Origin: Candidatus Sericytochromatia bacterium
GTDB lineage: Bacteria; Cyanobacteriota; Sericytochromatia; S15B-MN24; JAQBPE01
NCBI GenBank assembly: GCA_035285325.1
Contig: JAYKJB010000021.1
Location: forward strand, 18,549 to 82,548
Length of the DNA stretch: 64,000 nucleotides
Reading direction: 5' to 3'
Made by a program: the position numbers and the translations under genes. Within the stretch, counting starts at the first letter, position 1, and every line of letters starts with the position of its first letter. Shown piece after piece: positions 1 through 64,000 of the stretch. The notes under the pieces were generated by a model. It had not been told where the DNA came from, did no database searches, and saw nothing but the letters and a program-made list of their open reading frames with translations.

Positions 1-15
1 GTCAGTCTGATTTCT

Positions 16-62
16 GAGCGGACCGCCGGCATCATTTCAGAGCGGTCGGCCGGCATCATTTC
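16..62 (+). repeat. Tandem near-identical 23-24 nt direct repeat upstream of the NHL protein gene: GAGCGG(A/T)C(C/G)GCCGGCATCATTTC at 16-38 and 40-62. A partial third copy (…GATTTC) is cut by the window start.
   Basis: Read directly from the sequence. The two copies differ at 2 positions and each contains a CCGGC/GCCGG mini-palindrome. They lie 25-70 nt upstream of the ATG at 88. Confidence 0.5.
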
Positions 63-87
63 CGACCGGGGGGACAGGCCGACGGCC

Positions 88-1917
88 GTGCAAGCGAGGT
101 CGGCGATGGGCCGCCTCGCCCCGGGTGACGCGGGGGCCGAGCGCATCTCGGCGCCAGAGAAGTTCCCGCGCCGGCTATTTCAAGCCCCAAACCTCGAGGA
201 AAGGCTGGTGGCTGGCGCTCGCGTGTACCTGGCTGATGCAGCCGGTCAGCGCATCCTGGGTTTACCCGAGGCTGTCACCAATGCCAAGGGAGAATTTACC
301 ATCGCCAAGGTCCCCCCGGACTACACCTTCGTGGTGGTGGCGGAAATTCCCACCGAATCAGGGCGCACCGCTGCGCTGCAGACGATCGTGCGCCCGACGG
401 CCATGGTGGTCGCCTCGAACATCGAAGCGGCCTCCACCCTGGTCGCAGCGGGCGTCCTGAGGGGGATCGCGGGACAGGACCTGGGGGCCTTCAACCCGGC
501 CGATTTTCGAACGGCCGTGGAAACCACGCGGGACAACCTGCGACCGGAAGATATACCGGACCTCACGGACCGCAGGGCGGTGTTGCGCCGCATCAGCGAG
601 CTGGTCAGTCGTATCGAAGGCCTCGAGGACAGCCTGGCTGACATGCGCAATGAATTGCGGAGCGTCCAAAAATCGCTCGATGAACTTAAAAATGATCTGT
701 CGCAACGACCCGCGCAGCCAGCGGGAAGCCCCACGCCTCCCCCCGCTGCCCAGTCCGTCTCCCGCGACGCGCCAGTTGCGACTGCCCCGATCGACGCCAA
801 AAATTCAGACGTGCCCGGCGGGGAGCAATCAGCGGCGGGACAAGTCCCCGTCGCGACCGGTGCGATCACGCTTCCAAAGCCAGTGACCAGCACGGAACCT
901 ACCCCCAGACCGACACCGGCGGCCACCACCACCCCTGCTGCCCCGGTCCTCTGGAAGGCACCGCTCGGCAAGGTCACCACGTTGGCGGGTTCCGCCCCGG
1001 GGACAGCGGTGGGCCCGGCCCAGACGGCCAGATTCTTCAGCCCGGAGGGTATCGCGCTCGGTCCGGATGGAAACCTGTACGTGACAGACACCAACAATCG
1101 CCGGATTTGTCGAATCAGCCCGGAAGGCCAGGTCTCGGTCTGGGCTGGTGGCACCCTGGGCAGTGTGGATGGCCCCCGCCTCTCAGCCAGCTTCGTGACG
1201 CCATCGCGGCTGGCCTTCGGGCCTGACGGCAGCCTTTACGTCACCGACACCAATGCCTGCCGCATCCGAAAAATCTCGCCCGATGGCATGGTGTCCACGC
1301 TGGCCGGTTCCAATGCAGGCTTTGCCGACGGCCCGGGCCTCATCGCCAAGTTCGATGCGCCCGTTGGATTGTCGGTAGCGCCCGATGGCACCGTGTTTGT
1401 GGCCGACAGCTTGAACAACCGCATTCGCAAGATCAGTCCCCAGGGAATCGTCTCGACGCTGGCGGGATCCCAGGAAGGTTACCTCGACGGGCCGGGGACA
1501 ATGGCACAATTCTACAGCCCGTTTGACCTGGTTTGGCGACCGGATGGCGGCTTGATCGTGGCGGATACCTACAACGACCGGTTGCGGGCGATCGCCCCGG
1601 ATGGGACGGTCACATCCTTGACGCGAGGCGAAATGGGGCTGCGCGACGGGCCTATCGCACAGGCACAATTCGCTCTGCCAAACGGACTGGCGCTGGCACC
1701 CGATGGCAGTCTGTACATCTCGGATGTCGGAAATGATCGGATCCGGGTCATCAGCGCCGACGGCCTCGTCAGCACCCTGGCTGGTTCGCTGATGGGCTTT
1801 GCGGACGGCCAAGGCAGTGCCGCCAGGTTCAACACGCCCTCAGGCTTGGCGCTGGGCCCGGATGGTAGTCTGTACGTGGTCGACCTCGATAACCATCGGA
1901 TTCGCCTGATTCGCTGA
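88..1917 (+). CDS. NHL-repeat beta-propeller protein with N-terminal coiled-coil and a Pro/Thr-rich linker
   Basis: The C-terminal half carries about six repeats of the type 'G.LY[VI][TA]D..N.RIR.IS..G.VS..AG', the NHL signature. The middle region is a PT/PA-rich low-complexity linker. A heptad-like stretch 'ISELVSRIEGLEDSLADMRNELRSVQKSLDELKNDL' suggests a coiled-coil. Confidence 0.75.
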   Translation: MQARSAMGRLAPGDAGAERISAPEKFPRRLFQAPNLEERLVAGARVYLADAAGQRILGLPEAVTNAKGEFTIAKVPPDYTFVVVAEIPTESGRTAALQTIVRPTAMVVASNIEAASTLVAAGVLRGIAGQDLGAFNPADFRTAVETTRDNLRPEDIPDLTDRRAVLRRISELVSRIEGLEDSLADMRNELRSVQKSLDELKNDLSQRPAQPAGSPTPPPAAQSVSRDAPVATAPIDAKNSDVPGGEQSAAGQVPVATGAITLPKPVTSTEPTPRPTPAATTTPAAPVLWKAPLGKVTTLAGSAPGTAVGPAQTARFFSPEGIALGPDGNLYVTDTNNRRICRISPEGQVSVWAGGTLGSVDGPRLSASFVTPSRLAFGPDGSLYVTDTNACRIRKISPDGMVSTLAGSNAGFADGPGLIAKFDAPVGLSVAPDGTVFVADSLNNRIRKISPQGIVSTLAGSQEGYLDGPGTMAQFYSPFDLVWRPDGGLIVADTYNDRLRAIAPDGTVTSLTRGEMGLRDGPIAQAQFALPNGLALAPDGSLYISDVGNDRIRVISADGLVSTLAGSLMGFADGQGSAARFNTPSGLALGPDGSLYVVDLDNHRIRLIR

Positions 1918-1934
1918 ATCACCTCAGAAGCGTC

Positions 1935-2828
1935 GTGGAACCTACCCTCATGTCACGCCTTGCCTCACTGTGCGCCTTGCTTTCGATCCTCGCGCTGCCG
2001 ACGACCAGTCTGGCCTTTCCAGCCCCCTTGCCTCCCGAACAGGGCCAGTGGGCCAAACTGGTCGCCAACTTGCCGCGTGAGACCAACGTGGGCCGCCGCA
2101 CCCATCAGGTGGGACGTGCTCTGCTCGGACAACCCTATCTCGCTGGTAGCCTGAATACTTTCCAGCCCTCCCACCAGGACGAACCGGTGGTGGCACGGTT
2201 CGATGGGTTCGATTGCGTCACCTTGGTTGAAACCGCCCTGGCGATCGCCCGAGCGGAGGATCTGGGAGAACGCTCCTGGAGTGCATTCAAACGAGAACTT
2301 GAGCGGGTCCGGTATCGTGACGGGCATCAGCGAGGCTACGTCAGTCGCTTGCATTACTTCAGCGAATGGCTTCGTGACAATGATCGACGCGGGATCGTTC
2401 AAGACCTCACGGCCAGTTTGGGCGGTGTCGAAGACCGGCGGCCCCTGAACTTCATGTCCACGCACCGCGCAGCCTATCGAAATCTGGCTTCGGATGCGAC
2501 GTTCGCTGCCATCCAGGGAGTCGAAAGCCGCCTGAGCCAGCAGGCGCGTTGGGTCATTCCCAAGGCAAAACTCAGCAGCGTGATGCCCCTGTTGCAATCG
2601 GGTGACATTGTGGCCTTCGCGACGGACATCGATGGACTCGATGTCGTGCATACCGGGCTGATCGAACGGGGGGAGGATGGCGAGGTTCGTTTGCTCCACG
2701 CTCCCCAGCCCGGTGAGGTCGTCCAGGTCAGCCGAAAGAACCTGATGGACTACACCAGCGGCATCGCGCGACAGGTGGGGCTCATGGTGGCGCGGCCACT
2801 CCCTCCCGCGCGCACCGTTCAACCTTGA
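1935..2828 (+). CDS. Secreted hypothetical protein, possibly DUF1460/amidase-like
   Basis: N-terminal signal peptide 'LASLCALLSILALPTTSLA'. An FDGFDCVTLVE motif is reminiscent of DUF1460-type cell-wall amidase-like proteins. The functional label is weak. Confidence 0.5.
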   Translation: MEPTLMSRLASLCALLSILALPTTSLAFPAPLPPEQGQWAKLVANLPRETNVGRRTHQVGRALLGQPYLAGSLNTFQPSHQDEPVVARFDGFDCVTLVETALAIARAEDLGERSWSAFKRELERVRYRDGHQRGYVSRLHYFSEWLRDNDRRGIVQDLTASLGGVEDRRPLNFMSTHRAAYRNLASDATFAAIQGVESRLSQQARWVIPKAKLSSVMPLLQSGDIVAFATDIDGLDVVHTGLIERGEDGEVRLLHAPQPGEVVQVSRKNLMDYTSGIARQVGLMVARPLPPARTVQP

Positions 2829-2910
2829 GCGGACCTTCCCAAAGGCAGGGGCCAGTCAGCGTCAATCAAACTCGCCGCGGGGCAGAGACAACGGGCCGGG
2901 ACCCTGTGGG

Positions 2911-4212
2911 CTAGGGATAGAACCCGCGCAAAGAGGCCGCCTCGAACAGGCGCTCAAGCGCGATCGTATGGGCCGCCTCACGGTAGCTCAGGCCGTCACG
3001 TTCAGCCCGGGAGGCCACTTGTTGCCAGGTGCGGAGCACGAGATCACGCAGGCGGCCCGTCACTTCTTCCTCCGTCCAGAACAACTGATTGTTGTCCTGA
3101 ACCCATTCGAAGTAGCCGACCAAGACTCCTCCCGCATTCGCGATGAGGTCCGGGAGCACCACAATTCCACGTTCGGCGAGGAGCCGGTCCGCCTCAGGGG
3201 TGACGGGCATGTTGGCACACTCGAGAATGACGCCCGCCCGGATCAGTCCCGCATTGCTGCGCGTCACCTGAGCGGACAGGGAGGCCGGCACAAGAATGTC
3301 GCAATCGAGTTGCAACAGTTCCTCTTCCGACATCCGAACGGCCGCCTCGACGCCCTCCAGCAGGCGGTGCGCGTCGACGTGGCGCAGCAGCGCGTGGACG
3401 TCGAATCCTTCCGGCGAATACCAGGCGCCGCTGCGATCGCTGACCCCCACAATGATGGCACCATCGCGATATAGCAGCTGGGACAGCACCCGCCCCAGCT
3501 TGCCGAAGCCTTCAATCACCACCCGCTTTCCACGCACGTCCTCGCCACGCCCTCGCAGGAAGTCCTTGAGCAGGAAATAGGCCCCCTTACCCGCCGAGTC
3601 ACCGGCCAATTGGGTGCCACCAATGACCAGCGGCTTGCCTGTCACGGCCGCCGGCAAGGCATAGCCACGGTTGACGCTCAGGGTGTCCATCATCCAGGCC
3701 ATCTCCCGGCCACTGGTGCTGATATCAGGCCGCGGGATGTCTTTTTTCGGGTCGAAGACCGTCACCATGTCGGAGGTATAGCGCCGGGTCAGACGCTCCA
3801 GTTCCCCCTGCGACATCTGATAAGGGTCAGCCGTCACGCCGCCTTTGGCTCCTCCAAAAGGGATGCCGAGCAAGGCGCACTGCCAGCTCATCAACAAGGC
3901 GAGCGCCGTCACCCCGTCAAGGTCGACTTCAGGATGGAAGCGCACCCCGCCATAGTAGGGGCCGAGGACATTGGAGTGTTGAACCCGATAGCCTGGAAAG
4001 ACCGTGATCTCTCCACTATCGAGTCGCACGGGGGAGTAGGTTTGGATCACCTTGTTCGGCGTGAAGATCCATTCCTGAAATCCTTCAGAAATTCGGAGGC
4101 CCGAGGCGGCCTTCGCCAGCCTCAGGCGCGCTTGCCCCAGCAGGTCCTTGCGGCCCCGATATTGCGCTGGCAAGCGGTTGGTCAGCTGTTGTGCATCGGT
4201 CGCTGAAGTCAT
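2911..4212 (-). CDS. gdhA: Glutamate dehydrogenase (Glu/Leu/Phe/Val dehydrogenase family)
   Basis: Contains 'GIPFGGAKGGV', the catalytic Lys-glycine-rich motif, and a Rossmann-type 'GFGKLG' NAD(P)-binding site. The ATG at 4212-4210 follows an AGGAGG RBS at 9 nt spacing. The track ORF extends to 4275. Confidence 0.9.
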   Translation of the reverse strand: MTSATDAQQLTNRLPAQYRGRKDLLGQARLRLAKAASGLRISEGFQEWIFTPNKVIQTYSPVRLDSGEITVFPGYRVQHSNVLGPYYGGVRFHPEVDLDGVTALALLMSWQCALLGIPFGGAKGGVTADPYQMSQGELERLTRRYTSDMVTVFDPKKDIPRPDISTSGREMAWMMDTLSVNRGYALPAAVTGKPLVIGGTQLAGDSAGKGAYFLLKDFLRGRGEDVRGKRVVIEGFGKLGRVLSQLLYRDGAIIVGVSDRSGAWYSPEGFDVHALLRHVDAHRLLEGVEAAVRMSEEELLQLDCDILVPASLSAQVTRSNAGLIRAGVILECANMPVTPEADRLLAERGIVVLPDLIANAGGVLVGYFEWVQDNNQLFWTEEEVTGRLRDLVLRTWQQVASRAERDGLSYREAAHTIALERLFEAASLRGFYP

Positions 4213-4422
4213 CGCTTCATGCCTCCTGATCGAATTCCCGGAATGTCCGGTCAGGGAACGCCTTCGACTACCCACACCTTAACACGAGCTTCGCTGGGTT
4301 GGGGACCGTTCCTGTTCAGGTCGCCCGCTTGAGGGACGGCGATCGCCGGGATAGAATGAACGCCAGCGGGAACCAGCATCACGCTGGCCCTTGTCACAGT
4401 GACAGGAAGGAAGTTCGACCCC

Positions 4423-4800
4423 ATGGCTGAACAACACGGCTCCGCCCTCCAAGAACTCAACATCAGGATGCAAGATGGGCGCGTGCTGGTGCTGCATCGA
4501 AACCACGCCGACCAGTTGGTGGCGACCAGCCAGCCTCATCGGTCCGCGGAATTGCGGGGGTTTGGCCCCTGGCCCAGTTGGGATGCCAACCGCCGGCAAG
4601 CGACACTGACCGAACCAGACGAGGAATCAGGCCTGTTCGAGCCGGAACGTCTTTTCGTTTTGCGCGAGCAGTACGCCTTTCTCGCGCCCGGCGCGCAATC
4701 GCCAGCGGCTGACTACGTGTCAATGGGCCCGATCGACCGGGCGTGGTGGAGCGGCACGGAACACATCGTGCAAGCCCGCCAGCGCGCCGGCAAACACTGA
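4423..4800 (+). CDS. Hypothetical protein
   Basis: ORF 4399-4800 with an internal ATG at 4423 (MAEQHGS…). It is followed directly by a perfect 11-bp intrinsic terminator hairpin, which supports it being a real transcript unit. No recognisable domain. Confidence 0.5.
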   Translation: MAEQHGSALQELNIRMQDGRVLVLHRNHADQLVATSQPHRSAELRGFGPWPSWDANRRQATLTEPDEESGLFEPERLFVLREQYAFLAPGAQSPAADYVSMGPIDRAWWSGTEHIVQARQRAGKH

Positions 4801-4812
4801 ACCGCCCTCTCA

Positions 4813-4849
4813 AAGCGCCCCGCGCGCCACGCGTCCGGGGCGCTTTCAC
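4813..4849 (+). terminator. Rho-independent terminator
   Basis: AAAGCGCCCCG (4813-4823), a 12-nt loop, then CGGGGCGCTTT (4836-4846) followed by TTCAC. This is a perfect 11-bp stem 13 nt after the stop at 4800. Confidence 0.6.
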
Positions 4850-5033
4850 TGCGTCTACCCCCACAAACGGCAAGCCCCCCGTCGCTTGGCCGACGAGGAG
4901 CTTGCCTTGGGGGGGATAGGGTACCGGTGTGTGGTAGACCGGTCCTTTCGGACCACTGGCGATGCCAGCAATTTCATACTAATCGGGCCCCCACGTTGGA
5001 TATAGGATCTCTGTCACAGAGTGATCAGAACGG

Positions 5034-5645
5034 ATGCAGACCTCACTCGTCCCCCTCCGAAACTGGTTCGCACAACACGACCGTCGCACGCTTCCAGAGG
5101 GTGTCCGCCCGGCCTGCGTGCTGGTCGCCCTCTGGCCGGGGGCCAACGGTTGGCAGGTGGTGTTCACCCGGCGAAGCGAGAGGTTGAACACCCACCCTGG
5201 AGAGATCAGCTTTCCGGGTGGTCGAATCGAGCCAGGGGAACTGAGACCGGAAGACACGGCCCTGAGAGAAGCCGAGGAAGAACTGGGTCTGGCGGCCGCC
5301 CACGTCGATGTGATCGGCTGCCTGGATGACGTCAGCACCCTCAAGGCCGTCCGGATCACGCCCGTGGTCGCGGTGATTCCAGCGGCGTATCCGTTTGCGA
5401 TCCAGCACGATGAGGTGGCGGAGGTTTTCTCCGTTCCCTGGCGGACCTTCCTGGATCCGGCGCAACGTCAGGAAACCTGGTGGTCCCGCGACGCGGGCAC
5501 GCCGGCCCGGCAGATCATCTTCTATCAAGCGGGGCCCCACCTGATCTGGGGCGCCACTGCTCGCATCATCGACACCTGGGTCTCTGCCCTCACAGCGCAG
5601 GGCAGGCAGGGAGCAGAGGTGCTCCAAATGCTCTCCGGAGGCTGA
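5034..5645 (+). CDS. NUDIX hydrolase, CoA pyrophosphatase (NudL-like)
   Basis: Nudix box 'GGRIEPGELRPEDTALREAEEELGL' (GX5EX7REUXEEXGU) and the CoA-pyrophosphatase-type N-terminus 'ACVLVALW…FTRRSERLNTHPGEISFPGG'. Confidence 0.8.
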   Translation: MQTSLVPLRNWFAQHDRRTLPEGVRPACVLVALWPGANGWQVVFTRRSERLNTHPGEISFPGGRIEPGELRPEDTALREAEEELGLAAAHVDVIGCLDDVSTLKAVRITPVVAVIPAAYPFAIQHDEVAEVFSVPWRTFLDPAQRQETWWSRDAGTPARQIIFYQAGPHLIWGATARIIDTWVSALTAQGRQGAEVLQMLSGG

Positions 5646-5655
5646 AAAGGGCCAC

Positions 5656-5685
5656 TTGACGGGGCTTGCAACCCAGGCGTAAGCT
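5656..5685 (+). promoter_or_regulatory. Candidate sigma70-type promoter upstream of lipA (TTGACG, about 18 nt, TAAGCT)
   Basis: -35 TTGACG at 5656-5661 and -10 TAAGCT at 5680-5685, about 35-65 nt upstream of the lipA start candidates. Confidence 0.35.
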
Positions 5686-5751
5686 GGAACATTCAGTCCT
5701 GAAGCACCGTGCGACGCCTTGGCTGTCGCCGTGCCCCTGCGGAACCCGTCT

Positions 5752-6657
5752 ATGACCACCTCAGCCCCCAAACCAGCCTGGCTCAAGGTTCGTCCTCCTG
5801 CCGGAGAACGCTACCAGTTCATCAAGGGGCGCCTTCGCCAACTGGGTCTCGCCACGGTCTGCGAGGAGGCACGCTGTCCCAACGTGGCGGAGTGCTGGGG
5901 AGGCGGTACCGCCACCATCATGGTGATGGGAGACACCTGCACCCGCGGATGCCGTTTTTGCGCCGTCAAAACCAATCGGGTCGGACGCCCGATCGATCCC
6001 GAGGAGCCCATCAAGGTGGCAGGGATGCTGGCGCAACTCGAACTGGACTACGTGGTGATCACTTCGGTCGACCGTGACGACCTGCCCGACCAAGGGGCGG
6101 GACATTTCGCCGCGGTGATCAGGGAGGTGAAAGCGCGGCGCCCCGACATGCTGGTCGAGGTGCTCATTCCTGACTTTCGTGGCGAGCGGGGATTGATCCG
6201 CCTGGTGGCCGACGCGGGGCCTGACGTGATCGCCCACAACGTGGAAACGGTCGCGCGTCTCACGCCCCGTGTGCGCGACCCACGCGCGAACTACCAGCAG
6301 TCACTGGACGTGCTTCGGGTGGTCAAGGAGCATGCCCCCGCGATTGCGACCAAGACGTCGTTGATGATCGGCCTCGGTGAGACAGAGGCGGAAGTGGCGG
6401 AGGCCTTGCGAGACCTGCGCGCGGTCGACTGCGAAATTGTGACCTTTGGCCAGTACCTGCAGCCGACGGCCAAGCATCTCCCTGTGGTAGAGTACGTGCG
6501 CCCGGAGGTATTCGCCGCCTACGAGGACCTGGGCAAACGCCTCGGGTTTCGCTACGTGGCTTCAGGTCCGCTCGTGCGGAGTTCCTACCGAGCCGGCGAA
6601 CTGTTCATCAAGGGGATGCTCGAGGCGCGGAAATCCCCCGCCGTGGCCCATCCCTGA
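5752..6657 (+). CDS. lipA: Lipoyl synthase (radical SAM)
   Basis: 'CEEARCPNVAECW' is the auxiliary cluster and 'GDTCTRGCRFCAV' is the radical-SAM CxxxCxxC site. The C-terminus is typical of LipA. An alternative upstream start at 5719 is possible. Confidence 0.92.
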   Translation: MTTSAPKPAWLKVRPPAGERYQFIKGRLRQLGLATVCEEARCPNVAECWGGGTATIMVMGDTCTRGCRFCAVKTNRVGRPIDPEEPIKVAGMLAQLELDYVVITSVDRDDLPDQGAGHFAAVIREVKARRPDMLVEVLIPDFRGERGLIRLVADAGPDVIAHNVETVARLTPRVRDPRANYQQSLDVLRVVKEHAPAIATKTSLMIGLGETEAEVAEALRDLRAVDCEIVTFGQYLQPTAKHLPVVEYVRPEVFAAYEDLGKRLGFRYVASGPLVRSSYRAGELFIKGMLEARKSPAVAHP

Positions 6658-6679
6658 CCCCTCCGGAGGAGTATCGCGC

Positions 6680-7654
6680 ATGCCGACGATGAACATCATC
6701 CAAGCCGTCAATGACGCCTTGCGGCGAGAGATGCGTCGGGACGAACGGGTGGTCGTGCTCGGGGAGGACGTGGGGCGCTTCGGCGGTGTGTTCCGCGCCA
6801 CCACGGGCTTGCAGGAAGAGTTCGGGAGTGGGCGGGTGCTCGACACGCCGCTGGCCGAGAATGGAATCATTGGGGCCGCCATCGGCATGGCGCTCTACGG
6901 TCTGCGCCCGGTGCCTGAGATTCAGTTCGCAGATTTCGCCTACCCCGCCTTTGACCAACTGACCAACGAACTGGCCAAGTTCCGATTCCGCTCAGGTGGT
7001 CAGTATCCCTGCCCTGTGGTGGTCCGCATGCCCGTTGGGGGCGGCATCAAGGGGGGACATTACCACTCCCAACACAACGAGACCTATTTTGCCCATACCG
7101 CTGGGCTGGTGGTTGTGTGCCCGTCCAATCCGGTCGATGCCAAGGGCCTGCTGGCATCGGCCATCCGAAGCGATGACCCCGTCATTTTCATGGAGCCCAA
7201 ACGGGTGTATCGCGCGGCCCGGGCTGACGTCCCTGAAGACGACTACCTCACGCCCATTGGTAAAGCCGCCTGCCTCCGAGAAGGACGCGGCCTGACGGTG
7301 CTGACTTATGGAGCCGTCACGCACACCGTGCTGGAGGCTGCTGTCGAAGCCGAAAAGCGCGGAATGGACCCGGAAATCCTCGACCTGCGTACCCTGATTC
7401 CCCTCGATATCGACGCCGTGCTCACCTCCGTCCGCAAGACGAGGCGCTGCGTGATCGTGCATGAAGCGCCCCGGACCCTGGGATTCGGCGCGGAACTTGC
7501 GGCCCTGATCACGGAACACGCCTTCTGGCATCTTGAAGCGCCCGTGCTCCGCGTCACCGGATACGATACGCCCTTTCCCTACACACTCGAACACGAATAC
7601 CTGCCGGACACAGCGCGAATCCTCGCTGCGTTCACGCGGGTTCTCGCCGTCTGA
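6680..7654 (+). CDS. 2-oxoacid dehydrogenase E1 component beta subunit (transketolase-like)
   Basis: 'MPTMNIIQAVNDALRREMRRDERVVVLGEDVG…' is the canonical E1-beta N-terminus. 'FMEPKRVYR' and the C-terminal transketolase-C fold motifs are present. A GGAGG RBS lies 10 nt upstream. There is no E1-alpha gene upstream: the gap to lipA is 22 nt. Confidence 0.9.
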   Translation: MPTMNIIQAVNDALRREMRRDERVVVLGEDVGRFGGVFRATTGLQEEFGSGRVLDTPLAENGIIGAAIGMALYGLRPVPEIQFADFAYPAFDQLTNELAKFRFRSGGQYPCPVVVRMPVGGGIKGGHYHSQHNETYFAHTAGLVVVCPSNPVDAKGLLASAIRSDDPVIFMEPKRVYRAARADVPEDDYLTPIGKAACLREGRGLTVLTYGAVTHTVLEAAVEAEKRGMDPEILDLRTLIPLDIDAVLTSVRKTRRCVIVHEAPRTLGFGAELAALITEHAFWHLEAPVLRVTGYDTPFPYTLEHEYLPDTARILAAFTRVLAV

Positions 7655-7669
7655 TTGAAGGAGTCGCCC

Positions 7670-9001
7670 ATGAGTCACGTCACCCTCGTCGAGATCCAAC
7701 CCGGCCAATTCGAATTCCGGCTGCCTGACATTGGTGAAGGCGTCGTGGAGGGCGAGATTGTCAAGTGGCTGGTCGCGGAAGGGCAAGCCATCAAAGAAGA
7801 CGAACCGATTGTGGAGATCATGACGGACAAGGCGACGGTGGAAATTCCCAGTCCCAAGTCCGGGACGGTGGCCCGACGGTTCTGGACAGAGGGTCAGATC
7901 TGCCCGGTGGGTCAGGCGTTGGTTCTGATCGTGTCGGAGGGGTCGGTCGGAGCTGCGGCGCTCCCCGTGACGGAAGTCGACGCGCCGGCCAAACAGGAAG
8001 TCGTCGTGGCCGTGGCGTCAGGCTCGAGCAATGGGCACGGGTCGGTCAAGGCCGGCACCGCGGTGCTGGAGCGACCGTCCGGAGAGAGGGCCTTGGCGGC
8101 GCCGGCCACGCGGAAGTTGGCGCGTGACCTGGGGGTGGACCTTCAACTGGTCCCAGGTTCCGGCCCTCACGGGCGGGTGACCCGCGATGACGTCCAGGCC
8201 TTCGCAGCAGGGCCAACACTCGCTCCGGTCGCCTCGGTTCCTGCCATTCCTGTGGCCGTGGCAGCGACGTCACCTGCCATCTCCATCGCCGCCGGCCCGG
8301 GCGACGAGCGTCGCCCCTTGCGTGGATTGCGTCGCAAGATCGCCGAGAAAATGGTGCAGTCGGCCTTCACCGCCCCGCACGTCACGACCTTCGACGAGGT
8401 CGACATGACGGCCTTGGTGGGCTTGCGCCAGCGCATGAAGCCTCGCGCCGAGGCATTGGGCGTCAAACTGAGCTACATGCCGTTTTTCATCAAGGCCGTG
8501 ATTGCAGCGCTCAAACAGTTTCCGAGCTTCAACGCCAGCCTGGACGACACGACTCAGGAAATTGTGATCAAGCGCGACTATCACATCGGCTTCGCGGCGG
8601 CGACCGATAACGGGTTGCTCGTCCCGGTCATCCGCCATGCGGACCGCAAGAGCCTCTTGGAGATTGCTCGCGACATGGCAGACATCGCGGCTCGAACGCG
8701 TGCCGGAAAGGCCACGGCAGAGGAACTCTCGGGAAGCACCTTCACGATCTCGAACGTGGGTTCCATCGGCGGTCTGTTTGCCACTCCGATCATCAACCAT
8801 CCGGAGGTGGCCATCCTCGGGGTGAACAACATGCAGAAGCGGGCGGTTGTGCTGGAGGATGGCACGTTGGCCGCGCGGGACATGATGTATCTCGGACTGT
8901 CCTTCGACCACCGCGTGAATGACGGCGCGGAGGCTGTCCTGTTCCTGAATGCCGTGATCGGCTACCTGAAGGACCCCGAAACCCTGTTGATGACGCTCTG
9001 A
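7670..9001 (+). CDS. Dihydrolipoamide acyltransferase (E2) with lipoyl, E3-binding and catalytic domains
   Basis: Lipoyl-lysine motif 'IMTDKATVEIPSP', peripheral subunit-binding domain 'RKLARDLGVDLQLVPGSGPHGRVTRDDV', and catalytic 'DHRVNDGAEA'. The ATG at 7670 follows an AAGGAG RBS. Confidence 0.9.
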   Translation: MSHVTLVEIQPGQFEFRLPDIGEGVVEGEIVKWLVAEGQAIKEDEPIVEIMTDKATVEIPSPKSGTVARRFWTEGQICPVGQALVLIVSEGSVGAAALPVTEVDAPAKQEVVVAVASGSSNGHGSVKAGTAVLERPSGERALAAPATRKLARDLGVDLQLVPGSGPHGRVTRDDVQAFAAGPTLAPVASVPAIPVAVAATSPAISIAAGPGDERRPLRGLRRKIAEKMVQSAFTAPHVTTFDEVDMTALVGLRQRMKPRAEALGVKLSYMPFFIKAVIAALKQFPSFNASLDDTTQEIVIKRDYHIGFAAATDNGLLVPVIRHADRKSLLEIARDMADIAARTRAGKATAEELSGSTFTISNVGSIGGLFATPIINHPEVAILGVNNMQKRAVVLEDGTLAARDMMYLGLSFDHRVNDGAEAVLFLNAVIGYLKDPETLLMTL

Positions 9002-9077
9002 ATCGTCACCGACTCTCCCCGCCGCGCAACCTCGCCGGGCCGTGCGCGCGCAACCCCTGCTCCGAAGGAGTTTTCGC

Positions 9078-10493
9078 ATGGAAACCAGACAATATGATGC
9101 TGTCGTGATCGGCGCTGGACCGGGCGGATACGCCTGCGGAATCCGACTGGGACAGTTGGGCCTCAAGGCGCTGGTGATCGAAAAAGGGTCGGTGGGGGGA
9201 GTTTGCTTGAACGTGGGATGCATCCCATCCAAGGCCATCATCCACGCGGCAAAGACCCTGGAAAAGACCAAAAAAGCGGACGCGATGGGCATCGTGGTGG
9301 AAAGCGTCCATCTGGACTTTGCCCGTTTGCAATCCTGGAAAGACGGAATCGTCAAGAAACTGACGGGCGGCGTATCGGGACTTCTCAAAGGGAACAAGGT
9401 GGACCTCTTGCAGGGAGCGGCGCGCTTTGTGTCACCGCGGGAACTGGAAGTGGAGACGGCGAGTGGCCCCATTCGCGTGCAGGCCCCTCACATGGTCCTC
9501 GCAACCGGCTCCAGACCGATCGAGGTGCCCGGATTCCCCTTCGGCGGTCCCATCCTGAGTTCCACCGAAGCGCTTTCCCTGCCAGAGGTGCCGGGCCGCT
9601 TGCTGGTCATCGGGGGCGGTTACATCGGATTGGAACTGGGCCAGGCCTACGCCAAGATGGGGGCTGCCGTGACCATCGTCGAAGCTGGCAGCCAGTTGCT
9701 CCCGGGCCAAGATCCAGAACTGGTAGCCGTTGTGGCCAAGAAACTCGCCGCACTGGGCGTCACGGTCCTGACAGACGCGAAAGCAGCGGGCTGGGCGCCA
9801 GATGGAGCCGGGGCGCTCGTCACGGTTGAACGCCAGGGCCAGCGCGAAACCTTGAGCGCTGACAAGGTGTTGGTGACGGTGGGCCGTCGCCCCAACAGCG
9901 AGAACCTGGGCCTGGAAACGGTCGGGGTCGCCGTGGAACGAGGATTCGTCCGGGTGGATGCGCAGCTGAAAACGAATGTAGCCGGCATTTACGCGATTGG
10001 CGACGTGGCCGGGCAGCCCATGCTGGCGCACAAGGCGTCGATGGAGGCTGAAATTGTGGCGGAGGTGATCGCCGGGCATCCGGCTCAGTGGGACGCGCAA
10101 GCCATCCCTGCCGTCATCTTCACGGATCCCGAGATCGCGACCGTGGGACTCTCGCCGGCTGAGGCGGCGAATCAGAAGCTTCCCGTTCTGACCGGAAAGT
10201 TTCCGTTTGGGGCCTCCGGGCGAGCCATGACGACTGGAGAAACCGAGGGGTTTGTCAAGGTGCTGGTGCATGCCGAGACCCACCGTTTGCTGGGAGTAGG
10301 GATCGTGGGGCCACAGGCCTCCGACCTCGTCGCAGAGGCCACCTTGGCCCTTGAGATGGGGGCCTTCACCGACGACATCGGCCTGACCATTCACGCCCAC
10401 CCCACCTTGCCCGAGGCCTTCATGGAAGCGGTCAAACACGCCGTCGGCGAGGCCGTCCACACCCTCAACCAACCCGCTCTGGCCAAGCGCTGA
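9078..10493 (+). CDS. lpdA: Dihydrolipoyl dehydrogenase (E3)
   Basis: 'YDAVVIGAGPGGY' is the FAD-binding site, 'GGVCLNVGCIPSK' the redox disulfide, and 'HAHPTLPE' the C-terminal His-Glu dyad region. Confidence 0.92.
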   Translation: METRQYDAVVIGAGPGGYACGIRLGQLGLKALVIEKGSVGGVCLNVGCIPSKAIIHAAKTLEKTKKADAMGIVVESVHLDFARLQSWKDGIVKKLTGGVSGLLKGNKVDLLQGAARFVSPRELEVETASGPIRVQAPHMVLATGSRPIEVPGFPFGGPILSSTEALSLPEVPGRLLVIGGGYIGLELGQAYAKMGAAVTIVEAGSQLLPGQDPELVAVVAKKLAALGVTVLTDAKAAGWAPDGAGALVTVERQGQRETLSADKVLVTVGRRPNSENLGLETVGVAVERGFVRVDAQLKTNVAGIYAIGDVAGQPMLAHKASMEAEIVAEVIAGHPAQWDAQAIPAVIFTDPEIATVGLSPAEAANQKLPVLTGKFPFGASGRAMTTGETEGFVKVLVHAETHRLLGVGIVGPQASDLVAEATLALEMGAFTDDIGLTIHAHPTLPEAFMEAVKHAVGEAVHTLNQPALAKR

Positions 10494-10553
10494 GACGACG
10501 TTCCGCGCCTCGAACGCAGAGGCCAGATGTCGCCCCAGTCCTCCCTCCACCAG

Positions 10554-13500
10554 TCAGGTACCAGGCTCGGGGGTCCCCTCCAGCCTGGCCCGCTGCAAGG
10601 CCTCTTGCGCCCTGGCCAGCACGACATTGATGGTGCCATCCGCAGGCCGCCAGTCTGCCACGCCACACGACACCTTCACGGGCGGAAGTGGGTCGTCTGG
10701 CGACTGGCGCTCGTGCGACGCGCGAATCTGGGCGGAGGCCCGATGCGCCAGGTTCAGGGCGTCCGTCCCCGGCGTCTCGGGACAGAGAACCACAAACGCC
10801 TCTCCCCCAAGTCGGGCCACCAGATCAGTTTCACGAGCCGCATCGGCCAGGACCTGCCCGACGCGTTGCAGGATTTGATCCCCAACGGCCGGGCCAAATT
10901 GCTCCCTGGTTTCCTGAAAGTGGTCTACTTCGAAGCACAGGAGTGCAAGGGCGCGATTCTGCCTGCGCGCCAGGGCCAGTTCGCGGTCTGCGGTCGCCAG
11001 GAAGGCCCGCCGATTTCGCAGGCCAGTCAGCGCATCCAGGTTGGCGACCCTGTCGGCCTGACGCACGGCCCTCAATTGCTTTTCGAGTTCCTCGGTATGG
11101 CGCGCGATGCCTTCATACAACGTGGCGTTCTCGAAGGCCGTCGAGGCGTGAGACGCGACCAGCGCCAGCTGGTCCAGGTCCTGCAGCGAGTAGGCCACCC
11201 GAGCCGCCTGACTGTCGACATAGAGCACCCCCAAGCACCGTCCCTTTGCGATCATGGGAGCCACCATGACGGCCTTCAGGTTCAAAGCCGCCACCGACTT
11301 TCCTGGTTCAAAATCCTCCAATTTTTGACCTTCGATCAGGGCAGCCGGTTCCCGGCGGGCCGCCACCCGGAGACACACACTCATGGACAGGGGCTGATTT
11401 CGGATGTCACGCCCGCCCCGGTCCAGACCTGCTCGCACCAGCAGGTCCTCGTAACGGCCCTGGGACTTCAGCAAGGCAAAGGCCCGCTCCGCTCCGGTGA
11501 GCTCCAGCGCCACGCGCAACACCGCCTGGGCCACATCATCGACCACCAGGGAGGCGTTGATGGACGCCACCATCCGATTGAAGGTGGCGAGCTGCTCCCG
11601 CTTGGCTCCCCAAGCACGAATCATCAGGCCATAGTGAGAGGTGACGCCTGACAAGTCCGACGTGATCTGCCCAAATCGCTGCAACATGTCCTGATGGGCC
11701 TCAGCACTGAGCAGCAAGGTCCCACCGCCCGCCCAGACCCGTTCGAGAACGGTTTTGACCCCCTCCTGAGAAGCCACCTGAGCCCGACGGTCAGCCGGTA
11801 AGGTCCCCAACATCCGACGCAGGAGCCGCTGCGCATCCTGGAAATTGGCAATAGCCGCTTCTGCCAGCGGGTTGCAACGACCGGAACCGTCCAGGGCCCG
11901 CGCTGTCAACCAGGGCAATCCCATCTCGTCGGCGTGGTGGCGAGCCAGTTGAAAATGGCGCGCCGCATCCGAGCCGCCTCGCAGAAGCGAGCATTCGCCT
12001 TGGAGGCATTCCAGATAGGCGAGCGCTCGTCTCGCCCCGGCCGACTTCAAGGGTTCGCCCAGCCCAGCCAAGGCGTCCGCAGCCCCCGAGGCGTCACCGA
12101 CCGCCAGGCGGATGCTGGCAAGTTGCAGGCGTGCCTCGGTTTGGGCCGCAAGATTCGAATTCGCGGGCAAGGCTCGCAAGGCATCAGCCCGGGCCGCCTC
12201 CCACTCGCCCCGGGAAAGCCTGAGGTGAGACCGGGCCAGGAACCATTCAGCCGTATCCGGCTGGCCCGGGGCCCAATGGACCGCCAGGCGGTCGAGACAC
12301 GCTTGCAGCTCTTCCTGCAGGCCCACGCGACAGGCCGCGTGGGCGAGACGGGAAAGCGGCCATTCCAGTTCCGACGTTGGGCTCGCCCCATACGCCTCCA
12401 GCAGGCGCTCCAGCAACGCAAAGGCTTCCTCCAGGCGGCCCTGCTCCACCAGGACCCAGCCCTGCAGGGCTTGGGACTGTTGGAGCAGCAGCCCATTGTC
12501 TGCCTGGTCGAGCGCCGCGCGAGGCAATACCTCCAAGGCCTGGTCCAGCGAACCACATTCAGCGAGCACGAGCGCATGGCGCAAGCGCCTGCCGGCCAGC
12601 TGTTCCTCAGATTCCCTACGCTCACTCAGCAGAAGCCAGTCTGGCATGACCTGGCGCAATTCCCGCCAACGTCCCAGGGACCAGGCCAGTGCCACAAGCT
12701 GAGTCAACATGTCGTATTTCAAACTGGAGAGCGCATCGGGGCAGTCCAGCAGGGCCGTCACGGCCTCCTCGAACAGGGGCGTTTGCCAATCCTTCACCGT
12801 CTGGCAGCGCAACAGGGCAGTGGCGGCTGCCAACCAGGCCCCGATGTCCCCAGGCACGGCAACTTGCTCCGCGCGCAGGGAATGCAGGACCGCCTCTGCC
12901 TCCTGCAGGCGATGCTCCCCCAGCAGGATGGTGGCGAGCTCGAGGCGAGGTCGAAACCGTCCCCAGCGCAAGCTTTCGAGGGATGATTCCGCACACAGGA
13001 CCTCCAGGCTCTCACGCGCGCGTTCCCGTTCCCGCAATCCGCCGCTCCGATGCAAGCAGATGGCCAAAGCGAGTTGCAGGTCTCGCGTGTTACCAGGCCG
13101 TCCGGCGTTGAGGGCGATCGCCCGCTCGAGCTGGCCCCGCGCAGCCTGCCAGTCAGCCTTCTGGGCAGCGACCCAGGCCAACCCTTCAAGCGCATCCTCC
13201 TGGACGGCGATGGCCACCATCGCCGTGTGGAGGCCACCCAGCAACGCCAAAAAACAAGTCTCGGCCGTGCTGGTTGCTCCGAGGCTCAGGGCATACCATC
13301 CGGCGTCATGCCATTGTTTCGAAGCGTCCACTCCGGCTGCTGATTCGTGGTAGGCCAGACGCAGACTGCGCGAGGTCACCGGCCACCAGGGGGCAACCGG
13401 TGAGAGTTCCACATAGTTCGCCAGGCGCTGATGGTGAGCCTGACGTGTCGCCGGAGCCAGGTGCTCGCGGCCCCACGCAAGTTCATCGTTCGCGAGGAGG

Positions 13501-15356
13501 ATGCCGGCTGGATACAAGCGCGCGCGGCCCAGCCCCAAGAGCGCGGAGAGATGGCGGAGGGCCTGCTCCGGGGCCTCGGCAGCGAGCAGGCCAGCCCAAT
13601 CCAGCAGCCCATCGGGGTGGGTCAGGGCCACCAAGCAAATGATGTCCCTCCCATCCGCCACAGAATCAGCCTCCCCGGAGGATTCTCGCTCCGCAGAGGC
13701 ATCCAGGACCTGTGGCCAGAGGGTTTCCGGAAGACGCCAGCCTCCAGGGGTCTCCACGATCACGCGCTTCGACGTGAGCTGAGCGAGCAGGTCAGCCGCT
13801 CGCTGATAATCTCCGCCTGAGTGGCGGCGCAAGGCCGCGGCAAAACGAGAAGGCACGCGGGGAAGTTGAAAAATGGCGGCCAGCCAGTCTTCAAAGTCGT
13901 GGTCATCCGGCGCCTTCACGGGCAGGCTGCGAGCAGGCAAATCCCCCAAACCAGCCCGGGTTGATACCACCCACACCAGTCCGGGACGCTCCACCCGCAG
14001 CACGGCACGCAGCAGGCTCTGGCTGGGCTCGTCCAGGGCCTCCCAACCGTCGATGAAGCAGACCAGCGGCCCTCGCTGCGCCAAGGCATCGAACAGACCG
14101 TTCCCGGCGGCCACCAGGTGGTCCAGGGGGCGCTCATCCAGGCGAAGCGGCACCAGGGGGTCCTGGCATCGCTGGTCCAAGGCGGCCAACGCGTCACTGC
14201 AGAGTGCCGCGGCTGATTCGTCCCTGGAGCTCAGAGCCGCGCGGAGGGCCAGCAAGATTTGCCGCCAGGCCACCAGTGGAACCTGTGAAGGCGTGGCCTG
14301 GAACCACACGCTTGGAATGCCTTCCCGCAGGCAGTCTGCCCGCAGGACACGCAACAGGCGAGACTTCCCTCCCCCCGTCGGCGCACGAGCCTCCAGCAGG
14401 GCCCCACGAGACGTCGTTGCCACCTGGATGGCATCCCAACCTGCCGAGGCCGAGGCCTGAAGCGAACGAGGCATCGACGCCCGAAAATCGACCGTCAGAC
14501 TTCGCTCCTGTTTCTGCTTGCCTGAAGGGGGCGCCAGGAAAGTTTCCCAGGCCTGCTGACGGGCAGCGGGCTCGGGGGACAGCAACCGCTGCAGTAGCCG
14601 CAAGAGTTCCTGCGCCTCACCGGTGCCACGGAGTTCAGTCGCCGGAGGCGGCCCAGCCAGCAGGCACCCGGCCAGCGCATCGTCACGAACCGAAGCAAAG
14701 GGGTGACTCCCGGTCAGCAAAGTCCATCCCAGAACACCGAGCCCCCACATGTCCGTGCGATAACTGAGTGGTTCCCCTCGTAAGGCCTCAGGAGGCGTGT
14801 CAGGGCGAAGCGCTTCGACAAGCGTCCCCACCTCACTCCCCTCTGGCAGGCAGCACCACCAGTTCAGCACGACGGGCATCCCCTCAGCCGTGAATCGGAC
14901 GGCGTGGGCGGCCAGATGTCCGTGGTACCAACCTAGTGCGTGCAGGGCGTCGAGCACGCGGGCCAGCTGTTCGAGGATTTCGCGGACGCGCGAGACGGGG
15001 AGAGGCGCAAGTTCCTCGACGCTCGGACCATCCACCCAATCACTTTGCAAGACCATCGAGCCCGTGCGGGTTCGTCGGATGGGGCCGGCCAGCACGCAAG
15101 CTGGATCCGCGAGACTGTTCCAAATCTGCCGGACCAGCACCAAACGCAGGGGATCCAGGTCCCAAGCAGACAAGTACTCGCGCACCCCGATTCGCTTTCC
15201 GCCCTGCAGCGGAACGAGGACGCGCCACGGTCCCGGCGACGCATCCACCTGCGCGATCGCCTTGTAGCCTAATGGTTGGAGTGGATCCGACTCGCTCATG
15301 ACTGTCCTGACAGGGCGCCGACCAGCCCGCGCCCCCCTCATATACCCGACCGCCAC
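10554..15356 (-). CDS. Giant multidomain signalling protein: degenerate Ser/Thr kinase (pseudokinase), STAND-like P-loop NTPase, long TPR array, GAF, GGDEF with degenerate GGEAF motif and intact RxxD I-site
   Basis: N-terminus: the kinase-fold catalytic loop reads 'HGHLAAHAV' (verified at 14898-14924), where HRDLKPxN has lost its D, K and N, and DFG is replaced by 'NWW'. Walker A 'APTGGGKS' is at about 14361-14384. More than 600 aa of Ala/Leu-rich TPR-like repeats follow. The GAF domain contains 'LGVLYVD'. The GGDEF domain opens with 'LDALTGLRNRRAF' and its active site reads 'RETDLVARLGGEAF' (GGEAF verified at 10794-10808). Confidence 0.85.
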   Translation of the reverse strand: MAVGYMRGARAGRRPVRTVMSESDPLQPLGYKAIAQVDASPGPWRVLVPLQGGKRIGVREYLSAWDLDPLRLVLVRQIWNSLADPACVLAGPIRRTRTGSMVLQSDWVDGPSVEELAPLPVSRVREILEQLARVLDALHALGWYHGHLAAHAVRFTAEGMPVVLNWWCCLPEGSEVGTLVEALRPDTPPEALRGEPLSYRTDMWGLGVLGWTLLTGSHPFASVRDDALAGCLLAGPPPATELRGTGEAQELLRLLQRLLSPEPAARQQAWETFLAPPSGKQKQERSLTVDFRASMPRSLQASASAGWDAIQVATTSRGALLEARAPTGGGKSRLLRVLRADCLREGIPSVWFQATPSQVPLVAWRQILLALRAALSSRDESAAALCSDALAALDQRCQDPLVPLRLDERPLDHLVAAGNGLFDALAQRGPLVCFIDGWEALDEPSQSLLRAVLRVERPGLVWVVSTRAGLGDLPARSLPVKAPDDHDFEDWLAAIFQLPRVPSRFAAALRRHSGGDYQRAADLLAQLTSKRVIVETPGGWRLPETLWPQVLDASAERESSGEADSVADGRDIICLVALTHPDGLLDWAGLLAAEAPEQALRHLSALLGLGRARLYPAGILLANDELAWGREHLAPATRQAHHQRLANYVELSPVAPWWPVTSRSLRLAYHESAAGVDASKQWHDAGWYALSLGATSTAETCFLALLGGLHTAMVAIAVQEDALEGLAWVAAQKADWQAARGQLERAIALNAGRPGNTRDLQLALAICLHRSGGLRERERARESLEVLCAESSLESLRWGRFRPRLELATILLGEHRLQEAEAVLHSLRAEQVAVPGDIGAWLAAATALLRCQTVKDWQTPLFEEAVTALLDCPDALSSLKYDMLTQLVALAWSLGRWRELRQVMPDWLLLSERRESEEQLAGRRLRHALVLAECGSLDQALEVLPRAALDQADNGLLLQQSQALQGWVLVEQGRLEEAFALLERLLEAYGASPTSELEWPLSRLAHAACRVGLQEELQACLDRLAVHWAPGQPDTAEWFLARSHLRLSRGEWEAARADALRALPANSNLAAQTEARLQLASIRLAVGDASGAADALAGLGEPLKSAGARRALAYLECLQGECSLLRGGSDAARHFQLARHHADEMGLPWLTARALDGSGRCNPLAEAAIANFQDAQRLLRRMLGTLPADRRAQVASQEGVKTVLERVWAGGGTLLLSAEAHQDMLQRFGQITSDLSGVTSHYGLMIRAWGAKREQLATFNRMVASINASLVVDDVAQAVLRVALELTGAERAFALLKSQGRYEDLLVRAGLDRGGRDIRNQPLSMSVCLRVAARREPAALIEGQKLEDFEPGKSVAALNLKAVMVAPMIAKGRCLGVLYVDSQAARVAYSLQDLDQLALVASHASTAFENATLYEGIARHTEELEKQLRAVRQADRVANLDALTGLRNRRAFLATADRELALARRQNRALALLCFEVDHFQETREQFGPAVGDQILQRVGQVLADAARETDLVARLGGEAFVVLCPETPGTDALNLAHRASAQIRASHERQSPDDPLPPVKVSCGVADWRPADGTINVVLARAQEALQRARLEGTPEPGT

Positions 15357-15421
15357 AGTCGGCCACTACTTGGTTGGAAACCCTGGTATCATGCGGCGTG
15401 TTGTTCTTACGGTGAATCAGT

Positions 15422-16129
15422 GTGATGCCAACCTCGCCAGACGCCCCGCCGCCGAACGGCCCCGCGGCCACCGCGGTGTACTGGTTGGGCACGGTGCCCT
15501 ATCACGAGGCGTGGTTGCTGCAGCAAACCCTGCTTGCGGAGATTTACCGGGGCAGCCAGCCCGAAACCCTCTTGATGCTCGAACATCCCCCCGTGATTAC
15601 CTTGGGAAGGCGCAAGGAGGCCCGCCAGAACGTGCTGGATGCGGGAGACGTCGACGTGGTCGAAGTTGAACGTGGTGGCGACGCGACCTATCACGCCCCG
15701 GGGCAATTGGTTTGCTACCCCCTGCTGGCCCTGGCGCCTCACGAACGCGACCTGCATCGCTTCCTCAGGAACCTGGAACAAGCGGTGATCGACACCCTGC
15801 TGGAGCTGAATTTGCAAACCGGAAGGCGAGACGGTTTTAGCGGCGTCTGGTATCGCGAGCGGAAACTGGCCAGTGTGGGAGTCGCGGTGAAGCACTGGGT
15901 GACCTATCACGGCATCGCGCTGAACGTCTCGAACGATGTGAGCGCCTTCCAGCGGCTGCACCCCTGTGGACTCGCGGCAGACGTGATGGCCTCCGTGGCG
16001 GATTTTCTGGTTCAACCGCCCCCCACGTGTGAGACCTTGGCGTCACGATTTGCCCTGGCCTTCTCCCGGGCGTTCGCGCGCGAGTTGCATTGGGTATCCG
16101 GCCATCCGTGCCAGGGAGGGACGGCATGA
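15422..16129 (+). CDS. lipB: Octanoyltransferase (lipoyl(octanoyl) transferase)
   Basis: 'DATYHAPGQLVCYPLL' and 'KLASVGVAVKHWVTYHGIALNV' are LipB signatures, with the catalytic Cys in 'LHPCGL'. Confidence 0.85.
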   Translation: MMPTSPDAPPPNGPAATAVYWLGTVPYHEAWLLQQTLLAEIYRGSQPETLLMLEHPPVITLGRRKEARQNVLDAGDVDVVEVERGGDATYHAPGQLVCYPLLALAPHERDLHRFLRNLEQAVIDTLLELNLQTGRRDGFSGVWYRERKLASVGVAVKHWVTYHGIALNVSNDVSAFQRLHPCGLAADVMASVADFLVQPPPTCETLASRFALAFSRAFARELHWVSGHPCQGGTA

Positions 16130-17193
16130 AACTCCCCGGAGATCCCTCAGGATTACCCGCTGGAAGGCTGGAGGTGGCGCTCCGGGAAGCCGCTGATCGT
16201 CACGACGAGGAAGCATTCGCCACGCTGATCGACTGGATTCTGGAACGCCGCCCGACCGAAGCCGTCGAACTGCTGGCACGCTACCTGGGACACACGCGTG
16301 GCATCGGCCGACGAGCGGCGCACGCTCTGTTACGGCTGGGAGAGTCAGCGGCGCCCGTCTTGCGGGAATTGCTCGAGTCGGGTTCGCCGCGCGCCCAAAT
16401 CGATGCGGCCTGGGCGCTGGGCTCTCTGCCTGGCGAGGAATCCAGGCGTGCCTTGCTCGCGGGCGTCAGCCATCCGGCGGGCGACCAAGCCCTGACCGAT
16501 GCTTGCATTGATGCCTTGATGGAAATGGCTGACCCGATGAGCTTGCAGCCTCTGCTGGAACTGGCACAGCGAGACCAACCGCCGAGTCGGCTGGCCAGGT
16601 TGTGTCGGGCCCTCGGGCACCTCGGTGAAAAAGAGGCCATCCCCGTGTTGATGTCCCACCTGTCCCACGCGGATGAAGACGTCCGCTTGCGGGCCGCCGA
16701 GGCCCTGGCCCGTCTCTCCGAGGCGAGTGCGTGGCCGGTCCTGTTTACCCTTTTACGCGGTTCCAGCCCGGTGTCGTCCGAACTCGCCGGAACGCTTCGC
16801 GCGCTGGGTGACCTGACGCGGTCGGCCCCTTTGCTGCTCGGCGCGGCCGATGAGTCGGAGCGGGTTCGGCGCGACACGGCGGAGGCGCTGGGGGCGATCG
16901 GCGACGTCAGGGCCGTCGGCCCTCTGATGGAAGTCAGTGAGGACGCCAACCCCTGGATTCGTGGAGAGGTCGCCTATGCCCTCGGTCGGATTGCCGATCG
17001 CCGTGGCCTGCCATGCCTGCTGCGAGCGCTCAAAGACCCCTCGGATTGGGTCCGTATGTGTGCCATTCGCGGCCTGGGCCTGCTGGGAGACCCCAGCACG
17101 CTGAAACATGTGCGCCCCCTGCTGGAGGATGCCAACCCCGAGGTGAGGAGCGCAGCTCGGGATGCGTCCGAGATGCTGGAGTTGGACCTCTGA
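16126..17193 (+). CDS. HEAT-repeat (PBS-lyase-like) protein
   Basis: Repeated 'xxVRxxAAxALGxIGDxxAVxxL' units (for example 'ERVRRDTAEALGAIGDVRAVGPL' and 'NPWIRGEVAYALGRI'). The ATG at 16126 overlaps the lipB stop by 4 nt and follows GGGAGG. Confidence 0.7.
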   Translation: MKLPGDPSGLPAGRLEVALREAADRHDEEAFATLIDWILERRPTEAVELLARYLGHTRGIGRRAAHALLRLGESAAPVLRELLESGSPRAQIDAAWALGSLPGEESRRALLAGVSHPAGDQALTDACIDALMEMADPMSLQPLLELAQRDQPPSRLARLCRALGHLGEKEAIPVLMSHLSHADEDVRLRAAEALARLSEASAWPVLFTLLRGSSPVSSELAGTLRALGDLTRSAPLLLGAADESERVRRDTAEALGAIGDVRAVGPLMEVSEDANPWIRGEVAYALGRIADRRGLPCLLRALKDPSDWVRMCAIRGLGLLGDPSTLKHVRPLLEDANPEVRSAARDASEMLELDL

Positions 17194-17263
17194 TGTCTGC
17201 GAGGGTGGCCGGAGCGGGGTGTATGATAGGGCTATCCGCTGTCTGCCGAGCCTTGACCCACCG

Positions 17264-19012
17264 ATGAACCGATTTTCCGCCCTGGACCGTCCTCAAATCC
17301 TTAACAGGCTCTCCCGTGAGACCTTCGACCTCGTGGTGGTGGGGGGCGGGATCGTGGGCGCCGCTGCCGCTTGGGACGCGGCTCAACGCGGCCTGCGGGT
17401 CGCGCTGGTCGAGAAGGCGGATTTCGCGAATGGCGCGAGCTCCAAGTCTTCCAAATTGCTGCACGGCGGCCTGAGATACCTGGAAATGGGCGATATTCGC
17501 CTGGTCTACGAATCTCTGGCCCAGCGCAATCGCCTCTTCCTGGATGCCGCCCACGTGGCGAAGCCCCTGGACTTCCTGTTGCCGATTCTCTCCGGCGGGG
17601 TCGATCGCGGTTGGCTCATGCGAGCAGGGCTCACCCTCTATGATCTCCTCTCTCACGTCACGTATCTGAGAGGTCCCTGGCATCGTCGACTGTCTGCGAC
17701 CGAGGCCCAAACAGCTGAACCGGCGCTGAAGAACCCACGTCTGACCGAAGTGTATCGTTATCTGGACGGCCTGACGGAGGATGCCCGACTGGTGATCGAG
17801 ACGTTGAAGTCAGCCGTCGCCGAAGGCGCCGTATGCCTCAACTACGTCGCGCTGTCGGGATTCTGCAAGGACGAATCGGGCCAAGTGAATGGAATCGAAG
17901 TGCGGGACACCTGGCCTGGTGGCCAGGAAAGCTTGACCGTACGCGCGCATCAGGTGCTGCTGGCCGTGGGCCCTTGGTTGGACACCGCGCTAAAACTGGA
18001 TGACCCGCGCTGCGAACCCCGGTTGCGGCCCACCAAGGGAGTCCACCTGCTGATCCCCGCACAGCTCAGCCGCCACGCCGTGTTGATGAGGTCGGTCGAC
18101 CCCGCCGAGAGGAAAAAGCGACTGCTGTTCGCCATTCCCTGGGAGGGCTGCACCTTGCTGGGCACGACGGACACGGATCCGGTCACGCCGACGGACGAAC
18201 GTTACCTCGACGACGATTGCGACGCCACGCCAGCCGAAGTGGCGTACATCCTGGCCGCGACCAACGCGACTTTCGGCAGCCACTTGACGGCGAACGACGT
18301 GATCGCCTCCTTCGCCGGTTGGCGTCCCCTGATCGCCCCATCCCGGCAAGGCTTGTCTGCCTCGGCGGTGTCGCGTGAACACGAGGTGATCGAGACATCA
18401 TCCGGCCTGTTGGCGATCGCCGGGGGCAAATTGACCTCGTTCCGGACAATGGCGCGCCAGAGCATCGACCGGGTTTTCGCGAAGCGACCGACTCCTTCGT
18501 TGACATGGATGCCCAGCCGAATCGAATCACAGGCCATCTCAGGCAGTGACCTCGGGGCGCACAGCTTGGACGCCTGGGTCGATCAGGCCGCCGCAGATCC
18601 TCCGCCCGGCCTTGACCCTTCGGCGGTGCGCTGCCTGGCCCGTCGCTACGGTTCCAACTGGCCCGCCCTGCGCGCCCTTGTGCTGGAGACTCCCAGCCTG
18701 GCGAAGCCGCTGAGCGGCTTGCCGGACAGCCATCCGCACTGGTGCGTGGAAGTGGCCTACGCCGTACGTCACGAGTGTGCCGCGCGGCCGGAGGATTTCT
18801 TGCAGCGACGCACGCGACTTTTTCTGACCGATCCCGCGCAAGGCCTGGGGGCTGTCGAGGAGGTGGCGGGATTGATGGGCGAGATGTTGGGCGATCGCCT
18901 TGGCTGGCCCCCGGCAGAGCGCCTCAGCTGGGTCAGCCAGGCTTCCGGACGGTACGTGGAGATGGTCACACAGAGCCGTCAGCGGCGACGCGGGGAGGGC
19001 CCGAATGGTTAA
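17264..19012 (+). CDS. glpD: FAD-dependent glycerol-3-phosphate dehydrogenase
   Basis: 'DLVVVGGGIVGAAAAWDAAQRGLRVALVEKADFANGASSKSSKLLHGGLRYLE' is the classic GlpD N-terminus. The ATG is at 17264, and the track ORF starts upstream at 17162. Confidence 0.9.
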   Translation: MNRFSALDRPQILNRLSRETFDLVVVGGGIVGAAAAWDAAQRGLRVALVEKADFANGASSKSSKLLHGGLRYLEMGDIRLVYESLAQRNRLFLDAAHVAKPLDFLLPILSGGVDRGWLMRAGLTLYDLLSHVTYLRGPWHRRLSATEAQTAEPALKNPRLTEVYRYLDGLTEDARLVIETLKSAVAEGAVCLNYVALSGFCKDESGQVNGIEVRDTWPGGQESLTVRAHQVLLAVGPWLDTALKLDDPRCEPRLRPTKGVHLLIPAQLSRHAVLMRSVDPAERKKRLLFAIPWEGCTLLGTTDTDPVTPTDERYLDDDCDATPAEVAYILAATNATFGSHLTANDVIASFAGWRPLIAPSRQGLSASAVSREHEVIETSSGLLAIAGGKLTSFRTMARQSIDRVFAKRPTPSLTWMPSRIESQAISGSDLGAHSLDAWVDQAAADPPPGLDPSAVRCLARRYGSNWPALRALVLETPSLAKPLSGLPDSHPHWCVEVAYAVRHECAARPEDFLQRRTRLFLTDPAQGLGAVEEVAGLMGEMLGDRLGWPPAERLSWVSQASGRYVEMVTQSRQRRRGEGPNG

Positions 19013-19346
19013 GGCGGCCCCAAGTCTGGGCTAAGGTTTCGCTTCCTCCGCAAGCGTCCTCACGCCAGCTGGGATAGACCTTTGTCACCATGTCGCCAGA
19101 GGCCCGGACTGCCGCCCGCCGGTCAGTGTGAGGGCCCCCACTCAGAGGCAAACCTGTGAGTCACCACGCCCCGCAGCAGCAGTTTCCTCATCTGTTTGCC
19201 TCCGGCGACGGGGCCAGGCCAGCAGGGCCACTGGGCTCCGACGGCATGCGCCTCTTGCAGTGGTGCATGCGACGGGCCTCTCAGCGGATCCGGCTACCCA
19301 AGGCTTTGCCGGGCAAGCCGATGCCCCGTCGCTGAAGTCAGGTCCG

Positions 19347-20102
19347 TCAGGGCAGCCCGCTGCTGTCGACCAACCTGTCCACGGCGGTGATGGGGCCGTA
19401 GGTGGCCGCATTCCTGGGTTCCCAAGATGGCCCGCCCTGACGTTTGAGTTGAAACGCCAGAACCTGAACCTGCTCTTCCAGGGCGAGCAGACGGTTGGCC
19501 ATGTCGCGGATGGCCCTGACTTCAGGATCGGCATGAAGGTCGGCCTGCGGCATCAAACGACACGGTGGTCCGAGGGCCACGGCCGCGTCCGGCACATCCC
19601 GCGTCACCACGGCACCAACTTGCAACACCGCGTCGTTCCCGACAAACACGTCACCGGCCACCAGGACGCCTGCTTCGAGTCGCACGCGGTTCCCGATCGA
19701 AGGGTGACCGCGACCAGGCAGTAGCGCTGCATCCGAACGGGCAAGCTCCAGGGGCGTCAAGCCCCCCGAGGTGAGCACGACCCCCGCGTGCAGCACGCAA
19801 TCGTCCCCGAGCATGGCCAACTCTCCCACCACGATGCCGGATCCCAGCAACAGGCAGCGACGCCCCACTCGTGCGGCGGGGTGAATCTCGACGCCGGTTC
19901 GCATCCGCGCGCGATGGGCCAGGCCACGCGCGAGACCGCGGAGATCATTTTGCCAGAGCCAATGGGCCACCCGATGCCAAAGCAGCGCTCGGCAACCTGC
20001 CTCTCCCCAGAGGCAGGCCGCAGGGGTGCGACCCTGGCGTGCCCCGTGAGCGGCCGCCGTCTCCCACAAATCCTGCCAGATCGGCAACCAGCGGCTTGTC
20101 AC
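19347..20102 (-). CDS. cysE: Serine O-acetyltransferase (hexapeptide-repeat family) with C-terminal coiled-coil extension
   Basis: The CysE N-terminal helical domain 'LLWHRVAHWLWQNDLRGLARGLAHRARMRTGVEIHPAARVGRRC' is followed by left-handed beta-helix hexapeptide repeats 'GDDCVLHAGVVLTSGG…IGNRVRLEAGVLVAGDVFVGNDAVLQVGAVV'. Confidence 0.8.
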   Translation of the reverse strand: MTSRWLPIWQDLWETAAAHGARQGRTPAACLWGEAGCRALLWHRVAHWLWQNDLRGLARGLAHRARMRTGVEIHPAARVGRRCLLLGSGIVVGELAMLGDDCVLHAGVVLTSGGLTPLELARSDAALLPGRGHPSIGNRVRLEAGVLVAGDVFVGNDAVLQVGAVVTRDVPDAAVALGPPCRLMPQADLHADPEVRAIRDMANRLLALEEQVQVLAFQLKRQGGPSWEPRNAATYGPITAVDRLVDSSGLP

Positions 20103-20677
20103 GAAGCGGTCAGACCCGGGTCTGGTTCGCCAGGGCCGACCGGTTCACCGAACATGGGGCGCACTTCGACCGTTCCCGAACGCAAGTCGAAAACTTCCAT
20201 CCAATCGAGCGGACCCGCATAAAAATGCAACGAGACGGCGGGCTCATTCAGGTGCGCCGGATTGGACAGGCGATGGGTACTGCCGACTCGGTCCAACAGC
20301 CGCGTCCCGGAGGTCGCATACACAAGCGTGGTGGCCTCGAGTTCCGCCCGGCCAGGCTCCCCGGCGGAGTCGAGTCGCCGGAAGCCTGTACACGCCAGGA
20401 TCCCCTCATGGACGCACACGACCCCAAACGAGCGGCCGTGGTTGTGAACCGGCGTGCCCTGTCCTGGCATCCAGCACAGACAGATGACCTCGACGGCCTC
20501 GTCCCGATAGATGACATGGCGCGCGTAATTTTCAGTGGAGAACTGGATGTGCGGATCCAGCAGGGTCGCGTCGACGCGGAGCCGACAGACCATATCGAAG
20601 AGACGATCCTCCGTCAGCCCCTCGGCGCCAAGCTGCTGGACCTCGGTGATGAAATCAGACCATTCGAGCGAAGCCAT
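20099..20677 (-). CDS. Cupin-fold cysteine dioxygenase type I-like protein
   Basis: The 'PVHNHGRSFGVVCVHEG' His triad (HxH…H) pattern matches bacterial CDO/3-mercaptopropionate dioxygenases. Its 4-nt ATGA overlap with cysE indicates an operon. Confidence 0.6.
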   Translation of the reverse strand: MASLEWSDFITEVQQLGAEGLTEDRLFDMVCRLRVDATLLDPHIQFSTENYARHVIYRDEAVEVICLCWMPGQGTPVHNHGRSFGVVCVHEGILACTGFRRLDSAGEPGRAELEATTLVYATSGTRLLDRVGSTHRLSNPAHLNEPAVSLHFYAGPLDWMEVFDLRSGTVEVRPMFGEPVGPGEPDPGLTAS

Positions 20678-20795
20678 GCCACTCCTCCTGCAGGAGCCCG
20701 ATCGTAGGGGCAGCCCGCAAGCGTGTCAAACACATTCAGGCACGTGAAAACGATATACTGTCCAGGTCAGGAGGCGAGTTTCTCTGTCCGAATCC

Positions 20796-21230
20796 ATGTC
20801 CAATCAACTCCCGCCGCGCACCCTGCTGGGACAGTTCCTCCAGGAACTGGCTCAACAAGGTTTGACGTCGCGCCAGGTGGAATCACACCTGATCTTCCTG
20901 CGTCTTTGGCAAGCCCACGTCAGGCCTGCGCGCCTGCTCGAGGCTTCCCCGGATTTGCTGGCGTCCTTCGTCGATCGCCTGAAGCGCACCCAGGCGCGTC
21001 GTGCAGAGATTCGCTTCGCGGAGGAAGCCATCGAGAACTTTTACGCCTTCGCGCTCGACCGCCAACCCCGATTTCCGGCCCGCGACGCCTGGGAAAAGAG
21101 GTTTCTGACTCCGCCCACCCGCCGGGTGGCCCCGATCTGGGAAGCGTTGGCTGACCGGTTTGCTCCCGCATTGCGGCGCGTCTCACCTGAATGGGTGGTG
21201 TGGCCCGCTCCACCCGAGGGCGAGCCGTGA
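20796..21230 (+). CDS. Hypothetical protein resembling a stand-alone tyrosine-recombinase N-terminal SAM-like/core-binding domain
   Basis: 'QFLQELAQQGLTSRQVESHLIFLRLWQAHV…SPDLLASFVDRLKRTQARRAEIRFAEEAIENFYAFALDRQ' fits the helical core-binding domain pattern. No catalytic R-H-R-Y domain follows. Weak. Confidence 0.4.
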   Translation: MSNQLPPRTLLGQFLQELAQQGLTSRQVESHLIFLRLWQAHVRPARLLEASPDLLASFVDRLKRTQARRAEIRFAEEAIENFYAFALDRQPRFPARDAWEKRFLTPPTRRVAPIWEALADRFAPALRRVSPEWVVWPAPPEGEP

Positions 21231-23077
21231 TCCAAACGCGTCATCCGCTGCTGGCGATTCGGCCGGTCGACCGGCGGGTTCTGGCTCGCCACCTGGTCAA
21301 ACGGGCCGAACAGTTACGTGAAGAGGAGTTGCGGCACCTGCGCCTGCGGGGGCGCCGGGCAGGCCTGTGGCTGCTGCTTTGCGCCCTTGTCATCGGGGCG
21401 CTTTGGCAGTTAGGCCCCTGGCCACTCGGGGTGGCCTTCCAAGGTTGGCTGGCCAGTTGCACGGGGCTGGCCTTGGTTCAGGCATTGGGGGCGCGGCTCC
21501 GGCCGTCCCGTCGACGCCGCCTGCCGGCTTGGCTGGGGAAATTTTTGGGCCTCGGTCAAGACCTTCAGCGGGCGCTCCGCTTTTGGCGAGGGCTACGCCC
21601 CGTCCCGGCATCCCGTTTCATACTGGCCGCGGGCCTGCTCCTGTCCGCGCGCCCGCAACTCTCCTCGACCCTGGTGAGCCGCCTGCTGGGCAGGACCGTG
21701 GGGCCAACGGCAGCGCTCGACGCCCTGGGATGGTTGGTGACAGCGGGTTATCTCGAGCGTGTCTTGGGTACCCCCAGGGTCTTGACACTGAGTGACGAAG
21801 GCCGGCGGCTGTTGCAGGCCCTGGGAGTCAGCCCCTATACAGCGCCGCCCTCACTGGACGTGGCGATTCCGTTGCACCTTCTCCCGATGATGCTGGCCAG
21901 TGGGGAAGCCGCAGCCGAAGTCGAGCCGCCCGAGGAGACCTTGCCTCCGAGCAGCCCGCTGGCAGAGGTCCCAGCCAGCGACCTGGCGCCGGCCGTACCC
22001 ACCGGACGGCCGGCCGTCGCGGCTCAGCGCTCTTGGCGCTGGCACCTGCTATGGTTGCTACCGCTGGCCTTGGCATTCGGCGCCGTGCTGGCGTTGGCGC
22101 TCCCGGCATGGCTGATGCAACTTTCCCCATCGCGACCTCAGCCTGGACTGACCCTCACCCTCCATCACCTGCCCCACAGCCGTGGCACCGTGATCCAGAT
22201 GAGCCACGATCAGCGCCTGCTTTCACGTTTTGCCGGGGACCTGTTCCAGAGTGTGCCGGAACGCTTGGATTACAAGAAACCGCTCAGTTTCAGCGGTTTC
22301 GACATGGCCGCCGACTGTAGCCTGGTCGACCATCGCATCGCCAGGGCTCAAATGTCGCCGATGGGGCGCTTCTTGTGGGTAGAATCCGACAGGCCTCCTG
22401 GTGTCAGCCCCCCGGAGCGTTGCCTGGTCGACCTGGAAACCCGCACGGTGGCGCACGACCTGGGCCGTCGGTTCAAGTCACTGGGAGCGGGAACGGTGGT
22501 GGGCTGGGTCGGGCCTCAGGCGCTGCTGGTCGAACCAGTCGTGAATACGAAGGGTGCTCCCACGTGGGAGGTGGTGGATCCCCTCACGGGTCGCAGTCTT
22601 CCAGTGGCAGTGCCATTCCATCAGTGGTTGCTGCCTCTGCACACGGAAGCGGGATTCACTTGGCTGGCCGGACTGGACAAGAATTCGCCTGACCGCTGGA
22701 CCCTCTCCACCTACTGGTGGAACGGGGTCGATGCTTACCAACCCGTCCGCCCCCCTGCGCCCCTGAACGGCACGTTTCCTGAGGGTCTGGTTCCCCGTCG
22801 AGGTGCCGTATCCCCCGACAAGGGCACCTTGCTGCTGTCTTGGGGCTCGCCCAAAGGCGTCACCGCAGGCAAGCTAGCTCTGGTGACGCTGGCAGACGCC
22901 CGCGTTCACGGGGTACATAGTTCCGCACCGGTTCTGGCGGATGCTCCCCTGTTCTGGGGCACGACCTCCGCGCAAGGTGTCCTGCGCTTCTACTACAACG
23001 TTCGCCGGGACCACGGCGTCGAACCTTGGTCGGGGGAAATTATGCCCCCGCAATCTCAACGACGCGCGGCGAGCTAG
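21191..23077 (+). CDS. Hypothetical polytopic membrane protein with cytoplasmic winged-helix-like segment and large extracytoplasmic C-terminal domain
   Basis: There are two hydrophobic TM stretches ('LWLLLCALVIGALWQLG…' and 'WHLLWLLPLALAFGAVLALALPAWL'). A MarR/PadR-like segment 'LVSRLLGRTVGPTAALDALGWLVTAGYLERV' lies between them, followed by a C-terminal domain of about 330 aa. The real start may be downstream of 21230. Confidence 0.55.
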   Translation: MGGVARSTRGRAVIQTRHPLLAIRPVDRRVLARHLVKRAEQLREEELRHLRLRGRRAGLWLLLCALVIGALWQLGPWPLGVAFQGWLASCTGLALVQALGARLRPSRRRRLPAWLGKFLGLGQDLQRALRFWRGLRPVPASRFILAAGLLLSARPQLSSTLVSRLLGRTVGPTAALDALGWLVTAGYLERVLGTPRVLTLSDEGRRLLQALGVSPYTAPPSLDVAIPLHLLPMMLASGEAAAEVEPPEETLPPSSPLAEVPASDLAPAVPTGRPAVAAQRSWRWHLLWLLPLALAFGAVLALALPAWLMQLSPSRPQPGLTLTLHHLPHSRGTVIQMSHDQRLLSRFAGDLFQSVPERLDYKKPLSFSGFDMAADCSLVDHRIARAQMSPMGRFLWVESDRPPGVSPPERCLVDLETRTVAHDLGRRFKSLGAGTVVGWVGPQALLVEPVVNTKGAPTWEVVDPLTGRSLPVAVPFHQWLLPLHTEAGFTWLAGLDKNSPDRWTLSTYWWNGVDAYQPVRPPAPLNGTFPEGLVPRRGAVSPDKGTLLLSWGSPKGVTAGKLALVTLADARVHGVHSSAPVLADAPLFWGTTSAQGVLRFYYNVRRDHGVEPWSGEIMPPQSQRRAAS

Positions 23078-23331
23078 GCAGGCTCAGCAAGACGCGCAAG
23101 TTGGTAGGTCCACACCCCATTGTCACGCCGGGCGTCCAGCAAGCCCAAACTGGTCATGTAGCTCAGGACGTGAAGCACCTGATCGAGGGGCCTGGCAAGG
23201 AAGCGAGCCAATTCCTCGGCCCGAAATCGGACACTGCGGCATCGCATCAGTGTCTCGAACACCTCTCCAGGCTGAAGCAACCCTGCGCGAATCGCCTCGG
23301 GATGCAAAGCGCGATCGAGCGTTTGTGTCAT
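23074..23331 (-). CDS. Small winged-helix-like protein (hypothetical regulator)
   Basis: An 85-aa product 'MTQTLDRALHPEAIRAG…VLHVLSYMTSLGLLDARRDNGVWTYQLARL' with the look of a wHTH recognition helix plus wing. It is preceded by an AT-rich palindromic element. Confidence 0.5.
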   Translation of the reverse strand: MTQTLDRALHPEAIRAGLLQPGEVFETLMRCRSVRFRAEELARFLARPLDQVLHVLSYMTSLGLLDARRDNGVWTYQLARLAEPA

Positions 23332-23397
23332 CGTTTCACCTCTGCTCGCGTTGTTGTGCCGTAAGTCATAGCGTACCCGCGATGTCTGTGCTTTAAA

Positions 23398-23432
23398 CAC
23401 AAGTTCACAAGTTATTTCGAAACTTTTTCGAA
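23398..23432 (-). promoter_or_regulatory. AT-rich operator-like element: tandem CACAAGTT x2 plus two TTCGAA-centred palindromes (TTTCGAAA and TTCGAA)
   Basis: Sequence 23391-23435 is 'ctttaaacaCAAGTTCACAAGTTaTTTCGAAActttTTCGAAtcc'. It lies in the intergenic region upstream of the small wHTH gene, whose minus-strand start is at 23331. Confidence 0.35.
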
Positions 23433-23491
23433 TCCGTGGCAAGCGTGTTGGGTGCAGGGGCGTTCACCGGGCCCGATTTCAGACCTGCCTC

Positions 23492-24040
23492 CTACAGAAA
23501 CACGCCCGCTTCGATCCCCAGCAAGCCATTGGGCAGGCCAAAGCACGCCAGGTCCCACGTCAGCGCCTCGCCCCAGTGCCCGGTGGCACCAAGAGCGGCG
23601 TGGGGCACGAAAGGCCAGGGGAGGTCCGCACGCGGGGCGGGATAACGCCCGCCTGTCACTCCCAGCTCGACATAGGGACCACTCTGCCCCCCGGGCACCA
23701 GGTAGTACAGCGCACCCGCACTGAAGCGGTAGTGGTCCGCAGGATTCCAATTGAAACCGCTTGGAGCCCAGATGCCCCAACTGGCGCCGAGTTTAAGGGC
23801 CATCGGCTCGGCGGGCAGCAAGTAGCCCAGCGTGAGGCCCCAGCCTTGCGGCGCGGTGGTGACCAGCCCCAGCCGCCACCCCGCAGGAGGGGACAGCGGC
23901 AGCGGAGGCAAGGCCCCTCCTGGTCGTCGGTTGACGACCCAGCGAGGCGTCTCTTCCACCGCCGCGTAAGCGCCTGGCGTCACTCCCACGCCCAACAAGG
24001 CCCACGCCAACCCGGCGCTCAAGCTACGAGCGGCTGTCAT
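23492..24040 (-). CDS. Putative small outer-membrane beta-barrel protein
   Basis: Signal peptide 'LSAGLAWALLGVGVTPGAYAAVEE'. The mature part is about 150 aa of alternating hydrophobic beta-strand-like segments rich in Gly, Trp and Tyr. Confidence 0.45.
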   Translation of the reverse strand: MTAARSLSAGLAWALLGVGVTPGAYAAVEETPRWVVNRRPGGALPPLPLSPPAGWRLGLVTTAPQGWGLTLGYLLPAEPMALKLGASWGIWAPSGFNWNPADHYRFSAGALYYLVPGGQSGPYVELGVTGGRYPAPRADLPWPFVPHAALGATGHWGEALTWDLACFGLPNGLLGIEAGVFL

Positions 24041-24146
24041 GACGGGAATCCTACCACACGCATCAGGCCCCCGGAGCCCTGGGTCGGACGGCCCTGGCTT
24101 GCCCCACGGATGCCTGCAACACGGCTTGAATTGTCATCTTTGGCGT

Positions 24147-24175
24147 TTGACAGGCCGATCCCGCTGGGCTAAGAT
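24147..24175 (+). promoter_or_regulatory. Near-consensus sigma70-type promoter (TTGACA, 17 nt, TAAGAT) upstream of the aminotransferase gene
   Basis: TTGACA at 24147-24152, a 17-nt spacer, and TAAGAT at 24170-24175, about 60 nt upstream of the ATG at 24233. Confidence 0.45.
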
Positions 24176-24232
24176 CGCAAAATGTCTCGGCGGCCAATGG
24201 GGGCCTGCCGCAAAGACGAGCCAGGAGCACCC

Positions 24233-25435
24233 ATGCCACAGCCCATCTCCACCGTGTCGCGCGACCACGATCGTTACGTCGAGTCGGCGCGGTTGCAAGC
24301 ACTTCCTCCCTACATTTTCGCGCAGCTCGATGCTTTGAAAGCCCAAGCGCGGGAACGTGGGGTCGATGTGATCGACCTCGGAATGGGCAACCCCGACCGC
24401 CCCACCCCACCCGCGGTGCTCGAAGCCGCCGGCTTGGCCCTCCAGGACCCTGCGAATCACCGATACCCGACCTTCGACGGGCGCCAGGAATTGCGAACCG
24501 CCATCGCGGCCTGGTACCAGGCTCGCTACGGGGTTGCTTTGGACCCTGAGCGCGAGGTTTTACCGCTCATCGGGTCCAAAGAAGGGTTGGCGCACTTGGC
24601 GCTGGCGTACATCAACCCGGGAGACGTCTCGCTGGTCCCGAGCCCCTCTTATCCCGTGCACACGCGCGGCACCATTCTGGCCGGCGGCCATATCGAAACG
24701 TTGCCTCTCTCGGCAGAGACGGACTGGCAGGTCGACTTCGATGCGATTCCTATGGATGCGGCACGGCGCGCCCGATTGATGTTCTTCAATTACCCGAACA
24801 ACCCCACGGCTGCGACCGCTGAGCGAGGCTTGTTCGAACGGGCCGTCACCTTCGCACGCGACACGGAAACCCTGCTCGTACACGACATGGCCTACGCTGA
24901 GCTGGCCTTTGACGGGTTTCGCCCCACTTCGCTGCTGGAGATTCCGGGCGCACGGGACTATGGGGTCGAGTTCCACACCTTTTCCAAAACCTTTTCGATG
25001 GCGGGCTGGCGCGTGGGATTCGTGGTGGGCAATGCCCGCATGATTCAGGCCCTGCTCAAGGTGAAGAGCAACATGGACTATGGCCTGTTCCCGGTGGTCC
25101 AACACGCAGCCATGGCCGCATTGCGCCTGCCGGCGGGCGAGGTGCAGTCCATCGTCGATATGTATCGAAGCCGCCGCGACATTCTGGTGGACGGCCTGCG
25201 GGGGATCGGCTTCGACGTGAAACGTCCACGGGCCACCATGTACGTCTGGGTGCCCGTTCCGACTGGCTACACCTCGGCCACCTTTGCCTCTCGCCTGATT
25301 GATGAGGCCGGTGTGGTGGTCACCCCGGGCACCGCGTTCGGGGCCTGCGGTGAGGGGTACGTCCGGATGTCGCTGATCGTTCCACCGGAACGTTTACAAG
25401 AGGCCACGGCCCGTCTTGCGGCCGTGAGCTGGTAG
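24233..25435 (+). CDS. PLP-dependent class I/II aminotransferase (AlaC/DapL-like)
   Basis: 'LPPYIFAQLD', 'DVIDLGMGNPD', 'NYPNNPTAATA' and 'FSKTFSMAGWRVGF' (the PLP-lysine region) are hallmarks of class-I aminotransferases. Confidence 0.85.
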   Translation: MPQPISTVSRDHDRYVESARLQALPPYIFAQLDALKAQARERGVDVIDLGMGNPDRPTPPAVLEAAGLALQDPANHRYPTFDGRQELRTAIAAWYQARYGVALDPEREVLPLIGSKEGLAHLALAYINPGDVSLVPSPSYPVHTRGTILAGGHIETLPLSAETDWQVDFDAIPMDAARRARLMFFNYPNNPTAATAERGLFERAVTFARDTETLLVHDMAYAELAFDGFRPTSLLEIPGARDYGVEFHTFSKTFSMAGWRVGFVVGNARMIQALLKVKSNMDYGLFPVVQHAAMAALRLPAGEVQSIVDMYRSRRDILVDGLRGIGFDVKRPRATMYVWVPVPTGYTSATFASRLIDEAGVVVTPGTAFGACGEGYVRMSLIVPPERLQEATARLAAVSW

Positions 25436-25436
25436 G

Positions 25437-26153
25437 GTGCCGCCGGAGCCTGATTCGCGCCGACAGCGCCTGATTCATCTGGAGTCGGTGGATTCAACCA
25501 GCGCCCACTTGAAACGTTTGGCCTTGGGCGAGATCGAGACCGGCACCGCTGTCCTCGCCGATGAGCAGACGGCGGGATATGGGCAGCGCGGACGAAGTTG
25601 GGGCTCTGCCCGCCACGTCGGCATGTATCTTTCGGTGCTGGTCGATTTGCCGGCCCCCCCCACGTTACTTCCTCTGGCTGCAGGGTTGGCGGTCTGCGAG
25701 GCCCTGCGTCACTGGACCCAAGAGGTTCGCCTGAAGTGGGTCAACGACCTGGTGGCGCGTCGGGGAAAGCTGGGAGGGGTCCTGGTCGAGGTGGTGCGGG
25801 GCCGGGCGATTGTGGGCATCGGCGTGAACCTCCACACGCCCGACGTGCCCGGTGGTATCGGACTGGAGGCCTTGCACCCGGATCCCCCCTCAGCCAAACA
25901 GCTGGCAGTAGCGGTTCTCAGCGCGCTGGATGACCGGCTGCTCACCTGGGAAATGTTCGGCACCGAACGGGTGCGAAGTGACTGGTTGGCCGCGTGCGCC
26001 CACCTCGGTCACGAAGTGGAGGTGGAGGGCCTCCGCGGCCGAAGCGAGGGTCTCGGGCCCGCCGGAGAACTGCTGCTTCGGCTCGAAAATGGGCAGCACA
26101 CCGCCGTGATTTCCGGCTCCTTGCGCATGGCGGACGGGACCTATTGTGTTTAG
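25437..26153 (+). CDS. birA: Biotin--[acetyl-CoA-carboxylase] ligase, group I (no N-terminal HTH)
   Basis: 'VDSTSAHL…LADEQTAGYGQRGRSWGSARHVGMYLSVL…KWVNDLVARRGKLGGVLVE' matches the BirA catalytic core (GRGRRGR-type loop and KWPND motif). Confidence 0.85.
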   Translation: MPPEPDSRRQRLIHLESVDSTSAHLKRLALGEIETGTAVLADEQTAGYGQRGRSWGSARHVGMYLSVLVDLPAPPTLLPLAAGLAVCEALRHWTQEVRLKWVNDLVARRGKLGGVLVEVVRGRAIVGIGVNLHTPDVPGGIGLEALHPDPPSAKQLAVAVLSALDDRLLTWEMFGTERVRSDWLAACAHLGHEVEVEGLRGRSEGLGPAGELLLRLENGQHTAVISGSLRMADGTYCV

Positions 26154-27249
26154 AATGGGCCCTTGGTCCCCCATGCTGCTGCTTGACCGCTACATCATTG
26201 CCGAACTGATCCGCCCTTTTTTGCTGGGCGTGATCGGTTTTGTCGTGATCATGCTGGCGAACACGCTCTACCTGTACGCCGAACTCATCGTCCACAGTGG
26301 GGTTTCGGTCGAAGTGGTGGCCAAGTTGCTGGGATACAACCTGCCCGCCATCGTCGTGGTGACCTTCCCGGTCGCCTACCTCTTCTCGACCTTGCTGGCG
26401 ATCGGCCGGCTGTCGAAAGACAGTGAAGTCACCGCCATGCGCTCGGTCGGCATCAGCTTTCGCCGCATCCTGATGCCCATTCTGGGCGTCTCGTTGGTGG
26501 TGAGTTACGCGGCCTTCTGGCTGAACGATGCTGTCGTGCCCTGGGCCAACCGTCAGACCGTCGACCTGGTTCGCGAGATGGTCCTGCATCAGGGAAAGCC
26601 GGTTTTGAAGGAGAACATCTTCTTCAAGGGGGCCAAGGAGAACCGCTATTTCTATGTCCGCCAGGTCGATCGGCGGACCAATTACATGTATGACGTCTTC
26701 ATTTTCGATAAGCGGACGGGTGGGCAGACCGTCACGATTGCCAACGAAGCCCAGTGGGTAGGCGATACCTGGCTGCTCAAGAACGGGGTGATCTCCCACT
26801 ATGACGAGTGGGGAGCCGTCGATCGCGAGGAGGCCTTCACGGAGTTATCCGTCGTCGTGGCCCTCAATCCTGACGCCTTCTTTGCCGCAGGGGAACGAAG
26901 CCCGCAGGAGAAGAGCAGCAGTGAACTCGCTTCAGAAATCGACACCTTGCGCGGGGGGGGGACGGACACCAAGGCCATGGAAGTCGACTATCATATGAAG
27001 TTCTCCTTGCCCCTGGCCACCTTTTTCTCTGCCATGTTGGCGGCCCCCCTGGGCGCGCAGTTTTCGCGGATGGGGGGCTACATCGGGGTGGTCTTCTCCA
27101 TCATCTTGGTGTTCATCTACTACGTGGTGATGTCTGTGGCGCGCTCTATGGGGAACAACGGCGTGTTGGACCCCATCACGGGCGCGTGGATTCAGAACTA
27201 CCTGTTTGGGGTCGTGGGAGCCTTTCTGCTGTGGCGGATCGACCGCTGA
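26146..27249 (+). CDS. LptF/LptG-family (YjgP/YjgQ) LPS-export permease
   Basis: 'MLLLDRYIIAELIRPFLLGVIGFVVIM' is the typical LptF/G N-terminus. It has six predicted TM segments with a large periplasmic loop. Confidence 0.8.
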   Translation: MFRMGPWSPMLLLDRYIIAELIRPFLLGVIGFVVIMLANTLYLYAELIVHSGVSVEVVAKLLGYNLPAIVVVTFPVAYLFSTLLAIGRLSKDSEVTAMRSVGISFRRILMPILGVSLVVSYAAFWLNDAVVPWANRQTVDLVREMVLHQGKPVLKENIFFKGAKENRYFYVRQVDRRTNYMYDVFIFDKRTGGQTVTIANEAQWVGDTWLLKNGVISHYDEWGAVDREEAFTELSVVVALNPDAFFAAGERSPQEKSSSELASEIDTLRGGGTDTKAMEVDYHMKFSLPLATFFSAMLAAPLGAQFSRMGGYIGVVFSIILVFIYYVVMSVARSMGNNGVLDPITGAWIQNYLFGVVGAFLLWRIDR

Positions 27250-30239
27250 ATCGGACAGGGTGGGCGCTCACCGCGACCGTACTGGCGTGGCTGGGTTTCG
27301 CACCGCAGCAGGTGGCGGCTCAGTCTGCCATCGGCCCGGATGCCCAGCGCAGCCCGGAGCCGGTTCGACCGATCGTGCCCGGCACGCCGGCGCCTGGAGT
27401 ACCGGAGTCTTCCCCGACCCCTGAGGGGCCTCGGGTCAAGGTGCGCGGTGACACCCTCTCGTTCGACCGCCAAAAGGGATTGACCCGTTTTCGCGGCAAT
27501 GTTCACGTCGAGTACGGGGCCACCTTGATCGACAGTGAAGAACTGTCGGTGGATGCCAAGGCCAAGGTGGTGTTCACGGATGCCCGCTTCACCCTCGTGC
27601 AACCGGACCCCAAGGACGCCACGCGGCGGCAGGTGATCACGGGGACCGGGCTGCGGTACAACTACGAGACCCAAGAAGCCGACGTCAAGTCGGCGAACGT
27701 GGCGGCTCCGGCGGAATTTGCCGGACAGACCGTCCACATCCGAGCGAAAGACCTGCACGGCTCCGGGCAGTCGCGCTGGGAGGCCAGTCACGCAGTCTTC
27801 AGCACCTGTGCCGAGTTGGCCGATGAGCAGGTGCCGCATTATCACGTCGAGGCCAGGCTGATCCAGTACGAGGCCGGCGAGAAGATCGTGTCCTGGGACA
27901 ACCGCGTCTACCTGAACGGTCGATACACCTTCTGGCTCCCGGTCTGGGTGATACCCCTGAAGCGGGAGCAGAACGACCTGAACATCGGCCGAAGTGAGGT
28001 GGAGGGGTTCTACCTCCGCTCGGCCTACGCCTACACGCTTCCCAGCTTGAACCAGGGGTACTGGTTGAACTCCGGACGGCTCACCGCCAACCTGTTCGAG
28101 AAAAAGCCCGTCGGGCTCGGCGTGGAGCATACCGCGACCTGGGGCTACGACGGCGCCACCTACGCCTTCTTCTATGGGCTGCTGACCCCCGATCGCAGCA
28201 ATTTTCTACCGCCGACCCAGACCCTCGGCGAAGCCGAAGCGGAACGCGCCATCAGGCAGGGCTATGCGCTGTTTGGCCTCAACGGTCAACCCTTCCAGGA
28301 CCGCCAGTGGGGCATCGAGCACAAGCAACGCTTGTTTGGCGACGTGGAACTCGACGGGCGCTTCGAAGACCACAACATCTATGACCCGATGTCCCACAAC
28401 TTCCGGGTCAACCGCCAGAGTTCGCGCGTCAGCCTGAAAGACCGCCTCGAAGGCCTCGGTCTGAATTACGACGTGGGCTATGACGGCACCCGCCAGCGAG
28501 GCAATCAGAGCAACACGGACAAGCTCTCGCAGAGCCACTCGGACCGGGCCCGGGGCAACATGAGTTTCTCCGTGCTCAACACCGACTTCAGGCTCAGTTC
28601 ACAGTTCGACCGCAATCAGCAGGTCAACCGTAGCGTGAAAGCCGTCACCCCGGAAGGGGGAGAGGCTTTGCCGGCAGGCGCGATTCCCACCTTCGAAGTG
28701 AAGGACGAACCCGGGGTGGCCAACACCAACATCACCAATGCCTTGAACGCCTCCTCCCGCCTGGGAGAGGGGACCAATGCCACCCTGAATGTGCCTTACC
28801 GGGTGCAGTTCCGGGAGTCTCCCCCCCCCACCGCCTCTCCGGCGCCCAACACGCCTGTGGCCACGCCAAGCCCGTGGGACCAGCAGGCAGAACCCCAACT
28901 TGACCTCACCCATAAGTTGAAGGGCATCGGCACCCTGCAGGTGCAGGCCCAAAAATTCCTGGACCTGACTCAGGAGGCACCAACCGTCACTCCGGTCACG
29001 GCGCCCTCCCTGACCCCCACGCAGGCGACGAGCCAGGCCGAGGAGCAGATTCGACGCTACGGAAAATTCGACAAGTTGCCGGAACTCACGCTGACGGCTG
29101 ATCCGTTCCTGAGCGAGTGGCAACCTGTCACGATGCGGGTGGGGTACGGCCGTTACTTCGAGTACGCCTCCTTCAAGCTGCCGGCCGGGCGGGTCGGCCA
29201 GCCACTGGACAAAAACTTTCCCGGCGACTACATCAACCGCTTCAATCCTGAAATCAGCCTCGGGAGTAAGTCACACGACATCGGGCTCAACAGCAAACTC
29301 GATTTCGGTGGGACCGGTTATCGTCAGTTCTTCTACAGCACGCGCGACGCGCAATACTCGATTGACCAGCGTTTGCGCCTGACCACCCAGTTTGGCGAAG
29401 GGGTCAGTTCCAATCTGAACTACACCAACAACATCACGCCGGATGTCGCGGAGCAGTTTGCCAAGGGACTCGACAAGTACGTCAACAACTCCCCCTTCAA
29501 CCTGGACCGGCTCTCCCTGTCGAAACAAACCCGTCTGACCGGCTCCCTGGACGCTGCCCGCGACCCCTGGTTCCGCTTCGCGTTCCGGGGTGGCTATGAC
29601 TACATCAACAAGCTCTACGACAACCTGAGCTCCGAGTTGACCTGGCGCACGGCTCCCTTCGGTCTGCCCCTGGGCCTTTCCCTGAACGGCCAGTACGACA
29701 TTCAGGAGAATGAAGAAGGAGGGCTGAAATTCGAGCACAAGACGCTCGACATGCCCTGGTTACCGAAGCTGCCGACCTACGGTATCGCCGGCAAGTGGTT
29801 GCCCATGCAAGGGACGTTGACCTTGCGCTCCACCCCGGAAATATTTGGCGGGGCTTACGGGGCCGACAAGATCGAGCCCGGTTGGCAGATCGACAGCCAG
29901 CTGGCCTACGATTTCGACAAGGGGCTCTGGCAGAGTCTGGTCAATCGCCTGTATATGACCTTCGGCAATCACTGGACCAACCACGTGCAATTCGTGCTGG
30001 GCGGTTATTACGACCTGACGGAAAAGCAATACAAGTTTTCCCAGATCGGCATCACCAAAGACCTCCACGACTTCGTCCTGACGGCTCAGTACGACCGTCT
30101 GGCCAGTTTTTATTCCGTGTCCCTCACGATGCTGGCCTTCCCGTCTCAACCGCTCAACTTCACCAGTAACACCTTCGATCGCCGTTCAGGTGCTGGCGGA
30201 GCCGCATTCGGTGCGATGCCGAGCCTGCCAGGATTCTGA
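27231..30239 (+). CDS. lptD: LptD/OstA-like outer-membrane LPS-assembly protein
   Basis: Signal peptide 'WALTATVLAWLGFAPQQVAAQS'. OstA N-terminal jellyroll 'VRGDTLSFDRQKGLTRFRGNVHVEYGATLIDSEELSVD…' is followed by an Asn/Tyr/Gly/Phe-rich beta-barrel of about 750 aa. It sits next to the LptF/G-family gene. The GTG start at 27231 was chosen, and the track ORF starts at 27186. Confidence 0.65.
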   Translation: MADRPLNRTGWALTATVLAWLGFAPQQVAAQSAIGPDAQRSPEPVRPIVPGTPAPGVPESSPTPEGPRVKVRGDTLSFDRQKGLTRFRGNVHVEYGATLIDSEELSVDAKAKVVFTDARFTLVQPDPKDATRRQVITGTGLRYNYETQEADVKSANVAAPAEFAGQTVHIRAKDLHGSGQSRWEASHAVFSTCAELADEQVPHYHVEARLIQYEAGEKIVSWDNRVYLNGRYTFWLPVWVIPLKREQNDLNIGRSEVEGFYLRSAYAYTLPSLNQGYWLNSGRLTANLFEKKPVGLGVEHTATWGYDGATYAFFYGLLTPDRSNFLPPTQTLGEAEAERAIRQGYALFGLNGQPFQDRQWGIEHKQRLFGDVELDGRFEDHNIYDPMSHNFRVNRQSSRVSLKDRLEGLGLNYDVGYDGTRQRGNQSNTDKLSQSHSDRARGNMSFSVLNTDFRLSSQFDRNQQVNRSVKAVTPEGGEALPAGAIPTFEVKDEPGVANTNITNALNASSRLGEGTNATLNVPYRVQFRESPPPTASPAPNTPVATPSPWDQQAEPQLDLTHKLKGIGTLQVQAQKFLDLTQEAPTVTPVTAPSLTPTQATSQAEEQIRRYGKFDKLPELTLTADPFLSEWQPVTMRVGYGRYFEYASFKLPAGRVGQPLDKNFPGDYINRFNPEISLGSKSHDIGLNSKLDFGGTGYRQFFYSTRDAQYSIDQRLRLTTQFGEGVSSNLNYTNNITPDVAEQFAKGLDKYVNNSPFNLDRLSLSKQTRLTGSLDAARDPWFRFAFRGGYDYINKLYDNLSSELTWRTAPFGLPLGLSLNGQYDIQENEEGGLKFEHKTLDMPWLPKLPTYGIAGKWLPMQGTLTLRSTPEIFGGAYGADKIEPGWQIDSQLAYDFDKGLWQSLVNRLYMTFGNHWTNHVQFVLGGYYDLTEKQYKFSQIGITKDLHDFVLTAQYDRLASFYSVSLTMLAFPSQPLNFTSNTFDRRSGAGGAAFGAMPSLPGF

Positions 30240-30257
30240 CCCCTACGAGGTCCCGCC

Positions 30258-31103
30258 GTGTCCCTTCCATCCTGCCTCCAGCGAGTTCCCGGTGACAGCC
30301 ACTTCCGCCGTTTTCCAGGGCCAGGCGGTCTACCGGCGCTCATCGCGTGTTTGGGGGCCGCCCTGCTGGCAGCCCCTGGTTGCGCTTACAACGCGACCGG
30401 TCTGGCCCCACCCAAGATGCTGATCGCGGAATTCAGCGTGGAGGGCGATCGCCTGGTGCCCTCCCCGAACTGGGCTTACTACCTGGTCATCGACACGAAC
30501 GGCAATCCCGAAGACGCTCCCCTGGTGAACGGCCCGGCTCCGCTCCAGTTTCCCTATCCAGACCCGCGAGCGTACCTTCCCTTCGTCCGCGACGAGCGTT
30601 CCATCTTGGACCGCGAACCCGTGGCCGTGCCCAATTCGGTGTGGTCCACCTACTTCGCCCTCTATGAGGAAGCAGGCCAGTTCGTCCTCTGGCAGGGACG
30701 ACCGAACGCCGACGGCACCATCAACGAGCGCGATCGCCAGTTGCAGCAGGGACGAGAGTGGACGATCAAAGACAACAAAACGCTGCAACTGACCTTGCCT
30801 TTCACCCTGATCCGGGAACCCGGCAAACCCTCAGACTTCGAGGACCCTCCCCAATGGGAAGCCAATCTGGCCGTGGCCCTGCGCGGCAATGCGCGCTGGT
30901 CTCGCGATTTCGTGATTGATCGCTGGGGCCAGGTCCAGAATTTCTCGTTTCCAATCCTGACGCGCCCGATCAACCAGACCCTCTATGACACCGTGGGGGG
31001 CGTCCGTTTCCCGCAAAACCTGCCGGCCGGGGTGGAGGCGCCGAACATGAACATCGTGTCGTTCACCTACCGGGTGGTTTCGGAAGCCGCTCCGCGTCGC
31101 TGA
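30258..31103 (+). CDS. Hypothetical lipoprotein
   Basis: Lipobox 'LLAAPGC' after a basic n-region. No known domain. Confidence 0.55.
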   Translation: MSLPSCLQRVPGDSHFRRFPGPGGLPALIACLGAALLAAPGCAYNATGLAPPKMLIAEFSVEGDRLVPSPNWAYYLVIDTNGNPEDAPLVNGPAPLQFPYPDPRAYLPFVRDERSILDREPVAVPNSVWSTYFALYEEAGQFVLWQGRPNADGTINERDRQLQQGREWTIKDNKTLQLTLPFTLIREPGKPSDFEDPPQWEANLAVALRGNARWSRDFVIDRWGQVQNFSFPILTRPINQTLYDTVGGVRFPQNLPAGVEAPNMNIVSFTYRVVSEAAPRR

Positions 31104-31136
31104 GGCCCTCTGCCTCCGAATTGCAGGGCGTTTTTC
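31104..31136 (+). terminator. Possible rho-independent terminator (imperfect stem plus T5)
   Basis: GCCCTCTGC…GCAGGGC followed by GTTTTT, immediately after the stop at 31103. Confidence 0.35.
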
Positions 31137-31307
31137 AGTCGCAGAACAGAATCCTCTCCCTCAATTGGAGGGGGTCCTGTAAGATCCACTTTGAAAACGA
31201 GCGGCATTCATGTCAGCACCCGTGTCATCGTGGCCTGTCACCATGAACCTCGTTGCGACCCGGCACCGCCGACGAGGTGGTCCACCAAGAACCCCAGGAG
31301 GAATCCC

Positions 31308-32543
31308 GTGTTCAAACAACTTCCACTGATGGGTGCGATGCTCGCGGCATCGCTCACGCTCTCCACGCTGGCTGGTTGCCAGACCCCCGCCACGCCGTCC
31401 ACCGACGCCAAGACGGGAAGCGCCAGTTCGTCGCCCTCGACGGCCAAGCCGTCCACGCCGGCCGCGAACACCACCGCGCCGGCCACCTCCGGGACAGCGA
31501 CCACAGGCGCTGCCGCCGAGACCAAGCCGGGCACCAACGCGCCCGCAGCCGCGCCGAAGGCCGTGGCGGACGCCGGCACCGAGCTGGCCTCCGCGCTGAG
31601 CGCCGAACGCGAAGCGGAAGACCTGGTGTTGCTGGCTGACGAGGGTGAGGCCGCCAAGTACCGCGTTCTCGTGGTGGGCGCTGAGAAGCCCAAGGAAGGC
31701 CAGGTCGGCATCACCGGTATGCTCGACGACGTCAAGGACAAAGCCGCTGCCGCCAAGGACAAGCCAGAACTGGTCAAGGCTGCGATGGCCGGCGCCGCCC
31801 TGGCGCGCCATCAGCAGCGCGTGGCGGACCTGCGTAAGGCCGCTTTCAAGGCCAAGTTGAAGGCCGACGTCAAGGCCAAGATGGACCAACGTCTCGAAGC
31901 CCGCAAGGCGTCAGCCAAGCCACGCCTGGAGAAAATGGCCGACGCCCGTGGCAAGATGAAGGAAGCGGTCAAGGCGGCTAAATGGGTGGACAATGGAGAT
32001 GGTACGGAAACCACCAGTGTCACCATCGACACCAATCGCACCGCGAATGGCAAGAGCATGGCCGGTAAGCGGACCATGGAGCGGACCCGTCGCATCGAGG
32101 ACAAGGTGCTGACCAGCGTGGTCGCCACCTTCTCGCACACGGGCCCGCAAGGCGGCAGCTACACCATGAACCGCAGCAAGACCCTGCAGGAAGATGGCAG
32201 CTACAAGGTCGTCTTCCACGCCGAAATGGCCCTGCCGAACGGCAAGACCCGGGTCACCGATTGGGAGAAGACCATCTCGGCAGACGGCGCCGTGAGCGGC
32301 ACCGGCACTCTGGTGGTCAAGAAGGGCGAAGAAACCCTCAAGACCATCAACCTGACGCTCAGCGGCAGCGAGAAGAAGGAAGTCGCCAAGGCCGAAGACG
32401 GCAAGGAGACGGCCGAAGTCACCCTGCCCGAGGAAGGTGCGCCGACGGCCGTCGTGACCGACGCCGCGGGCAAGACGGAAGCGGTGACCATCGAAGCCGC
32501 CTCAGACGGCACCGTGGTGCCGGCTGAAACCTCCGCGGTCTAG
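31308..32543 (+). CDS. Ala/Lys-rich low-complexity lipoprotein (histone H1-like repeats)
   Basis: The GTG at 31308 follows an AGGAGG RBS. Lipobox 'LSTLAGC'. There is a long KAAAK/AKLKADVKAK repeat region and a C-terminal Thr/Val-rich beta segment. Confidence 0.55.
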   Translation: MFKQLPLMGAMLAASLTLSTLAGCQTPATPSTDAKTGSASSSPSTAKPSTPAANTTAPATSGTATTGAAAETKPGTNAPAAAPKAVADAGTELASALSAEREAEDLVLLADEGEAAKYRVLVVGAEKPKEGQVGITGMLDDVKDKAAAAKDKPELVKAAMAGAALARHQQRVADLRKAAFKAKLKADVKAKMDQRLEARKASAKPRLEKMADARGKMKEAVKAAKWVDNGDGTETTSVTIDTNRTANGKSMAGKRTMERTRRIEDKVLTSVVATFSHTGPQGGSYTMNRSKTLQEDGSYKVVFHAEMALPNGKTRVTDWEKTISADGAVSGTGTLVVKKGEETLKTINLTLSGSEKKEVAKAEDGKETAEVTLPEEGAPTAVVTDAAGKTEAVTIEAASDGTVVPAETSAV

Positions 32544-32564
32544 TCGGAGTCCGATAAACCGAAC

Positions 32565-32602
32565 GAGGGTCGTTCCTCCCGGAACGGCCCTCTTCCTCTT
32601 TT
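32565..32602 (+). terminator. Rho-independent terminator
   Basis: GAGGGTCGTTCC, a TCCC loop, then GGAACGGCCCTC followed by TTCCTCTTTT. This is a 12-bp stem with one G-U pair, 22 nt after the stop at 32543. Confidence 0.55.
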
Positions 32603-32817
32603 CAGGGTCAGGCCAGGGCGAGCGCACCTTGTGGCAAAGTCACCTTCTCCGGGAGCATGGGGGAACCTGACCGAGGCCACAAGTCCTCACAAGTGCTTGC
32701 TGTCTGGGAGATGGGTATGCTGTGGCGGGAGGCTTACGCCCCGGCAGGTTCGAGGAAAGGACACACGCCTTGCGATATCATCCCGGCAGGAGCCAAGCAC
32801 TCCGCACCTGCGTCCTG

Positions 32818-34074
32818 ATGGTTGGCCTGACCGCCCCGATGCTGGGTTGTCAGAGCTCCCCCGTGGGCGCGGCGTCGAATTCAGAGGCTGGAGCAGTCCG
32901 TGAAGCGGTCGTCTTCTGGCAGCCCACCGCGACCTCCCAGCAGCGTCAGGCGCTACGCACGGCTCTACCGCCGGCCCAGTCGGTCCCCCTGACCCCCCAC
33001 GCCGAACTCTGGCTGGCGCCCCCAGGAACCTTCCAACAGGTTCGCCAGTCGTCGCTCGTGCGCGGTGTGGAACCCAACCAACGGCGTTCGCTGCTCCCCC
33101 CCCCGGCCTCGCCCGGACTGGCCTTTCGCTTGCAGGCAAGCCCCCCACTCTCCCAGTGGCACCTGAGTCGAGCTCGTTTCCCCCAGGCCTGGGCGGCCTC
33201 TCGGGGCAAAGGGGTGACCGTGGCCGTGATCGACTCGGGGGTGGATCCGAACCATCCTGATCTCAAGGCCAACCTGCTCCCACTGATTGACGAGGTCACC
33301 GCCATGGGGCGGAAAGACGTGATCGACGGCAAAAACTTCGACGGGATGGACAGCCATGGTCACGGCACCCACGTCAGTGGTCTGATCGCTGCTGTGACCC
33401 GTCCCGACGGGTCGATTTCGGGCGGAGCGCCTGAGAGCAAGATCCTGCCCGTCAAGGTGACGCCCCTGAGTGGCGAGACGGATGACGCCACCATCGCCAA
33501 AGGCATCCGTGATGCGGTCGACCAGGGAGCACGCGTGCTGAATCTGTCGATCGGCGGTCCCGAACCCAGTCCCATCCTTCTGGAGGCGCTGAACTATGCC
33601 ATTCTCAAGGGGGCGCTCCCGGTGATTGCGGCCGGCAACGATGGCGGCCGGGTCAATTTTCCAGCCGCCTACCCAGGCGTGGTGGCGGTCGGCTCCATCA
33701 CCGACTCCGGCAAGGTGGCCGATTATTCCTGCCGAGGAGAGGGGCTGGTCATCGTGGCTCCCGGGGGAGGGCAGACCGGTGGCCGAGAGGGCAGCCCCTT
33801 GCTCTCCACGATGCCGACCTACCCGGCCTTCGGTTCGAGCAGTGCGCGCGCCGGCAATGGCACCGGCACCCTCGCCGGCACCTCCATGGCCGCCCCACTG
33901 GTATCGGCCGCGGCGGCGCTCGTGATGGCCCGCTTCCCCGAGCTATCGGCCCCCCAAGTCAGAACCCGCTTGGCCGCCACCGCCAATGAGGGACAGGCGC
34001 AACGCTGGGAAGCCAACACTGGCTTCGGTGCCTTGAACGCCGAGGCCGCCGTCACGGAACGAACGGACCAATAA
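32818..34074 (+). CDS. Subtilisin-like serine protease (peptidase S8)
   Basis: The catalytic triad motifs are present: 'VAVIDSGVD', 'HGTHVSGLIAA' and 'GTSMAAPLVSAAAAL'. The ATG at 32818 is preceded by a signal-like 'MVGLTAPMLGC'. Confidence 0.85.
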   Translation: MVGLTAPMLGCQSSPVGAASNSEAGAVREAVVFWQPTATSQQRQALRTALPPAQSVPLTPHAELWLAPPGTFQQVRQSSLVRGVEPNQRRSLLPPPASPGLAFRLQASPPLSQWHLSRARFPQAWAASRGKGVTVAVIDSGVDPNHPDLKANLLPLIDEVTAMGRKDVIDGKNFDGMDSHGHGTHVSGLIAAVTRPDGSISGGAPESKILPVKVTPLSGETDDATIAKGIRDAVDQGARVLNLSIGGPEPSPILLEALNYAILKGALPVIAAGNDGGRVNFPAAYPGVVAVGSITDSGKVADYSCRGEGLVIVAPGGGQTGGREGSPLLSTMPTYPAFGSSSARAGNGTGTLAGTSMAAPLVSAAAALVMARFPELSAPQVRTRLAATANEGQAQRWEANTGFGALNAEAAVTERTDQ

Positions 34075-34150
34075 GGTGCGCTCGCCTGGGTATAATGCGA
34101 GCGCTGGAAGCGTCCGCCGTTGGTTGCTTCGGCGGAGCATCGCTCCCACG

Positions 34151-35572
34151 ATGAACAGGTTCTGCGTGTCCGTTCGCCCCAAGACCTCTGCCGCGCGGCC
34201 CGTGCCGCTGACCCCCACGGCCCGACTCCTGCTGGGCGGCCTGTGGGCACTGGCAACGGTCCAATCGTGTACGTTTCCGGACACCCGGCCCTCTCCGATC
34301 GTCTGGCCCACGCCGACGTCCCCGGCGCCCAGCGTGGCCGCGCTAGAGCCGCTTCGCCCGTCCCAACCGGTCGCCCCGGTCTACGCGGACCTGGGCTTCG
34401 AGGTACACGGGGGCGGGTTGCTGATCGATGTCCGTGCTGCCGGCAAGCCCGTGGAAGGGGCCTGGGTCCGCCTGCTCGGGCCTTCCCTGGCGGCCGGTGG
34501 CACGAAAGCGAACGGACAATTGACGCTCTCGCCCATCCTGCCGGGCAGCGATTACAGGCTTTGGATCACCACGCCGGGGCTGCAAACCGTCATCTCGAAC
34601 CCTTTCACCTTGAAAGCCAACAGCACGGACACTTTGACGCAGCGGTTCGAACTGAAAGCGGCGGGACGCCTGCGGGGGCGAGTCGTGGCTGATGGGCAAG
34701 GGGTGGCAGGCGCGGTGGTCAGTGACGGACTCAACAGCGCCGTCTCCGACCCCACGGGCGAATACGAACTGCCCGGCGTCGCGCCAGGGCAGGTGCGGCT
34801 CACCGCGAGCAAGCCCCGCTTTCAGCTCGCCAACCAGACCATCGCCGTCAGCGCAACCGTCCCGGCGGTGGCGGACTTCAGCCTGTCTCCCGCCCCGGCG
34901 ACCCTCACGCTGGACACGAGTTTGGCAGCCAATGAGACGCAGCGTCTGGCTTGGAATGATCGGTTTCGGGGGTTGAGCCGGCAACTGGCGGCGAGTGGCT
35001 GGACCATCAAGGAGGCCCCTGCGGAACCGGCCACGGTCTGGGTCCTGGCGGGCGTGGCACGCGACCTGACCCGCCAGGAGATCGAACGTCTGACCGACTT
35101 TGTGTCGCAAGGCGGCAAGCTGATTGTGCTGGGGGAATGGGGAGGAAGTGCAGGTTTCCGCACGTCAGCCGCCAATACCCTGCTGCACGGACTGGGCGCT
35201 CATCTGGCCCCTGATCTGGTCCGCGACTTCGTCAATCCCAAGAATCCCAACTGGATCACCGTGCAGCGCTTCCTGAGCTCGCATCCCAGCGTGGCCGAAG
35301 TTCGCTCCTGGCGTGTATACGGTGCCAGTTCGGTGTTTGGGCTATGGCCGCTCCAATCGTTGGCCGAAACCTCCAAAGACGCGTTCCGGCTGCAATCGTC
35401 CTCTCAAACGGCCTCGCAATCGCTCCTGGTGGGTGGTCCCTTCAAGGCCGGCAAGGTGATTGTGGTGGGGGATACCTCCTGCTTCACGGATGAAGACAGC
35501 GACCGGGATGGACAACCCAACCTCGCTGACGGCGACAATTTCCGTCTGGTTGAACGCCTCTTGTCCTGGTAA
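34151..35572 (+). CDS. Secreted hypothetical protein with carboxypeptidase-regulatory-like beta-sandwich and C-terminal DUF4350/GATase-like domain
   Basis: Signal 'ARLLLGGLWALATVQSC'. 'GRVVADGQGVAGAVVSDGL…TGEYELPGVAPGQVRLTASKPRF' matches the CarboxypepD_reg pattern. The C-terminal 'LIVLGEWGGS…VVGDTSCFTDED' is flavodoxin-like. Confidence 0.5.
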   Translation: MNRFCVSVRPKTSAARPVPLTPTARLLLGGLWALATVQSCTFPDTRPSPIVWPTPTSPAPSVAALEPLRPSQPVAPVYADLGFEVHGGGLLIDVRAAGKPVEGAWVRLLGPSLAAGGTKANGQLTLSPILPGSDYRLWITTPGLQTVISNPFTLKANSTDTLTQRFELKAAGRLRGRVVADGQGVAGAVVSDGLNSAVSDPTGEYELPGVAPGQVRLTASKPRFQLANQTIAVSATVPAVADFSLSPAPATLTLDTSLAANETQRLAWNDRFRGLSRQLAASGWTIKEAPAEPATVWVLAGVARDLTRQEIERLTDFVSQGGKLIVLGEWGGSAGFRTSAANTLLHGLGAHLAPDLVRDFVNPKNPNWITVQRFLSSHPSVAEVRSWRVYGASSVFGLWPLQSLAETSKDAFRLQSSSQTASQSLLVGGPFKAGKVIVVGDTSCFTDEDSDRDGQPNLADGDNFRLVERLLSW

Positions 35573-35593
35573 TTTGCCGTGCGCGCAATTTAG

Positions 35594-38188
35594 GTGATGC
35601 CGATGCCCCCCGTCATTTATTGTCCTGAATGCGACGCCGAGAATGAGGCCAAAAGCCTCGTCTGCCTGGCCTGTGGTCACGCGTTCAAGGGTGATCCGAC
35701 GGCCCTGCTGTTCTCCCACGCCACGGCTCCTACCCACGCCCCCCCGCCCCCGGTGGCCTCGCCCGCCACCGATCACCCCGTCGGCAGTGGCCTGCTGCCA
35801 GCTGACAGCGTGCTGCAGAACCGCTACCGCATCACGCAGCTGCTGGGGCAGGGGGGCATGGGAGCGGTCTATCTGGCCAGCGATGCGCGCTTCTCTTCCC
35901 GGACCTGCGTGATCAAGGAAATGCTGGACCATTTCAACGATCCGGAACAGCGGGCGCAGGCCACCGAAAGCTTTCACCGCGAAGCCGATTTACTGGCCAC
36001 CTTCAAACATCCGGGTATCCCGGAAGTCTACGATCGTTTCACCGAGGCCAACCGACACTATCTGGTGATGGAATACATCAACGGGGTGGATCTAGAGCAA
36101 CGCTTGCTCGACAACGGGCTCCCTTTCACGGAGAAGGAGGTCATCGATTGGTCGATTCAATGTTGTGACGTGCTGTCCTACCTGCACCACCAGAACCCTC
36201 CCATCATCTACCGCGACATGAAGCCCGCCAATATCATCACGACCCATTGGGGCAAGGCGTACCTGGTGGACTTCGGCATTGCGAGGTTTTTCAATCCCGT
36301 GACCCGCGGCACGATGATTGGCACCCAAGGGTATGCCCCGCCCGAGCAGTATCGGGGACAGGTGGACCCCCGCTCGGACATTTACGCCTTGGGCGCCACC
36401 ATGCACTACCTCCTGACCGGACGCGACCCTCAAAACGAGGCGCCCTTCAGCTTCCCGCCCGTCAGCACCTTGAACGCTTCGGTGTCGCCTGAGATGGAGA
36501 TGCTGATTCTCAAGGCGCTTGATCCGGAGCCGGACAATCGCTTTGCCAGCGCGGATGAAATGCTGGGGCAGTTGATGGCCATCGGTGGGGATGAAACCAA
36601 TTTCGTCCGCGATTGCCCCCATTGCGGACACCGCTCCTCAGTGACCAGGCAGTTCTGCCCGAACTGCAAGCAATACATTTCGAAAAAGGCCCACGTGCTC
36701 AAGCCGCAAGACGGCACGGGCACGATCATGACCGACGCAGCGGGATACCATCAGGTCAAGGCGGCAGGGCGCACCGCAGGCCTGGTGGCTGGCAACCGCT
36801 CCGCCACCGCCACCGTGCTGGCCGTTCCCACCGGTCGGGTCGATTTCTCGCTGCGACGCGTGTCGCCGCTGGCCCTCGGCGCCGTCCTGACCGCCGGCCT
36901 CGCCCTGTCTGGCTGGCTGAGCTGGCAATGGTGGAACTCTCGCCCCGAGCCCATCACGAGCGAGGGCCAGACCTGTTTTATGCCGGGAGACCGTCCAGCC
37001 AAGGCAGAGGGCCAGGCGGCCTTTGCCCGCGGCCAGTTCGTTCAGGCGGTCGATGCCTACAGGCGTGCCATCGAGCAGACACCTGCGGATGGCGAAGCCC
37101 GCATTTACCTGCAAAATGCTCACGTGCGCCTGGCCAAGGCGGATAGCGTGAAGGTGGCGATCGCCGGGGCATTCTCCGGACAGCGCTCTCCTCTCGCGCA
37201 GGACATGCTGAGAGGGGCCGCTTTGGCCCAGCAACAGGCCAACGCCAGGGGACGTCTTCCCAAGATTCAACTGACCTTGCTGGACGATGCTGGGTCGACC
37301 TTGCGGGCGCTGGAAGGGGCCGATCTGGTCAGCCACGACCCAAGCCTGGTAGGTGTTTTGGGGCATCTCGGCACCCAGACGACCCAGGCGGCCTTGAAGC
37401 GTTACGCTGACGGCGGTGTTCCCGTCATCACGCTGGTGCCGGGCTCCTGGGACGCCCTGGATGCTCCCAAAGCCTTGGTGCGGTTTGCCGGTGGGGAAGC
37501 AGACTGGGCAGCGGCTTGGATCGACCAGGCCAAGCGGGTGTGGCGGGCCGACAAGGTAATCCTGCTCGAGTCGGGTGACGAGCGGAGCGGACGCAGCGCA
37601 ATGGGAACCCATGTGAGTCGCTGGGCCGTCGAAAAGGGCCTGGGGTATGAGACGGTGAGTTGGGAAGCACAGAATTCAGCGAGCATTCTCAGCCAGCTCA
37701 AGCCCCAGGCGAAGACGGTGCTGTTGTGGGCCGGCAATCTGGAGGACGCCGTGAGAATCAAATCAGACCTCGCGAGTGCAGGAAGCAAGGCCCCTCTGCT
37801 GGCGGGCCCGCTCGCTTACCAGCCTGAACGGTTGGCCGGGCTGGGGGCGGCGGCCGAAGGCCTCACGTGCCTGGTCCCTTACGCCGTGGACCACCGAATG
37901 GCCGGTTCCAGCGATTACGAAATGGAGTTTCGCAATCGCTTCCAGACCGAGCCGGGCTGGATGGCCTCCCTCACCTACGATGCCCTGGCCTACCTCGTCC
38001 AGGCCCTCGACCGAGTGGGGCCCCATCGTGACGCGCTGGGCAATGCCTTGCTCAGTTTGGGGCAGAACGGTCACCGAGGGCTGATAGGCCCCTTGCATCT
38101 CAATCGCGATGGCGAAGCCCGGCGTCCTATGGAACTATTCGAAGTTCGTTCGGGACGCTACACTTCCCTGCGCCTGACCGGAATGTGA
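35594..38188 (+). CDS. Ser/Thr protein kinase with N-terminal and juxtamembrane zinc ribbons, one TM, and periplasmic type-1 (LivJ-like) solute-binding sensor domain
   Basis: The kinase looks active: 'LGQGGMGAVYLA', 'CVIKEM', 'YRDMKPANI', 'DFGIAR' and 'GTQGYAPPE'. The zinc ribbons are 'CPECDAENEAKSLVCLACGH' and 'CPHCGHRSSVTRQFCPNCKQ'. A TM segment 'LALGAVLTAGLALSGWL' precedes a Peripla_BP_6-like domain of about 400 aa with a TPR. Confidence 0.9.
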   Translation: MMPMPPVIYCPECDAENEAKSLVCLACGHAFKGDPTALLFSHATAPTHAPPPPVASPATDHPVGSGLLPADSVLQNRYRITQLLGQGGMGAVYLASDARFSSRTCVIKEMLDHFNDPEQRAQATESFHREADLLATFKHPGIPEVYDRFTEANRHYLVMEYINGVDLEQRLLDNGLPFTEKEVIDWSIQCCDVLSYLHHQNPPIIYRDMKPANIITTHWGKAYLVDFGIARFFNPVTRGTMIGTQGYAPPEQYRGQVDPRSDIYALGATMHYLLTGRDPQNEAPFSFPPVSTLNASVSPEMEMLILKALDPEPDNRFASADEMLGQLMAIGGDETNFVRDCPHCGHRSSVTRQFCPNCKQYISKKAHVLKPQDGTGTIMTDAAGYHQVKAAGRTAGLVAGNRSATATVLAVPTGRVDFSLRRVSPLALGAVLTAGLALSGWLSWQWWNSRPEPITSEGQTCFMPGDRPAKAEGQAAFARGQFVQAVDAYRRAIEQTPADGEARIYLQNAHVRLAKADSVKVAIAGAFSGQRSPLAQDMLRGAALAQQQANARGRLPKIQLTLLDDAGSTLRALEGADLVSHDPSLVGVLGHLGTQTTQAALKRYADGGVPVITLVPGSWDALDAPKALVRFAGGEADWAAAWIDQAKRVWRADKVILLESGDERSGRSAMGTHVSRWAVEKGLGYETVSWEAQNSASILSQLKPQAKTVLLWAGNLEDAVRIKSDLASAGSKAPLLAGPLAYQPERLAGLGAAAEGLTCLVPYAVDHRMAGSSDYEMEFRNRFQTEPGWMASLTYDALAYLVQALDRVGPHRDALGNALLSLGQNGHRGLIGPLHLNRDGEARRPMELFEVRSGRYTSLRLTGM

Positions 38189-38206
38189 ACGCCGTGCGCC
38201 TTCCCG

Positions 38207-39874
38207 TTGCAAGCCATCAAAGGACGGAATGCCATGCTTGTTGACCAACTCCAGCCGCTTGATGCGGGCGCGATGCTGGCGGATCGCTATCGGGTCGAAC
38301 GTTTTCTGGAATTCAAGCACGGTTCGAACATGTACCGGGCGATCGACACGGTCACCAACTACGTGGTGATCGTGAAGGAACAGCCGGACGCGATGAAAGC
38401 CTTCACGCAACTACAGGGCGGAGAGTGGGCAGAGCAAAGTGCCGGGAATCCCTATCAGGGTGAGTTCCTGATTCTGCGCTCGGTCAGCTATCCCACGGTC
38501 GTGAAGGCTCTGGACATCTTCAAGAACGAGGGACGGGCCTACCTGATCATCGAGCAATTGGAAGGCCGGGATCTGGGCTACTACATGACCCAGAATCAGG
38601 TGACGGTGCAGCAATCGCTGGAATGGATGATTCAGCTCTGTCAATCGATCAGCCAGCTTCATCGAAGGCAGATACTCCACCTTGACCTTCACCCGCGCTG
38701 CATCGTCGTGGCGCCTGACAATCAGCGGGTGCGCCTGACGGGTTTCCACCGCGCCGTCGTCCTGCCCTTGGCCGCGGAGGCCACCATCGGGGCCACTGCG
38801 GGCTACTCGAGCCCTGAGCAGATGGGAATCTACGAACTGCCCATCGATGCTCGCTCGGATATCTACTCGCTGGGAGCCATCTGGTTTCAGTTGCTGACGG
38901 GTACCAATCCCGCCGACCTCGTGGAGGCCGAGTGGGGCACACTATTTCCGGCGGTGAGTGAGTCTTTGGTGGCGCTGCATCCACAGATCGCGCGGATTGT
39001 CACCAAGATGCTGGAGTCCGACCCCGAGCGTCGTTACGAATCCATCAACGATCTGAAAAACGAATTACTGGAACTGATCAACAACCCGTTGCGGCGAACC
39101 GGCCACTATTCCGATGTCGGCATGGTGCGCGAGGGCAACGAAGACGCCGTGGGACTGCGCGACATTGAATTCGTCAACCTTTCTCGCCAGCGCGGCCTGG
39201 GCCTCTATGTCGTGGCCGATGGCATGGGCGGCGTCAATGCCGGCGAGGTGGCGTCCTCGATCGCCATCGAAGAGTCCTTGGCGACGTTGGAGCAGGAACT
39301 GCCGTTTTCCCGTCTGGAACACGCGATCGATCCCAGTGAGATGATCCAAGCCGCCCTGACAACCGCCATCAAACGAGCCAATCTTCGCATTTACGAAACC
39401 GGTCGGGGAGATGAACGCCTTTCCGGCATGGGCACAACCCTGACGATTGGCGTCGTGTTCGGCCAGATCCTGTATGTGGGCCACGTGGGGGATAGCCGAG
39501 CCTATGTGATCAATCGCTGGGGCATCGAAAAAGTCAGCCGAGACCACTCGCTGGTCGGGCGCCTGGTCGAGATTGGTCAGATCACCGAGGAGGAAGCCCT
39601 CGTGCATCCTCAGCGCAACCTGATTTACCGGGCGCTGGGTACCTATCCGAACGTGGAAGTGGATACGTATCAACGATCCCTGAAACTGGGTGACTGGGTG
39701 CTGCTTTGCAGTGATGGGCTGACTGGACACCTCAAGGACCCGGAACTACAATCTATCGTTTCCGAACACAGCGATCCGCAACTGGCTGCTCAACATCTCG
39801 TGAATCTGGCGAATTTGCGCGGAGGGGAAGATAACATCTCCGTGGTGCTCGTCAATCTTGCCGAATACACCTGA
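38207..39874 (+). CDS. Pseudokinase-PP2C fusion: kinase-like N-domain lacking the DFG Asp, plus active PP2C Ser/Thr phosphatase
   Basis: The kinase-like region has 'YVVIVKE', a catalytic loop 'LHLDLHPRCIVV' where K has become H and N has become C, and 'LTGFHRA' in place of DFG. The PP2C part has 'LYVVADGMGG', 'VGDSRAYV', 'LLCSDGLTGH' and 'GGEDNISVVLV'. Confidence 0.85.
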   Translation: MQAIKGRNAMLVDQLQPLDAGAMLADRYRVERFLEFKHGSNMYRAIDTVTNYVVIVKEQPDAMKAFTQLQGGEWAEQSAGNPYQGEFLILRSVSYPTVVKALDIFKNEGRAYLIIEQLEGRDLGYYMTQNQVTVQQSLEWMIQLCQSISQLHRRQILHLDLHPRCIVVAPDNQRVRLTGFHRAVVLPLAAEATIGATAGYSSPEQMGIYELPIDARSDIYSLGAIWFQLLTGTNPADLVEAEWGTLFPAVSESLVALHPQIARIVTKMLESDPERRYESINDLKNELLELINNPLRRTGHYSDVGMVREGNEDAVGLRDIEFVNLSRQRGLGLYVVADGMGGVNAGEVASSIAIEESLATLEQELPFSRLEHAIDPSEMIQAALTTAIKRANLRIYETGRGDERLSGMGTTLTIGVVFGQILYVGHVGDSRAYVINRWGIEKVSRDHSLVGRLVEIGQITEEEALVHPQRNLIYRALGTYPNVEVDTYQRSLKLGDWVLLCSDGLTGHLKDPELQSIVSEHSDPQLAAQHLVNLANLRGGEDNISVVLVNLAEYT

Positions 39875-39924
39875 CCGTTTTTGAACCACAGAAACGCCCT
39901 TGCCCAAGAAAGGACGCGCCATCC

Positions 39925-40392
39925 ATGATCGTCTGTCCCAACTGCCACGCTGAAAACAAAGACGGCGTCAGTTACTGCGACGAATGCGGCACAAAACTGG
40001 AAGATGCCGTGAAACCAGCCCAGGTGGCCGCTGCGGAGATGTCGACCGGAGAAATGGGCCCGCCCGCCCAGCTGGTGATCACGCGCGGCGGAACGGTGGG
40101 CCGGGAGTTCCCACTGGAACAACGGGGGGAAACCCACATTGGCCGTTGGGATCCGGATGGTGGCGCATTTCCGGAAGTGGACCTGACCCAAGATGATCCC
40201 GAAGCCAAGATTTCCCGCAAGCATGCGCGAATCTTCTTCCGAGGCGGCGCCTATCACCTCGAAGACGTGGGGTCTCTGAATGGCACCTTTGTGAATCGGG
40301 GTTCCCGCTTGATGCCCGGCTCGCCGCAAGAGCTCAGAAATGGGGACGAACTGCTGTTGGGCAAAACGTTCTTCCGCTTCCAGTTGACCTGA
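39925..40392 (+). CDS. FHA-domain protein with N-terminal zinc ribbon
   Basis: 'CPNCHAENKDGVSYCDECG' is a zinc ribbon. The FHA core is 'THIGRW…ISRKHARIFFRGGAYHLEDVGSLNGTFVNRGSRL…GDELLLGKTFFRF'. Confidence 0.85.
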   Translation: MIVCPNCHAENKDGVSYCDECGTKLEDAVKPAQVAAAEMSTGEMGPPAQLVITRGGTVGREFPLEQRGETHIGRWDPDGGAFPEVDLTQDDPEAKISRKHARIFFRGGAYHLEDVGSLNGTFVNRGSRLMPGSPQELRNGDELLLGKTFFRFQLT

Positions 40393-40422
40393 CGGCGGCC
40401 CTCGCCGGACGTTGAAGGGGAA

Positions 40423-40454
40423 GGCCTCCGCTGCGCGCCGGCGGAGGCCTTTCT
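40423..40454 (+). terminator. Rho-independent terminator after the FHA gene
   Basis: GGCCTCCGC, a 9-nt loop, then GCGGAGGCC followed by TTTCT, 30 nt after the stop. Confidence 0.6.
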
Positions 40455-40476
40455 ACCAGAAGTTGGGTTCGCCCCC

Positions 40477-40504
40477 TTGAATCTGTCTACCATTCCTGTA
40501 TACT
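40477..40504 (+). promoter_or_regulatory. Sigma70-type promoter (TTGAAT, 16 nt, TATACT) for the HTH-TPR gene
   Basis: -35 at 40477-40482 and -10 at 40499-40504, 37 nt upstream of the ATG at 40542. Confidence 0.45.
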
Positions 40505-40541
40505 GAAAACACACCGCGCTTTCAGTCACGGGAGAGAGGCC

Positions 40542-41678
40542 ATGTCAGAACCCAATCCCAGCTTCGGCCAGATGATTGCGGAAGGCATGCGGCTTAAAGG
40601 CCTGGATTACCGAACGCTCGGCAAGCTGATCGGGGTCTCTCACGGCTATCTGTGGCAGATGGTGAGTGCCGACAAGCGCGCCATCAACGACCCCGGACTG
40701 AAACGCAAGCGACCGAGTGAAGCCGTCGTCAGGCAGCTGGCCGAAACGCTGGAACTGGACCCGAAGGCCATGTTGCGAGCGGCCGGCCACGACGTGGACG
40801 GCATTGACTTGACCATTTCCGGCCCGACCCGTTACACCCCCTATCCCGTCACGGCGCGTCAGCTTTACCAGGATGGGGTTCAGGCCGCGGCCAAGGGCCA
40901 CGCCGACCGTGCCGTGGCCCTGCTGGAAGCAGCCCTTCAGCAGGGGGGTGTCTCCGTCGTCAATGTGCACGCGGGGCTGGGAATGGCCCATTTCCAGGCG
41001 GGCCGCTACGAGGAGGCCATCGGGGAATTCGACGCCTGTCTGAACACCTCCGCAGAGGATCGCGAGGGGGCCATCGCAACGGCCGACCTGCATTACAATC
41101 GCGGCCTGGCGCATCAACGCCGGGCCCGTCAGGCCCAAGGGGAGGCTCAGCGGGCCCACCGCATCCGAGCGGGGGCGGACTTTCGGCGCGCCATCGCCCT
41201 CGAAGGAGACAGCCAGGACCTCTATTACTCGGCGCTCTGTTACATGTGCCTGGAGCGAAATCAGGCGCGGCGCGTGCTGGTCTACGGCAGCGATTTCCTC
41301 CACCGTCAAACCACAGGACATACCCGCCACACCACCGCCGCCTTGGACATCCACCTGTTCATGGCCTACGCGCACGTTTCCATCGGCGGCGGCGTTGCCC
41401 CCGCGCACGCCATCGCCATGGTCGACATCACCCTGCAACTGTGTGACACCTACTGGTTCGCTCACTTCGTCAAATCGGCGCTTCTGGCGACTCGGACAGC
41501 GGGACACGCCCGCCGACGCCAGGCGTGCCTGGAGGCGGGATTGTTCCACGTGCGTCGGGCGATCCAACTGCACCCCCCGGCTCGGGACCATTACCAGCGC
41601 GAATTGCAAGGCGACTTCGTGAACTGGCAAGCGGAGCCAGCCTTTACCCGGTTACTGACAGCTGAGGAGGCCACCTGA
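40542..41678 (+). CDS. XRE-type HTH plus TPR-repeat regulator
   Basis: The N-terminal 'GLDYRTLGKLIGVSHGYLWQMVSADKR' is an HTH. Several TPR units follow ('YQDGVQAAAKGHADRAVALLEAALQQ', 'HFQAGRYEEAIGEFDACL'). Confidence 0.75.
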   Translation: MSEPNPSFGQMIAEGMRLKGLDYRTLGKLIGVSHGYLWQMVSADKRAINDPGLKRKRPSEAVVRQLAETLELDPKAMLRAAGHDVDGIDLTISGPTRYTPYPVTARQLYQDGVQAAAKGHADRAVALLEAALQQGGVSVVNVHAGLGMAHFQAGRYEEAIGEFDACLNTSAEDREGAIATADLHYNRGLAHQRRARQAQGEAQRAHRIRAGADFRRAIALEGDSQDLYYSALCYMCLERNQARRVLVYGSDFLHRQTTGHTRHTTAALDIHLFMAYAHVSIGGGVAPAHAIAMVDITLQLCDTYWFAHFVKSALLATRTAGHARRRQACLEAGLFHVRRAIQLHPPARDHYQRELQGDFVNWQAEPAFTRLLTAEEAT

Positions 41679-42400
41679 TGTTGCACCGAATCCTGAAGCC
41701 GGTCCAGGCCTCCCTGACCCTGCTGATCGCCATGAGTCTGGGGGGGTGCCTCCTGCCGCAACCCGATACCCCGATCGTCCCCCCCTTGCTCGGAGGCCTC
41801 AAAGGGGCCCCGATGGCAGCGGCCCCGCCACTCGCGAAACGGCCTGACCTGAGCACCAAGGAACCCCTGAAACAGGAAAACACGCCGCTCACAGCCGGCC
41901 CACTCACCGACGGACCTCTGACAGCCGCGGGCCCGGCCCTGAGTGCCCCTCTGCCCTCAGCCGCCGCCTCCGCAGCCCCCATTCCCACGGCGGGAGACCT
42001 CGCAGCCAGCGTGGGCTCCCTCGAACCTCCGGCCGCTCCCGCCGCGACGATGGGGTCGGTCCGCGCGGAGGGAGCCGCCCAGCGCGCGTCCGAAACCGTT
42101 TCGGCCGATGAGTTGGTCGCCTCGCAAGCCGCTACCATCACGGCAGAATGGCCAACCGGTCTTGGTGTCGGCCTGGTGGAGCTCCGGGCCATCGCGACCG
42201 ATCGGCCGTGGTCATTCTCCAACGGTCAGACTCAGCGCGTACCGGCAGGAGACTACCGAGTCTCGGCCAACCGCGACAAGGTGAGGCTGGAGTCGGATGA
42301 AAACCTGCGCCTGAAGGCGGGAACGGCCAAGCGAATTCGTCTCAGCATCGCCTCTGAGACCCTCCAATTCACGGTAGAGGAGCTTTCCCCAGCGCCGTGA
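41678..42400 (+). CDS. Hypothetical lipoprotein (Ala/Pro-rich linker plus small C-terminal beta domain)
   Basis: Its start overlaps the HTH-TPR stop in an ATGA arrangement. Lipobox 'AMSLGGC'. No known domain. Confidence 0.55.
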   Translation: MLHRILKPVQASLTLLIAMSLGGCLLPQPDTPIVPPLLGGLKGAPMAAAPPLAKRPDLSTKEPLKQENTPLTAGPLTDGPLTAAGPALSAPLPSAAASAAPIPTAGDLAASVGSLEPPAAPAATMGSVRAEGAAQRASETVSADELVASQAATITAEWPTGLGVGLVELRAIATDRPWSFSNGQTQRVPAGDYRVSANRDKVRLESDENLRLKAGTAKRIRLSIASETLQFTVEELSPAP

Positions 42401-42507
42401 CCCCTGGCCGCCAGGCCTTAACGCGCGAACCGCTCAGCTGCTTTCAGCGGCTGGAGGCCATCGCTTACGCCCCTAAACCGTGGAGGCGTCGGCCGGCTGA
42501 GCAGTCG

Positions 42508-42732
42508 CTAGCGGGGCTCGTTCGCCGAGGAGTCGTGCTTGAGCATGTCCGGCAGCAGGTCAAGGGCAGCCTCGTAACGGGCTCGCTCACGGGGGTCCGG
42601 CAAACGAGCGATCAACGCGTTCAAGGCACGTTGCTGGGTGCGCAGATTCCGAGCAGTGACCTCCGCGAAGCCTTTTTCAATGTCGGCACGCACCTCATCG
42701 GGCGTTCGTTCCCCTGCCTCAGCCACATCCAT
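42508..42732 (-). CDS. Small hypothetical protein of about 75 aa
   Basis: ORF with a start at MDVAEAG…. It is helical and charged. Weak support only. Confidence 0.3.
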   Translation of the reverse strand: MDVAEAGERTPDEVRADIEKGFAEVTARNLRTQQRALNALIARLPDPRERARYEAALDLLPDMLKHDSSANEPR

Positions 42733-43352
42733 CACTCCCATACCAGCGGCGGGAGAGAGGTGTCCTCTCCCTTCAGGCCAACCCCATCCCAAGCGTAATG
42801 TTCTCGCCGCAACGTGCCACGGGGTTTCTCAAACTGAAGGCGAAGCCCGCGCGTGGCCACAGGCTGCATCGTCAGCGCCAGCTGACGTCGCCGCAACACC
42901 ACCTCAAATCCAGCTGTGGGAGCGGAGCGTCGAAACACCATGACGGTTTGCTTGCCAACCGGCCCGTGAGGCTGCCCACGCGCCACCAGTTCCTCCACGC
43001 CATCTCCGTCGAGATCGCGAACTTCCAGCGCGGTGAGCCTGCCAGGAACCGATCGACCGGCCTTGGAAACAAATTGCACACGTTCGAAGTCGTGGGCCGT
43101 GCGTCGGTACAGGACGATGCGGCTTTCATCGTCCCAGGCGCTGATGCTGCTCTGCTCCGGGGCGTGAATCGCGATCGCCCACTCACCGGTCTTGAGGCGC
43201 ACAGCGGCGTGTGGGGTATGCCCCAATGCCAGCAAGCGCTGCCCGACGGCCGCACGCACGAACAGGACCAACGGATCAGGCTGAGGCGCAGGGGCGGCCG
43301 CCAGGCTGAGAGCAGCGAGGAGCAGCCAGACCACGGGGGGCAAACGCGACAT
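42732..43352 (-). CDS. Secreted hypothetical protein with FG-GAP/VCBS-like DxDGDG motif
   Basis: Signal peptide 'VVWLLLAALSLAAAPAPQP' and 'VRDLDGDGVEELV'. Confidence 0.5.
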   Translation of the reverse strand: MSRLPPVVWLLLAALSLAAAPAPQPDPLVLFVRAAVGQRLLALGHTPHAAVRLKTGEWAIAIHAPEQSSISAWDDESRIVLYRRTAHDFERVQFVSKAGRSVPGRLTALEVRDLDGDGVEELVARGQPHGPVGKQTVMVFRRSAPTAGFEVVLRRRQLALTMQPVATRGLRLQFEKPRGTLRREHYAWDGVGLKGEDTSLPPLVWE

Positions 43353-43422
43353 GGCGGCATGTTACCCCATCCACGGGCAAGTTGCCGCTCCCATTTCCCA
43401 GGGTGACAGGCCCCCGTGTAGC

Positions 43423-45237
43423 ATGCGGCGTATGCTTGCAACCGCCACCCCGGACCACCTGGAGGGCCACGCCGCGCCCCCCCCTCTCCCCTTGGCCACG
43501 CCCGCCGAAACCGTGCGACTCCTGGTGGGCTTGCTGCCTCAGCATGTCGCTGCATTGACCCTGGCGGCGCTGTTCGTCGTGCTCGGAACGCTCACGACCG
43601 CCGCCCTGGTGCCGCTGGCGAGGGCGGGTGCCACGGCGTTTGGCCAGCTGAGCTGGCAGAGTCTGAATGGACTGGTGGCGGGATTGATCGGCCTGTTCGC
43701 CTTGCGAAGCCTGTGCCAATTCGTTCAGAGCATCCTCGCCCACCACGTGGCACTGGCGGTCACGAGCGCGCTGCGCGAGCGGGTGACCGCTCACCTGCTG
43801 GAACTGGAGATGAGGGCCTTCCAGCGGATCCGCCCGTCGGATGTGACCACCCGCCTGACGGATGATCTGGAGCAGGTTCGGGACGCCCTGGCCGCCGTTC
43901 TCGCGGAGGTCATTCCCAGTGTGCTGGTGATTGCCTATGCCATCGGCACCGTCACCTGGATGAATTGGCGTCTCGCCCTCGCCTCCCTGCTAGGCGCTCC
44001 GCTTGTCAGTCTGGCCATCGCGCGCTTCGGCAGCCGCCTGCACCACCTCGCAGCGGCAGGGCAGGCGCGCCAGGCTGCCCTGGCCGTCGAGACCCAGGAG
44101 GCCCTACAACAGCTCCCCTTGATCCGGGTGTTCGGACACGAAGGCCAGCGGGTGCTGCGTCTGGCCAGCGCCAGCCAGGCCCATCGGCGAGCCCTCTGGC
44201 GAAAGGCCCTGGTCCTGGCCGCACAGTCTCCGACGATCGCCATTCTGCAAACCAGCGCCCTCGCGGCCGTGCTCTGGGTCGGCGGGAGGGAAATCCTTCA
44301 CGGCCGGCTTGAGCCGGCCGACCTGCTGGCCTTCGCCGCGGCCATCGGCATCGCCGTGGACCCCACCTTGGCCCTGAGCCAAACCTGGAGCCGGGTGCAG
44401 ATGGCACTGGCCAGCGCTCGCCGCGTGGCAGCGCTGCAGACGTGGGGGCCCACCATGGCCTGGCCTGAACATTCGGGGCCGACGCTCAACCTCGCGGGAG
44501 ATCTGACATGCCATCACGTCAGTGTGACGGACAGCGCTCCTCGCCCGATTCTTCAGGACATCTCCCTGCGGGTGCGGCCAGGGGAATGTCTCGTCATCAC
44601 GGGACCCTCCGGTGCTGGCAAAAGCACCCTGGCCGCCTTGCTGGTGCGCCTGTGTGACCCGAGCACGGGCGAGGTTCGTCTGGGTTCGCTGGCCCTGAGC
44701 GCGCACGCCCGCGAAGATCTGCGCCGGGCGATCGCCTACGTCCCTCAAGCGCCCACCTTGCTGGCCGGCAGCGTGGCGGAAAACCTTCGCCTGGGCAAGC
44801 CAGAAGCAGACCTGCCGAGTTTGCGGGCCGCCTGTCGCATCGCGCAGATCGACGACTTCATCGACACCCTTCCACATGGCTATGAAACCCGTGTCGGGGA
44901 GGGAGGCCTGCCCCTTTCAGGGGGACAAGTTCAGCGCCTCGCGCTGGCCCGTGCGCAGCTCGTTCAACCGCGAATCTGGGTGCTGGATGAGGCCACCTCT
45001 GCGCTGGACCCCCAGCTGACGACCCGCCTGCTCGACGCCCTGCTGGCTCAGCGGGACTGTATGTGGGTGTTGGTCTCGCATCAGCCAGAGGTCGTCTGGC
45101 GCGCCGATCAGGTCGCGGTGCTGGAGCAAGGCAAGCTGGTTCAACTGGGGCCCCCGAGAAACCTGGTGGATCAGCCAGGCCTGTTTTCCGAGCTCTACCG
45201 CCCATCTCAATTCAAGGATACACAAAGGATGAATTAA
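43423..45237 (+). CDS. ABC transporter, fused permease/ATPase (MsbA-like exporter)
   Basis: Six N-terminal TM helices. Walker A 'GPSGAGKST', signature 'LSGGQVQRLALARA' and Walker B 'VLDEATSALD'. Confidence 0.85.
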   Translation: MRRMLATATPDHLEGHAAPPPLPLATPAETVRLLVGLLPQHVAALTLAALFVVLGTLTTAALVPLARAGATAFGQLSWQSLNGLVAGLIGLFALRSLCQFVQSILAHHVALAVTSALRERVTAHLLELEMRAFQRIRPSDVTTRLTDDLEQVRDALAAVLAEVIPSVLVIAYAIGTVTWMNWRLALASLLGAPLVSLAIARFGSRLHHLAAAGQARQAALAVETQEALQQLPLIRVFGHEGQRVLRLASASQAHRRALWRKALVLAAQSPTIAILQTSALAAVLWVGGREILHGRLEPADLLAFAAAIGIAVDPTLALSQTWSRVQMALASARRVAALQTWGPTMAWPEHSGPTLNLAGDLTCHHVSVTDSAPRPILQDISLRVRPGECLVITGPSGAGKSTLAALLVRLCDPSTGEVRLGSLALSAHAREDLRRAIAYVPQAPTLLAGSVAENLRLGKPEADLPSLRAACRIAQIDDFIDTLPHGYETRVGEGGLPLSGGQVQRLALARAQLVQPRIWVLDEATSALDPQLTTRLLDALLAQRDCMWVLVSHQPEVVWRADQVAVLEQGKLVQLGPPRNLVDQPGLFSELYRPSQFKDTQRMN

Positions 45238-45317
45238 GAGATGGTTAATTCTTGTTCCTTGTGATACATTCAAGGGGTTGGGAAGTGGGTACCTCGCGCG
45301 GTTTTGGAGTCCGTGGC

Positions 45318-45545
45318 ATGACGCTGCAATCCCCTTACAAACCTGGTGACCTCGTCAGATTGGTCTCTGAGCCCAGACAATCACAGCTCTCACGCTTGAT
45401 CGGGCAACCCAGCATCGTGACCGGCGTCGATGATACCTACCAGCCGCCGCGCTTCATCGTGGCAGTATTTGACCCTGCCACGCGCGACCTGGAGAGGATT
45501 CGCTGCCGCCGGGAAGACCTAGAAGCCATCAAGGTCTCCCGTTGA
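45318..45545 (+). CDS. Small hypothetical protein of about 75 aa
   Basis: ATG at 45318 (MTLQSPYKPGDLVRLV…), preceded by a locally AT-rich leader. It may be an SH3/KOW-like small beta protein. Confidence 0.4.
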   Translation: MTLQSPYKPGDLVRLVSEPRQSQLSRLIGQPSIVTGVDDTYQPPRFIVAVFDPATRDLERIRCRREDLEAIKVSR

Positions 45546-45906
45546 GCCCTTCCTCCGGGCGACCTCCCGCCCGGGGAGACCTGGCCTCGGCTGGCAGAGG
45601 GCGTTTGAAAAAACACAGGGTGGTCCGGGCCTGTGGCTCATAGGTGACACTCACCAGTTCCCAGCCGAGCAGGCCCAGCAGGCGAAGGTCCTGGTCACTG
45701 TCACCGAAGACGACCACGCGATTGTAGTCGACCACCTTGTATTCCCAGCGCGTGACGCTGGGAACGAGCGGTGCGACGGAAGGAGGAGAGGGAGCTGCCT
45801 GGCCCTCCCCGGCCGAGGCGAGCCAGGCAGACAGGCCGATCATCAGCCCCAGGGTGAGACGATGGGTCGACGGCGCGTGGTCGCGCCTGTGGTCATTCTT
45901 CCTCAT
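45529..45906 (-). CDS. Secreted DUF4177-like small protein
   Basis: A signal peptide is followed by 'WEYKVVDYNRVVVFGDSDQDLRLLGLLGWELVSVT', matching the DUF4177 WEYK…GWEL pattern. The track ORF extends to 46128. Confidence 0.55.
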   Translation of the reverse strand: MRKNDHRRDHAPSTHRLTLGLMIGLSAWLASAGEGQAAPSPPSVAPLVPSVTRWEYKVVDYNRVVVFGDSDQDLRLLGLLGWELVSVTYEPQARTTLCFFKRPLPAEARSPRAGGRPEEGLNGRP

Positions 45907-47023
45907 GGCGGCAACGCGCCAGGTTTTCCTGGTACACGGATTCATCCGGCTGCAGATCCACGGCCTGGCGAAGTTGTTCCAGCGCCAGCTGGCGGTCCCC
46001 ATGCTCCAGATAGGCCATGCCCAAGTTGTTGTGAAACATGGCACGCTCCGGCACGCTGACCGTGGAGGAGTTGTCCGCCAGATACGACGCGAGCTTGAAC
46101 AGCTGGATGGCCCGTTCGTAGTTGCCATCGTGGTTGTATAGCGAGGCAGCTTGACTGTAGAGACCAGCCAACAGGCTGTCGTAAATGTTTTCGGGGATGT
46201 TCCGCAGAGCCGTCTCGATGGTATCCAGCGCCTTTTTACGCTTGCCGGCCAGCTCGTATGCCTGGCTCAGGTTGGTCAGCAAGCGAATGTGACAGACCAC
46301 ATCCGAGCTCTCATAGGCCAACCCCTCTTCCATCACCTCCACGGCGGCGTCGTAGTCCTCGAACGCGATAAGGATGTTGCCCATCTCGTTACACAGCTCG
46401 GCCAGCAAATTGACCATCGCATACTTGTCACACAAGGCGGCGGCTACCTCGAGTTCGCGCAAGGCGCGCAGGAACAGGTAGCGATCGCGCATGGCCAGCC
46501 CCCGCTCCCAGTGCAGCGCAATCTCCGCCCGGTCCGATGCGAACTCGGCGGCGATCGCCTCTTCACTCTCGTCAGGCAGCGCCTCCATGTAGTTGTAGCG
46601 CCGTTCGTCGTTTTCGAGCACCTGCAAAAAGGCAGACAGGTCACCATTCTGGCTCCGCCACAGGGCGGCCAGGGGCTCCGGCATCCGCGCGAGCGAGTGG
46701 TGCTCGTTGAGCAGGAAAGCAAACTCTCCTTCGGAGAAAAAGGCATCCAGCAGGCCCACCACCTCGCCATTGTGGAAGAGGTAAAACCAGCGTCGTTCCA
46801 ATGCCTGTTCGCCGCCCTCCAGGGTTTCCTCACCCGGCAGGGTGCCTTTCACCTCGACCAGGCTGAAGGGGTCGGGCAATTCCGCGGCAAAGGCGGCCGG
46901 GTCTCGCTCGCACGCTTCCCACAAATCTGCCAGGTCGTCAGGCAATACCGCGTCCAGGCCGGGATGCAGAGTCGCCACCACGCGGAGATCCCGCAGCAAC
47001 AAAAAAGACGCTTCTTGCTTCAC
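45893..47023 (-). CDS. TPR-repeat protein
   Basis: The C-terminal 200 aa contain canonical TPR units ('YDAAVEVMEEGLAY', 'LSQAYELAGKRKKALDTIETAL', 'LGMAYLEHGDRQLALEQLRQAVDLQPD'). Confidence 0.7.
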   Translation of the reverse strand: MKQEASFLLLRDLRVVATLHPGLDAVLPDDLADLWEACERDPAAFAAELPDPFSLVEVKGTLPGEETLEGGEQALERRWFYLFHNGEVVGLLDAFFSEGEFAFLLNEHHSLARMPEPLAALWRSQNGDLSAFLQVLENDERRYNYMEALPDESEEAIAAEFASDRAEIALHWERGLAMRDRYLFLRALRELEVAAALCDKYAMVNLLAELCNEMGNILIAFEDYDAAVEVMEEGLAYESSDVVCHIRLLTNLSQAYELAGKRKKALDTIETALRNIPENIYDSLLAGLYSQAASLYNHDGNYERAIQLFKLASYLADNSSTVSVPERAMFHNNLGMAYLEHGDRQLALEQLRQAVDLQPDESVYQENLARCRHEEE

Positions 47024-47244
47024 GCACCCTCGACTTCTGCCTGACCCCCATCATGATGCCCGATGCGGGCTTCGTTGCCAAGCCAGACGTGCCATTCCCC
47101 GGCCTGGCCGCCTCGATTAACGAAGGTTTCAACCAAACTTAGGTCGACCTTCACATGCGGGACGCAATTTCCCCGCCTCGCTGGCGATAGAAACCACAGG
47201 TGCGTCGGTCGCGCCCCGTGTGTCGAATGTGGAGGAAAACCCCC

Positions 47245-48270
47245 GTGCCTCGTTCCAAGCCTTGCTTCGTCCTGGTGGGGTTGTGTGTGGCGCTCAGCCT
47301 TTCGGCGTGTGGGCGGAAGCCCCCCGTCGCCACCGCGCCCATCACCCTGGCAGACGACACGAGGGTGGCGAGTGCCCCGGATAACCTCCAGGCCGCCCTG
47401 CCGAACGCGGTCCCCGGCGGAGAATTGGAGCTGCCCCCTGCAGACTTGGACGCCTCCTCCGGGAATCAGGTGGCCAGCAACGTCGTGGCCGCGGACGTGG
47501 CAAGCAACGCCATCGCCACTGACGTGCCCGGCATCGACCAGGTCGCTTCCGACACGGCCGCCAGTGCCGCTGAGGCCAAGCGCATTGCGGATGAAGCCGC
47601 CAAGGCCGAAGCTGTGAAGCGCGAAGCCGAGGCCAAGCGAAAGGCTGACGAGGAGGCCGCGGCGGCCGCCAAAAAGGCAGCGGAGGAGGCCGAGAAGCGC
47701 AAAGCCGAACAACAGGCAGCCATGACCCCCCGCTATAGCCGCGTCATTGGTGAAGGGGGGCTGTACGGGGCCCAGGCGCTCTGCATCTCCTCCGGCTCCA
47801 TTTACGTGGTCGACAATGCGCGGACCGGTTTGCTGGGCCCCTTTGCCGCCATTCGGAAGTATGACCTCGCCACGGGCGAATACGCCAAGTTGAGCTTCGA
47901 AAACCTGGGCCTGCTGGGGGTGAAAAACTTGCCCGTCGGCATCAAGGCCGTCAAGGTGGAGAACACCAAGGTGATCACCACGGATGGCACGACCCAGTGG
48001 ACCTTTGATGCGGGCGCCAACTTGCTGAAGTCAGAGCCGGGCTCCTTCGCGCCTCCTGCCAAGTTGACCTTGCCGGGCAAGACCGACAGCATCGTGATCA
48101 AGGACGGGGTGCTCCAACGGGTCGAGGCGGATGGGGACCTGGTGGTGACCTTCGGCCAGAAGGAAGTCAACAAAGCCACCGCGCTCGCATTGGACGAGGC
48201 TGGTAATCTCTATGTTTGCGATGCAGGCCCCAAAGCCCGTGTGGTGGTGTTCACCGCTCCCAAGGAGTGA
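47245..48270 (+). CDS. Lipoprotein with Ala/Glu/Lys-rich coiled-coil region and C-terminal NHL-like repeats
   Basis: The GTG at 47245 follows a GGAGGA RBS. Lipobox 'ALSLSAC'. The 'AEAKRKADEEAAAAAKKAAEEAEKRKAEQQ' stretch is followed by NHL-like repeats ('LDEAGNLYVCDAGPKARVVVF'). Confidence 0.6.
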   Translation: MPRSKPCFVLVGLCVALSLSACGRKPPVATAPITLADDTRVASAPDNLQAALPNAVPGGELELPPADLDASSGNQVASNVVAADVASNAIATDVPGIDQVASDTAASAAEAKRIADEAAKAEAVKREAEAKRKADEEAAAAAKKAAEEAEKRKAEQQAAMTPRYSRVIGEGGLYGAQALCISSGSIYVVDNARTGLLGPFAAIRKYDLATGEYAKLSFENLGLLGVKNLPVGIKAVKVENTKVITTDGTTQWTFDAGANLLKSEPGSFAPPAKLTLPGKTDSIVIKDGVLQRVEADGDLVVTFGQKEVNKATALALDEAGNLYVCDAGPKARVVVFTAPKE

Positions 48271-48311
48271 CGCGCGCGAGGTTCGAACCGCCGTGCGCGA
48301 CCACGTGACCC

Positions 48312-49031
48312 TCATTTTCCGGTCAGGCGGATCAGCAAAAGGCTGAATTCAAACAGCCCGTAGAGGGCCACAGCGAGCGCCAGTTGACTGAAAATGTCCA
48401 CCGATGGGGTCAGCAGGGCTGCCAAGACGAAGGCCGTGACAAAGGCCGAGCGACGCTGAGTGGCCAGGGAATAACTGGTTACAACCCCCAGCACCGAGGC
48501 AGCCAGCAGGAATAGCGGCAACTCGAACGCCAGGCCGGTGGCGAACAGCAGGCCCCCGGAGAATCCCAGATACTGCCCGATGGCCAGCATCGGCTTCACC
48601 TCTGGCGGCGCAAAGCCCACCAGGAACTGCAACCCGGTCGGCAACAGCAGGGCGTAGGCGAAGGCCATTCCCAGACTGAACAACGCAAAGGCACCGATCA
48701 CCGTGGGGATGGCCAGGCGTCGCTCCGTTGGCAGCAAACCAGGCCCCACAAAGGCCAGTATTTGGTAGAGCAGAACCGGCAGCGCCAGATACAAGCCGCC
48801 CAGCAAGGACAGCTTCATCACGGCCATGAAGTACTCGCCAGGCCCCGTAAAGATCAGCACGACGTCCAGGGGTGGGAACCCCATGGGGCCCGTGGGCACG
48901 TGCAAGGGGCGCTCGAGGAAACGGACCACAGGGGCGTGGTTGACGAACACCGCCACGGCCATGACCAGCACCGCCAACAGCGCCTTGAAGATACGCCAGC
49001 GCATCTCCTCCAAATGGTCGAATACGCTCAT
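48312..49031 (-). CDS. tatC: Twin-arginine translocase subunit TatC
   Basis: 'FDHLEEMRWRIFKALLAVLVMAV' matches the HLxELRxR motif and the protein has six TM helices. The track ORF extends to 49133. Confidence 0.85.
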   Translation of the reverse strand: MSVFDHLEEMRWRIFKALLAVLVMAVAVFVNHAPVVRFLERPLHVPTGPMGFPPLDVVLIFTGPGEYFMAVMKLSLLGGLYLALPVLLYQILAFVGPGLLPTERRLAIPTVIGAFALFSLGMAFAYALLLPTGLQFLVGFAPPEVKPMLAIGQYLGFSGGLLFATGLAFELPLFLLAASVLGVVTSYSLATQRRSAFVTAFVLAALLTPSVDIFSQLALAVALYGLFEFSLLLIRLTGK

Positions 49032-49154
49032 CTCGGGCCCCTCGTCCCCGGTCGGCAAGGGCGAGGGCGCCAAAAGGGAGGGCTTCTCCTCGGAGGAGAA
49101 GCCCTGGCCGGCCTGATGCATTTCCGTGTTCAATACCCGGCGCTCCCGAAGTCT

Positions 49155-49727
49155 TCAGGTGGTCACCGCGTCGATCATCCCGTAGTGACCATCTCGGCGA
49201 TGGTACACGATGGAGACCTTGCCGTGGTCCGGATGCTGGAACACGAAGAAGTCGTGACCGAGCATTTCCATCTCGAGAACAGCCTCTTCGGGTTGCATCG
49301 GCTTGATTTGAAAGGTCTTGTTCCGGACGATCTGGGGGCTCTCGCTCTCAGATTCGAAGTCCTCCGGCGACACCACCGTGACCGGCTCCAGTTCGAGCAC
49401 GCCCGCGCTGGTGCGCGTCCGCTCGATCTTGCCCCCGTGCGTTTTCTTGAATCGCGAAATCTGGCGTTCCAGCTTGTCCGTGACCAGATCGATGGCCGCG
49501 TACATGTTGTCCTTGGCCTCTTCCGCTCGGATCACACCGCCTCGCAGGTGCAGCGTCACTTGGACAATCTGGTTGTTGGCGACGCGCTTGTTCTTGATCA
49601 CATTCAGTTCGACCTGGGCATCGATGATCCCATCGAAATACTTCCCGACGCGACTGACCTTCTGCTGCGCATACTCGCGCAAAGACTCGGTCACGTCCAA
49701 GTTTTTGCCCTTGATAACCAGATCCAT
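49155..49727 (-). CDS. hpf: Ribosome hibernation-promoting factor, long form
   Basis: 'MDLVIKGKNLDVTESLREYAQQKVSRVGKYF…' belongs to the RaiA/HPF family. The C-terminal dimerisation domain is present. Confidence 0.9.
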   Translation of the reverse strand: MDLVIKGKNLDVTESLREYAQQKVSRVGKYFDGIIDAQVELNVIKNKRVANNQIVQVTLHLRGGVIRAEEAKDNMYAAIDLVTDKLERQISRFKKTHGGKIERTRTSAGVLELEPVTVVSPEDFESESESPQIVRNKTFQIKPMQPEEAVLEMEMLGHDFFVFQHPDHGKVSIVYHRRDGHYGMIDAVTT

Positions 49728-49796
49728 CGCGACACCTCTTCCACAATCAAGTAGCGGGGAGATTCGAACGAGCGAACACACCCCTCGGGCGCTCTC

Positions 49797-49824
49797 ATTA
49801 TATCCCCGCCGCGGGCGAATGCAA
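49797..49824 (-). promoter_or_regulatory. Near-consensus sigma70 promoter for hpf (TTGCAT, 16 nt, TATAAT) on the minus strand
   Basis: The reverse complement shows TTGCAT (plus-strand 49819-49824) and TATAAT (plus-strand 49797-49802), about 70 nt upstream of the hpf ATG. Confidence 0.5.
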
Positions 49825-49853
49825 CGGGGACGAGCGTCCTTGCTGATGGCGGT

Positions 49854-50795
49854 TCACTCCGGATCGCCCCCGTCGGCGAGTTGGGGCCCTCCTGCCGTCT
49901 GATAAAGCTTGTGAAGCTGCTTCAGGCGATGATTGACCGCCGACTTGCTGAGCGGCGGGGTGAAGCGATCGCCCAATTCGATCAAGCTCGCGTAGGGGGC
50001 ATCAAGCCTGGCCTGAGCGACCAGCTGGCAGTCTTCGGGCAGGCTGTCGAGCAGACGATGCGCCTTCAGCCAGGCAATCTCAGCCACCTGACGCTGGGAG
50101 GAAGTCAGCGTTCGGTTGAGATTGGCCGTCTCGCAGTTCACGACGCGCTGAACGCTGTTGACCAGATCCTTGCCAACCCGGACCTCCTCCCAGCGCATCA
50201 GGGCCTGATGCGCCCCCAGCGCCGTCAGGAATGCCGCGATGCCGTTTCCATCCTTGACGTAGACGGTCCAGACTTCCGAATGGGGAGCCCTCTGATAGAC
50301 CTTGGAGGCCACCTCCTCACGCGCCAGCAGGTCCTGAATCCAGAGGGCCACGTCCTCCGTGGTGTTGAACTCCAGGTGGTAAGCCTTGGTCGGCGCCACC
50401 AGCGACCCCCCCGCCATGAAGGCGCCTCGTAGAAAAGAGCGCCGACAGCAGGTTTTGCGGGCGATCGCGTCGCACAATTGCTCGACCGTCAGGGTGGCAG
50501 GCAACATGCCGTGAGCGCCGATCGGGATGGCCACGCGGTAGCTGGAGGGTCGCTTGCCCTGCTCGCGGCGCGCCTCGACCACGGGGCGGGTCGCGTACAA
50601 GGATTTGCCGATACGAAACAGGTGGCGGGCGATCGCGGCGTTGTCCAGATTGAAGATGAAATGGGGCTGGCCGCCCAAAGAGGCCGCTTCCGAGCCGGAA
50701 ACCACCGCAAACGCGAGCAAGTGGGCCTGCTGGCAGCAGGTCTTTTCCAGCGGCATCTGGGTCAACTGATTGCGCACATCTCGCGAGAACGACAC
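49854..50795 (-). CDS. whiA: Sporulation/cell-division transcription regulator WhiA
   Basis: 'RDVRNQLTQMPLEKTCCQQAHLLAF' is the WhiA N-terminus. A degenerate LAGLIDADG-like domain and a C-terminal HTH are present. The gene order rapZ-yvcK-whiA is conserved. Confidence 0.85.
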   Translation of the reverse strand: MSFSRDVRNQLTQMPLEKTCCQQAHLLAFAVVSGSEAASLGGQPHFIFNLDNAAIARHLFRIGKSLYATRPVVEARREQGKRPSSYRVAIPIGAHGMLPATLTVEQLCDAIARKTCCRRSFLRGAFMAGGSLVAPTKAYHLEFNTTEDVALWIQDLLAREEVASKVYQRAPHSEVWTVYVKDGNGIAAFLTALGAHQALMRWEEVRVGKDLVNSVQRVVNCETANLNRTLTSSQRQVAEIAWLKAHRLLDSLPEDCQLVAQARLDAPYASLIELGDRFTPPLSKSAVNHRLKQLHKLYQTAGGPQLADGGDPE

Positions 50796-50799
50796 GTTC

Positions 50800-52098
50800 T
50801 CAGGCTCCGCGGGGTGCCGGGGAGACAGCCCCCGGAAGGCGCTGGTCCTGCTTTCGTTCCGCCGGCCGGAGCGATTCCCACCACGTCATCACCGCAGAGG
50901 CCAGCAGATCCGGGTGATGACGCACCGCATCGGCCTCGTCAAGCAATGCCCCGCGCACCGGCGTCACCCCCAACGCTTTCAGCGCTTCCCAATCCAGCAC
51001 GACCGGGTACTGCCCTTGCGCCTCATAGCGTTCCCGCAAGCGACGTGGCAGGTCGTCATTGACCAGCACGTGCTGCACCAGCCCCTCTCCCCCGTATCGC
51101 GACAGCACTCGGAGGTGGTCCGCGGCCGTGAATCCATCCGTTTCCCCGGGCTGGGTCATCACATTGCAGATGTAAATCTTAGGGGCCCGACTGGCCTGGA
51201 TGGCCGCTCGAATTTCAGGCACCAGCAGGTTCGGGACCAAGCTGGTATAGAGAGAACCAGGCCCTATCACGATCGCATCCGCTTCCTCGATCGCGCGAAT
51301 GGCCGCCGGCACGGCCCGAGGCGCCGCAGGAACGGACCACATGTCAGTCAATTTCTTCCGCCAGGCGGTGATGTTCGACTCGCCCTCCACCACGGTCCCA
51401 TCCTCAAAACGCGCGTACAGAGTCATCGACTCGGCGGTGGCAGGCACCACCGTTCCCCGCACGGCCAGAATCTGGCAGGCCGCCTCGATGGCCCGCAGCG
51501 GGTCCCCCGAAACGCCGATCACGGCCGCCAGGAACAAATTGCCGAACGCGTGTCCCCCCAGACCTCGTTCGCCCGGAAAGCGAAAGTTGAACAGGTCTGT
51601 CAGCAAGCGTTCCTCGCCAGCCAGGGCCGACAAGCAGTTGCGAATGTCACCCGGTGGCAAAACCCCCAGTTCCTGTCTCAAGCGGCCACTGCTGCCCCCG
51701 TCATCCGCCACGGTCACGATCGCCGTGATGTTGTCGGAATACCCCTTCAGGCCACGCAGCAAGGTGGCCAGCCCCGTTCCGCCGCCGATCGCGACGAGGC
51801 GCGGGCCACGCTTGCGGGTGCGGTTGGCATACACCGCATCGACGAGTTGGGCCCCAGGCTTCAAGACATCCACCGTGAGGGCAATCAAGCGTTGCAAGGC
51901 CAAGATCAGCGCCCCGACGCCCACGAGCAGCAACAACAGGGCCCAGTGCGTCAGCCCAGGACCGGGGCGCAGCCAGTCGTAGACGGCGCAGGCCACCGCC
52001 AGGTTGATGGCGATCACGCCAGCAATCAGCAAGGACAACCATCTCTTGACCCGCATCCCAGGCAGCGCCCAGGTGCGAATCTCCCTCCAAGTCGCCAC
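50800..52098 (-). CDS. yvcK: YvcK/CofD-family gluconeogenesis-factor-like protein with N-terminal membrane anchor
   Basis: 'LVAIGGGTGLATLLRGLK' is the UPF0052/CofD signature. The core is preceded by about 100 aa with two hydrophobic TM-like stretches. Confidence 0.8.
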   Translation of the reverse strand: MATWREIRTWALPGMRVKRWLSLLIAGVIAINLAVACAVYDWLRPGPGLTHWALLLLLVGVGALILALQRLIALTVDVLKPGAQLVDAVYANRTRKRGPRLVAIGGGTGLATLLRGLKGYSDNITAIVTVADDGGSSGRLRQELGVLPPGDIRNCLSALAGEERLLTDLFNFRFPGERGLGGHAFGNLFLAAVIGVSGDPLRAIEAACQILAVRGTVVPATAESMTLYARFEDGTVVEGESNITAWRKKLTDMWSVPAAPRAVPAAIRAIEEADAIVIGPGSLYTSLVPNLLVPEIRAAIQASRAPKIYICNVMTQPGETDGFTAADHLRVLSRYGGEGLVQHVLVNDDLPRRLRERYEAQGQYPVVLDWEALKALGVTPVRGALLDEADAVRHHPDLLASAVMTWWESLRPAERKQDQRLPGAVSPAPRGA

Positions 52099-52106
52099 GG
52101 CAGGGC

Positions 52107-53030
52107 CTACTGCGGGCGAGGAGGCGCGTCGCTCCCGTCTTTGGGGCGGACCGCATAGTATTCAGGTTGGCGATTCACATCCCGATGATTTTCGACCACC
52201 CGATACCCATCCCCACGCAGGTGATGGACCAGATGCTGGGTGATGGCGACGCTGCGATGGCGGCCCCCGGTACAACCGATGCCGAGCGAGAGGTGAGTCT
52301 TTCCCTCCGTGAGGTAATGGGGAAGTAGGAAGTCCAGCAGTTCCACAAACCGCCCCAGAAACTCCTTGGTGACGGGATGCTCCAGCACAAACTGCTGAAC
52401 CGGGGCATCCAACCCGGTGAAGGGCCTGAGTTCGTCGTCATAGTGGGGGTTGGGCAGGAAGCGAACGTCAAAGACGAGGTCGGCATCAAGCGGCGGGCCG
52501 AACTTGTAGCCGAAGCTTTGCACCGTGATTTGCATGCTCGAGGCGCGTTGCTCTTCCTGAATAAACAGGGAGAGCAACTTGTCCTTCAACTGCCGTGGCG
52601 AGAGCTCCGTGGTATCGATGATCGCCTGCGCCTCGGCGCGAATGGCCGTGAGGCGTTCGCGCTCACGCCGGATGCTCCCGAGCAACGAGGTCTCCTCGCC
52701 CAGCATGGGATGGCGTCGGCGGGTTTCACTGAAGCGCTTGACCAGCGCCTCTTCCGCTGCCTCCAGGAAGATGACCCGCACCTGGTAGCCCGCTTCGAAG
52801 GCCGTGCGGAGATTGGCCGCCACGGAGTCGAAAAAGACACCGCCCCGCGTATCCATCACCACAGCCACCTGTCCGAAGCGTGGCAAGGTCAATTCCACAA
52901 ACTGGGGCAACAGGGGCGGAATCAGATTGTCGACGCAAAAGTAGCCCAGATCCTCAAAACATCGCAGCGCACGGGTTTTCCCAGCGCCCGACAGGCCCGT
53001 GATGATCAGGATCTGCTGTGAAGGGTCCAC
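52107..53030 (-). CDS. rapZ: RNase adapter / P-loop ATPase RapZ (YvcJ)
   Basis: 'ILIITGLSGAGKTRALRCFEDLGYFCVDNLIPPLL' is the RapZ N-terminus. The GTG start at 53030 was chosen, and the track ORF extends to 53507. Confidence 0.85.
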   Translation of the reverse strand: MDPSQQILIITGLSGAGKTRALRCFEDLGYFCVDNLIPPLLPQFVELTLPRFGQVAVVMDTRGGVFFDSVAANLRTAFEAGYQVRVIFLEAAEEALVKRFSETRRRHPMLGEETSLLGSIRRERERLTAIRAEAQAIIDTTELSPRQLKDKLLSLFIQEEQRASSMQITVQSFGYKFGPPLDADLVFDVRFLPNPHYDDELRPFTGLDAPVQQFVLEHPVTKEFLGRFVELLDFLLPHYLTEGKTHLSLGIGCTGGRHRSVAITQHLVHHLRGDGYRVVENHRDVNRQPEYYAVRPKDGSDAPPRPQ

Positions 53031-53168
53031 GCCAGCTACCCCGTTTCCCCAACACCCGTTGGCATCGACGACCACCGCGATGCGAGGCGGGCCCCCCCGA
53101 GTCCTATGATATCTTGAGGCTGTTCGAGCGACAAGAATGGCGCAGGATGCGCCGGCGGAGACTTTGAA

Positions 53169-53999
53169 TTGCACTATCGTTTGATCGCCACCGACCTGGA
53201 CGGCACCTTGTTCGCCCATCAACCAGACGTTCCTGAACGTACCCGGGGGGCGCTCGCGCGGTGGGTGGCCAGTGGGCGCTCGCTCGTGATCGCGACGGGA
53301 CGGATGTACCACTCCACCAAACGGGTGGCGGAACAACTGGGCGTCGAGACCCCGTTGATCTGCTACCAGGGCGCCATGATTCGGTGTCCGCTGACGGAGC
53401 GCACCCTGTGGCACCAAACCGTGGCGCCACAGCCGGCACGGGAATTGATTGACGACCTTGAATCTCAGGGGCTCACCGTGCTTGCCTTTCGGCAGGACCA
53501 GGTTCACACCCGCGTGCTGGACGAGGCCACGCGGGCTTACACCTCGCTCTCACGTACCGAAGCCCGGGTCATCCCAGGCTGGGACTGGTTTCTGCAGGAG
53601 GGCTCCCCCACCAAGCTGGTGGCGATCGGAGAACCCGCCCGGGTCAGTCGCGAGTTGGGCCGGCTGCGTCCGGCCTGGGCTGGCCTGCTTCACATCGTGC
53701 AGTCGCAACCCAATTTTCTCGAAGTCGTGCATCCCGAAGCCAACAAAGGGGCTGCCTTGCGCCATCTGTGTCAGCACATGGACATCGCGATGGAGGCGGT
53801 CATCGCGATCGGGGACGGCCAGAACGACCTCGAGATGGTCCAGGAGGCGGGGCTGGGCGTGGCGATGGGCAACGCCCATCCCGACCTGTCCAGGGTGGCC
53901 GACTGCCAGATCGGCCACGTGGCCGATCAAGGCATCGTCGCCTTCATCGAGGGGCTGCTGGCAGATCCGGGCAGGGCCTCAAGGCTGCCACCCGCTTGA
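53169..53999 (+). CDS. Cof-type HAD-IIB hydrolase
   Basis: 'IATDLDGTLF' is motif I. 'GDGQNDLEM' and 'MGNA' are the C-terminal HAD motifs. Confidence 0.8.
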   Translation: MHYRLIATDLDGTLFAHQPDVPERTRGALARWVASGRSLVIATGRMYHSTKRVAEQLGVETPLICYQGAMIRCPLTERTLWHQTVAPQPARELIDDLESQGLTVLAFRQDQVHTRVLDEATRAYTSLSRTEARVIPGWDWFLQEGSPTKLVAIGEPARVSRELGRLRPAWAGLLHIVQSQPNFLEVVHPEANKGAALRHLCQHMDIAMEAVIAIGDGQNDLEMVQEAGLGVAMGNAHPDLSRVADCQIGHVADQGIVAFIEGLLADPGRASRLPPA

Positions 54000-54015
54000 A
54001 CGAGGCAGCCTGCGC

Positions 54016-54699
54016 TCAGCGCTTGGGCTGCGGGTGAGCGTCGTCCAGCCCCTTCATCATCTCAGTGAGGTCGACCGTCTCGTAGCCACCGGGCACATTG
54101 AAAGCCGAGGCAGGCAAGTTCGAAGATGGCGTGAATTGTTTGACCGTCCAGGCAAACATCGGCTTGGACTTCTCCAGGTAGACGAACTTGAAGGGGATGG
54201 CCAGCCGCTCGGAGACCCAGATTCGCACGTGTCCGCTCTTGTCGTGCTGTTCGCGGATGGTGCAAGGTTCCCCGGCAATGGTTTCGGAGCCGATGGCTCG
54301 ACTGCGCGCCTTGAAGGTGGTGGAAAAATCCCGCAACCGGAACTGACTCAGTTGCTGCAAGGAGCGGTTTTCCGCCATCTCATCGAGGGAGGCCATCTCC
54401 ATCTTCATGGCCTGCTTGTCGGCGGGATTCAGCAAGATCACCGTGCGCCCTCCCTCGCTGGCGAGCACGACGTTGAACGGGGCCACGCCCTCCGCACTCA
54501 CCGGGGCGGCCATCTCCAGGCGGATCCGGCCGCCCTGGTAGTACAGCGTGTTGGCCACCGGCTTGCTAGCGGCGCGTGCCTGATCCCAGGTCTGGGCCTC
54601 GCCAATGGCCTTGAACGCCGTGGGAATCGCCCAGGCGGGCAAGCTGGAGACAGCCACGCAGGCTGCCGAAAGAAACGTCGTCACCAGCCACTTCAACAT
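54016..54699 (-). CDS. Secreted hypothetical protein, last gene of the Bat-like operon
   Basis: Signal 'WLVTTFLSAACVAVSSLPAWA'. No known catalytic motif. Confidence 0.5.
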   Translation of the reverse strand: MLKWLVTTFLSAACVAVSSLPAWAIPTAFKAIGEAQTWDQARAASKPVANTLYYQGGRIRLEMAAPVSAEGVAPFNVVLASEGGRTVILLNPADKQAMKMEMASLDEMAENRSLQQLSQFRLRDFSTTFKARSRAIGSETIAGEPCTIREQHDKSGHVRIWVSERLAIPFKFVYLEKSKPMFAWTVKQFTPSSNLPASAFNVPGGYETVDLTEMMKGLDDAHPQPKR

Positions 54700-54738
54700 C
54701 GGTTCAGTCCTCCTCGAACGCGCAACATGAAACACCTA

Positions 54739-56526
54739 TCACCAATCCCGCTCCAAGTCGAACCCGCTCAGCGCACGCTCGATCAAGCGCCCCGGGTCCG
54801 GAAGTTCGCCAGCCCGACTGGGGGCGCGATTCCCACTCTCTTCCGCCAGGCGACGACGCTCGTCCTGTTCCAACGCCTTGAGCGTCGAGTCGACTTCAGC
54901 CTGAGTGGGCAACTGGGAAAGCTCCGGGGGATGATAAGGCGGGTTGACGCCCACGGCCCCAGCGGCGCCTGCGGCGGCGCGCCCGCCGGACGGAGAGGGT
55001 GAAGGCGACGCGGGAGGGGGCGACGCCTGTTTCAGGCGCTGTCGCGCCAAGGCCAGATTCTGACGCGCCTCGGCATCTTCGGGCCAGTGTTGGAGCGCGG
55101 CCTCGTAATCGGCGATCGCCTGCTCGTACCCCGTACGTCCGGAGCCTCGTTCAGCCTGCCGAAAATGAACATTGCCGAGATTGTAGCGAAGGGTGCCCCG
55201 CTGATGGCCCGCGGCCGTCGACAAGGCAGCCTGGAACTCCTTTTCGGCGTGGTCCAGATCGCCCTGCTGGTAGCGCAACCAGCCCAGATTGGCGTGCAAG
55301 GGGGCCGAGCCAGGGTCCTGACGCAAGGCCGAGCGCAGCAGAGCTTCACTGCGTATCACATCCGAGGCGCGTTGGGCCTCGATGGCCTGCTGATTGAGGT
55401 ACCAGGATGGCAGCCAGGCCCAGCCCCCCACCAGCACCGGAACCATGAGGCCCGGCCCGATGGCCGACGCACGATCAAGCGCCAGGCGCAGCGCGCTGGA
55501 AAAAGAAGGATGCTTGACGCGACGTCGGTAGAGTTCGAGCAACGCCTCTAACAAGAGGAACAGCGTGCCCAGCGCCAGCAGCCACTGAAAGGGCTCCAAG
55601 ACCTCGGCGGGGGCGAACCTCACGGAAGGGGAGGGAGGCGCCTCCCCCGCACCGGCCCCCAGAAAGCGTCTGACGTCATCGACCGCCGTCGCCTCCGCCA
55701 GATCCACAGAGACGCCACGGGTGATCTCGGCCAGATTGGCCAGCAGGGCCGGTGCGGCCCGGCTGGTGATGGTCTCCCCCCGGTACTGAACGAACCCTGG
55801 ATTGCCCCACATGTCAGGTTCGGTCGGGACCGGCCCCCCTTCCTCCGTGCCACAGACAGCCGTCAGGAGCACCGCGTGCTGGTCTCGAGCGAGCCGGGCG
55901 GCCTGTTCGATGTCACCGGACAACACCTCGCCATCACTGCAGAGAAGCACGTGCCGCGGCCCGGGACGAAACAGCGGCAGGGCCGCGCGAATACCGGCCT
56001 CCAGGTCCGTCCCCTTGCCGGGGCCCTCCCCTGGCCTGGCCCGCTGCAGCAACGTCTTGACCGCCTCCAGATCAGAGGTCAAGGGACAGACGACATCCGC
56101 GTCACCGGCCATCAAGACCACCCCACAGCGCCAGCCGGACAGGGTAGGCAGCAGCGTTTCCAGGAAACGACGCATCGCATCCGCCCTGGCCACCCCGAGG
56201 ACGTCCATCACGCCCATGCTGCGGCTGACGTCCAGCACCAGCACCAGCTGGCCGTCCGTGCGGGCTTCGCCGGTCGCACGCGCCGTGCCCCAACGCGGCT
56301 CACTCAAGGCCAAGACGCAGCAGGTCAGAGCGGTCAGCAGCAGAAGGCTCTGCTGAAATTGCCGCCCCGCGCGCGGCCATTCCCCAGCGGCCCGACGTGC
56401 AGCCCCCGCTTTGAATTGTTCGAGCGCCACGGCGGCGCGCTGACGGTCGACCCAGGCGCGCATCAGCAGAACGGGCAGACACAGGAGCAAGAGCAGCAGA
56501 ACCGGCGCAGCCAGATGGAACGTCAC
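54739..56526 (-). CDS. BatB-like VWA plus TPR membrane protein
   Basis: An N-terminal TM segment, a VWA domain 'LVLVLDVSRSM', and C-terminal TPR units ('LGWLRYQQGDLDHAEKEFQAAL'). Confidence 0.75.
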   Translation of the reverse strand: MTFHLAAPVLLLLLLCLPVLLMRAWVDRQRAAVALEQFKAGAARRAAGEWPRAGRQFQQSLLLLTALTCCVLALSEPRWGTARATGEARTDGQLVLVLDVSRSMGVMDVLGVARADAMRRFLETLLPTLSGWRCGVVLMAGDADVVCPLTSDLEAVKTLLQRARPGEGPGKGTDLEAGIRAALPLFRPGPRHVLLCSDGEVLSGDIEQAARLARDQHAVLLTAVCGTEEGGPVPTEPDMWGNPGFVQYRGETITSRAAPALLANLAEITRGVSVDLAEATAVDDVRRFLGAGAGEAPPSPSVRFAPAEVLEPFQWLLALGTLFLLLEALLELYRRRVKHPSFSSALRLALDRASAIGPGLMVPVLVGGWAWLPSWYLNQQAIEAQRASDVIRSEALLRSALRQDPGSAPLHANLGWLRYQQGDLDHAEKEFQAALSTAAGHQRGTLRYNLGNVHFRQAERGSGRTGYEQAIADYEAALQHWPEDAEARQNLALARQRLKQASPPPASPSPSPSGGRAAAGAAGAVGVNPPYHPPELSQLPTQAEVDSTLKALEQDERRRLAEESGNRAPSRAGELPDPGRLIERALSGFDLERDW

Positions 56527-57536
56527 GCGCCTACCTCCAAGACCCGCATGCGTCCGGTGGAGGTCCAGAAGCGCAGCAATACCAGGGCCAGGGCCAACCA
56601 GACCAGGCCCTGGAAATGGTCTTCCAGGCGTCGCCGCCGTTGTCGTTGCACCTCGGAACGCTCCAGGCGATTGATCTCGTCATACACCGCTCGCAGCGCC
56701 CTGGTGTCCGTGGCTCGGAAGTAACGGCCCCCGGTAATGGCCGCGATCCGCTTCAAGCTGACTTCGTTGATCTGGGGGAGAATCAAGCGCCCCTCACTGT
56801 CGCGCAGGTAGATCTTCTCGCCGAACGCATTGGGCATCGGAATTGGGGCCCCACCAGGCTTGCCCACGGCAATCGTATGGATGCGAATGCCCTTGACCCT
56901 CGCCATCCCGGCCGCACGAATCGGGTCCAGGTATCCCGAATTGTTCTCGCCGTCCGTGAACAGGACGATCACACGCCCCCGCGAGTTGGCCTCTTTCAGG
57001 CGATACAAGCAATTGCCGATGGCATCGCCGATGGCCGTTCCGTCCTGTCGAATGGTCTGAAAATCAACGCGGGCCAGCGCCTCCCGCACCATCGCATGAT
57101 CCAGGGTCAGAGGCGCCACGGTGAGGGAGCGGCCAGCAAAAACCACCAGGCCCATCCGGTGGTCCGTCGACTTGCCAATAAACTCCCCGATGACCTGTTT
57201 GGCCGCCACCAATCGATTCTCCGGCTGAAAGTCCTCTGCCCGCATCGAGCCGGACAGGTCGAGCGCCAACATCACGTCCACCGCCATTTGCCGCTCGTCG
57301 ATCCAGGTGGTGCCCCATTGTGGGCGGGCGATCGCCGCGATCAGCAGGAACAGCGCGGCCAAACGCAGCGTCCAGGCCATCGGATCTGCCAGACGCCCTC
57401 GCCAACCCCGGTGCATCAGAAAGCGCAGGGAGGAAAATGACGTCGAATGCGCGCGGGGCAGGACACGCCAGGCCAGCACCAGCAATACGGGCAGCGCAGC
57501 CAACGCGGCGAGCACGGTGGGAGTCCCCCAGGTCAA
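56523..57536 (-). CDS. BatA-like VWA membrane protein
   Basis: Two N-terminal TM segments and a VWA MIDAS motif 'MLALDLSGSM'. It overlaps its neighbours by 4 nt. Confidence 0.8.
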   Translation of the reverse strand: MTWGTPTVLAALAALPVLLVLAWRVLPRAHSTSFSSLRFLMHRGWRGRLADPMAWTLRLAALFLLIAAIARPQWGTTWIDERQMAVDVMLALDLSGSMRAEDFQPENRLVAAKQVIGEFIGKSTDHRMGLVVFAGRSLTVAPLTLDHAMVREALARVDFQTIRQDGTAIGDAIGNCLYRLKEANSRGRVIVLFTDGENNSGYLDPIRAAGMARVKGIRIHTIAVGKPGGAPIPMPNAFGEKIYLRDSEGRLILPQINEVSLKRIAAITGGRYFRATDTRALRAVYDEINRLERSEVQRQRRRRLEDHFQGLVWLALALVLLRFWTSTGRMRVLEVGA

Positions 57537-58093
57537 GCGGGCCTCCTCTCGTCCGCCTTGGCCCCGCCAGCGGCAAGGGGCACGTCCAGCGAACGAAGCC
57601 AGCCGTCGCCCGTCAGCTCAAGAAAGCGCTCCGCCTGCCCGAGCGTGTGCAGCCCTTCCGGCACGAGGGCCTCAGAAGGAGAAAAACGAGCGGTGTCCGT
57701 GTTCACCAGAATCTGAGCGAGCAGCGGCCGCGCCCCCTCGGGCGCAGTGGTTTGCCCCCAATGGTGCAAAAGCTCCGGGCTGGTCAAAGCCTGAGCGGGC
57801 AACTTCCATTGCTGATGAAGATGAGCGCGGAGGATGTCCGAGAGGTTCTGGTGGAGACCTTCAGCGGAGATTTCACCGGCCTTCGCGGCGCGCCGCAACC
57901 CCGCCAAGGCATCGGACGTTCGCTGGAAAACGGGGCCGACAGAGTCATGTGGCAGGCTTCGCCCGGCGAGCCACCGACGGCGACGCCACCAGAACACGCT
58001 CAGCATCGCCAGCCCGAGCATCAAGCAGACAGCAGGCCAGGCCCACGAAGGCCCCATGAGCAGCATTGGCTTCAATCCGTGAATGTCTTCCAC
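57533..58093 (-). CDS. DUF4381-like single-TM protein, first gene of the Bat-like operon
   Basis: One TM segment ('AWPAVCLMLGLAMLSVFWW'), in the position DUF4381 occupies upstream of batA. Confidence 0.45.
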   Translation of the reverse strand: MEDIHGLKPMLLMGPSWAWPAVCLMLGLAMLSVFWWRRRRWLAGRSLPHDSVGPVFQRTSDALAGLRRAAKAGEISAEGLHQNLSDILRAHLHQQWKLPAQALTSPELLHHWGQTTAPEGARPLLAQILVNTDTARFSPSEALVPEGLHTLGQAERFLELTGDGWLRSLDVPLAAGGAKADERRPA

Positions 58094-58304
58094 CGTGGTT
58101 CAGCCCTGGCTAACGACCCGCACACGGGGATTTGCTGGATCTTGGTACTGTTTCACGCATCATCCAGATCAGCCCGCTGCAAAGGAGGATGAAGCCAGGC
58201 ATTTCGGCCCGTTGAGTACAGAAACTATGATCATGATCACATGTGCCTTCGCGCGCGGGGTCGTAACATAATGACATGCTTTGCGCGTACAAGGAGGCTT
58301 CACC

Positions 58305-58718
58305 ATGAACCACGACCCCGTGAGTGCTCGCCAGTCGGCGGGACAGGGCAATTTTGACACCCTGCGTACCGCCCTCACCGCCGATTCGGCCACCCCTGAA
58401 ATTGTGGCCATTTTTCAGCAAATCAAGAATCTGCGCGAGAGCGACCGCAGCCTTCGGTCCATTCGGCGGAATCTCGACCTCGATAATGTGCCGACCCTCG
58501 AGCCTCTGGACGAGCCGCTGATCGACGAGGCAGACATCGTTCAACCGGGTGACCTGGCTGGCTTGCTGGATGCCTTCATCTCGTTGAAACGGGAGCACGA
58601 GGACCTGCGTGCGCGCTTCACTCAGATGAGCGAAACGGCCCACGCGTTGGAATCCAAGCTGACGCAGCTGAACCAGTTGTTGAACATCGACGCCCAGAAC
58701 GGGCAGAACACCCTTTAA
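58305..58718 (+). CDS. Hypothetical coiled-coil protein
   Basis: The ATG at 58305 sits 8 nt after AAGGAGG. The C-terminal heptad region is 'LKREHEDLRARFTQMSETAHALESKLTQLNQLL'. Confidence 0.45.
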   Translation: MNHDPVSARQSAGQGNFDTLRTALTADSATPEIVAIFQQIKNLRESDRSLRSIRRNLDLDNVPTLEPLDEPLIDEADIVQPGDLAGLLDAFISLKREHEDLRARFTQMSETAHALESKLTQLNQLLNIDAQNGQNTL

Positions 58719-58730
58719 AGCCTTGGTCGC

Positions 58731-58761
58731 GCCACAGTTGCCCTCCTGGGGCAACTGTGGC
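58731..58761 (+). terminator. Perfect 13-bp hairpin (GCCACAGTTGCCC / GGGCAACTGTGGC) without U-tract, between the upstream gene and tRNA-Leu
   Basis: Read directly. It lies 13 nt after the TAA at 58716-58718 and 15 nt before the tRNA. Confidence 0.4.
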
Positions 58762-58775
58762 ACAATGCCCTTAGC

Positions 58776-58855
58776 GCTCAGGTGGCGGAATTGGCAGACG
58801 CGCACGTTTGAGGGGCGTGTGGGAAACCGTATGGGTTCAAGTCCCATCCTGAGCA
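58776..58855 (+). tRNA. tRNA-Leu (anticodon GAG), class II
   Basis: Acceptor GCTCAGG pairs with CCTGAGC. The D-arm TGGCGGAATTGGCAGACGCG is nearly identical to E. coli tRNA-Leu. Anticodon stem CACGT/GCGTG with loop TTGAGGG gives anticodon GAG at 34-36 and G37. The variable arm is 11 nt. T-arm is ATGGG-TTCAAGT-CCCAT. Discriminator A. CCA is not encoded. Confidence 0.85.
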
Positions 58856-58860
58856 CTGTT

Positions 58861-58890
58861 GGCCTCCTGTTATCAGGGGGCCTTTTTTTT
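58861..58890 (+). terminator. Rho-independent terminator after the tRNA
   Basis: GGCCTCCTG, a TTAT loop, then CAGGGGGCC followed by TTTTTTTT. The convergent recD2 stop overlaps the T-tract. Confidence 0.7.
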
Positions 58891-61084
58891 ATGTGGACGG
58901 CCCACCCCCGAGCTGTCCCAGATGCCAGCGCAGGCCGGTCCGCCGAGCCGGGGAGGGCTGGGCCACGGCTCGCTCGATGGCCGCAGAAGATCCCACCACC
59001 ACCACCACCCTGCGTGCCCGCGTGAAGGCCGTGTAAAGGACCTCGCGCTGCAACAGTGGGCCGTGACAGAGGGAGAGCGCCACGACCACCGCTGGGTATT
59101 CACTGCCCTGGCTCTTGTGAACCGTGATGGCCCACGCCGGTTCCAGAAACTGGCGCAGCCGGAAGGGATAAGCCACGCAGCGTTCCCCGAAGCGAATCCA
59201 GGCCATTTTCTGCGGCGGATCAATGCTCTCCACCACGCCCACATCCCCATTGAAAACCCCCAATTCGAGATCGTTGGCACACTGCATCACCCGGTTGCCC
59301 ACCACGAAGATCGGATCCGAATCAGCTCCCACATCGAGATGAAGGTGCCGCTGCAAATCGACATTGAGGGTGCGGGCCCCCAGCGGCCCCTGCAGCGCGG
59401 GGGTCAGGACCTGTATTTCCGTTCTGGGATCGAGCCCTAAGCGTGAGGGAAGGCTCTTCGTCGCGACATTCACCAGCCGCGAGCGGACCGCCTCATCGCC
59501 CTCAGCCTCGACGAAATAGGCTTCACCTCCCGACCCCGTGCCCGGTATCTGCAGCGCGGGTGAAACGCCCTGTCGGATCGCGTGAGCGCAGCGAACCAGT
59601 TCCAGGCTGCCCGAGACGCGAAACACGGTTTCCAGGGTCACCCGTGCGACGCGGGGGTCTTGCATCAGGTCCCGAAAGACCTGTCCTGGTCCCACCGACG
59701 GCAGTTGGTCCGTGTCCCCGATCAGGACCAGGTGTGCGAGTGGGGGCAACGCCTCCAGCAGGTGGCGAGCGAGCTCCAGGTCCATCATGGTGGCTTCATC
59801 CACGATCACCACGTCAGCCGGCAGCACACCCGCATCCGTCCGGTGCAGGCCGCTTCCCGCTGGTTGGAGGCCCAGCAAACGGTGCAAGGTCATCGCGGGT
59901 CGATGCGCGAGTTCGGCCAGGCGCTGTGCAGCCCGACCGGTCGGGGCAGCCAGCAGCACCACCTGTTCCAGGGCCTCCAAGACCGCCAACAGAAACCTCA
60001 CGGTGGTCGACTTGCCCGTGCCAGGACCACCGCTCAATAGAAAGAGGCGATGCTGCAGCGCTCCTTGCACGGCCTCGTGCTGGCGCGGCGACGGAGGGGG
60101 GACCTGGGCGTGAGCCACCCGGGTCACGATCTCCCGCCATTCGGGATGAAGTTCGACGGGCCTCTTCAGCAAGGCCGAGACACGTTTCGCGAGCATCTCT
60201 TCGTCCCGCCAGGCAGGCAACTCTGCGATCGAGATCGTCGCGGTGGCCTGGTCGTGGTACCGAACGAATCGCTCCGCCGCCAGAGCGGCCTGCAAACTCG
60301 CCTCCACGCGCGCCCGTGCTACGCCGCTCAGCGCTTGCACGGTGCCCACGAGTTCCTCTTCATCGCAAGCCGTATGCCCATTTCCCGCCGCCTCACGCAG
60401 CGTCTTCAGCAGCCAAGCCTGTAGTCGCGCAGGCGCCTCAGCCGGCAGGCCCAGGGAACTGGCGAGTCGCTCAGCCTCTGCGAACGAGCAGGAGGAGTCC
60501 AGTTCGAGGAGAGCGAAAGGGTCTTCCCGCAGGGCCGACAGCGCCACTTCACCGTGTCGCTCATCCCACTTCACCGCTTGCCAGCGACTGAGACCCGAGG
60601 CTTCCAAAGCCGTCAACCGCTCGCTTCGCTTCCTCAAAGCCGCCCAGGCCTGTTGCAGCAGGCCCACCCGATGGGAACTCAAACCTGGAATGCCGTGCAA
60701 GCGTTGCGGGGCGTCATCCAGGATGGCGAATACGCTGGCCCCGAAAGCCGCGACCAGAGTCTCTGCGGCACGGGGACCAATCCCAGGCAGCACCCCGGAA
60801 GCCAGGAACCGAATGATCGCCGCCGATTCTGTCGGCAACTCCGCGTCCACCCGTTTGGCATAAAACTGACGCCCATGGCGCGGATGTTCCCCCCAGCGCC
60901 CCAGGGCCTTGATCCTCAGCCCCGCGTGCAGTTCATGCCCTCGTTCGGTGACCAGGGTCCAACAATCCCCCTCGGACTCCACGGAGGCCACGGTGTAGCC
61001 GCTATCGGGATGGCGATAACGAATGGCGAGCAGGTGGCCCCCGGTCTCGACCTGGCGTGTTCCGCCTGATTCTTGACGTGCCAC
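58889..61084 (-). CDS. recD2: RecD2-type ATP-dependent DNA helicase (RecD/TraA family)
   Basis: Walker A 'GGPGTGKSTT', 'VLLAAPTGRAAQRL', Walker B 'VIVDEATMMD', a C-terminal SH3-like domain and 'VHKSQGSE'. The N-terminal region is RecD2-like. Confidence 0.85.
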   Translation of the reverse strand: MARQESGGTRQVETGGHLLAIRYRHPDSGYTVASVESEGDCWTLVTERGHELHAGLRIKALGRWGEHPRHGRQFYAKRVDAELPTESAAIIRFLASGVLPGIGPRAAETLVAAFGASVFAILDDAPQRLHGIPGLSSHRVGLLQQAWAALRKRSERLTALEASGLSRWQAVKWDERHGEVALSALREDPFALLELDSSCSFAEAERLASSLGLPAEAPARLQAWLLKTLREAAGNGHTACDEEELVGTVQALSGVARARVEASLQAALAAERFVRYHDQATATISIAELPAWRDEEMLAKRVSALLKRPVELHPEWREIVTRVAHAQVPPPSPRQHEAVQGALQHRLFLLSGGPGTGKSTTVRFLLAVLEALEQVVLLAAPTGRAAQRLAELAHRPAMTLHRLLGLQPAGSGLHRTDAGVLPADVVIVDEATMMDLELARHLLEALPPLAHLVLIGDTDQLPSVGPGQVFRDLMQDPRVARVTLETVFRVSGSLELVRCAHAIRQGVSPALQIPGTGSGGEAYFVEAEGDEAVRSRLVNVATKSLPSRLGLDPRTEIQVLTPALQGPLGARTLNVDLQRHLHLDVGADSDPIFVVGNRVMQCANDLELGVFNGDVGVVESIDPPQKMAWIRFGERCVAYPFRLRQFLEPAWAITVHKSQGSEYPAVVVALSLCHGPLLQREVLYTAFTRARRVVVVVGSSAAIERAVAQPSPARRTGLRWHLGQLGGGPST

Positions 61085-62215
61085 CTAGGGCGCTCCAGTT
61101 CGGGACCACGCCGACAGGCGAGCGTCCAGGTAATCAAGTCCCCCCTTGAGCACTGTGGCATCCCGTTGACCGATTCCGACTCGCAACACGCCGGGCATGC
61201 CGATCGTGCCGCCGGGGATGACGAGCACGCGGTCATCGCGATAGCAGGCTTCGGCAAACGTCTGGTCATCGAACGGCAGGGCGGCGTGGATTCCGAGCAG
61301 ACACACCCCTGCGTGGGGCGAAAGCCCCCCCCTGAGGTCGGGACGTTCCGCCAGCCAGGCCTCCACCATCGCGCGATTGCGGGCCAGGATCGCCTGGTTG
61401 GCAGCCATCAGCCGATCCTTGTGAGGCCAGATGTGCCGAACCCAGGCCGTCGCCGTATTGCTGAGGGCCAGGCCATTGTGTTCCCGCCAGAGGACGGCGT
61501 CCGCCAGCACGCTGGAATCACCAGCCAACCAGCCCACCCGCGCGCCCGGCAGGCCCCAAGCCTTGGAAACCGAATTGGTCACCAGCAACCGCGCCGGCCC
61601 CAATCGCCGCAAGGTGGAGCCGGGAGAGGGAGCCAGTCCTCGATACACCTCATCCAGCAGCAAATGGCCTCTGGTGGTCCCGCGAACAGCCTCCACCACG
61701 CGCGCAAGGTCCGACGGTTCCAGACAGTGCCCGGTCGGGTTGTGCGGCGAGTTGAGAACCACCAACCGCACGCTGCTGTCCACCCCATCCAGCAGGGTGT
61801 CGACCTCCCAGGATGAATGGCCGTCTGAGGGCCTCCAGAGATGGACCTGGGCCCCCCAGGCCTGCGCGAGGGCCCGCAACTGCGGATAGATGGGCCACTG
61901 CATGATCACCCGATCCCCTGGCGACAGCAGCGCGGCGAGGGCCAAAAAGTTCCCCTCCGAGGCACCTTGCGTGAGTAACACGCCATCCTCCGCCGGCAAG
62001 CCCTCGTCTTCGGCAATCAAGGCACGCAGTGAATCACAGCCTTGTGGCGTGTCATACCCCCAATCCAAATCGAACTCCAGCGGCCCCACCATCTCCTGCA
62101 ACGCGACATGGGGCCAGGCCTCAACGGCTGCGCCGCCGAGCATGTGCCGGTAGGGACCAGGCCGCAGGGTGAACCAACGCTCGAGTGGGGAGGCGCCAAC
62201 ATGCATCGCGGACAA
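61085..62215 (-). CDS. PLP-dependent class I/II aminotransferase (HisC/CobD-like)
   Basis: 'LNSPHNPTGHCL', 'LLLDEVYRGL' and a 'SKAWGLPGARVGW' Lys region. Its stop abuts the recD2 start codon. Confidence 0.75.
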   Translation of the reverse strand: MSAMHVGASPLERWFTLRPGPYRHMLGGAAVEAWPHVALQEMVGPLEFDLDWGYDTPQGCDSLRALIAEDEGLPAEDGVLLTQGASEGNFLALAALLSPGDRVIMQWPIYPQLRALAQAWGAQVHLWRPSDGHSSWEVDTLLDGVDSSVRLVVLNSPHNPTGHCLEPSDLARVVEAVRGTTRGHLLLDEVYRGLAPSPGSTLRRLGPARLLVTNSVSKAWGLPGARVGWLAGDSSVLADAVLWREHNGLALSNTATAWVRHIWPHKDRLMAANQAILARNRAMVEAWLAERPDLRGGLSPHAGVCLLGIHAALPFDDQTFAEACYRDDRVLVIPGGTIGMPGVLRVGIGQRDATVLKGGLDYLDARLSAWSRTGAP

Positions 62216-62331
62216 GCTTCATCGGGCATCCGGCGGATGTCAAGTCGTGCCTCCAGCGGATACGATGCGCCACATAGCGGCGGTCACTTGAGCCCGGATG
62301 ACCGGGCCCAGGGAGGGGTGGAGGAGAGGCG

Positions 62332-62703
62332 ATGACAGCTTTCGACAAGCATCGGCAGGAGCTGGAGCGGACCCGCGCACGCCTGAACGAGCACATTCTC
62401 GCCCATCGCAGCAGCATCAAATCGCACGGCTCACACAGTGTCCAGGATGCCTACTCCAATTCAGGCGACAGTGAATGGGTGGACGACGCCTCCGATACCT
62501 ACGCGATGGCGCTCGACGTCTCCATGCTCGAACGTTACAAGCACCGCTTGCAACTGGTGGAGAGCGCCTTGCGGCGAATGGCTGAGAACCATTACGGGCA
62601 ATGCATTCGATGCCAGGAGGGCATTGGTCGGGAGCGCCTCACGGCCATTCCCGAAACCCCTTACTGTCGGGATTGTGAAGCGGAAGTGGAAGTCGACGCC
62701 TGA
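62332..62703 (+). CDS. DksA/TraR-family C4-type zinc-finger protein
   Basis: 'CIRCQEGIGRERLTAIPETPYCRDCE' is the C4 finger. The preceding region is coiled-coil. An AGGAG RBS is present. Confidence 0.8.
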   Translation: MTAFDKHRQELERTRARLNEHILAHRSSIKSHGSHSVQDAYSNSGDSEWVDDASDTYAMALDVSMLERYKHRLQLVESALRRMAENHYGQCIRCQEGIGRERLTAIPETPYCRDCEAEVEVDA

Positions 62704-63494
62704 ACCGCCCTGACCAGATAAGCCGCCCGGTCCGTCGTGCCATCTACCGGATCAAAACGCAGGGCCGCATGGGCGGCAAGCACTTCGAAGCCCGCTCTCG
62801 CCAATGCGTGTCTCACTTGTTCGTCCGTGTAACCGCGGGCCAGGTGGCGCACCGAGATGCGCTGCCAGGTCGCGTCGTTCGAATCTTCGCGCCAGAAATA
62901 GGTCGCATCCATCGTGGCCAGACGTCTGTCGGGGCACCAGTGGGATTGCCAGAACCGCGCATACGATTCCCCCACGTGAGCATCGCGCGAGTTGCCCCAG
63001 ACGCTTTCGTACGCCAACGGGGTGTTGAGATCGAACAGCAAGTGTCCCCCCACTCGGAGCACCCGACGCATTTCACAGAGTGCCGACTGGAATGCTTCCG
63101 GATCCGTCAGGTGGTTGAGGCTGTCATAAAAACAGCAGGCCAGATCAAAGCCCTCGGGAGCCCCCAGTTCCGCCCGTTCCGGCAACCGGGTCAGGTCCGC
63201 TTGCTGCCAGCAAACACGCGTATTCCAGCGTTCCGCCCGCATCCGGGCACGGGCCAGCATGGCGGCCGAGCCATCCACCCCTGTCACCTCGAAGCGACGA
63301 CGCGCGAGGGCCACGGCCACCGCCCCCGTGCCGCAGGCCAGATCTAGCACCCGACCAGGCCGGATCCGATGCAGCGCCAGCAATTCCAGCCCGTAGCCCA
63401 GCATCTTGAGACTGAAACGTGACTGGCCACTCATGTCATAGACCGCCGCCAGTGCTTCATAGGGCCTCGATCCGGCCGGGCATTTAATTTGCAT
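62661..63494 (-). CDS. Class I SAM-dependent methyltransferase
   Basis: 'VLDLACGTGAVAVALARRRFEVTGVDGSAAM' is SAM-binding motif I. A post-I acidic residue and motif II 'CCFYDSLNHL' are present. Confidence 0.75.
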   Translation of the reverse strand: MQIKCPAGSRPYEALAAVYDMSGQSRFSLKMLGYGLELLALHRIRPGRVLDLACGTGAVAVALARRRFEVTGVDGSAAMLARARMRAERWNTRVCWQQADLTRLPERAELGAPEGFDLACCFYDSLNHLTDPEAFQSALCEMRRVLRVGGHLLFDLNTPLAYESVWGNSRDAHVGESYARFWQSHWCPDRRLATMDATYFWREDSNDATWQRISVRHLARGYTDEQVRHALARAGFEVLAAHAALRFDPVDGTTDRAAYLVRAVQASTSTSASQSRQ

Positions 63495-63829
63495 TTAACA
63501 CTCGCCCCTCAGTTGGGCCGGGCCGCAGGCAGCCGCATACCATGACGCATGAAGCAGGAAAAAATCAAGTACGGACGCAAGTGCGTGCCGTGCGGCGGGT
63601 ATATAGAAAACAGGGCTTTTGTTAAAACTATGTAAAACGAATTTAAAATTTCGCCCCTGAGCGTGCCTGCCGTCGATAACCGGTCACTTCGAGCCCGCCG
63701 ATGCTAAATTCCGGCCAAAATCGAGCCAATTTGGGGTTAGGTGCCCCTTGGCGGTCCCACTTACAATAGGAAAGTCAAGAAGATTAGCCGCTGCCCGTGT
63801 AGGCGGGTGGAAATTCCAGGAGGTTTCAA

Positions 63830-64000
63830 TTGCCGAATCTCATCTCCGACGAACTCGCTCTCGATGGTAGCACCGGGTCTGGTTTCGAAGAAGCCGGCCT
63901 CTTGCCTGAAACGGACCTGCTCTCCGGACGGCCGAGCATCGAAGAATCCGAACCCGAAGCGTCCGTGGTCGAGGACCTCGCCGAGGAAACGACGGAAGAA
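63830..64000 (+). CDS. Partial CDS (5' end only) encoding an acidic Glu/Asp-rich protein
   Basis: The TTG at 63830 is 7 nt after AGGAGG. The reading frame stays open to the window edge (LPNLISDELALDGSTGSGFEEAGLL…EETTEE). It is not in the ORF track because it is truncated. Confidence 0.35.
   Translation, partial: MPNLISDELALDGSTGSGFEEAGLLPETDLLSGRPSIEESEPEASVVEDLAEETTEE

Follow-up and report, generated by a model that had tools for sequence, protein, structure and literature searches.

In the Candidatus Sericytochromatia bacterium analysed here and in its relatives, the gene for the alpha subunit of E1, and that gene alone, is gone from an otherwise intact and strongly conserved 2-oxoacid dehydrogenase cluster, and this is what is new, unlinked alpha and beta genes being in themselves already known. 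The window, by which is meant the whole stretch of 64,000 nucleotides that was analysed, probably carries a functional 2-oxoacid dehydrogenase operon together with the genes for LipA and LipB, with E1-alpha supplied by an unlinked gene and pairing in trans with the beta subunit that the operon encodes. Judged from its sequence, the complex, which is of the kind with a heterotetrameric E1, appears to be functionally ordinary, and the novelty lies in the gene arrangement and not in a new kind of enzyme.

Gene content and layout

Genes were assigned from an ORF listing and from Pfam and NCBIfam scans of the window. The ORF of lipA, encoding lipoyl synthase (5719..6657, + strand; TIGR00510, 399.8 bits vs a cut-off of 310.25), opens at TTG 5719, and its likely start is the in-frame ATG at 5752, which gives a protein of 301 aa; the lengths in relatives are 298-300 aa. 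The spacer that follows (6658..6679, + strand) is 22 nt long, contains GGAGG and has 0 Ns and no frameshift. Next is the beta subunit gene of a heterotetrameric (alpha2beta2-type) 2-oxoacid dehydrogenase (6680..7654, + strand), the product of which has the domains Transket_pyr (PF02779, E = 1.6e-46) and Transketolase_C (PF02780, E = 3.8e-35). The junction sequence is as the earlier note had described it, with lipA ending at 6657, a 22-nt gap containing GGAGG and a full E1-beta thereafter. In related operons it is E1-alpha that occupies the position of this spacer.

The E2 dihydrolipoyl acyltransferase (7671..9001, + strand; PF00364, PF02817 and PF00198) has its lipoyl, E1/E3-binding (peripheral-subunit-binding) and catalytic acyltransferase domains all present by Pfam. 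Its ORF opens at 7655, and ATG 7671, with GGAG ahead of it, is the likely start. The ORF of the E3 dihydrolipoyl dehydrogenase (9079..10493, + strand; TIGR01350, 530.4 bits vs a cut-off of 408.8) opens at 9042 with a likely start at ATG 9079, preceded by AGGAG. The intergenic gaps are 16 nt between E1-beta and E2 and 77 nt between E2 and E3, with a Shine-Dalgarno-like sequence in each, and from the spacing and ribosome-binding sites we infer that lipA, E1-beta, E2 and E3 are probably co-transcribed. Promoter and terminator scans gave nothing useful, and the Rfam scan of the window for regulatory RNA gave a single match, a tRNA at 58776.

Beyond E3, on the opposite strand, is a gene for a signalling protein of 1600 aa (10554..15356, - strand), in which Pfam finds kinase-like, AAA_16, GAF and GGDEF regions, and then, again on the + strand, lipB, the gene for octanoyl/lipoyl transferase (15422..16129; TIGR00214, 154 bits vs a cut-off of 83.55). 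Pfam and NCBIfam here agree with the earlier reading of E2 and E3 following E1-beta, an antisense 1600-aa gene, and lipB on the + strand. For lipoate synthesis the equivalogs of both LipA (sulphur insertion) and LipB (octanoyl transfer) are present.

Absence of E1-alpha from the window

That the window holds no E1-alpha had been claimed before, and the searches bear it out. With tblastn, seven verified E1-alpha proteins from related loci (PF00676, E ~1e-90; TIGR03181, 369-398 bits, which is near but under the cut-off of 411) gave as their best match anywhere in the 64 kb one of E = 0.054. A profile built from 72 E1-alpha sequences, very divergent ones among them, was run with filters off (hmmsearch --max) on six-frame fragments of at least 30 aa from the same 64 kb; its best E was 3.5, with positive-control genes scoring E = 1e-139 to 1e-159. 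Pfam found no thiamine-diphosphate enzyme of any kind among the other large ORFs in the window. Neither in the 64 kb of the window nor within 10 kb on either side in the relatives considered below is an E1-alpha (PF00676) encoded together with the complex.

A misassembly, gap or frameshift that conceals E1-alpha, whether at 6658-6679 or upstream of lipA, was an eventuality for which the earlier note had allowed, and its probability is now negligible. The 22-nt junction shows no flaw, no fragment of E1-alpha came up in six-frame HMM or tblastn searches, and the same lipA-E1-beta junction recurs in NCBI, JGI, ENA and Logan assemblies; the artefact is already refuted by these independent assemblies.

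The arrangement in related lineages

The window E1-beta is 100% identical to MEB3196236.1 (MAG: Candidatus Sericytochromatia bacterium). Synteny in relatives, to which the earlier note had looked for a check, repeats the lipA-E1-beta junction without E1-alpha in six further lineages, all with the lipA-E1beta-E2-E3 core: L081 (GCA_035284745.1), L082-84 (Logan), L085 (GCA_036675505.1), L087/L088 (ENA/JGI), L090 (Logan) and L175 (JGI). Their E1-beta proteins are 79-88% identical to that of the window and their GC contents run from 56 to 71%. The spacer between lipA and E1-beta is 10-30 nt in L081, L082, L085, L087, L090 and L175, and neither tblastn nor HMM searches found E1-alpha within +/-10 kb of the locus in the six lineages. 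L175 is an exact copy of the window layout, including the direct junction of E2 and E3. The slot between these two genes, which is empty in the window and L175, holds one or two small lipoprotein-like ORFs in L081, L085, L087 and L090, for which Pfam gave no match. These ORFs were considered as decayed E1-alpha and rejected, there being no HMM or tblastn signal and the products having a signal peptide followed by Cys, as lipoproteins do.

Recurrence in six lineages at such identities and over such a range of GC content rules out both misassembly and recent decay. Since the GC span is wide and synonymous sites are saturated across the clade, the E1-alpha-less cluster is an old and stable feature of it. 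The window clade is monophyletic in an E1-beta neighbour-joining tree (100/100 bootstraps).

E1-alpha around E1-beta across the family

With E1-beta as query, 160 homologous loci were gathered from species-representative genomes and metagenomes, and 171 loci were classified overall. The scan of genome contigs listed 80 outgroup loci, the best at 75% identity; that of metagenome contigs, used for gene-order statistics, had outgroups only among the matches listed, the best at 73%. E1-alpha is in cis in 145 of the 171 loci, being upstream only in 106, downstream only in 19, double in 19 and upstream with a frameshift in one, and 17 loci are too short for its presence to be judged. Double-alpha loci have one copy upstream of E1-beta and another between E2 and E3/lipB. 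The downstream copies form a separate paralogue clade, both paralogues retain the G(D/E)G...NN thiamine-diphosphate motif, and which of them is kept, upstream or downstream, differs between lineages. While E1-beta is conserved in this family, the E1-alpha around it has been labile in evolution, as upstream-only, downstream-only and double clusters attest. For Myxococcota and relatives this means an alpha subunit that is mobile and duplicable with beta as the stable anchor, which is not evident from textbook operons.

The nine evaluable loci without E1-alpha are the window, seven others of its clade and a single one from Trueperaceae, L076. Outside the window clade L076 is the sole evaluable exception to a cis E1-alpha among some 160 loci, so that the general statement that alpha and beta genes are usually adjacent holds good. 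With eight of the nine alpha-less loci in one clade and the ninth in Trueperaceae, the loss of E1-alpha in cis is a derived trait that the members of the Sericytochromatia clade share.

Constraint on E1-beta and its identity

Among lipA, E1-beta, E2 and E3, it is E1-beta for which dN across the clade is lowest (0.10-0.16), and its omega (dN/dS) is ~0.07-0.10 where dS, which is saturated, can be estimated. A set of 81 homologues, of which almost every one has a cis alpha, defines 99 near-invariant positions (conservation of 95% or more), and the window E1-beta keeps 98 of these; the clade range is 96-99 of 99 and the outgroup median 98. The closest solved structure is 1UM9_B, the beta subunit of a Thermus 2-oxo acid dehydrogenase (E = 1e-119), to which it is collinear without gaps over residues 2-322, including the glutamate of DTPLxE. 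On these comparisons E1-beta is under strong purifying selection and is a completely canonical beta subunit.

What its substrate might be is less sharply indicated. E1-beta is much nearer to the Thermus/Pseudomonas type (E = 1e-119) than to the mitochondrial PDH type (1e-67), its nearest structures being those of branched-chain-type enzymes. The PDH-beta model NF006667 scores 314.9 bits, just below its cut-off of 321, and the names of relatives in databases are mixed, either pyruvate or 2-oxoisovalerate dehydrogenase.

In alpha2beta2 E1 enzymes, of which 1UM9 is one solved example, the diphosphate of the cofactor is held by alpha and the active site is at the alpha/beta interface. In such a heterotetramer beta alone is unable to bind the cofactor diphosphate. 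Given an active site that needs alpha, the constraint on E1-beta would therefore be sensible only with an alpha subunit in the cell.

Comparison with known arrangements

The loci L171, L060, L009 and L012 (the last two from Anaeromyxobacter) and the Melainabacteria-type L066 match the window in having the same six functions in the same order and on the same strand, and their proteins are 61-70% (E1-beta) and 53-63% (lipA) identical to those of the window. In them E1-alpha separates lipA from E1-beta, and lipB adjoins E3, whereas in the window the 22-nt spacer replaces E1-alpha and a 4.8-kb antisense gene parts E3 from lipB. L060 has the lipA-E1alpha-E1beta-E2-E3-lipB operon with an extra alpha.

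The most similar E1-beta proteins outside the clade are from the Polyangia loci L001, L002, L003, L005 and L089 (71-76% identity), L089 heading them at 76%. Gene order in L089, as in L002 and L005, is E1beta-E2-E1alpha'-E3, with lipB after E3 in L002; L003 has an extra upstream alpha. Clusters of this Polyangia type are like the window in having no E1-alpha upstream of E1-beta and in the order E2...E3-lipB, but unlike it they have a paralogous E1-alpha in the slot between E2 and E3 and no adjacent lipA. In the window clade the slot of alpha' is empty or filled with lipoprotein ORFs. The two groups are side by side in the E1-beta neighbour-joining tree with 48% bootstrap, and a sister relation, which may hold, is weakly supported.

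A structural counterpart is the alpha2beta2 E1 of Thermus thermophilus HB8 (1UM9), with whose beta subunit the window E1-beta aligns end to end without gaps. The Thermus beta was solved with its alpha partner, whereas for that of the window none is encoded nearby.

In the naming of CyanoBase, r and l denote opposite strands, so that pdhA and pdhB of Synechocystis are not in one operon. The locus tags of its pdhA (slr1934), pdhB (sll1721), pdhC (sll1841) and pdhD (slr1096) are unrelated (PMC4295605). Cyanobacteria, of the same phylum as their non-photosynthetic relatives the Sericytochromatia, have E1-alpha and E1-beta at separate loci (PMC4295605), as is probable for the genome of the window. 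In Synechocystis, however, all four pdh genes are scattered by tag, whereas in the window E1-beta, E2 and E3 are together and alpha alone is missing. The Trueperaceae MAG locus L076 is also like the window in having E1-beta without E1-alpha within +/-10 kb; unlike the window, it has no E2 or E3 nearby either, its flanking genes are for a PKD protein, PBP2 and MinC, and its E1-beta is 53% identical. The earlier description of the split as unusual stands as regards its rarity in this family, with 9 of 171 loci evaluable and without a cis alpha, but not as regards precedent, Synechocystis and L076 both having unlinked alpha and beta genes.

Source of the alpha subunit

Because E1-beta is under strong purifying selection and keeps all but one of the near-invariant positions, the complex is almost certainly functional with alpha derived from an unlinked gene, and we infer that this gene is elsewhere in the genome. 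The ancestor would have had an operon of the widespread lipA-E1alpha-E1beta-E2-(E1alpha')-E3-lipB type, and in the ancestor of the clade E1-alpha would have been removed from the upstream slot and from that between E2 and E3 alike, this direction of the gene-order changes being read from the comparisons above. The thiamine-diphosphate-binding alpha would now come from the unlinked gene and pair in trans with the operon-encoded beta, and the resulting alpha2beta2 E1 would be tethered via E1-beta to the binding domain of E2, with E2 and E3 operating as usual.

Homologue searches were made with two kinds of E1-alpha, keeping in mind that the identity expected for the E1-alpha of the clade, calibrated on loci of matched E1-beta divergence, is 50-60%. 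With E1-alpha' of L089, the 120 matches listed, all at least 68% identical and all from Polyangia, include no Sericytochromatia-labelled protein. With the Melainabacteria-type E1-alpha of L066 there is likewise no Sericytochromatia among the matches listed, the floor of which is 51%; those listed are named Vampirovibrio, Melainabacteria or Cyanobacteria. Because these floors are above or at the expected identity, both searches are uninformative. Two GC-rich candidates, P0341 and P0281, were set aside, since each belongs to a complete lipA-E1alpha-E1beta-E2 operon in another organism. A search of the literature on pyruvate dehydrogenase of Sericytochromatia and on split E1 genes found nothing relevant.

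Two other accounts of the missing gene merit weighing. The E1-beta/E2/E3 set might be a common core served by two or more unlinked and separately regulated E1-alpha paralogues that set substrate or regulation. Related Myxococcota clusters, in which two E1-alpha paralogues stand on either side of a single E1-beta (the 19 double loci of 171), lend this some appeal, as do the position of the two copies in distinct clades, their common retention of the thiamine-diphosphate motif and the differences between lineages in which copy is kept. The loci covered show no alpha gene of the Sericytochromatia clade, and two alphas are not known to share one beta, even in double-alpha clusters; this account is unlikely. 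Slightly less so, though still doubtful, is the broader proposition that the core draws its alpha from at least one unlinked and separately regulated gene, in which case alpha would be an exchangeable module for specificity or regulation; in the extreme form there would be no canonical alpha. The double-alpha clusters of Myxococcota would then be the linked precursor of the design.

Less probable than either is a genuine lack of E1-alpha in these genomes, with E1-beta, E2 and E3 using a non-canonical thiamine-diphosphate partner or serving another role; E2 and E3 could, for example, be a lipoyl carrier and redox module and E1-beta a structural relic. The 64 kb of the window and the +/-10 kb around the locus in the six relatives yielded no E1-alpha, and the homologue searches list no Sericytochromatia-labelled E1-alpha, but a target of 50-60% identity was out of their reach. 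It is established, moreover, that alpha and not beta binds the cofactor diphosphate, and E1-beta is the most constrained protein of the operon and retains practically every residue that is invariant in the family. The non-canonical E1-beta partner entertained by the earlier note is unsupported, E1-beta being canonical and the cluster having no conserved candidate gene for such a partner; nor is there another thiamine-diphosphate enzyme in the window. An alpha subunit encoded at an unlinked locus and pairing with the operon-encoded beta is the preferred reading.

2-Oxoacid dehydrogenase complexes hold a central place in carbon metabolism, and pipelines for annotation and metabolic reconstruction often score their presence by operon completeness. 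Such pipelines may wrongly conclude that Sericytochromatia have an incomplete pathway. The arrangement also points to an alpha subunit that is genetically separable from beta, E2 and E3. Should several alphas share one beta, this would be a simple route to an altered substrate range or regulation.

The antisense signalling gene and the cluster borders

The signalling protein has a degenerate kinase-like N-terminus, an AAA_16 NTPase, a GAF domain and a GGDEF domain. The GGDEF domain (nt 10575-11045; PF00990, E = 4e-33) has the motif GGEAF and so departs from GG(D/E)EF; the orthologues in L081, L082, L085 and L090 have GGEEF. The Pfam match of the kinase-like N-terminus is weak and partial (24.8 bits vs a cut-off of 31.7), and this region has neither the HRD nor the DFG motif looked for as the mark of a Hanks-type Ser/Thr kinase.

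The gene is between E3 and lipB in the window, L081, L082, L085, L090 and L175 only, and is missing at the locus in L087/L088 and every outgroup. The sub-clade that carries it has 86% bootstrap for the members analysed, and the deeper-branching L087/L088 have other genes after E3. In the outgroups L002, L003, L009 and L171, E3 is followed directly by lipB. The earlier note had proposed that the gene was inserted into an ancestral lipA-E1-E2-E3-lipB unit. Units of the ancestral type, lipA-E1alpha-E1beta-E2-E3-lipB, do exist, in L171, L060 and the Anaeromyxobacter loci L009 and L012, and because E3 abuts lipB in outgroups and the gene is confined to one sub-clade, the proposal of an insertion into an ancestral E3-lipB unit is supported. 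It would have occurred later than the loss of E1-alpha, in antisense orientation, and would have given lipB a short upstream region of its own.

The borders of the signalling gene have no repeats beyond short matches at chance level, and there is no tRNA nearby. Delivery by a mobile element was considered and rejected, there being neither flanking repeats nor a tRNA, and no marked difference in GC from neighbouring windows. The insertion is ancient and bears no traces of a mobile element, since it is conserved across lineages with saturated synonymous sites and its borders have neither repeats nor a tRNA.

Conservation extends to the neighbouring genes. Downstream of lipB is a gene for a HEAT-repeat protein (16090..17193, + strand; PF13646, E = 3e-44), which is kept in this position in the sub-clade (L081, L082, L085 and L175). 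On the other side, upstream of lipA, is a gene for a NUDIX hydrolase (5034..5645, + strand; PF00293, E = 5e-16), whose best match, the CoA pyrophosphatase model NF007980, scores 99 bits and so falls below its cut-off of 134. It is kept in most relatives (L081, L085, L090 and L175), and L087 has BacA in its place.

Arrangements of E1-alpha around E1-beta

Many Myxococcota-type clusters have a single E1-beta but two E1-alpha paralogues, in the order E1a-E1b-E2-E1a'-E3-lipB, where E1a lies upstream of E1-beta (E1b) and E1a' between E2 and E3. The pair in locus L003 is at 8829-9929 and 12577-13578, and L006, L007, L025, L026, L028, L043 and L060 are further double loci. The downstream copies of these clusters form a clade of their own, and in double clusters both copies keep the thiamine-diphosphate motif. 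The double type accounts for 19 of the 171 loci classified, and another 19 have the downstream copy only, an upstream one being excludable by sufficient flank in 14 of them.

The slot filled by E1-alpha' in Polyangia-type clusters is the exact position at which relatives of the window carry one or two small ORFs of 167-246 aa that fall into two families. They lie at 12408-12911 in L081, 12273-12902 in L082, 12326-12901 and 12918-13658 in L085, 12309-12902 in L087 and 7956-9268 in L090. Their products have a signal peptide followed by a Cys, and no Pfam match was found for them. The small ORFs are absent from the window, which has a 77-nt gap there (9002-9078), and from its relative L175.

An E1-alpha-like gene is upstream of E1-beta in the Sandaracinaceae-type loci L036 (about 9129-9962) and L063 (about 9033-9926), with only about 30-35% identity to typical alphas. 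With the GDG...NN cofactor motif lost, its product may be a pseudo-enzyme subunit. In L054 the upstream E1-alpha (8107-9998) is split between two reading frames; it is a pseudogene, or a frameshift error accounts for the break. In L076, on a 1-Mb contig from a Trueperaceae MAG, the E1-beta gene (10001-10975) is solitary, with a PKD-domain protein on one side and PBP2/MinC on the other; within 10 kb there is neither E1-alpha nor E2, nor a match to E3.

Other genes of the window and its clade

The giant signalling gene (10554-15356, minus strand) evolves fast, its product showing 41-56% identity over the C-terminal third to half, compared with 82-88% for E1-beta. In the GGDEF domain the four orthologues checked all have the motif GGEEF, where the window's protein has GGEAF. 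HRD is missing from the N-terminal kinase-like region in all of them, and only that of L090 has DFG.

The window has a second gene of the biotin/lipoate ligase superfamily, at 25437-26153 on the plus strand, whose product scores 115.8 bits with TIGR00121 (cut-off 83.1) and is a biotin-protein ligase rather than a lipoate ligase. Pfam gives no match at E <= 1e-5 for several large plus-strand ORFs of 281-1017 aa, at 21191-23077, 27186-30239, 30258-31103 and 31191-32543. The HEAT-repeat gene that follows lipB (16090-17193, plus strand) is a conserved lipB neighbour in the sub-clade with the giant gene between E3 and lipB, and its product weakly resembles NblB and CpcE, HEAT-repeat proteins of cyanobacteria, with scores below threshold. 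GC content ranges from 56% to 71% across the window, L081, L085, L087, L090 and L175, all of one clade, and despite this spread the gene order around the operon is unchanged.

Follow-up and report, generated by a model that had tools for sequence, protein, structure and literature searches.

Results

Gene and domain architecture

The stretch of DNA analysed here (64,000 nt, hereafter the window) derives from a member of the Sericytochromatia, a non-photosynthetic relative of the cyanobacteria, and carries on its minus strand the gene of a protein of 1581 aa (Table 1). The open reading frame named in the initial annotation, 10554..15356 (-), does exist, but the length of 1600 aa given for its product requires a GTG start at 15356 (+19 aa). 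The ATG at 15299, with AGGA 7 nt upstream, is the likelier start. The product matches NCBI P0001 at 100% identity, an entry that bears the name 'diguanylate cyclase' and comes from a Candidatus Sericytochromatia MAG; the same protein was also assembled independently from SRR19514065. GC3 of the gene is 0.73, a typical value for genes of this genome. Scanning the surroundings for promoter and terminator consensus sequences returned no sites on either strand, a scan that is uninformative for this lineage.

From the N-terminus onwards, the protein comprises a pseudokinase, a STAND-type (AAA_16) NTPase, a TPR-like solenoid, a long helix, a GAF domain and a GGDEF domain. The five-module order proposed in the initial annotation was borne out by Pfam profiles for all modules but the solenoid and by AF2 models for the kinase, NTPase and solenoid, and all the motifs quoted there (HGHLAAHAV, NWW, APTGGGKS, RETD and GGEAF) translate from the positions in Table 1. 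The precomputed domain list of P0001 is without the N-terminal pseudokinase and NTPase modules.

Table 1. Positions in the window of the 1581-aa protein's gene, modules and motifs, with the basis of each assignment.
Feature	Residues	Position	Strand	Basis
CDS, stop codon included		10554..15299	-	ORF list, translation
Pseudokinase domain, Hanks-type fold, all catalytic motifs lost	1-262	14514..15299	-	Pfam, PADLOC, AF2/Foldseek, alignments
HGHLAAHAV, catalytic-loop remnant at HRDLKPxN; Asp, Lys and Asn lost		14898..14924	-	Alignment, translation
NWW at the DFG position		14856..14864	-	Alignment, translation
STAND-type NTPase (NBD, helical domain, winged helix)	~295-602	13494..14417	-	Pfam AAA_16, AF2, 6mfv_A match
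Walker A P-loop APTGGGKS, intact		14361..14384	-	Alignment, translation
Walker B LVCFIDG; first Asp kept, second acidic residue (hhhhDD/E) is Gly		14046..14066	-	Alignment, translation
Arm and TPR-like helical-repeat solenoid, ~30 helices	~604-1189	11733..13490	-	AF2, Foldseek
Long single helix, solenoid-to-GAF joint, family-invariant HYGLMIRAW.AKR.QL	1199-1239	11583..11705	-	AF2, invariant columns
GAF domain	1253-1390	11130..11543	-	Pfam GAF_2/GAF, E about 1e-10
GGDEF domain, degenerate active site	1419-1575	10575..11045	-	Pfam, E=3.8e-33
EVDHFQETRE at DxDxFKxxND; PleD D327E, K332Q, N335R, D336E		10902..10931	-	Alignments, translation
RETD, primary I-site (inhibition site, RxxD), 5 residues upstream of GGEAF		10824..10835	-	WspR RSSD and PleD RAID in register
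GGEAF at GG[DE]EF		10794..10808	-	Alignments, translation
AHR; Arg equivalent to PleD R390, secondary I-site Arg		10740..10748	-	Gap-free PleD alignment; kept in all family members

Pseudokinase, NTPase and solenoid

Profiles, PDB matches and an AF2 model agree that the N-terminal domain has a protein-kinase fold. Pfam Pkinase matched the C-lobe only (E=1.6e-5, under the gathering score), PADLOC kinase profiles matched residues 80-256 (E=1e-11), and sequence matches in the PDB comprised NIK, PknA and PpkA. The model, confident in its core (pLDDT 80-95) and of low confidence in the N-lobe (residues 1-50), is closest in the PDB to the PknB kinase domain (Foldseek E=2e-11, TM 0.62/0.70). In alignments to canonical relatives, the VAIK Lys is replaced by R, the aC Glu by Q and the catalytic-loop Asn by A, while HGHLAAHA stands for HRDLKPxN and NWW for DFG. 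The first description of a catalytically mutated kinase end thus holds for the HRD Asp, the Asn of the catalytic loop and the DFG motif, and the VAIK Lys is gone as well; the module is classed on its motifs as a pseudokinase by the bSTK Atlas definition.

A suggestion that this module serves as a docking or decoy surface for kinases encoded 20-25 kb away found no support: nothing links them, unrelated genes intervene, and no similarity is detectable. Searching the window by tblastn with the 1581-aa protein (E<=1e-3) returned the self-match only, and hence no paralogue and no other GGDEF-domain homologue.

The Walker-A NTPase reported downstream of the kinase fold is present, and the AAA_16 profile agrees (E=3.5e-10, over the gathering score). 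In an AF2 model of the STAND-solenoid region (pLDDT about 83), an alpha/beta core is followed by a winged helix. The best PDB match of this model is 6mfv_A, from a STAND protein that has TPRs as its sensor, at E=9e-10 and TM 0.29/0.40, scores kept low by the multidomain geometry. Judged by the motif, the Walker B DG of the 1581-aa protein would make hydrolysis doubtful, with nucleotide binding still plausible; the second Walker B position is, however, lax across the family (DD, DS, DE, EH). A conserved Arg ahead of the P-loop is absent. In one lineage of the family, P0054, the P-loop itself has been lost.

More than 600 aa of TPR-like repeats had been proposed to follow. The helical-repeat solenoid stands, at about 585 aa and roughly 30 antiparallel helices in the AF2 model (pLDDT 83), as do its structural relationships, Foldseek matches being to APC subunits, the OGT TPR, Ctr9 (all TPR proteins) and a STAND-TPR protein. 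However, no Pfam TPR profile was significant (best E 0.57-0.87), and 'TPR-like' is thus the accurate term, the repeat nature being read from the model and its structural matches. In the modelled fragment, the linker helix spans positions 910-950. The GAF domain that it joins, likewise as annotated, is conserved more strongly than any other module in the family, with 56-68% identity to the orthologues.

The GGDEF module

That the C-terminal domain has the GGDEF fold is clear from Pfam (115 bits), from NCBIfam GGDEF (111 bits, cutoff 37) and from PDB matches to diguanylate cyclases (DGCs) with E down to 1e-20. Gap-free alignments to WspR and PleD confirmed the register of GGEAF and RxxD. The list of active-site (A-site) residues is that of the PleD literature, and the numbering of the aligned PleD sequence was checked against the known positions D327, N335, D344 and E370. 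On this basis, six of eight A-site residues (D327, K332, N335, D344, E370, E371, K442 and R446) are changed or lost, with D344 and E370 kept. Besides the GGEAF change, these comprise D327E, K332Q, N335R, K442R and the loss of R446. Among the residues affected are the Asn that binds guanine (now Arg), an Asp that binds Mg and the two basic residues that bind phosphate. An engineered change of GGEEF to GGEAF in E. coli DgcX abolished both DGC-dependent phenotypes (PMC10459773). Together with the five to six other changed catalytic residues, this makes the original verdict, 'not an enzyme', a reasonable one as the probable reading. Pfam scans of the long ORFs of the window detected no EAL, HD-GYP or PilZ domain, which, like the lack of another GGDEF-domain homologue there, counts against a c-di-GMP input.

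A rare orthologue family at a conserved locus

An exhaustive HMMER search recovered four collinear orthologues of 1577-1614 aa (E 1e-43 to 3e-51), and a genome scan added a fifth relative. For three of the five the organism is named, each time a Sericytochromatia MAG. Scanning GTDB with the family alignment likewise yielded three loci only, all in Sericytochromatia MAGs, while the same collection queried with the single 1581-aa protein gave nothing and a metagenome scan with the family alignment gave no further member, only one generic GGDEF fragment. Word-index searches, whether with the full protein or the family alignment, missed the true orthologues, which the collection does contain; an earlier result of 'no orthologue' was therefore an artefact.

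All four orthologues sit between lipB-HEAT-GlpD and lpd-E2-E1beta-lipA. This position is conserved in at least five genomes among collinear housekeeping neighbours (lipoate and 2-oxoacid-dehydrogenase genes), and the Lpd proteins of the syntenic genomes are 75-80% identical. The N-terminal 1200 aa of the 1581-aa protein are only 18-34% identical to the orthologues, against 53-86% for neighbouring housekeeping genes. The protein is a divergent positional orthologue in a rare, lineage-restricted signalling family.

PknG-GarA controls 2-oxoglutarate dehydrogenase, and a comparable link of the present protein to its lipoate and 2-oxoacid-dehydrogenase neighbours was considered. It was not adopted because the whole 20-kb region is collinear among the genomes, and synteny here carries no specific information.

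The locus also bears on a possible role as an anti-phage STAND sensor of the Avs type with an N-terminal effector-like domain, a resemblance raised in the initial annotation. The generic layout is indeed similar (N-terminal domain, STAND NTPase, TPR sensor), the kinase domain matches the defence-system kinase profiles mad6 and PD-T4-6 in PADLOC, and Avs3 ranks seventh among the structural matches. However, the PADLOC matches cover the generic kinase fold only, no Avs or NLR profile is matched, and the Avs3 match (TM 0.18/0.11) is weak and generic. The gene is vertically inherited at a single housekeeping locus, not in a defence island; the supposed effector is, by its motifs, catalytically dead; and the protein ends in a GAF-GGDEF output that Avs proteins lack. 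We give this reading hardly any credence.

Lineage-specific loss of the cyclase site

The VAIK Lys, catalytic-loop Asn and DFG motif are missing from the kinase domain of every orthologue (the DFG position reads TSW, TGW, NGW or EWW), so the pseudokinase state is ancestral to the family. The cyclase site has a different history. Whether relatives keep or lose GG[DE]EF had been raised at the outset as a point for comparison; all five relatives and the outgroup read GGEEF, and the 1581-aa protein alone has lost it. Since they keep a canonical cyclase site along with the RxxD I-site, the orthologues are predicted to be GAF/STAND-regulated, product-inhibited cyclases.

The family alignment comprised six lineages and one outgroup, P0058, by which rooting was assumed. 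At columns invariant in the five others, the 1581-aa protein has 13 unique substitutions, where other orthologues have 1-6, and these are enriched at the A-site (five of seven residues, hypergeometric p=0.006). That GGEAF might stem from misassembly was considered and rejected, given these 13 lineage-specific substitutions and the identical sequence in two assemblies. As orthologues are 18-68% identical and synonymous sites are saturated, dN/dS was unusable and was replaced by amino-acid relative-rate tests and a simulation of neutral drift. Tajima tests with P0058 as outgroup showed the protein to be accelerated in GGDEF (28:4, p=2e-5; 23:6, p=0.002) and nowhere else (kinase 31:32, NTPase 33:25, solenoid 73:65, GAF 23:22). 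The GGDEF acceleration was weaker with in-family outgroups (28-29:15-17, p 0.03-0.10).

These results weigh on the proposal that the domain is still a diguanylate cyclase, or has altered its nucleotide specificity, through the GGEAF site. Its fold is strongly conserved, the D344 and E370 equivalents remain, and some degenerate motifs retain activity, as that of a V. cholerae AGDEF enzyme is reported to do (PMC3974145). The change or loss of most A-site residues and the DgcX phenotypes point the other way, and substitutions that are both lineage-unique and A-site-enriched are a signature of lost constraint. Continued cyclase activity is accordingly very improbable in our view, and the database name 'diguanylate cyclase' is very probably wrong for this protein.

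Loss of the cyclase could instead have made the entire protein dispensable, leaving a functionless relic in early decay whose stop codon or frameshift is yet to come. Degenerate catalytic motifs in three enzymatic modules and the low N-terminal identity relative to neighbouring genes would fit such a course. However, rapid N-terminal evolution is common to the whole family, the relative-rate tests being even for all four modules outside GGDEF; the GAF domain remains 64% identical to that of P0051, as high as between active orthologues; and GC3 is that of an ordinary gene. When the whole ORF was allowed to drift neutrally to 4% amino-acid change, the probability of encountering no stop was about 0.017, and at 8% no simulation of 300 retained a stop-free ORF. 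The simulation counted stop codons alone, and 0.017 is an upper bound, at a drift far below the excess seen in GGDEF. With an intact 4.7-kb ORF, and with its other four modules evolving no faster than in the rest of the family, this does not look like a decaying gene, and we regard the relic as improbable. As far as the sequences indicate, the kinase was already dead in the shared ancestor, and the cyclase A-site was dismantled in one genome alone, with the I-site residues remaining.

Discussion

Proposed role

The most likely role, to which we would assign a probability of roughly 0.55, is that of a non-catalytic STAND scaffold or switch which may still bind c-di-GMP. Such a protein would make no c-di-GMP and phosphorylate nothing. 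Its STAND core would bind nucleotide through the intact P-loop and probably hydrolyse it poorly, given the DG of Walker B, while the solenoid and GAF domain would, like those of the orthologues, receive the input. The GGDEF domain would now serve only for dimerisation and for binding c-di-GMP through RETD and the R390-equivalent Arg. The former feedback site may thereby have become the sole ligand site of that domain, as in degenerate-GGDEF receptors. Output would consist of protein-protein interaction via the pseudokinase, the oligomerised scaffold, or both.

Whether c-di-GMP belongs in this scheme depends on the meaning attached to the retained I-site. RETD is identical or near-identical in all orthologues, and because every active orthologue has the I-site too, its retention alone is no sign of receptor function. 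The chance that 13 substitutions among 54 conserved columns would miss the three I-site columns is considerable (p=0.43); retention is real but statistically uninformative on selection for binding. The anatomy would be the same if the GGDEF domain of the scaffold did no more than dimerise, or formed heterodimers that poison or regulate other cyclases. In such a scaffold, signals would pass from GAF and solenoid by way of the STAND core to proteins that bind the pseudokinase, with no input from c-di-GMP, and the greatest conservation, in the GAF domain and the helix before it, suggests an essential function at just that point. Against it, the three I-site residues are all intact and in register, and degenerate GGDEF domains with intact RxxD form a recurrent class of c-di-GMP receptor. 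We consider this alternative unlikely, though not negligible.

Returning to the c-di-GMP-binding scaffold, a more far-reaching possibility, offered only tentatively, is that the family captures successive natural stages in the conversion, under selection, of a multi-enzyme signalling protein into a pure scaffold (the kinase lost in the ancestor, the P-loop in the P0054 lineage and the cyclase in the present one), with a site of former inhibition serving here as the input of a c-di-GMP-gated STAND oligomerisation switch. We know of no described receptor class in which c-di-GMP gates STAND oligomerisation.

Proteins of the kinase-STAND-TPR-GAF-output type abound in bacteria, whose pseudokinases have as yet been little explored (PMC12599244). 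The lipB-lpd orthologues, having lost different catalytic modules in different lineages while the protein was retained, offer a comparative system in which to address the role of the non-catalytic parts, the re-use of a product-inhibition site as a sensor, and the manner in which STAND switches drive cyclase output.

Comparison with known systems

The initial annotation recognised no described family combining all five modules with both catalytic ends inactivated. The fusion itself is common and already annotated: homology searches returned dozens of Pkinase-AAA_16-(TPR)-GAF-GGDEF proteins of 1600-1780 aa named 'diguanylate cyclase', from Actinoplanes, Couchioplanes, Catenuloplanes and metagenomes, with the same module order and size. 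To our knowledge, none has been experimentally characterised. The Actinoplanes-type proteins are homologous to the 1581-aa protein in every module (21-31% identity) but, unlike it, have canonical HRD/HKD, DFG and GGEEF/GGDEF motifs. The same searches also returned relatives with a HisKA/HATPase output. A C. thermocellum protein of 1826 aa with a kinase, six TPRs and GGDEF was described in 2005 (PMC1262709).

The present family is one sub-branch of a cytosolic chassis, kinase-AAA_16/COG3899-TPR-(GAF)-output, that is widespread. The CP1 group of the bSTK Atlas, represented by WP_248060551.1, joins a cytosolic kinase-like domain with a predicted ATPase of the COG3899 type, GAF (FhlA) or PAS domains being frequent additions (PMC12599244; bioRxiv 10.1101/2025.01.12.632604). 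It occurs mainly in cyanobacteria and proteobacteria, about 40% of its members are pseudokinases with variable motif loss, and its function is unknown (PMC12599244). In the 1581-aa protein the kinase-like domain is followed by AAA_16, solenoid and GAF, a layout that may correspond to that of CP1, and the L. interrogans example Q8F6Y5, with K->R at VAIK and WLG at DFG, resembles the family in both positions. However, the description mentions no GGDEF output, which the 1581-aa protein possesses, likewise in inactivated form.

Of STAND proteins, MalT and PknK, placed in one subfamily, and PH0952 (PDB 6MFV) share with the 1581-aa protein the series of NBD, helical domain, winged helix, arm and TPR-like sensor. 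The STAND switch passes from an ADP-bound closed state to an ATP-bound open oligomer and is reset by hydrolysis, and PknK carries an N-terminal Ser/Thr kinase (PMC4381067). Outputs differ, being a LuxR-type DNA-binding domain in MalT and an active kinase in PknK, with GAF-GGDEF as an addition in the 1581-aa protein, which also departs from MalT and PknK in its Walker B DG and its missing Arg before the P-loop. HstK of Anabaena (PMC2176072, PMC1262709) is comparable in its N-terminal Hanks-type domain, GAF, C-terminal output, cytosolic location and cyanobacterial lineage, but its output is a histidine kinase instead of GGDEF, and its kinase domain is reported as a kinase.

The closest parallels for the proposed ligand site are degenerate-GGDEF receptors, with which the 1581-aa protein shares a degenerate A-site, an RxxD five residues upstream and the secondary Arg. 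PelD and PopA are receptors of this type that bind c-di-GMP through the RxxD I-site. Their partner domains are others, PelD having membrane/GAF and PopA receiver domains, and for the 1581-aa protein binding is a prediction. A further difference lies in history: the degeneracy of the 1581-aa protein arose recently and in a single lineage, the other orthologues of its family being predicted to be active.

The gene and its relatives

The minus-strand frame of 4.8 kb lies in DNA with a G+C content of 61–67% in most 2-kb segments and 58.5% at the lowest, and the probable start of the gene is the ATG at 15299, which has an AGGA upstream. The resulting protein of 1581 aa is identical (100%) to an NCBI protein from a Candidatus Sericytochromatia MAG annotated as 'diguanylate cyclase', and it was recovered identically, together with its neighbours, in an independent Logan assembly. 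Every motif quoted in the initial annotation, which had proposed an inactive scaffold of kinase, STAND NTPase, TPR, GAF and GGDEF modules, translates from the nucleotides assigned to it. Pfam profiles recognised GGDEF (E=3.8e-33), GAF (E=1e-10) and AAA_16 (E=3.5e-10), while Pkinase matched below threshold and in the C-lobe only (E=1.6e-5), and the TPR families gave no significant match (E 0.57–0.87).

A word-index protein search suggested that the query has no close relatives, a result overturned by an exhaustive HMMER search, which returned four collinear proteins (P0051–P0054; 1577–1614 aa; E 1e-43 to 3e-51). These are present in the same collection at 50–68% identity over the C-terminal 400 aa, and reliance on the word index alone would have produced a false 'orphan' verdict. 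One of the four clusters with a protein of a named Sericytochromatia MAG, and all share the gene order of the query locus: lipB-HEAT-(FAD oxidase)-GlpD, the gene itself, and lpd-E2-E1beta-lipA-NUDIX-GDH. Scanning GTDB with the family alignment yielded three loci, all in Sericytochromatia MAGs and one of them new (L006, a fifth relative); the same scan of metagenomes added no family member. As outgroup we took P0058 (1611 aa), which has the same architecture, a near-canonical kinase and a different gene context.

Neither in the window nor in the orthologous loci is an E1alpha gene adjacent to the lipA-E1beta-E2-lpd cluster. In the orthologous loci, lpd and E2 are separated by one or two ORFs that lack annotation and are absent from the window. 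The query gene and the P0054 locus derive from neighbouring run accessions (SRR19514065 and SRR19514071, respectively); these orthologues are deeply divergent, at about 28% identity overall. The two runs are possibly from one study, in which case related samples may harbour more than one Sericytochromatia lineage.

Coordinates of the features discussed
Feature	Sequence	Positions	Strand
Open frame containing the query gene	window	10554-15356	-
Helix, solenoid to GAF	window	11583-11705	-
lipA-E1beta-E2-lpd cluster	window	5719-10493	+
lipA-E1beta-E2-lpd cluster	L002	12882-18893	
lipA-E1beta-E2-lpd cluster	L003	12856-18136	
P0054 (P0200)	L003	8001-12839	
Fifth relative	L006	2884-7704	
Three-gene Ser/Thr signalling cluster	window	35594-40392	+
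Ser/Thr kinases cited initially	window	35594-39874	+
Zn-ribbon+Pkinase+TPR+periplasmic-binding-protein kinase	window	35594-38188	+
Pkinase-PP2C phosphatase fusion, single ORF	window	38207-39874	+
Zn-ribbon+FHA protein	window	39925-40392	+
Aerotolerance-like operon (BatA / VWA / VWA-TPR / DUF4381)	window	54739-58093	-

An ancestral pseudokinase

Residues 80–256 match kinase profiles of a defence library (E=1e-11), PDB sequence matches of the N-terminal domain are to NIK, PknA and PpkA, and an AlphaFold2 model of residues 1–300 (pLDDT 72.8, core above 80) finds its best PDB match in PknB of M. tuberculosis (E=2e-11, TM 0.62/0.70). Together these show the protein-kinase fold that had been assigned to the N-terminus. 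Judged by alignment with canonical relatives, the domain is a pseudokinase: the VAIK Lys is replaced by Arg, the aC Glu by Gln, HRDLKPxN by HGHLAAHA and DFG by NWW, and the C-lobe keeps its structural motifs (PPE for APE, DxWxxG and the aH Arg). Since DFG, the catalytic-loop Asn and the VAIK Lys are absent from every orthologue, with TSW, TGW, TSW, NGW and EWW at the DFG position of five relatives, the pseudokinase state must be ancestral and has persisted while the family diverged deeply. The suggestion that it serves as a docking or decoy surface for the Ser/Thr kinases encoded 20 kb away found no connection to build on; unrelated genes lie between. Within that cluster, the joining of kinase and phosphatase in one polypeptide is unusual.

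The STAND core

Walker A (APTGGGKS) is intact in the query, Walker B reads LVCFIDG with Gly at the second acidic position, and the conserved 'vGR' arginine before the P-loop is missing, with a deletion of about eight residues alongside. The AlphaFold2 model of residues 290–1240 (pLDDT 83.4) comprises an alpha/beta NTPase core, helical and winged-helix domains and some 30 antiparallel helices. The PDB entry matched best is 6MFV (E=9e-10), in which a STAND protein carries a TPR sensor, and many TPR proteins come next; this supports the initial reading of a STAND protein with a TPR-like sensor. MalT and PknK are placed together in one STAND subfamily (PMC4381067). The likeness to Avs proteins drawn initially did not hold up, Avs3 being a weak, generic structural match (TM 0.18), and an Avs-like role in defence is most improbable.

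In the model a single helix of 40 residues runs from the solenoid into GAF. No motif in the family is more strictly conserved than the one it bears, HYGLM[IV]R[AE]W.A....QL..LN, which would serve well as a family signature; the helix probably functions in signalling or dimerisation. Elsewhere in the family, the Walker A P-loop is gone from P0054, which reads ADQSDRWA there and has likewise lost its APE motif, yet keeps a canonical GGEEF, and the L006 protein has Arg for the P-loop Lys (GVGRT); different modules have thus been inactivated in different lineages.

Loss of the cyclase site in one member

In gap-free alignments with WspR and PleD, RETD coincides with the RxxD I-site and GGEAF with GGEEF, which is the register proposed initially; for PleD, known residue numbers confirmed it. 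In PleD numbering, the query carries D327E, K332Q, N335R, E371A and K442R, has lost R446, and keeps D344, E370 and the I-site R390. The predicted loss of cyclase activity is well founded, because engineering GGEEF to GGEAF in E. coli DgcX abolished both cyclase-dependent phenotypes (PMC10459773); the same result speaks against a residual or altered cyclase, which we regard as improbable.

All orthologues carry RxxD and the canonical cyclase site (DxDxFKxxND, GGEEF, AKxxGRN), so that the comparison of GG[DE]EF across orthologues called for initially shows its loss in the query alone. At GGDEF columns invariant in the other five, the query has 13 private substitutions (1–6 in the other orthologues), and five of seven conserved A-site columns are substituted (hypergeometric p=0.006). 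Identity of the orthologues to the query is 29–34% in the pseudokinase, 18–28% in the NTPase, 20–27% in the solenoid, 56–68% in GAF and 45–55% in GGDEF; for the neighbouring Lpd, E1beta and LipB, identity to the query's neighbours is 75–80%, 82–86% and 53–59%. Relative-rate tests with P0058 as outgroup show the query evolving faster in GGDEF alone (28:4, p=2e-5; 23:6, p=0.002; p 0.03–0.10 with in-family outgroups). In the other modules no acceleration was seen, the counts being 31:32 for the kinase, 33:25 for the NTPase, 73:65 for the solenoid and 23:22 for GAF.

Such substitutions might mark a gene in early decay. In neutral-drift simulations, which left indels out of the count, the whole ORF stayed open in 1.7% of trials at 4% amino-acid change and in none at 8%; this rarity and the normal rates outside GGDEF argue that the protein is still under selection, and decay is unlikely. 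The intact I-site is no evidence of a new receptor role, because all active orthologues possess it and it would escape 13 random hits with a probability of 0.43. A scaffold without c-di-GMP input gains from that uninformative retention, but both RETD and the R390 equivalent persist, and we consider it a minority prospect, if the foremost of the alternatives. No other GGDEF-domain homologue was found in the 64-kb window, nor did Pfam scans of its long ORFs detect EAL, HD-GYP or PilZ domains.

We favour a family of MalT-like STAND switches in which the solenoid and GAF would act as inputs, the pseudokinase would serve in regulation or docking, and a product-inhibited cyclase, switched on by oligomerisation, would be the output. 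In the query this output would be gone, and the protein may persist as a scaffold whose P-loop probably still binds nucleotide and whose I-site probably still binds c-di-GMP, and which would act through protein contacts.

Relation to known systems

The initial observation is thus confirmed, and its interpretation partly supported. Receptors formed by degenerate GGDEF domains whose I-site is intact are already an established class. Nor is the five-module architecture new, as had been supposed: many Pkinase-AAA_16-(TPR)-GAF-GGDEF proteins are already annotated, and sister outputs comprise GGDEF-EAL, a sigma54 activator, a class III cyclase, a His kinase and a solute-binding domain. The novelty lies in a group of Sericytochromatia orthologues whose pseudokinase is ancestral and of which one member has additionally lost the cyclase site. 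A protein combining kinase, TPR and GGDEF was described in 2005 (PMC1262709), and the CP1 family (2025) unites cytosolic proteins in which a kinase or pseudokinase is joined to a COG3899 ATPase and, in many cases, to GAF or PAS domains, chiefly in cyanobacteria and proteobacteria and of unknown function (PMC12599244).

Follow-up and report, generated by a model that had tools for sequence, protein, structure and literature searches.

A translationally coupled gene pair of Candidatus Sericytochromatia encoding a stand-alone core-binding-fold protein and a membrane protein with a predicted winged helix and beta-propeller

The locus and its reading frames

The stretch of DNA analysed here (the window, 64,000 nucleotides) originates from a metagenome-assembled genome of Candidatus Sericytochromatia and carries three adjacent genes, ORF1, ORF2 and ORF3, which are listed in Table 1 together with the segments of the ORF2 protein and the neighbouring intergenic regions. 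The genes of this neighbourhood include lptF. All three reading frames, delineated in a preliminary description of this DNA, proved to be real, as judged by their GC content at the three codon positions and by the presence of conserved orthologues for each. GC at positions 1/2/3 amounts to 0.71/0.50/0.72 for ORF1 and 0.72/0.54/0.74 for ORF2, both matching the flanking housekeeping genes, which removes the doubt that ORF1 might be non-coding; the values for ORF3 are lower (0.69/0.45/0.66) and follow the same pattern. The statement that none of the products has a clear family was confirmed as well: ORF1, ORF2, ORF3 and also ORF4 gave no above-threshold match to Pfam, NCBIfam, PHROGs or PADLOC (for ORF1 to ORF3 the PHROGs and PADLOC scans returned zero matches), so that these collections assign none of the three to a known housekeeping family. 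PDB sequence searches with profiles of ORF1, ORF3 and the ORF2 wHTH returned insignificant matches only, and an Rfam search found a distant tRNA alone.

Table 1. Positions of the genes, protein segments and intergenic regions in the window
Feature	Position	Strand	Description or basis
Divergent intergenic region	20678..20795	.	promoter scan; conservation across L001-L003, L007
ORF1	20796..21230	+	144 aa, stand-alone, tyrosine-recombinase core-binding (SAM-like) fold
ORF2	21227..23077	+	616 aa membrane protein, preferred start GTG 21227
ORF2 residues 1-24	21227..21298	+	conserved N-terminal cytoplasmic motif RHPLLxLxPxxRRxLA (N-motif); alignments
ORF2 residues ~44-90	21356..21496	+	variable hydrophobic hairpin (TM1, TM2); hydropathy, model
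ORF2 residues ~131-201	21617..21829	+	cytoplasmic winged-helix-like domain; model secondary structure
ORF2 residues ~202-268	21830..22030	+	disordered Pro/Ala/Glu-rich linker; pLDDT below 50
ORF2 residues ~271-300	22037..22126	+	main transmembrane helix; Kyte-Doolittle peak 2.49
ORF2 residues ~308-606	22148..23044	+	extracytoplasmic beta-propeller; model, Foldseek
ORF3	23074..23331	-	85 aa, small wHTH protein, convergent with ORF2
ORF3 upstream region	23332..23491	-	conserved promoter-like blocks TAAA, GGGTA, ACGG, GGAGGT

ORF3 starts at an ATG (23331) behind the ribosome-binding site GAGGTGA and runs towards ORF2, the stop codons of both genes sharing the four nucleotides CTAG (23074-23077), which agrees with the earlier account of a small convergent wHTH gene. 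It is the best conserved of the three proteins, being 57-73% identical to its orthologues (68-70% in one comparison) and possessing an invariant helix DQVLHV.S.MTSLGL. Its Pfam matches are sub-threshold and confined to winged-helix models, namely Dimerisation wHTH in 4/4 members (best E 1.7e-4), TrmB in one member (1.6e-3) and Rrf2 (0.048), and no match to Penicillinase_R was obtained. ORF3 is probably a separate small wHTH regulator that controls its own expression. A paralogous origin of ORF3 from the wHTH of ORF2 was considered and rejected, the hhalign probability being 0.7%.

Upstream of ORF3, the AT-rich palindrome that had been taken for an operator is indeed present (TTCGAAA-N3-TTTCGAA, 23416-23432). 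Its interpretation as an operator did not stand, since 26% of shuffled versions of the 181-nt region contain an equal palindrome, no more than expected by chance, and its sequence is not conserved at the orthologous loci (six orthologous upstream regions aligned). No palindrome common to the regions upstream of ORF1 was seen by eye across loci, nor was a conserved operator found at the loci carrying ORF1-ORF2 or ORF3. In the divergent intergenic region, a sigma-70-type promoter TTGACA-17-TACGAT (20729-20701) is predicted for the minus-strand operon of the cysteine-dioxygenase-like (CDO-like) and acetyltransferase genes, and a -10-like element GGTATACT/TATACT (20754-20759) is conserved upstream of ORF1.

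Architecture of the ORF1 and ORF2 proteins

Residues ~10-90 of ORF1 have the core-binding (CB, SAM-like) fold that forms the N-terminal helical domain of tyrosine recombinases such as IntI4, XerC/XerD/XerA and lambda Int, followed at the C-terminus by two additional Trp-rich helices (96-103 and 113-129). Its best Pfam match, Phage_int_SAM_1, stays below threshold (E 0.025, 15.3 bits versus a gathering cutoff of 22.3). The proposal that this is a stand-alone recombinase CB-like protein devoid of a catalytic domain was borne out, with structure prediction in agreement: ORF1 stops at residue 144 without a Pfam match to the Phage_integrase catalytic domain, and no remnant of such a domain lies 3' of it, the sequence there being ORF2 in another frame. 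A word-indexed protein search with ORF1 alone returned only ORF1 itself, and querying with a four-sequence alignment recovered its family of 40 members, which are 38-58% identical to the window protein, have a constant length of 133-165 aa and share 19 invariant residues; identity of ORF1 to its orthologues is 55-59%. The catalytic domain (R-K-H-R-H/W-Y) is missing from these 40 relatives too. Compared to the tyrosine recombinases, ORF1 furthermore shows only 8-14% identity, an extra Trp-rich tail and a location beside a membrane protein gene in one operon instead of in a mobile element, and its family is neutral to acidic (net charge -9 to +4, median pI 6.0) instead of basic. Because the family is non-basic and acidic residues are conserved in the helix equivalent to the DNA-contacting CB helix, ORF1 may not bind DNA. 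Charge is not diagnostic here, since ORF1 of the window is itself basic (+4, pI 10.6), against a family median of 6.0; for the same reason, we rejected the idea that a uniformly acidic ORF1 binds the basic wHTH of ORF2. A match to NSD histone methyltransferases in the PDB sequence search (E 0.11) was considered to be due to chance.

ORF2 is a polytopic membrane protein, as described before, and its size of about 630 aa has to be corrected to 616 aa, given that the GTG at 21227 overlaps the ORF1 stop codon as GTGA (21227-21230) and that the 616-aa form is 100% identical to NCBI protein VKP62_03495. This start is the most likely one; the alternative ATG at 21191 would give 628 aa. ORF2 is 34-46% identical to its orthologues, and an exhaustive profile (HMM) search of 1.84 billion proteins retrieved only 18 relatives. 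Pfam and NCBIfam scans of ORF2 gave no match, anti-sigma domains included (zf-HC2, RskA, RsgI_N; ZAS).

The topology suggested earlier, a cytoplasmic wHTH between TM helices and a big outside domain, is supported by hydropathy, by the distribution of Lys/Arg and by an AlphaFold2 model (mean pLDDT 72, with moderate confidence in the N-terminal half, pLDDT 46-82). Residues 1-44 and 90-270 are rich in Lys/Arg, and it is from this distribution alone that the orientation, wHTH inside and propeller outside, is predicted. The N-motif is the best-conserved segment of ORF2 (mean identity to the window protein 52%) and contains no Cys/His zinc pattern. The subsequent hairpin (model helices 13-61 and 67-90) has 21% identity and is missing from the 505-aa forms of the family, appearing as an alignment gap in P0007-P0010. 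In the model, the wHTH consists of helix, helix, beta-hairpin and helix, with helices, beta-hairpin and final helix at residues 147-198; its conserved features are LVLAAGLLL, R142, S146, R152 and R156, and it is very basic in 17/17 homologues (pI 9.2-12.0). Sequence matches of this domain are sub-threshold and all to winged-helix families (NsrR/Rrf2, MarR, S19e, RecX), and Trans_reg_C gave no match at E <= 1 in ORF2 and 14 homologous wHTH segments. The putative recognition helix varies at its exposed positions across the family, and conservation falls on helices 1 and 2; a winged helix that binds protein could show this pattern as readily as one that reads DNA. The high pI would favour sequence-specific DNA binding by ORF2 from the membrane, and the non-conserved recognition helix would disfavour it. 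The linker varies from 48 to 115 aa across the family and leads to the main TM helix (271-298 in the model). The propeller of ~300 aa is modelled with ~24 strands, suggestive of six blades, and features two near-invariant cysteines (C364, C399) and the motifs GFDMAADC and ERCLVDxETRTVxHD. Identity is 40-52% in N-motif, wHTH and propeller and 20-27% in TM segments and linkers, as might be expected for input and output domains with passive connectors between them.

Coupling of ORF1 and ORF2 and their distribution

Sericytochromatia, a non-photosynthetic sister group of the oxygenic cyanobacteria, have no cultured members, and to our knowledge almost nothing is known about their gene regulation; a literature search yielded no report on stand-alone CB-domain proteins or on Sericytochromatia regulators. 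ORF1 and ORF2 constitute an operon of two genes with coupled translation, and every occurrence recovered so far lies in this lineage. A check of conservation and co-occurrence showed ORF1 directly upstream of ORF2 at 15/15 distinct loci, in three unrelated genomic contexts: next to glpD and the acetyltransferase and CDO-like genes (context 1: window, L001-L003, L005, L007, L009), next to recG and a metallophosphatase gene (context 2: L008, L010, L012-L014) and next to COX3 and LytR_C (context 3: L015), the contigs of L011 and L016 being too short to reveal their context. The ORF1 stop and ORF2 start overlap or abut at every called junction; the overlap measures 4 nt at most loci, with up to 17 nt shared at L002 and L016 (for L014, the ORF2 start was deduced from identity to P0052). 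This coupling is kept even in the most divergent pair. Scans of sequence collections contributed three extra loci from genomes and one from metagenomes.

The three genes had originally been regarded as a single unit. Because ORF1 and ORF2 are coupled in all three contexts and ORF3 accompanies them in one only, the unit is a two-gene operon. ORF3 does not adjoin the pair in contexts 2 and 3 and is present only where glpD and the acetyltransferase and cysteine-dioxygenase-like genes are syntenic too. Within context 1, it touches or overlaps the 3' end of ORF2 in 6 of the 7 loci with both ends visible (window, L001-L003, L005), a gap of 67 nt separating the two in L007. As judged from gene order, ORF3 is a conserved syntenic neighbour in one sub-lineage and not an obligate partner.

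Candidate functions of the pair

Transmembrane transcription regulators are widespread; over 100 types of DNA-binding domain occur among them, and 56% of these regulators are single-pass (PMC10269533). By analogy, ORF1 and ORF2 might form a transmembrane signalling pair of the ToxR/CadC kind with a transcriptional output, a reading that we favour tentatively and to which we give slightly less than an even chance. ORF2 would serve as sensor and anchor, its propeller binding a ligand or an envelope protein outside the cytoplasmic membrane, comparable to the extracellular propeller sensor of PknD (1rwi), while the TM helix and the long flexible Pro/Ala linker would join this propeller to the basic wHTH and the N-motif in the cytoplasm. 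ORF1, made in step with ORF2, would be a soluble helical partner with an exapted recombinase core-binding fold that binds the cytoplasmic part of ORF2, and the tethered wHTH would act on DNA together with ORF1 or under its control. What the analysis shows is the structure of the genes, their folds, the indicators of topology, the strict coupling of ORF1 to ORF2 and their narrow distribution; the physical interaction of both proteins, their action on DNA, and the signal and targets of the pair are inferred, and we know of no homologue or experiment tying ORF1, ORF2 or ORF3 to transcription. With more doubt, it is also possible that the pair is a new one, confined to Sericytochromatia, in which an exapted CB domain, orphaned of its catalytic part, serves as cytoplasmic partner to a new family of membrane-tethered wHTH regulators with a periplasmic propeller sensor. 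The earlier suggestion of a membrane-tethered regulator or anti-sigma analogue survives as the best functional guess for ORF1 and ORF2 and was dropped for ORF3.

Similar to ToxR, CadC and TcpP, ORF2 combines a cytoplasmic winged helix, a flexible linker, a membrane anchor (TM 272-300) and an extracytoplasmic sensor domain (propeller 308-606), and it is encoded together with a small partner gene, as these are with ToxS, TcpH or VtrC. It differs from them in that its wHTH, whose DNA binding is predicted only, is neither of the OmpR-type Trans_reg_C nor located at the extreme N-terminus, in that the sensor is a beta-propeller, and in that the partner ORF1 is encoded upstream and cytoplasmic, whereas the co-components of ToxR-type systems are periplasmic or membrane proteins encoded downstream. 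Recombinase-fold proteins acting as regulators are exemplified by MrpR (YopR) of SPbeta (8a0a) and SroF of phi3T (9rd5), phage-encoded, soluble transcriptional repressors of ~320 aa that retain CB-like and catalytic-like domains alike; ORF1 corresponds to the CB part only, is chromosomal and is coupled to a membrane protein. If true, the reading as a new pair confined to Sericytochromatia would add a third solution to trans-membrane transcription control beside sigma/anti-sigma and ToxR/ToxS-type systems, as well as a clean case of a recombinase DNA-clamp domain recruited without its catalytic domain to a cellular two-protein module. It would moreover add a family to the transmembrane transcription regulators that domain-based censuses have missed, because neither protein matches a Pfam model. 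The practical value of the finding is modest as long as we infer the function, and a conserved operon restricted to one lineage could mark an envelope or environment-sensing speciality of Sericytochromatia.

A somewhat unlikely alternative is a non-transcriptional envelope or scaffold role, in which ORF2 would provide a periplasmic propeller anchored in the membrane and resembling TolB or the PknD sensor, its winged helix would be a protein-interaction module, and ORF1 would act as cytoplasmic adaptor of ORF2. RodZ, for instance, binds MreB through a membrane-anchored HTH. TolB is the top Foldseek match of the ORF2 propeller, which resembles those of TolB and PknD in its six-blade-like size and its blade motif SPDxxxLLL, and the unconserved recognition-helix surface, the non-basic ORF1 family, the LytR_C envelope protein gene beside the pair in one context and lptF in the window neighbourhood point in the same direction. 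The propeller nevertheless lacks a PD40 or NHL Pfam signal, and the N-terminal 300 residues of ORF2 are helical, containing TM and wHTH, with no TolB_N match and no cleavable-signal-peptide layout; furthermore, the TM helix of ORF2 ties the propeller to a cytoplasmic wHTH, while TolB is soluble and the PknD propeller kinase-linked. We regard as unlikely a sequestration mechanism of the sigma/anti-sigma type, with ORF1 as a DNA-binding effector that would be held at the membrane by the ORF2 wHTH and N-motif and be freed upon signal sensing by, or proteolysis of, the periplasmic propeller. In the gene order seen at 15/15 loci, the gene for a small soluble protein precedes that for a membrane protein with an outside domain, the two overlapping as GTGA in the window; this is the classical layout of ECF sigma/anti-sigma pairs, and ORF2 resembles membrane anti-sigma factors in its Pro-rich linker. 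The CB fold binds DNA in recombinases and in MrpR/SroF, and the conservation of ORF2 in helices 1-2 and the N-motif, not in the recognition helix, suggests a protein-binding surface. ORF1 is distinguished from ECF sigma factors by the absence of sigma-70 regions (neither region 2 nor region 4 was found), and ORF2 from their partners by the absence of a ZAS-, RskA- or RsgI-type domain.

A true three-gene system, in which ORF3 would be a wHTH repressor controlled by the ORF2 sensor, as BlaI and MecI are by BlaR1 and MecR1, and the convergent overlap would provide antisense coupling, is very unlikely. The close apposition of both genes in context 1 and the high conservation of ORF3 speak for it. 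Against it, ORF3 does not flank the pair in the two other contexts, and wherever it occurs the whole neighbourhood is syntenic, making linkage inseparable from ancestry; ORF2 has no M56 zinc-peptidase domain (no Peptidase_M56 match, and HExxH in none of five homologues), ORF3 has no Penicillinase_R-type signal, and there is no specific similarity between ORF3 and the ORF2 wHTH. The other earlier proposal, a decayed mobile element in which ORF1 would be the N-terminal piece left over from a disrupted tyrosine recombinase gene, is scarcely credible. It could appeal to the lone CB fold of ORF1 and to related locus L012, where a serine recombinase and an M78 peptidase are encoded two genes upstream. 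It is effectively refuted by the constant length and the invariant residues of the 40 ORF1 relatives, by ORF2 always following ORF1 in a different frame without remnants of a catalytic domain, by the lack of PHROGs matches, and by a normal GC-by-codon-position profile with no GC anomaly and the closest tRNA 35 kb away.

Genomic organisation of the ORF1-ORF2 pair

The ORF listing of the window returned the three genes ORF1, ORF2 and ORF3 where the preliminary description had placed them (Table). For ORF2, the DNA reading moved the start to a GTG whose overlap with the stop codon of ORF1 reads GTGA; the protein so obtained is identical to VKP62_03495, an NCBI entry from the metagenome-assembled genome of a Candidatus Sericytochromatia bacterium. 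ORF3 was refined to an ATG preceded by GAGGTGA, bearing out the size first proposed for its product. The base composition of the window (G+C about 64%) has no break around 20.8-23.4 kb. By their GC at each codon position, ORF1 and ORF2 cannot be told apart from the neighbouring genes (glpD, aminotransferase, birA), and ORF3, somewhat lower in GC, follows the same pattern. The possibility that ORF1 is non-coding, which would have refuted the preliminary description, is set aside.

Table. Positions of the genes and features discussed (window coordinates unless a locus or residues are named)
Feature	Position	Strand	Description
ORF1	20796-21230	plus	144 aa
ORF2	21191-23077 (listed, 628 aa); start GTG 21227	plus	616 aa
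ORF3	23074-23442 (listed, 122 aa); start ATG 23331	minus	85 aa
CTAG	23074-23077		common to ORF2 and ORF3 stop codons
ORF2 N-terminal motif	residues 1-24		RHPLLxLxPxxRRxLA; 52% identity, best-conserved part
ORF2 hydrophobic hairpin	residues ~44-90		poorly conserved; missing from 505-aa forms
ORF2 winged-helix-like unit	residues ~131-201		helix, helix, beta-hairpin, helix; conserved LVLAAGLLL, R142, S146, R152, R156
ORF2 linker	residues 202-268		disordered, Pro/Ala/Glu; 48-115 aa across family
ORF2 hydrophobic helix	residues 272-300		strongly hydrophobic; Kyte-Doolittle 2.49
ORF2 all-beta domain	residues 308-606		~24 strands; pLDDT 80-93
ORF2 C364	22316-22318		in motif GFDMAADC
ORF2 C399	22421-22423		in motif ERCLVD
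505-aa ORF2 form	L003 6001-7518		P0007-P0010
Cupin and acetyltransferase	19347-20677	minus	overlapping genes
Their promoter	20729-20701		TTGACA-17-TACGAT
Small ORF	23492-24040	minus	182 aa
tRNA-Leu(GAG)	58776-58856	plus	sole RNA gene found in the window
Peptidase and recombinase genes	L012 269-3122
Block upstream of ORF1	L008 ~5930-5975; L012 ~3955-4000		GGGAGGAACGG...CCTCGGTATAATAA

Among the homologous loci, the window, L001/L006, L002, L003, L005 and L007 share the order glpD, acetyltransferase (minus), cysteine-dioxygenase-like cupin (minus), ORF1, ORF2, ORF3 (minus); L009 has the same left-hand neighbourhood, its contig stopping within ORF2. In L008, L010, L012, L013 and L014 the pair follows recG and a metallophosphatase gene, with neither ORF3, the cupin nor the acetyltransferase within reach. 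The most divergent pair (L015; ORF2 profile E 1.8e-25, ORF1 41% identity over 111 aa) lies between a COX3 gene and a LytR_C protein, and L016 holds one more coupled pair. ORF1 adjoins ORF2 in all 15 distinct loci, mostly with a 4-nt stop/start overlap, and ORF3 accompanies them solely in loci whose entire block is syntenic. Functionally, the unit is therefore the two-gene operon ORF1-ORF2, and the linkage of ORF3 is inseparable from shared ancestry; the three-gene patch described initially stands as an observation, not as one unit.

Families and folds of the three products

That none of the products has a clear family was upheld. Against Pfam, ORF1 reached Phage_int_SAM_1 alone, aligned end to end and below threshold (E 0.025, 15.3 bits versus 22.3), ORF2 had no match and ORF3 matched only winged-helix families, all sub-threshold; NCBIfam, PHROGs and PADLOC scans returned nothing for any of them, and family profiles found no significant match among PDB sequences. 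ORF2 had 10 relatives in a word-indexed search of 5.8 billion clusters; scanning all of 1.84 billion representatives exhaustively with its HMMER profile brought no more than 18, the weakest (P0063, E 2.6e-7) being a generic lactonase/PD40 propeller matched over one blade. Within the ORF1 family (n=40, all 133-165 aa), 19 positions are invariant and identity to the window protein is 38-58%. Every match with an organism name came from Candidatus Sericytochromatia; neither family carries an annotation, and both are narrow. The idea of a decayed mobile-element remnant was rejected on the coupling of the pair across contexts, the constant length of the 40 ORF1 members and the blank PHROGs scan.

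The structure matches of ORF1 were recombinases and recombinase-fold proteins (archaeal XerC-like recombinase 10.0, XerD 10.0, Brujita integrase 9.7, XerA 9.7, lambda Int core-binding domain 8.6, and the repressors SroF 8.3 and MrpR 7.6), and no sigma-factor domain was on the list; the stand-alone domain resembling the core-binding (CB) domain of tyrosine recombinases is therefore confirmed at fold level. Two helices (96-103, 113-129) extend beyond this fold, and W99, W115 and W136 are invariant or nearly so. Since basic charge is not a feature of the family (net charge -9 to +4, the window copy +4; median pI 6.0) and helix 4 carries conserved acidic residues (E71, E77, E80, D88), canonical DNA clamping by ORF1 is doubtful.

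Of the three products, ORF3 shows the highest conservation (57-73% identity), with an invariant stretch, DQVLHV.S.MTSLGL, at the expected position of a recognition helix and no specific similarity to the winged helix of ORF2. Upstream lie conserved promoter-like blocks (TAAA, GGGTA, ACGG, GGAGGT). The AT-rich palindrome proposed as its operator does exist, but is within chance expectation and not conserved in sequence, AT-rich stretches occupying the same position in other loci.

ORF2 architecture and a possible signalling role

Alignment, hydropathy and an AlphaFold2 model (mean pLDDT 72) agreed on the ORF2 layout. Residues 131-201 matched winged-helix proteins only, all sub-threshold (NsrR/Rrf2, MarR, S19e, RecX), and this unit has a pI of 9.2-12.0 in 17 of 17 homologues. 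Because Lys and Arg are enriched in residues 1-44 and 90-270, the N-terminus and winged helix are predicted to lie inside and the propeller outside. Selection acts on the N-terminal motif, winged helix and propeller, not on the connectors.

The 505-aa form lacks the N-terminal transmembrane hairpin, has a much less hydrophobic main transmembrane segment and is accompanied by the shortest version of ORF1 (136 aa, start MHTLLDQF), which may reflect partner co-variation or simply phylogeny. C364 and C399, near-invariant propeller cysteines within the most conserved motifs, could be joined in a periplasmic disulfide or could serve to sense redox state or metal.

The two genes, strictly coupled and restricted to one lineage, encode an orphan CB-fold protein and a membrane protein whose winged-helix-like domain is basic and cytoplasmic and whose beta-propeller is extracytoplasmic. 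We infer that the two proteins would interact and pass a signal from outside on to the cytoplasm, where the output would most probably be transcriptional. Transmembrane transcription regulators are a widespread class using many DNA-binding domains (PMC10269533; PMC9214523). The nearest functional analogues would be ToxR/CadC-type regulators with their co-components, and sigma/anti-sigma pairs. The defining domains are missing (Trans_reg_C of the former and the anti-sigma domain of the latter from ORF2, sigma regions from ORF1), and therefore only a resemblance in logic is claimed. The pair could instead act as a non-transcriptional scaffold, as ORF2 lacks conservation in its putative recognition helix and basic charge is not typical of ORF1. 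The membrane-tethered regulator suggested at first is partly supported, with two genes instead of three and not as a remnant. Its architecture varies known trans-membrane signalling designs and is not categorically new; what is unusual is the coupling of a stand-alone exapted CB domain to a membrane sensor, although lineage-specific hypothetical operons are common.

Other features near the pair

In L012, the region directly upstream of the metallophosphatase-ORF1-ORF2 block carries genes for an M78 peptidase and a large serine recombinase (Resolvase plus Zn_ribbon_recom), which suggests a mobile-element insertion beside the pair in this genome only. In the recG context, a block conserved upstream of ORF1 could be an operator; its L008 copy has a 7-bp inverted repeat (GAGGAAC/GTTCCTC) just ahead of a -10-like TATAAT.

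In the window, the tRNA gene lies far from ORF1-ORF3, without association with any integrase-like gene examined. The cysteine-dioxygenase-type cupin (CDO_I, E 1.5e-13) and the serine-O-acetyltransferase-like hexapeptide protein, which falls far below the cysE/EpsC cutoffs, form an operon with a near-consensus promoter, conserved and divergent from ORF1 in the glpD-type loci, and are an unusual sulfur- or cysteine-related pairing. The 182-aa ORF had no match in Pfam, NCBIfam or PADLOC and, among the fetched loci, a counterpart in L002 only (49% identity). Its N-terminus resembles a signal peptide (MTAARSLSAGLAWALLGVGVTPGAYAA), its sequence is of beta type and rich in Gly and aromatic residues, and the product could be a small outer-membrane protein.
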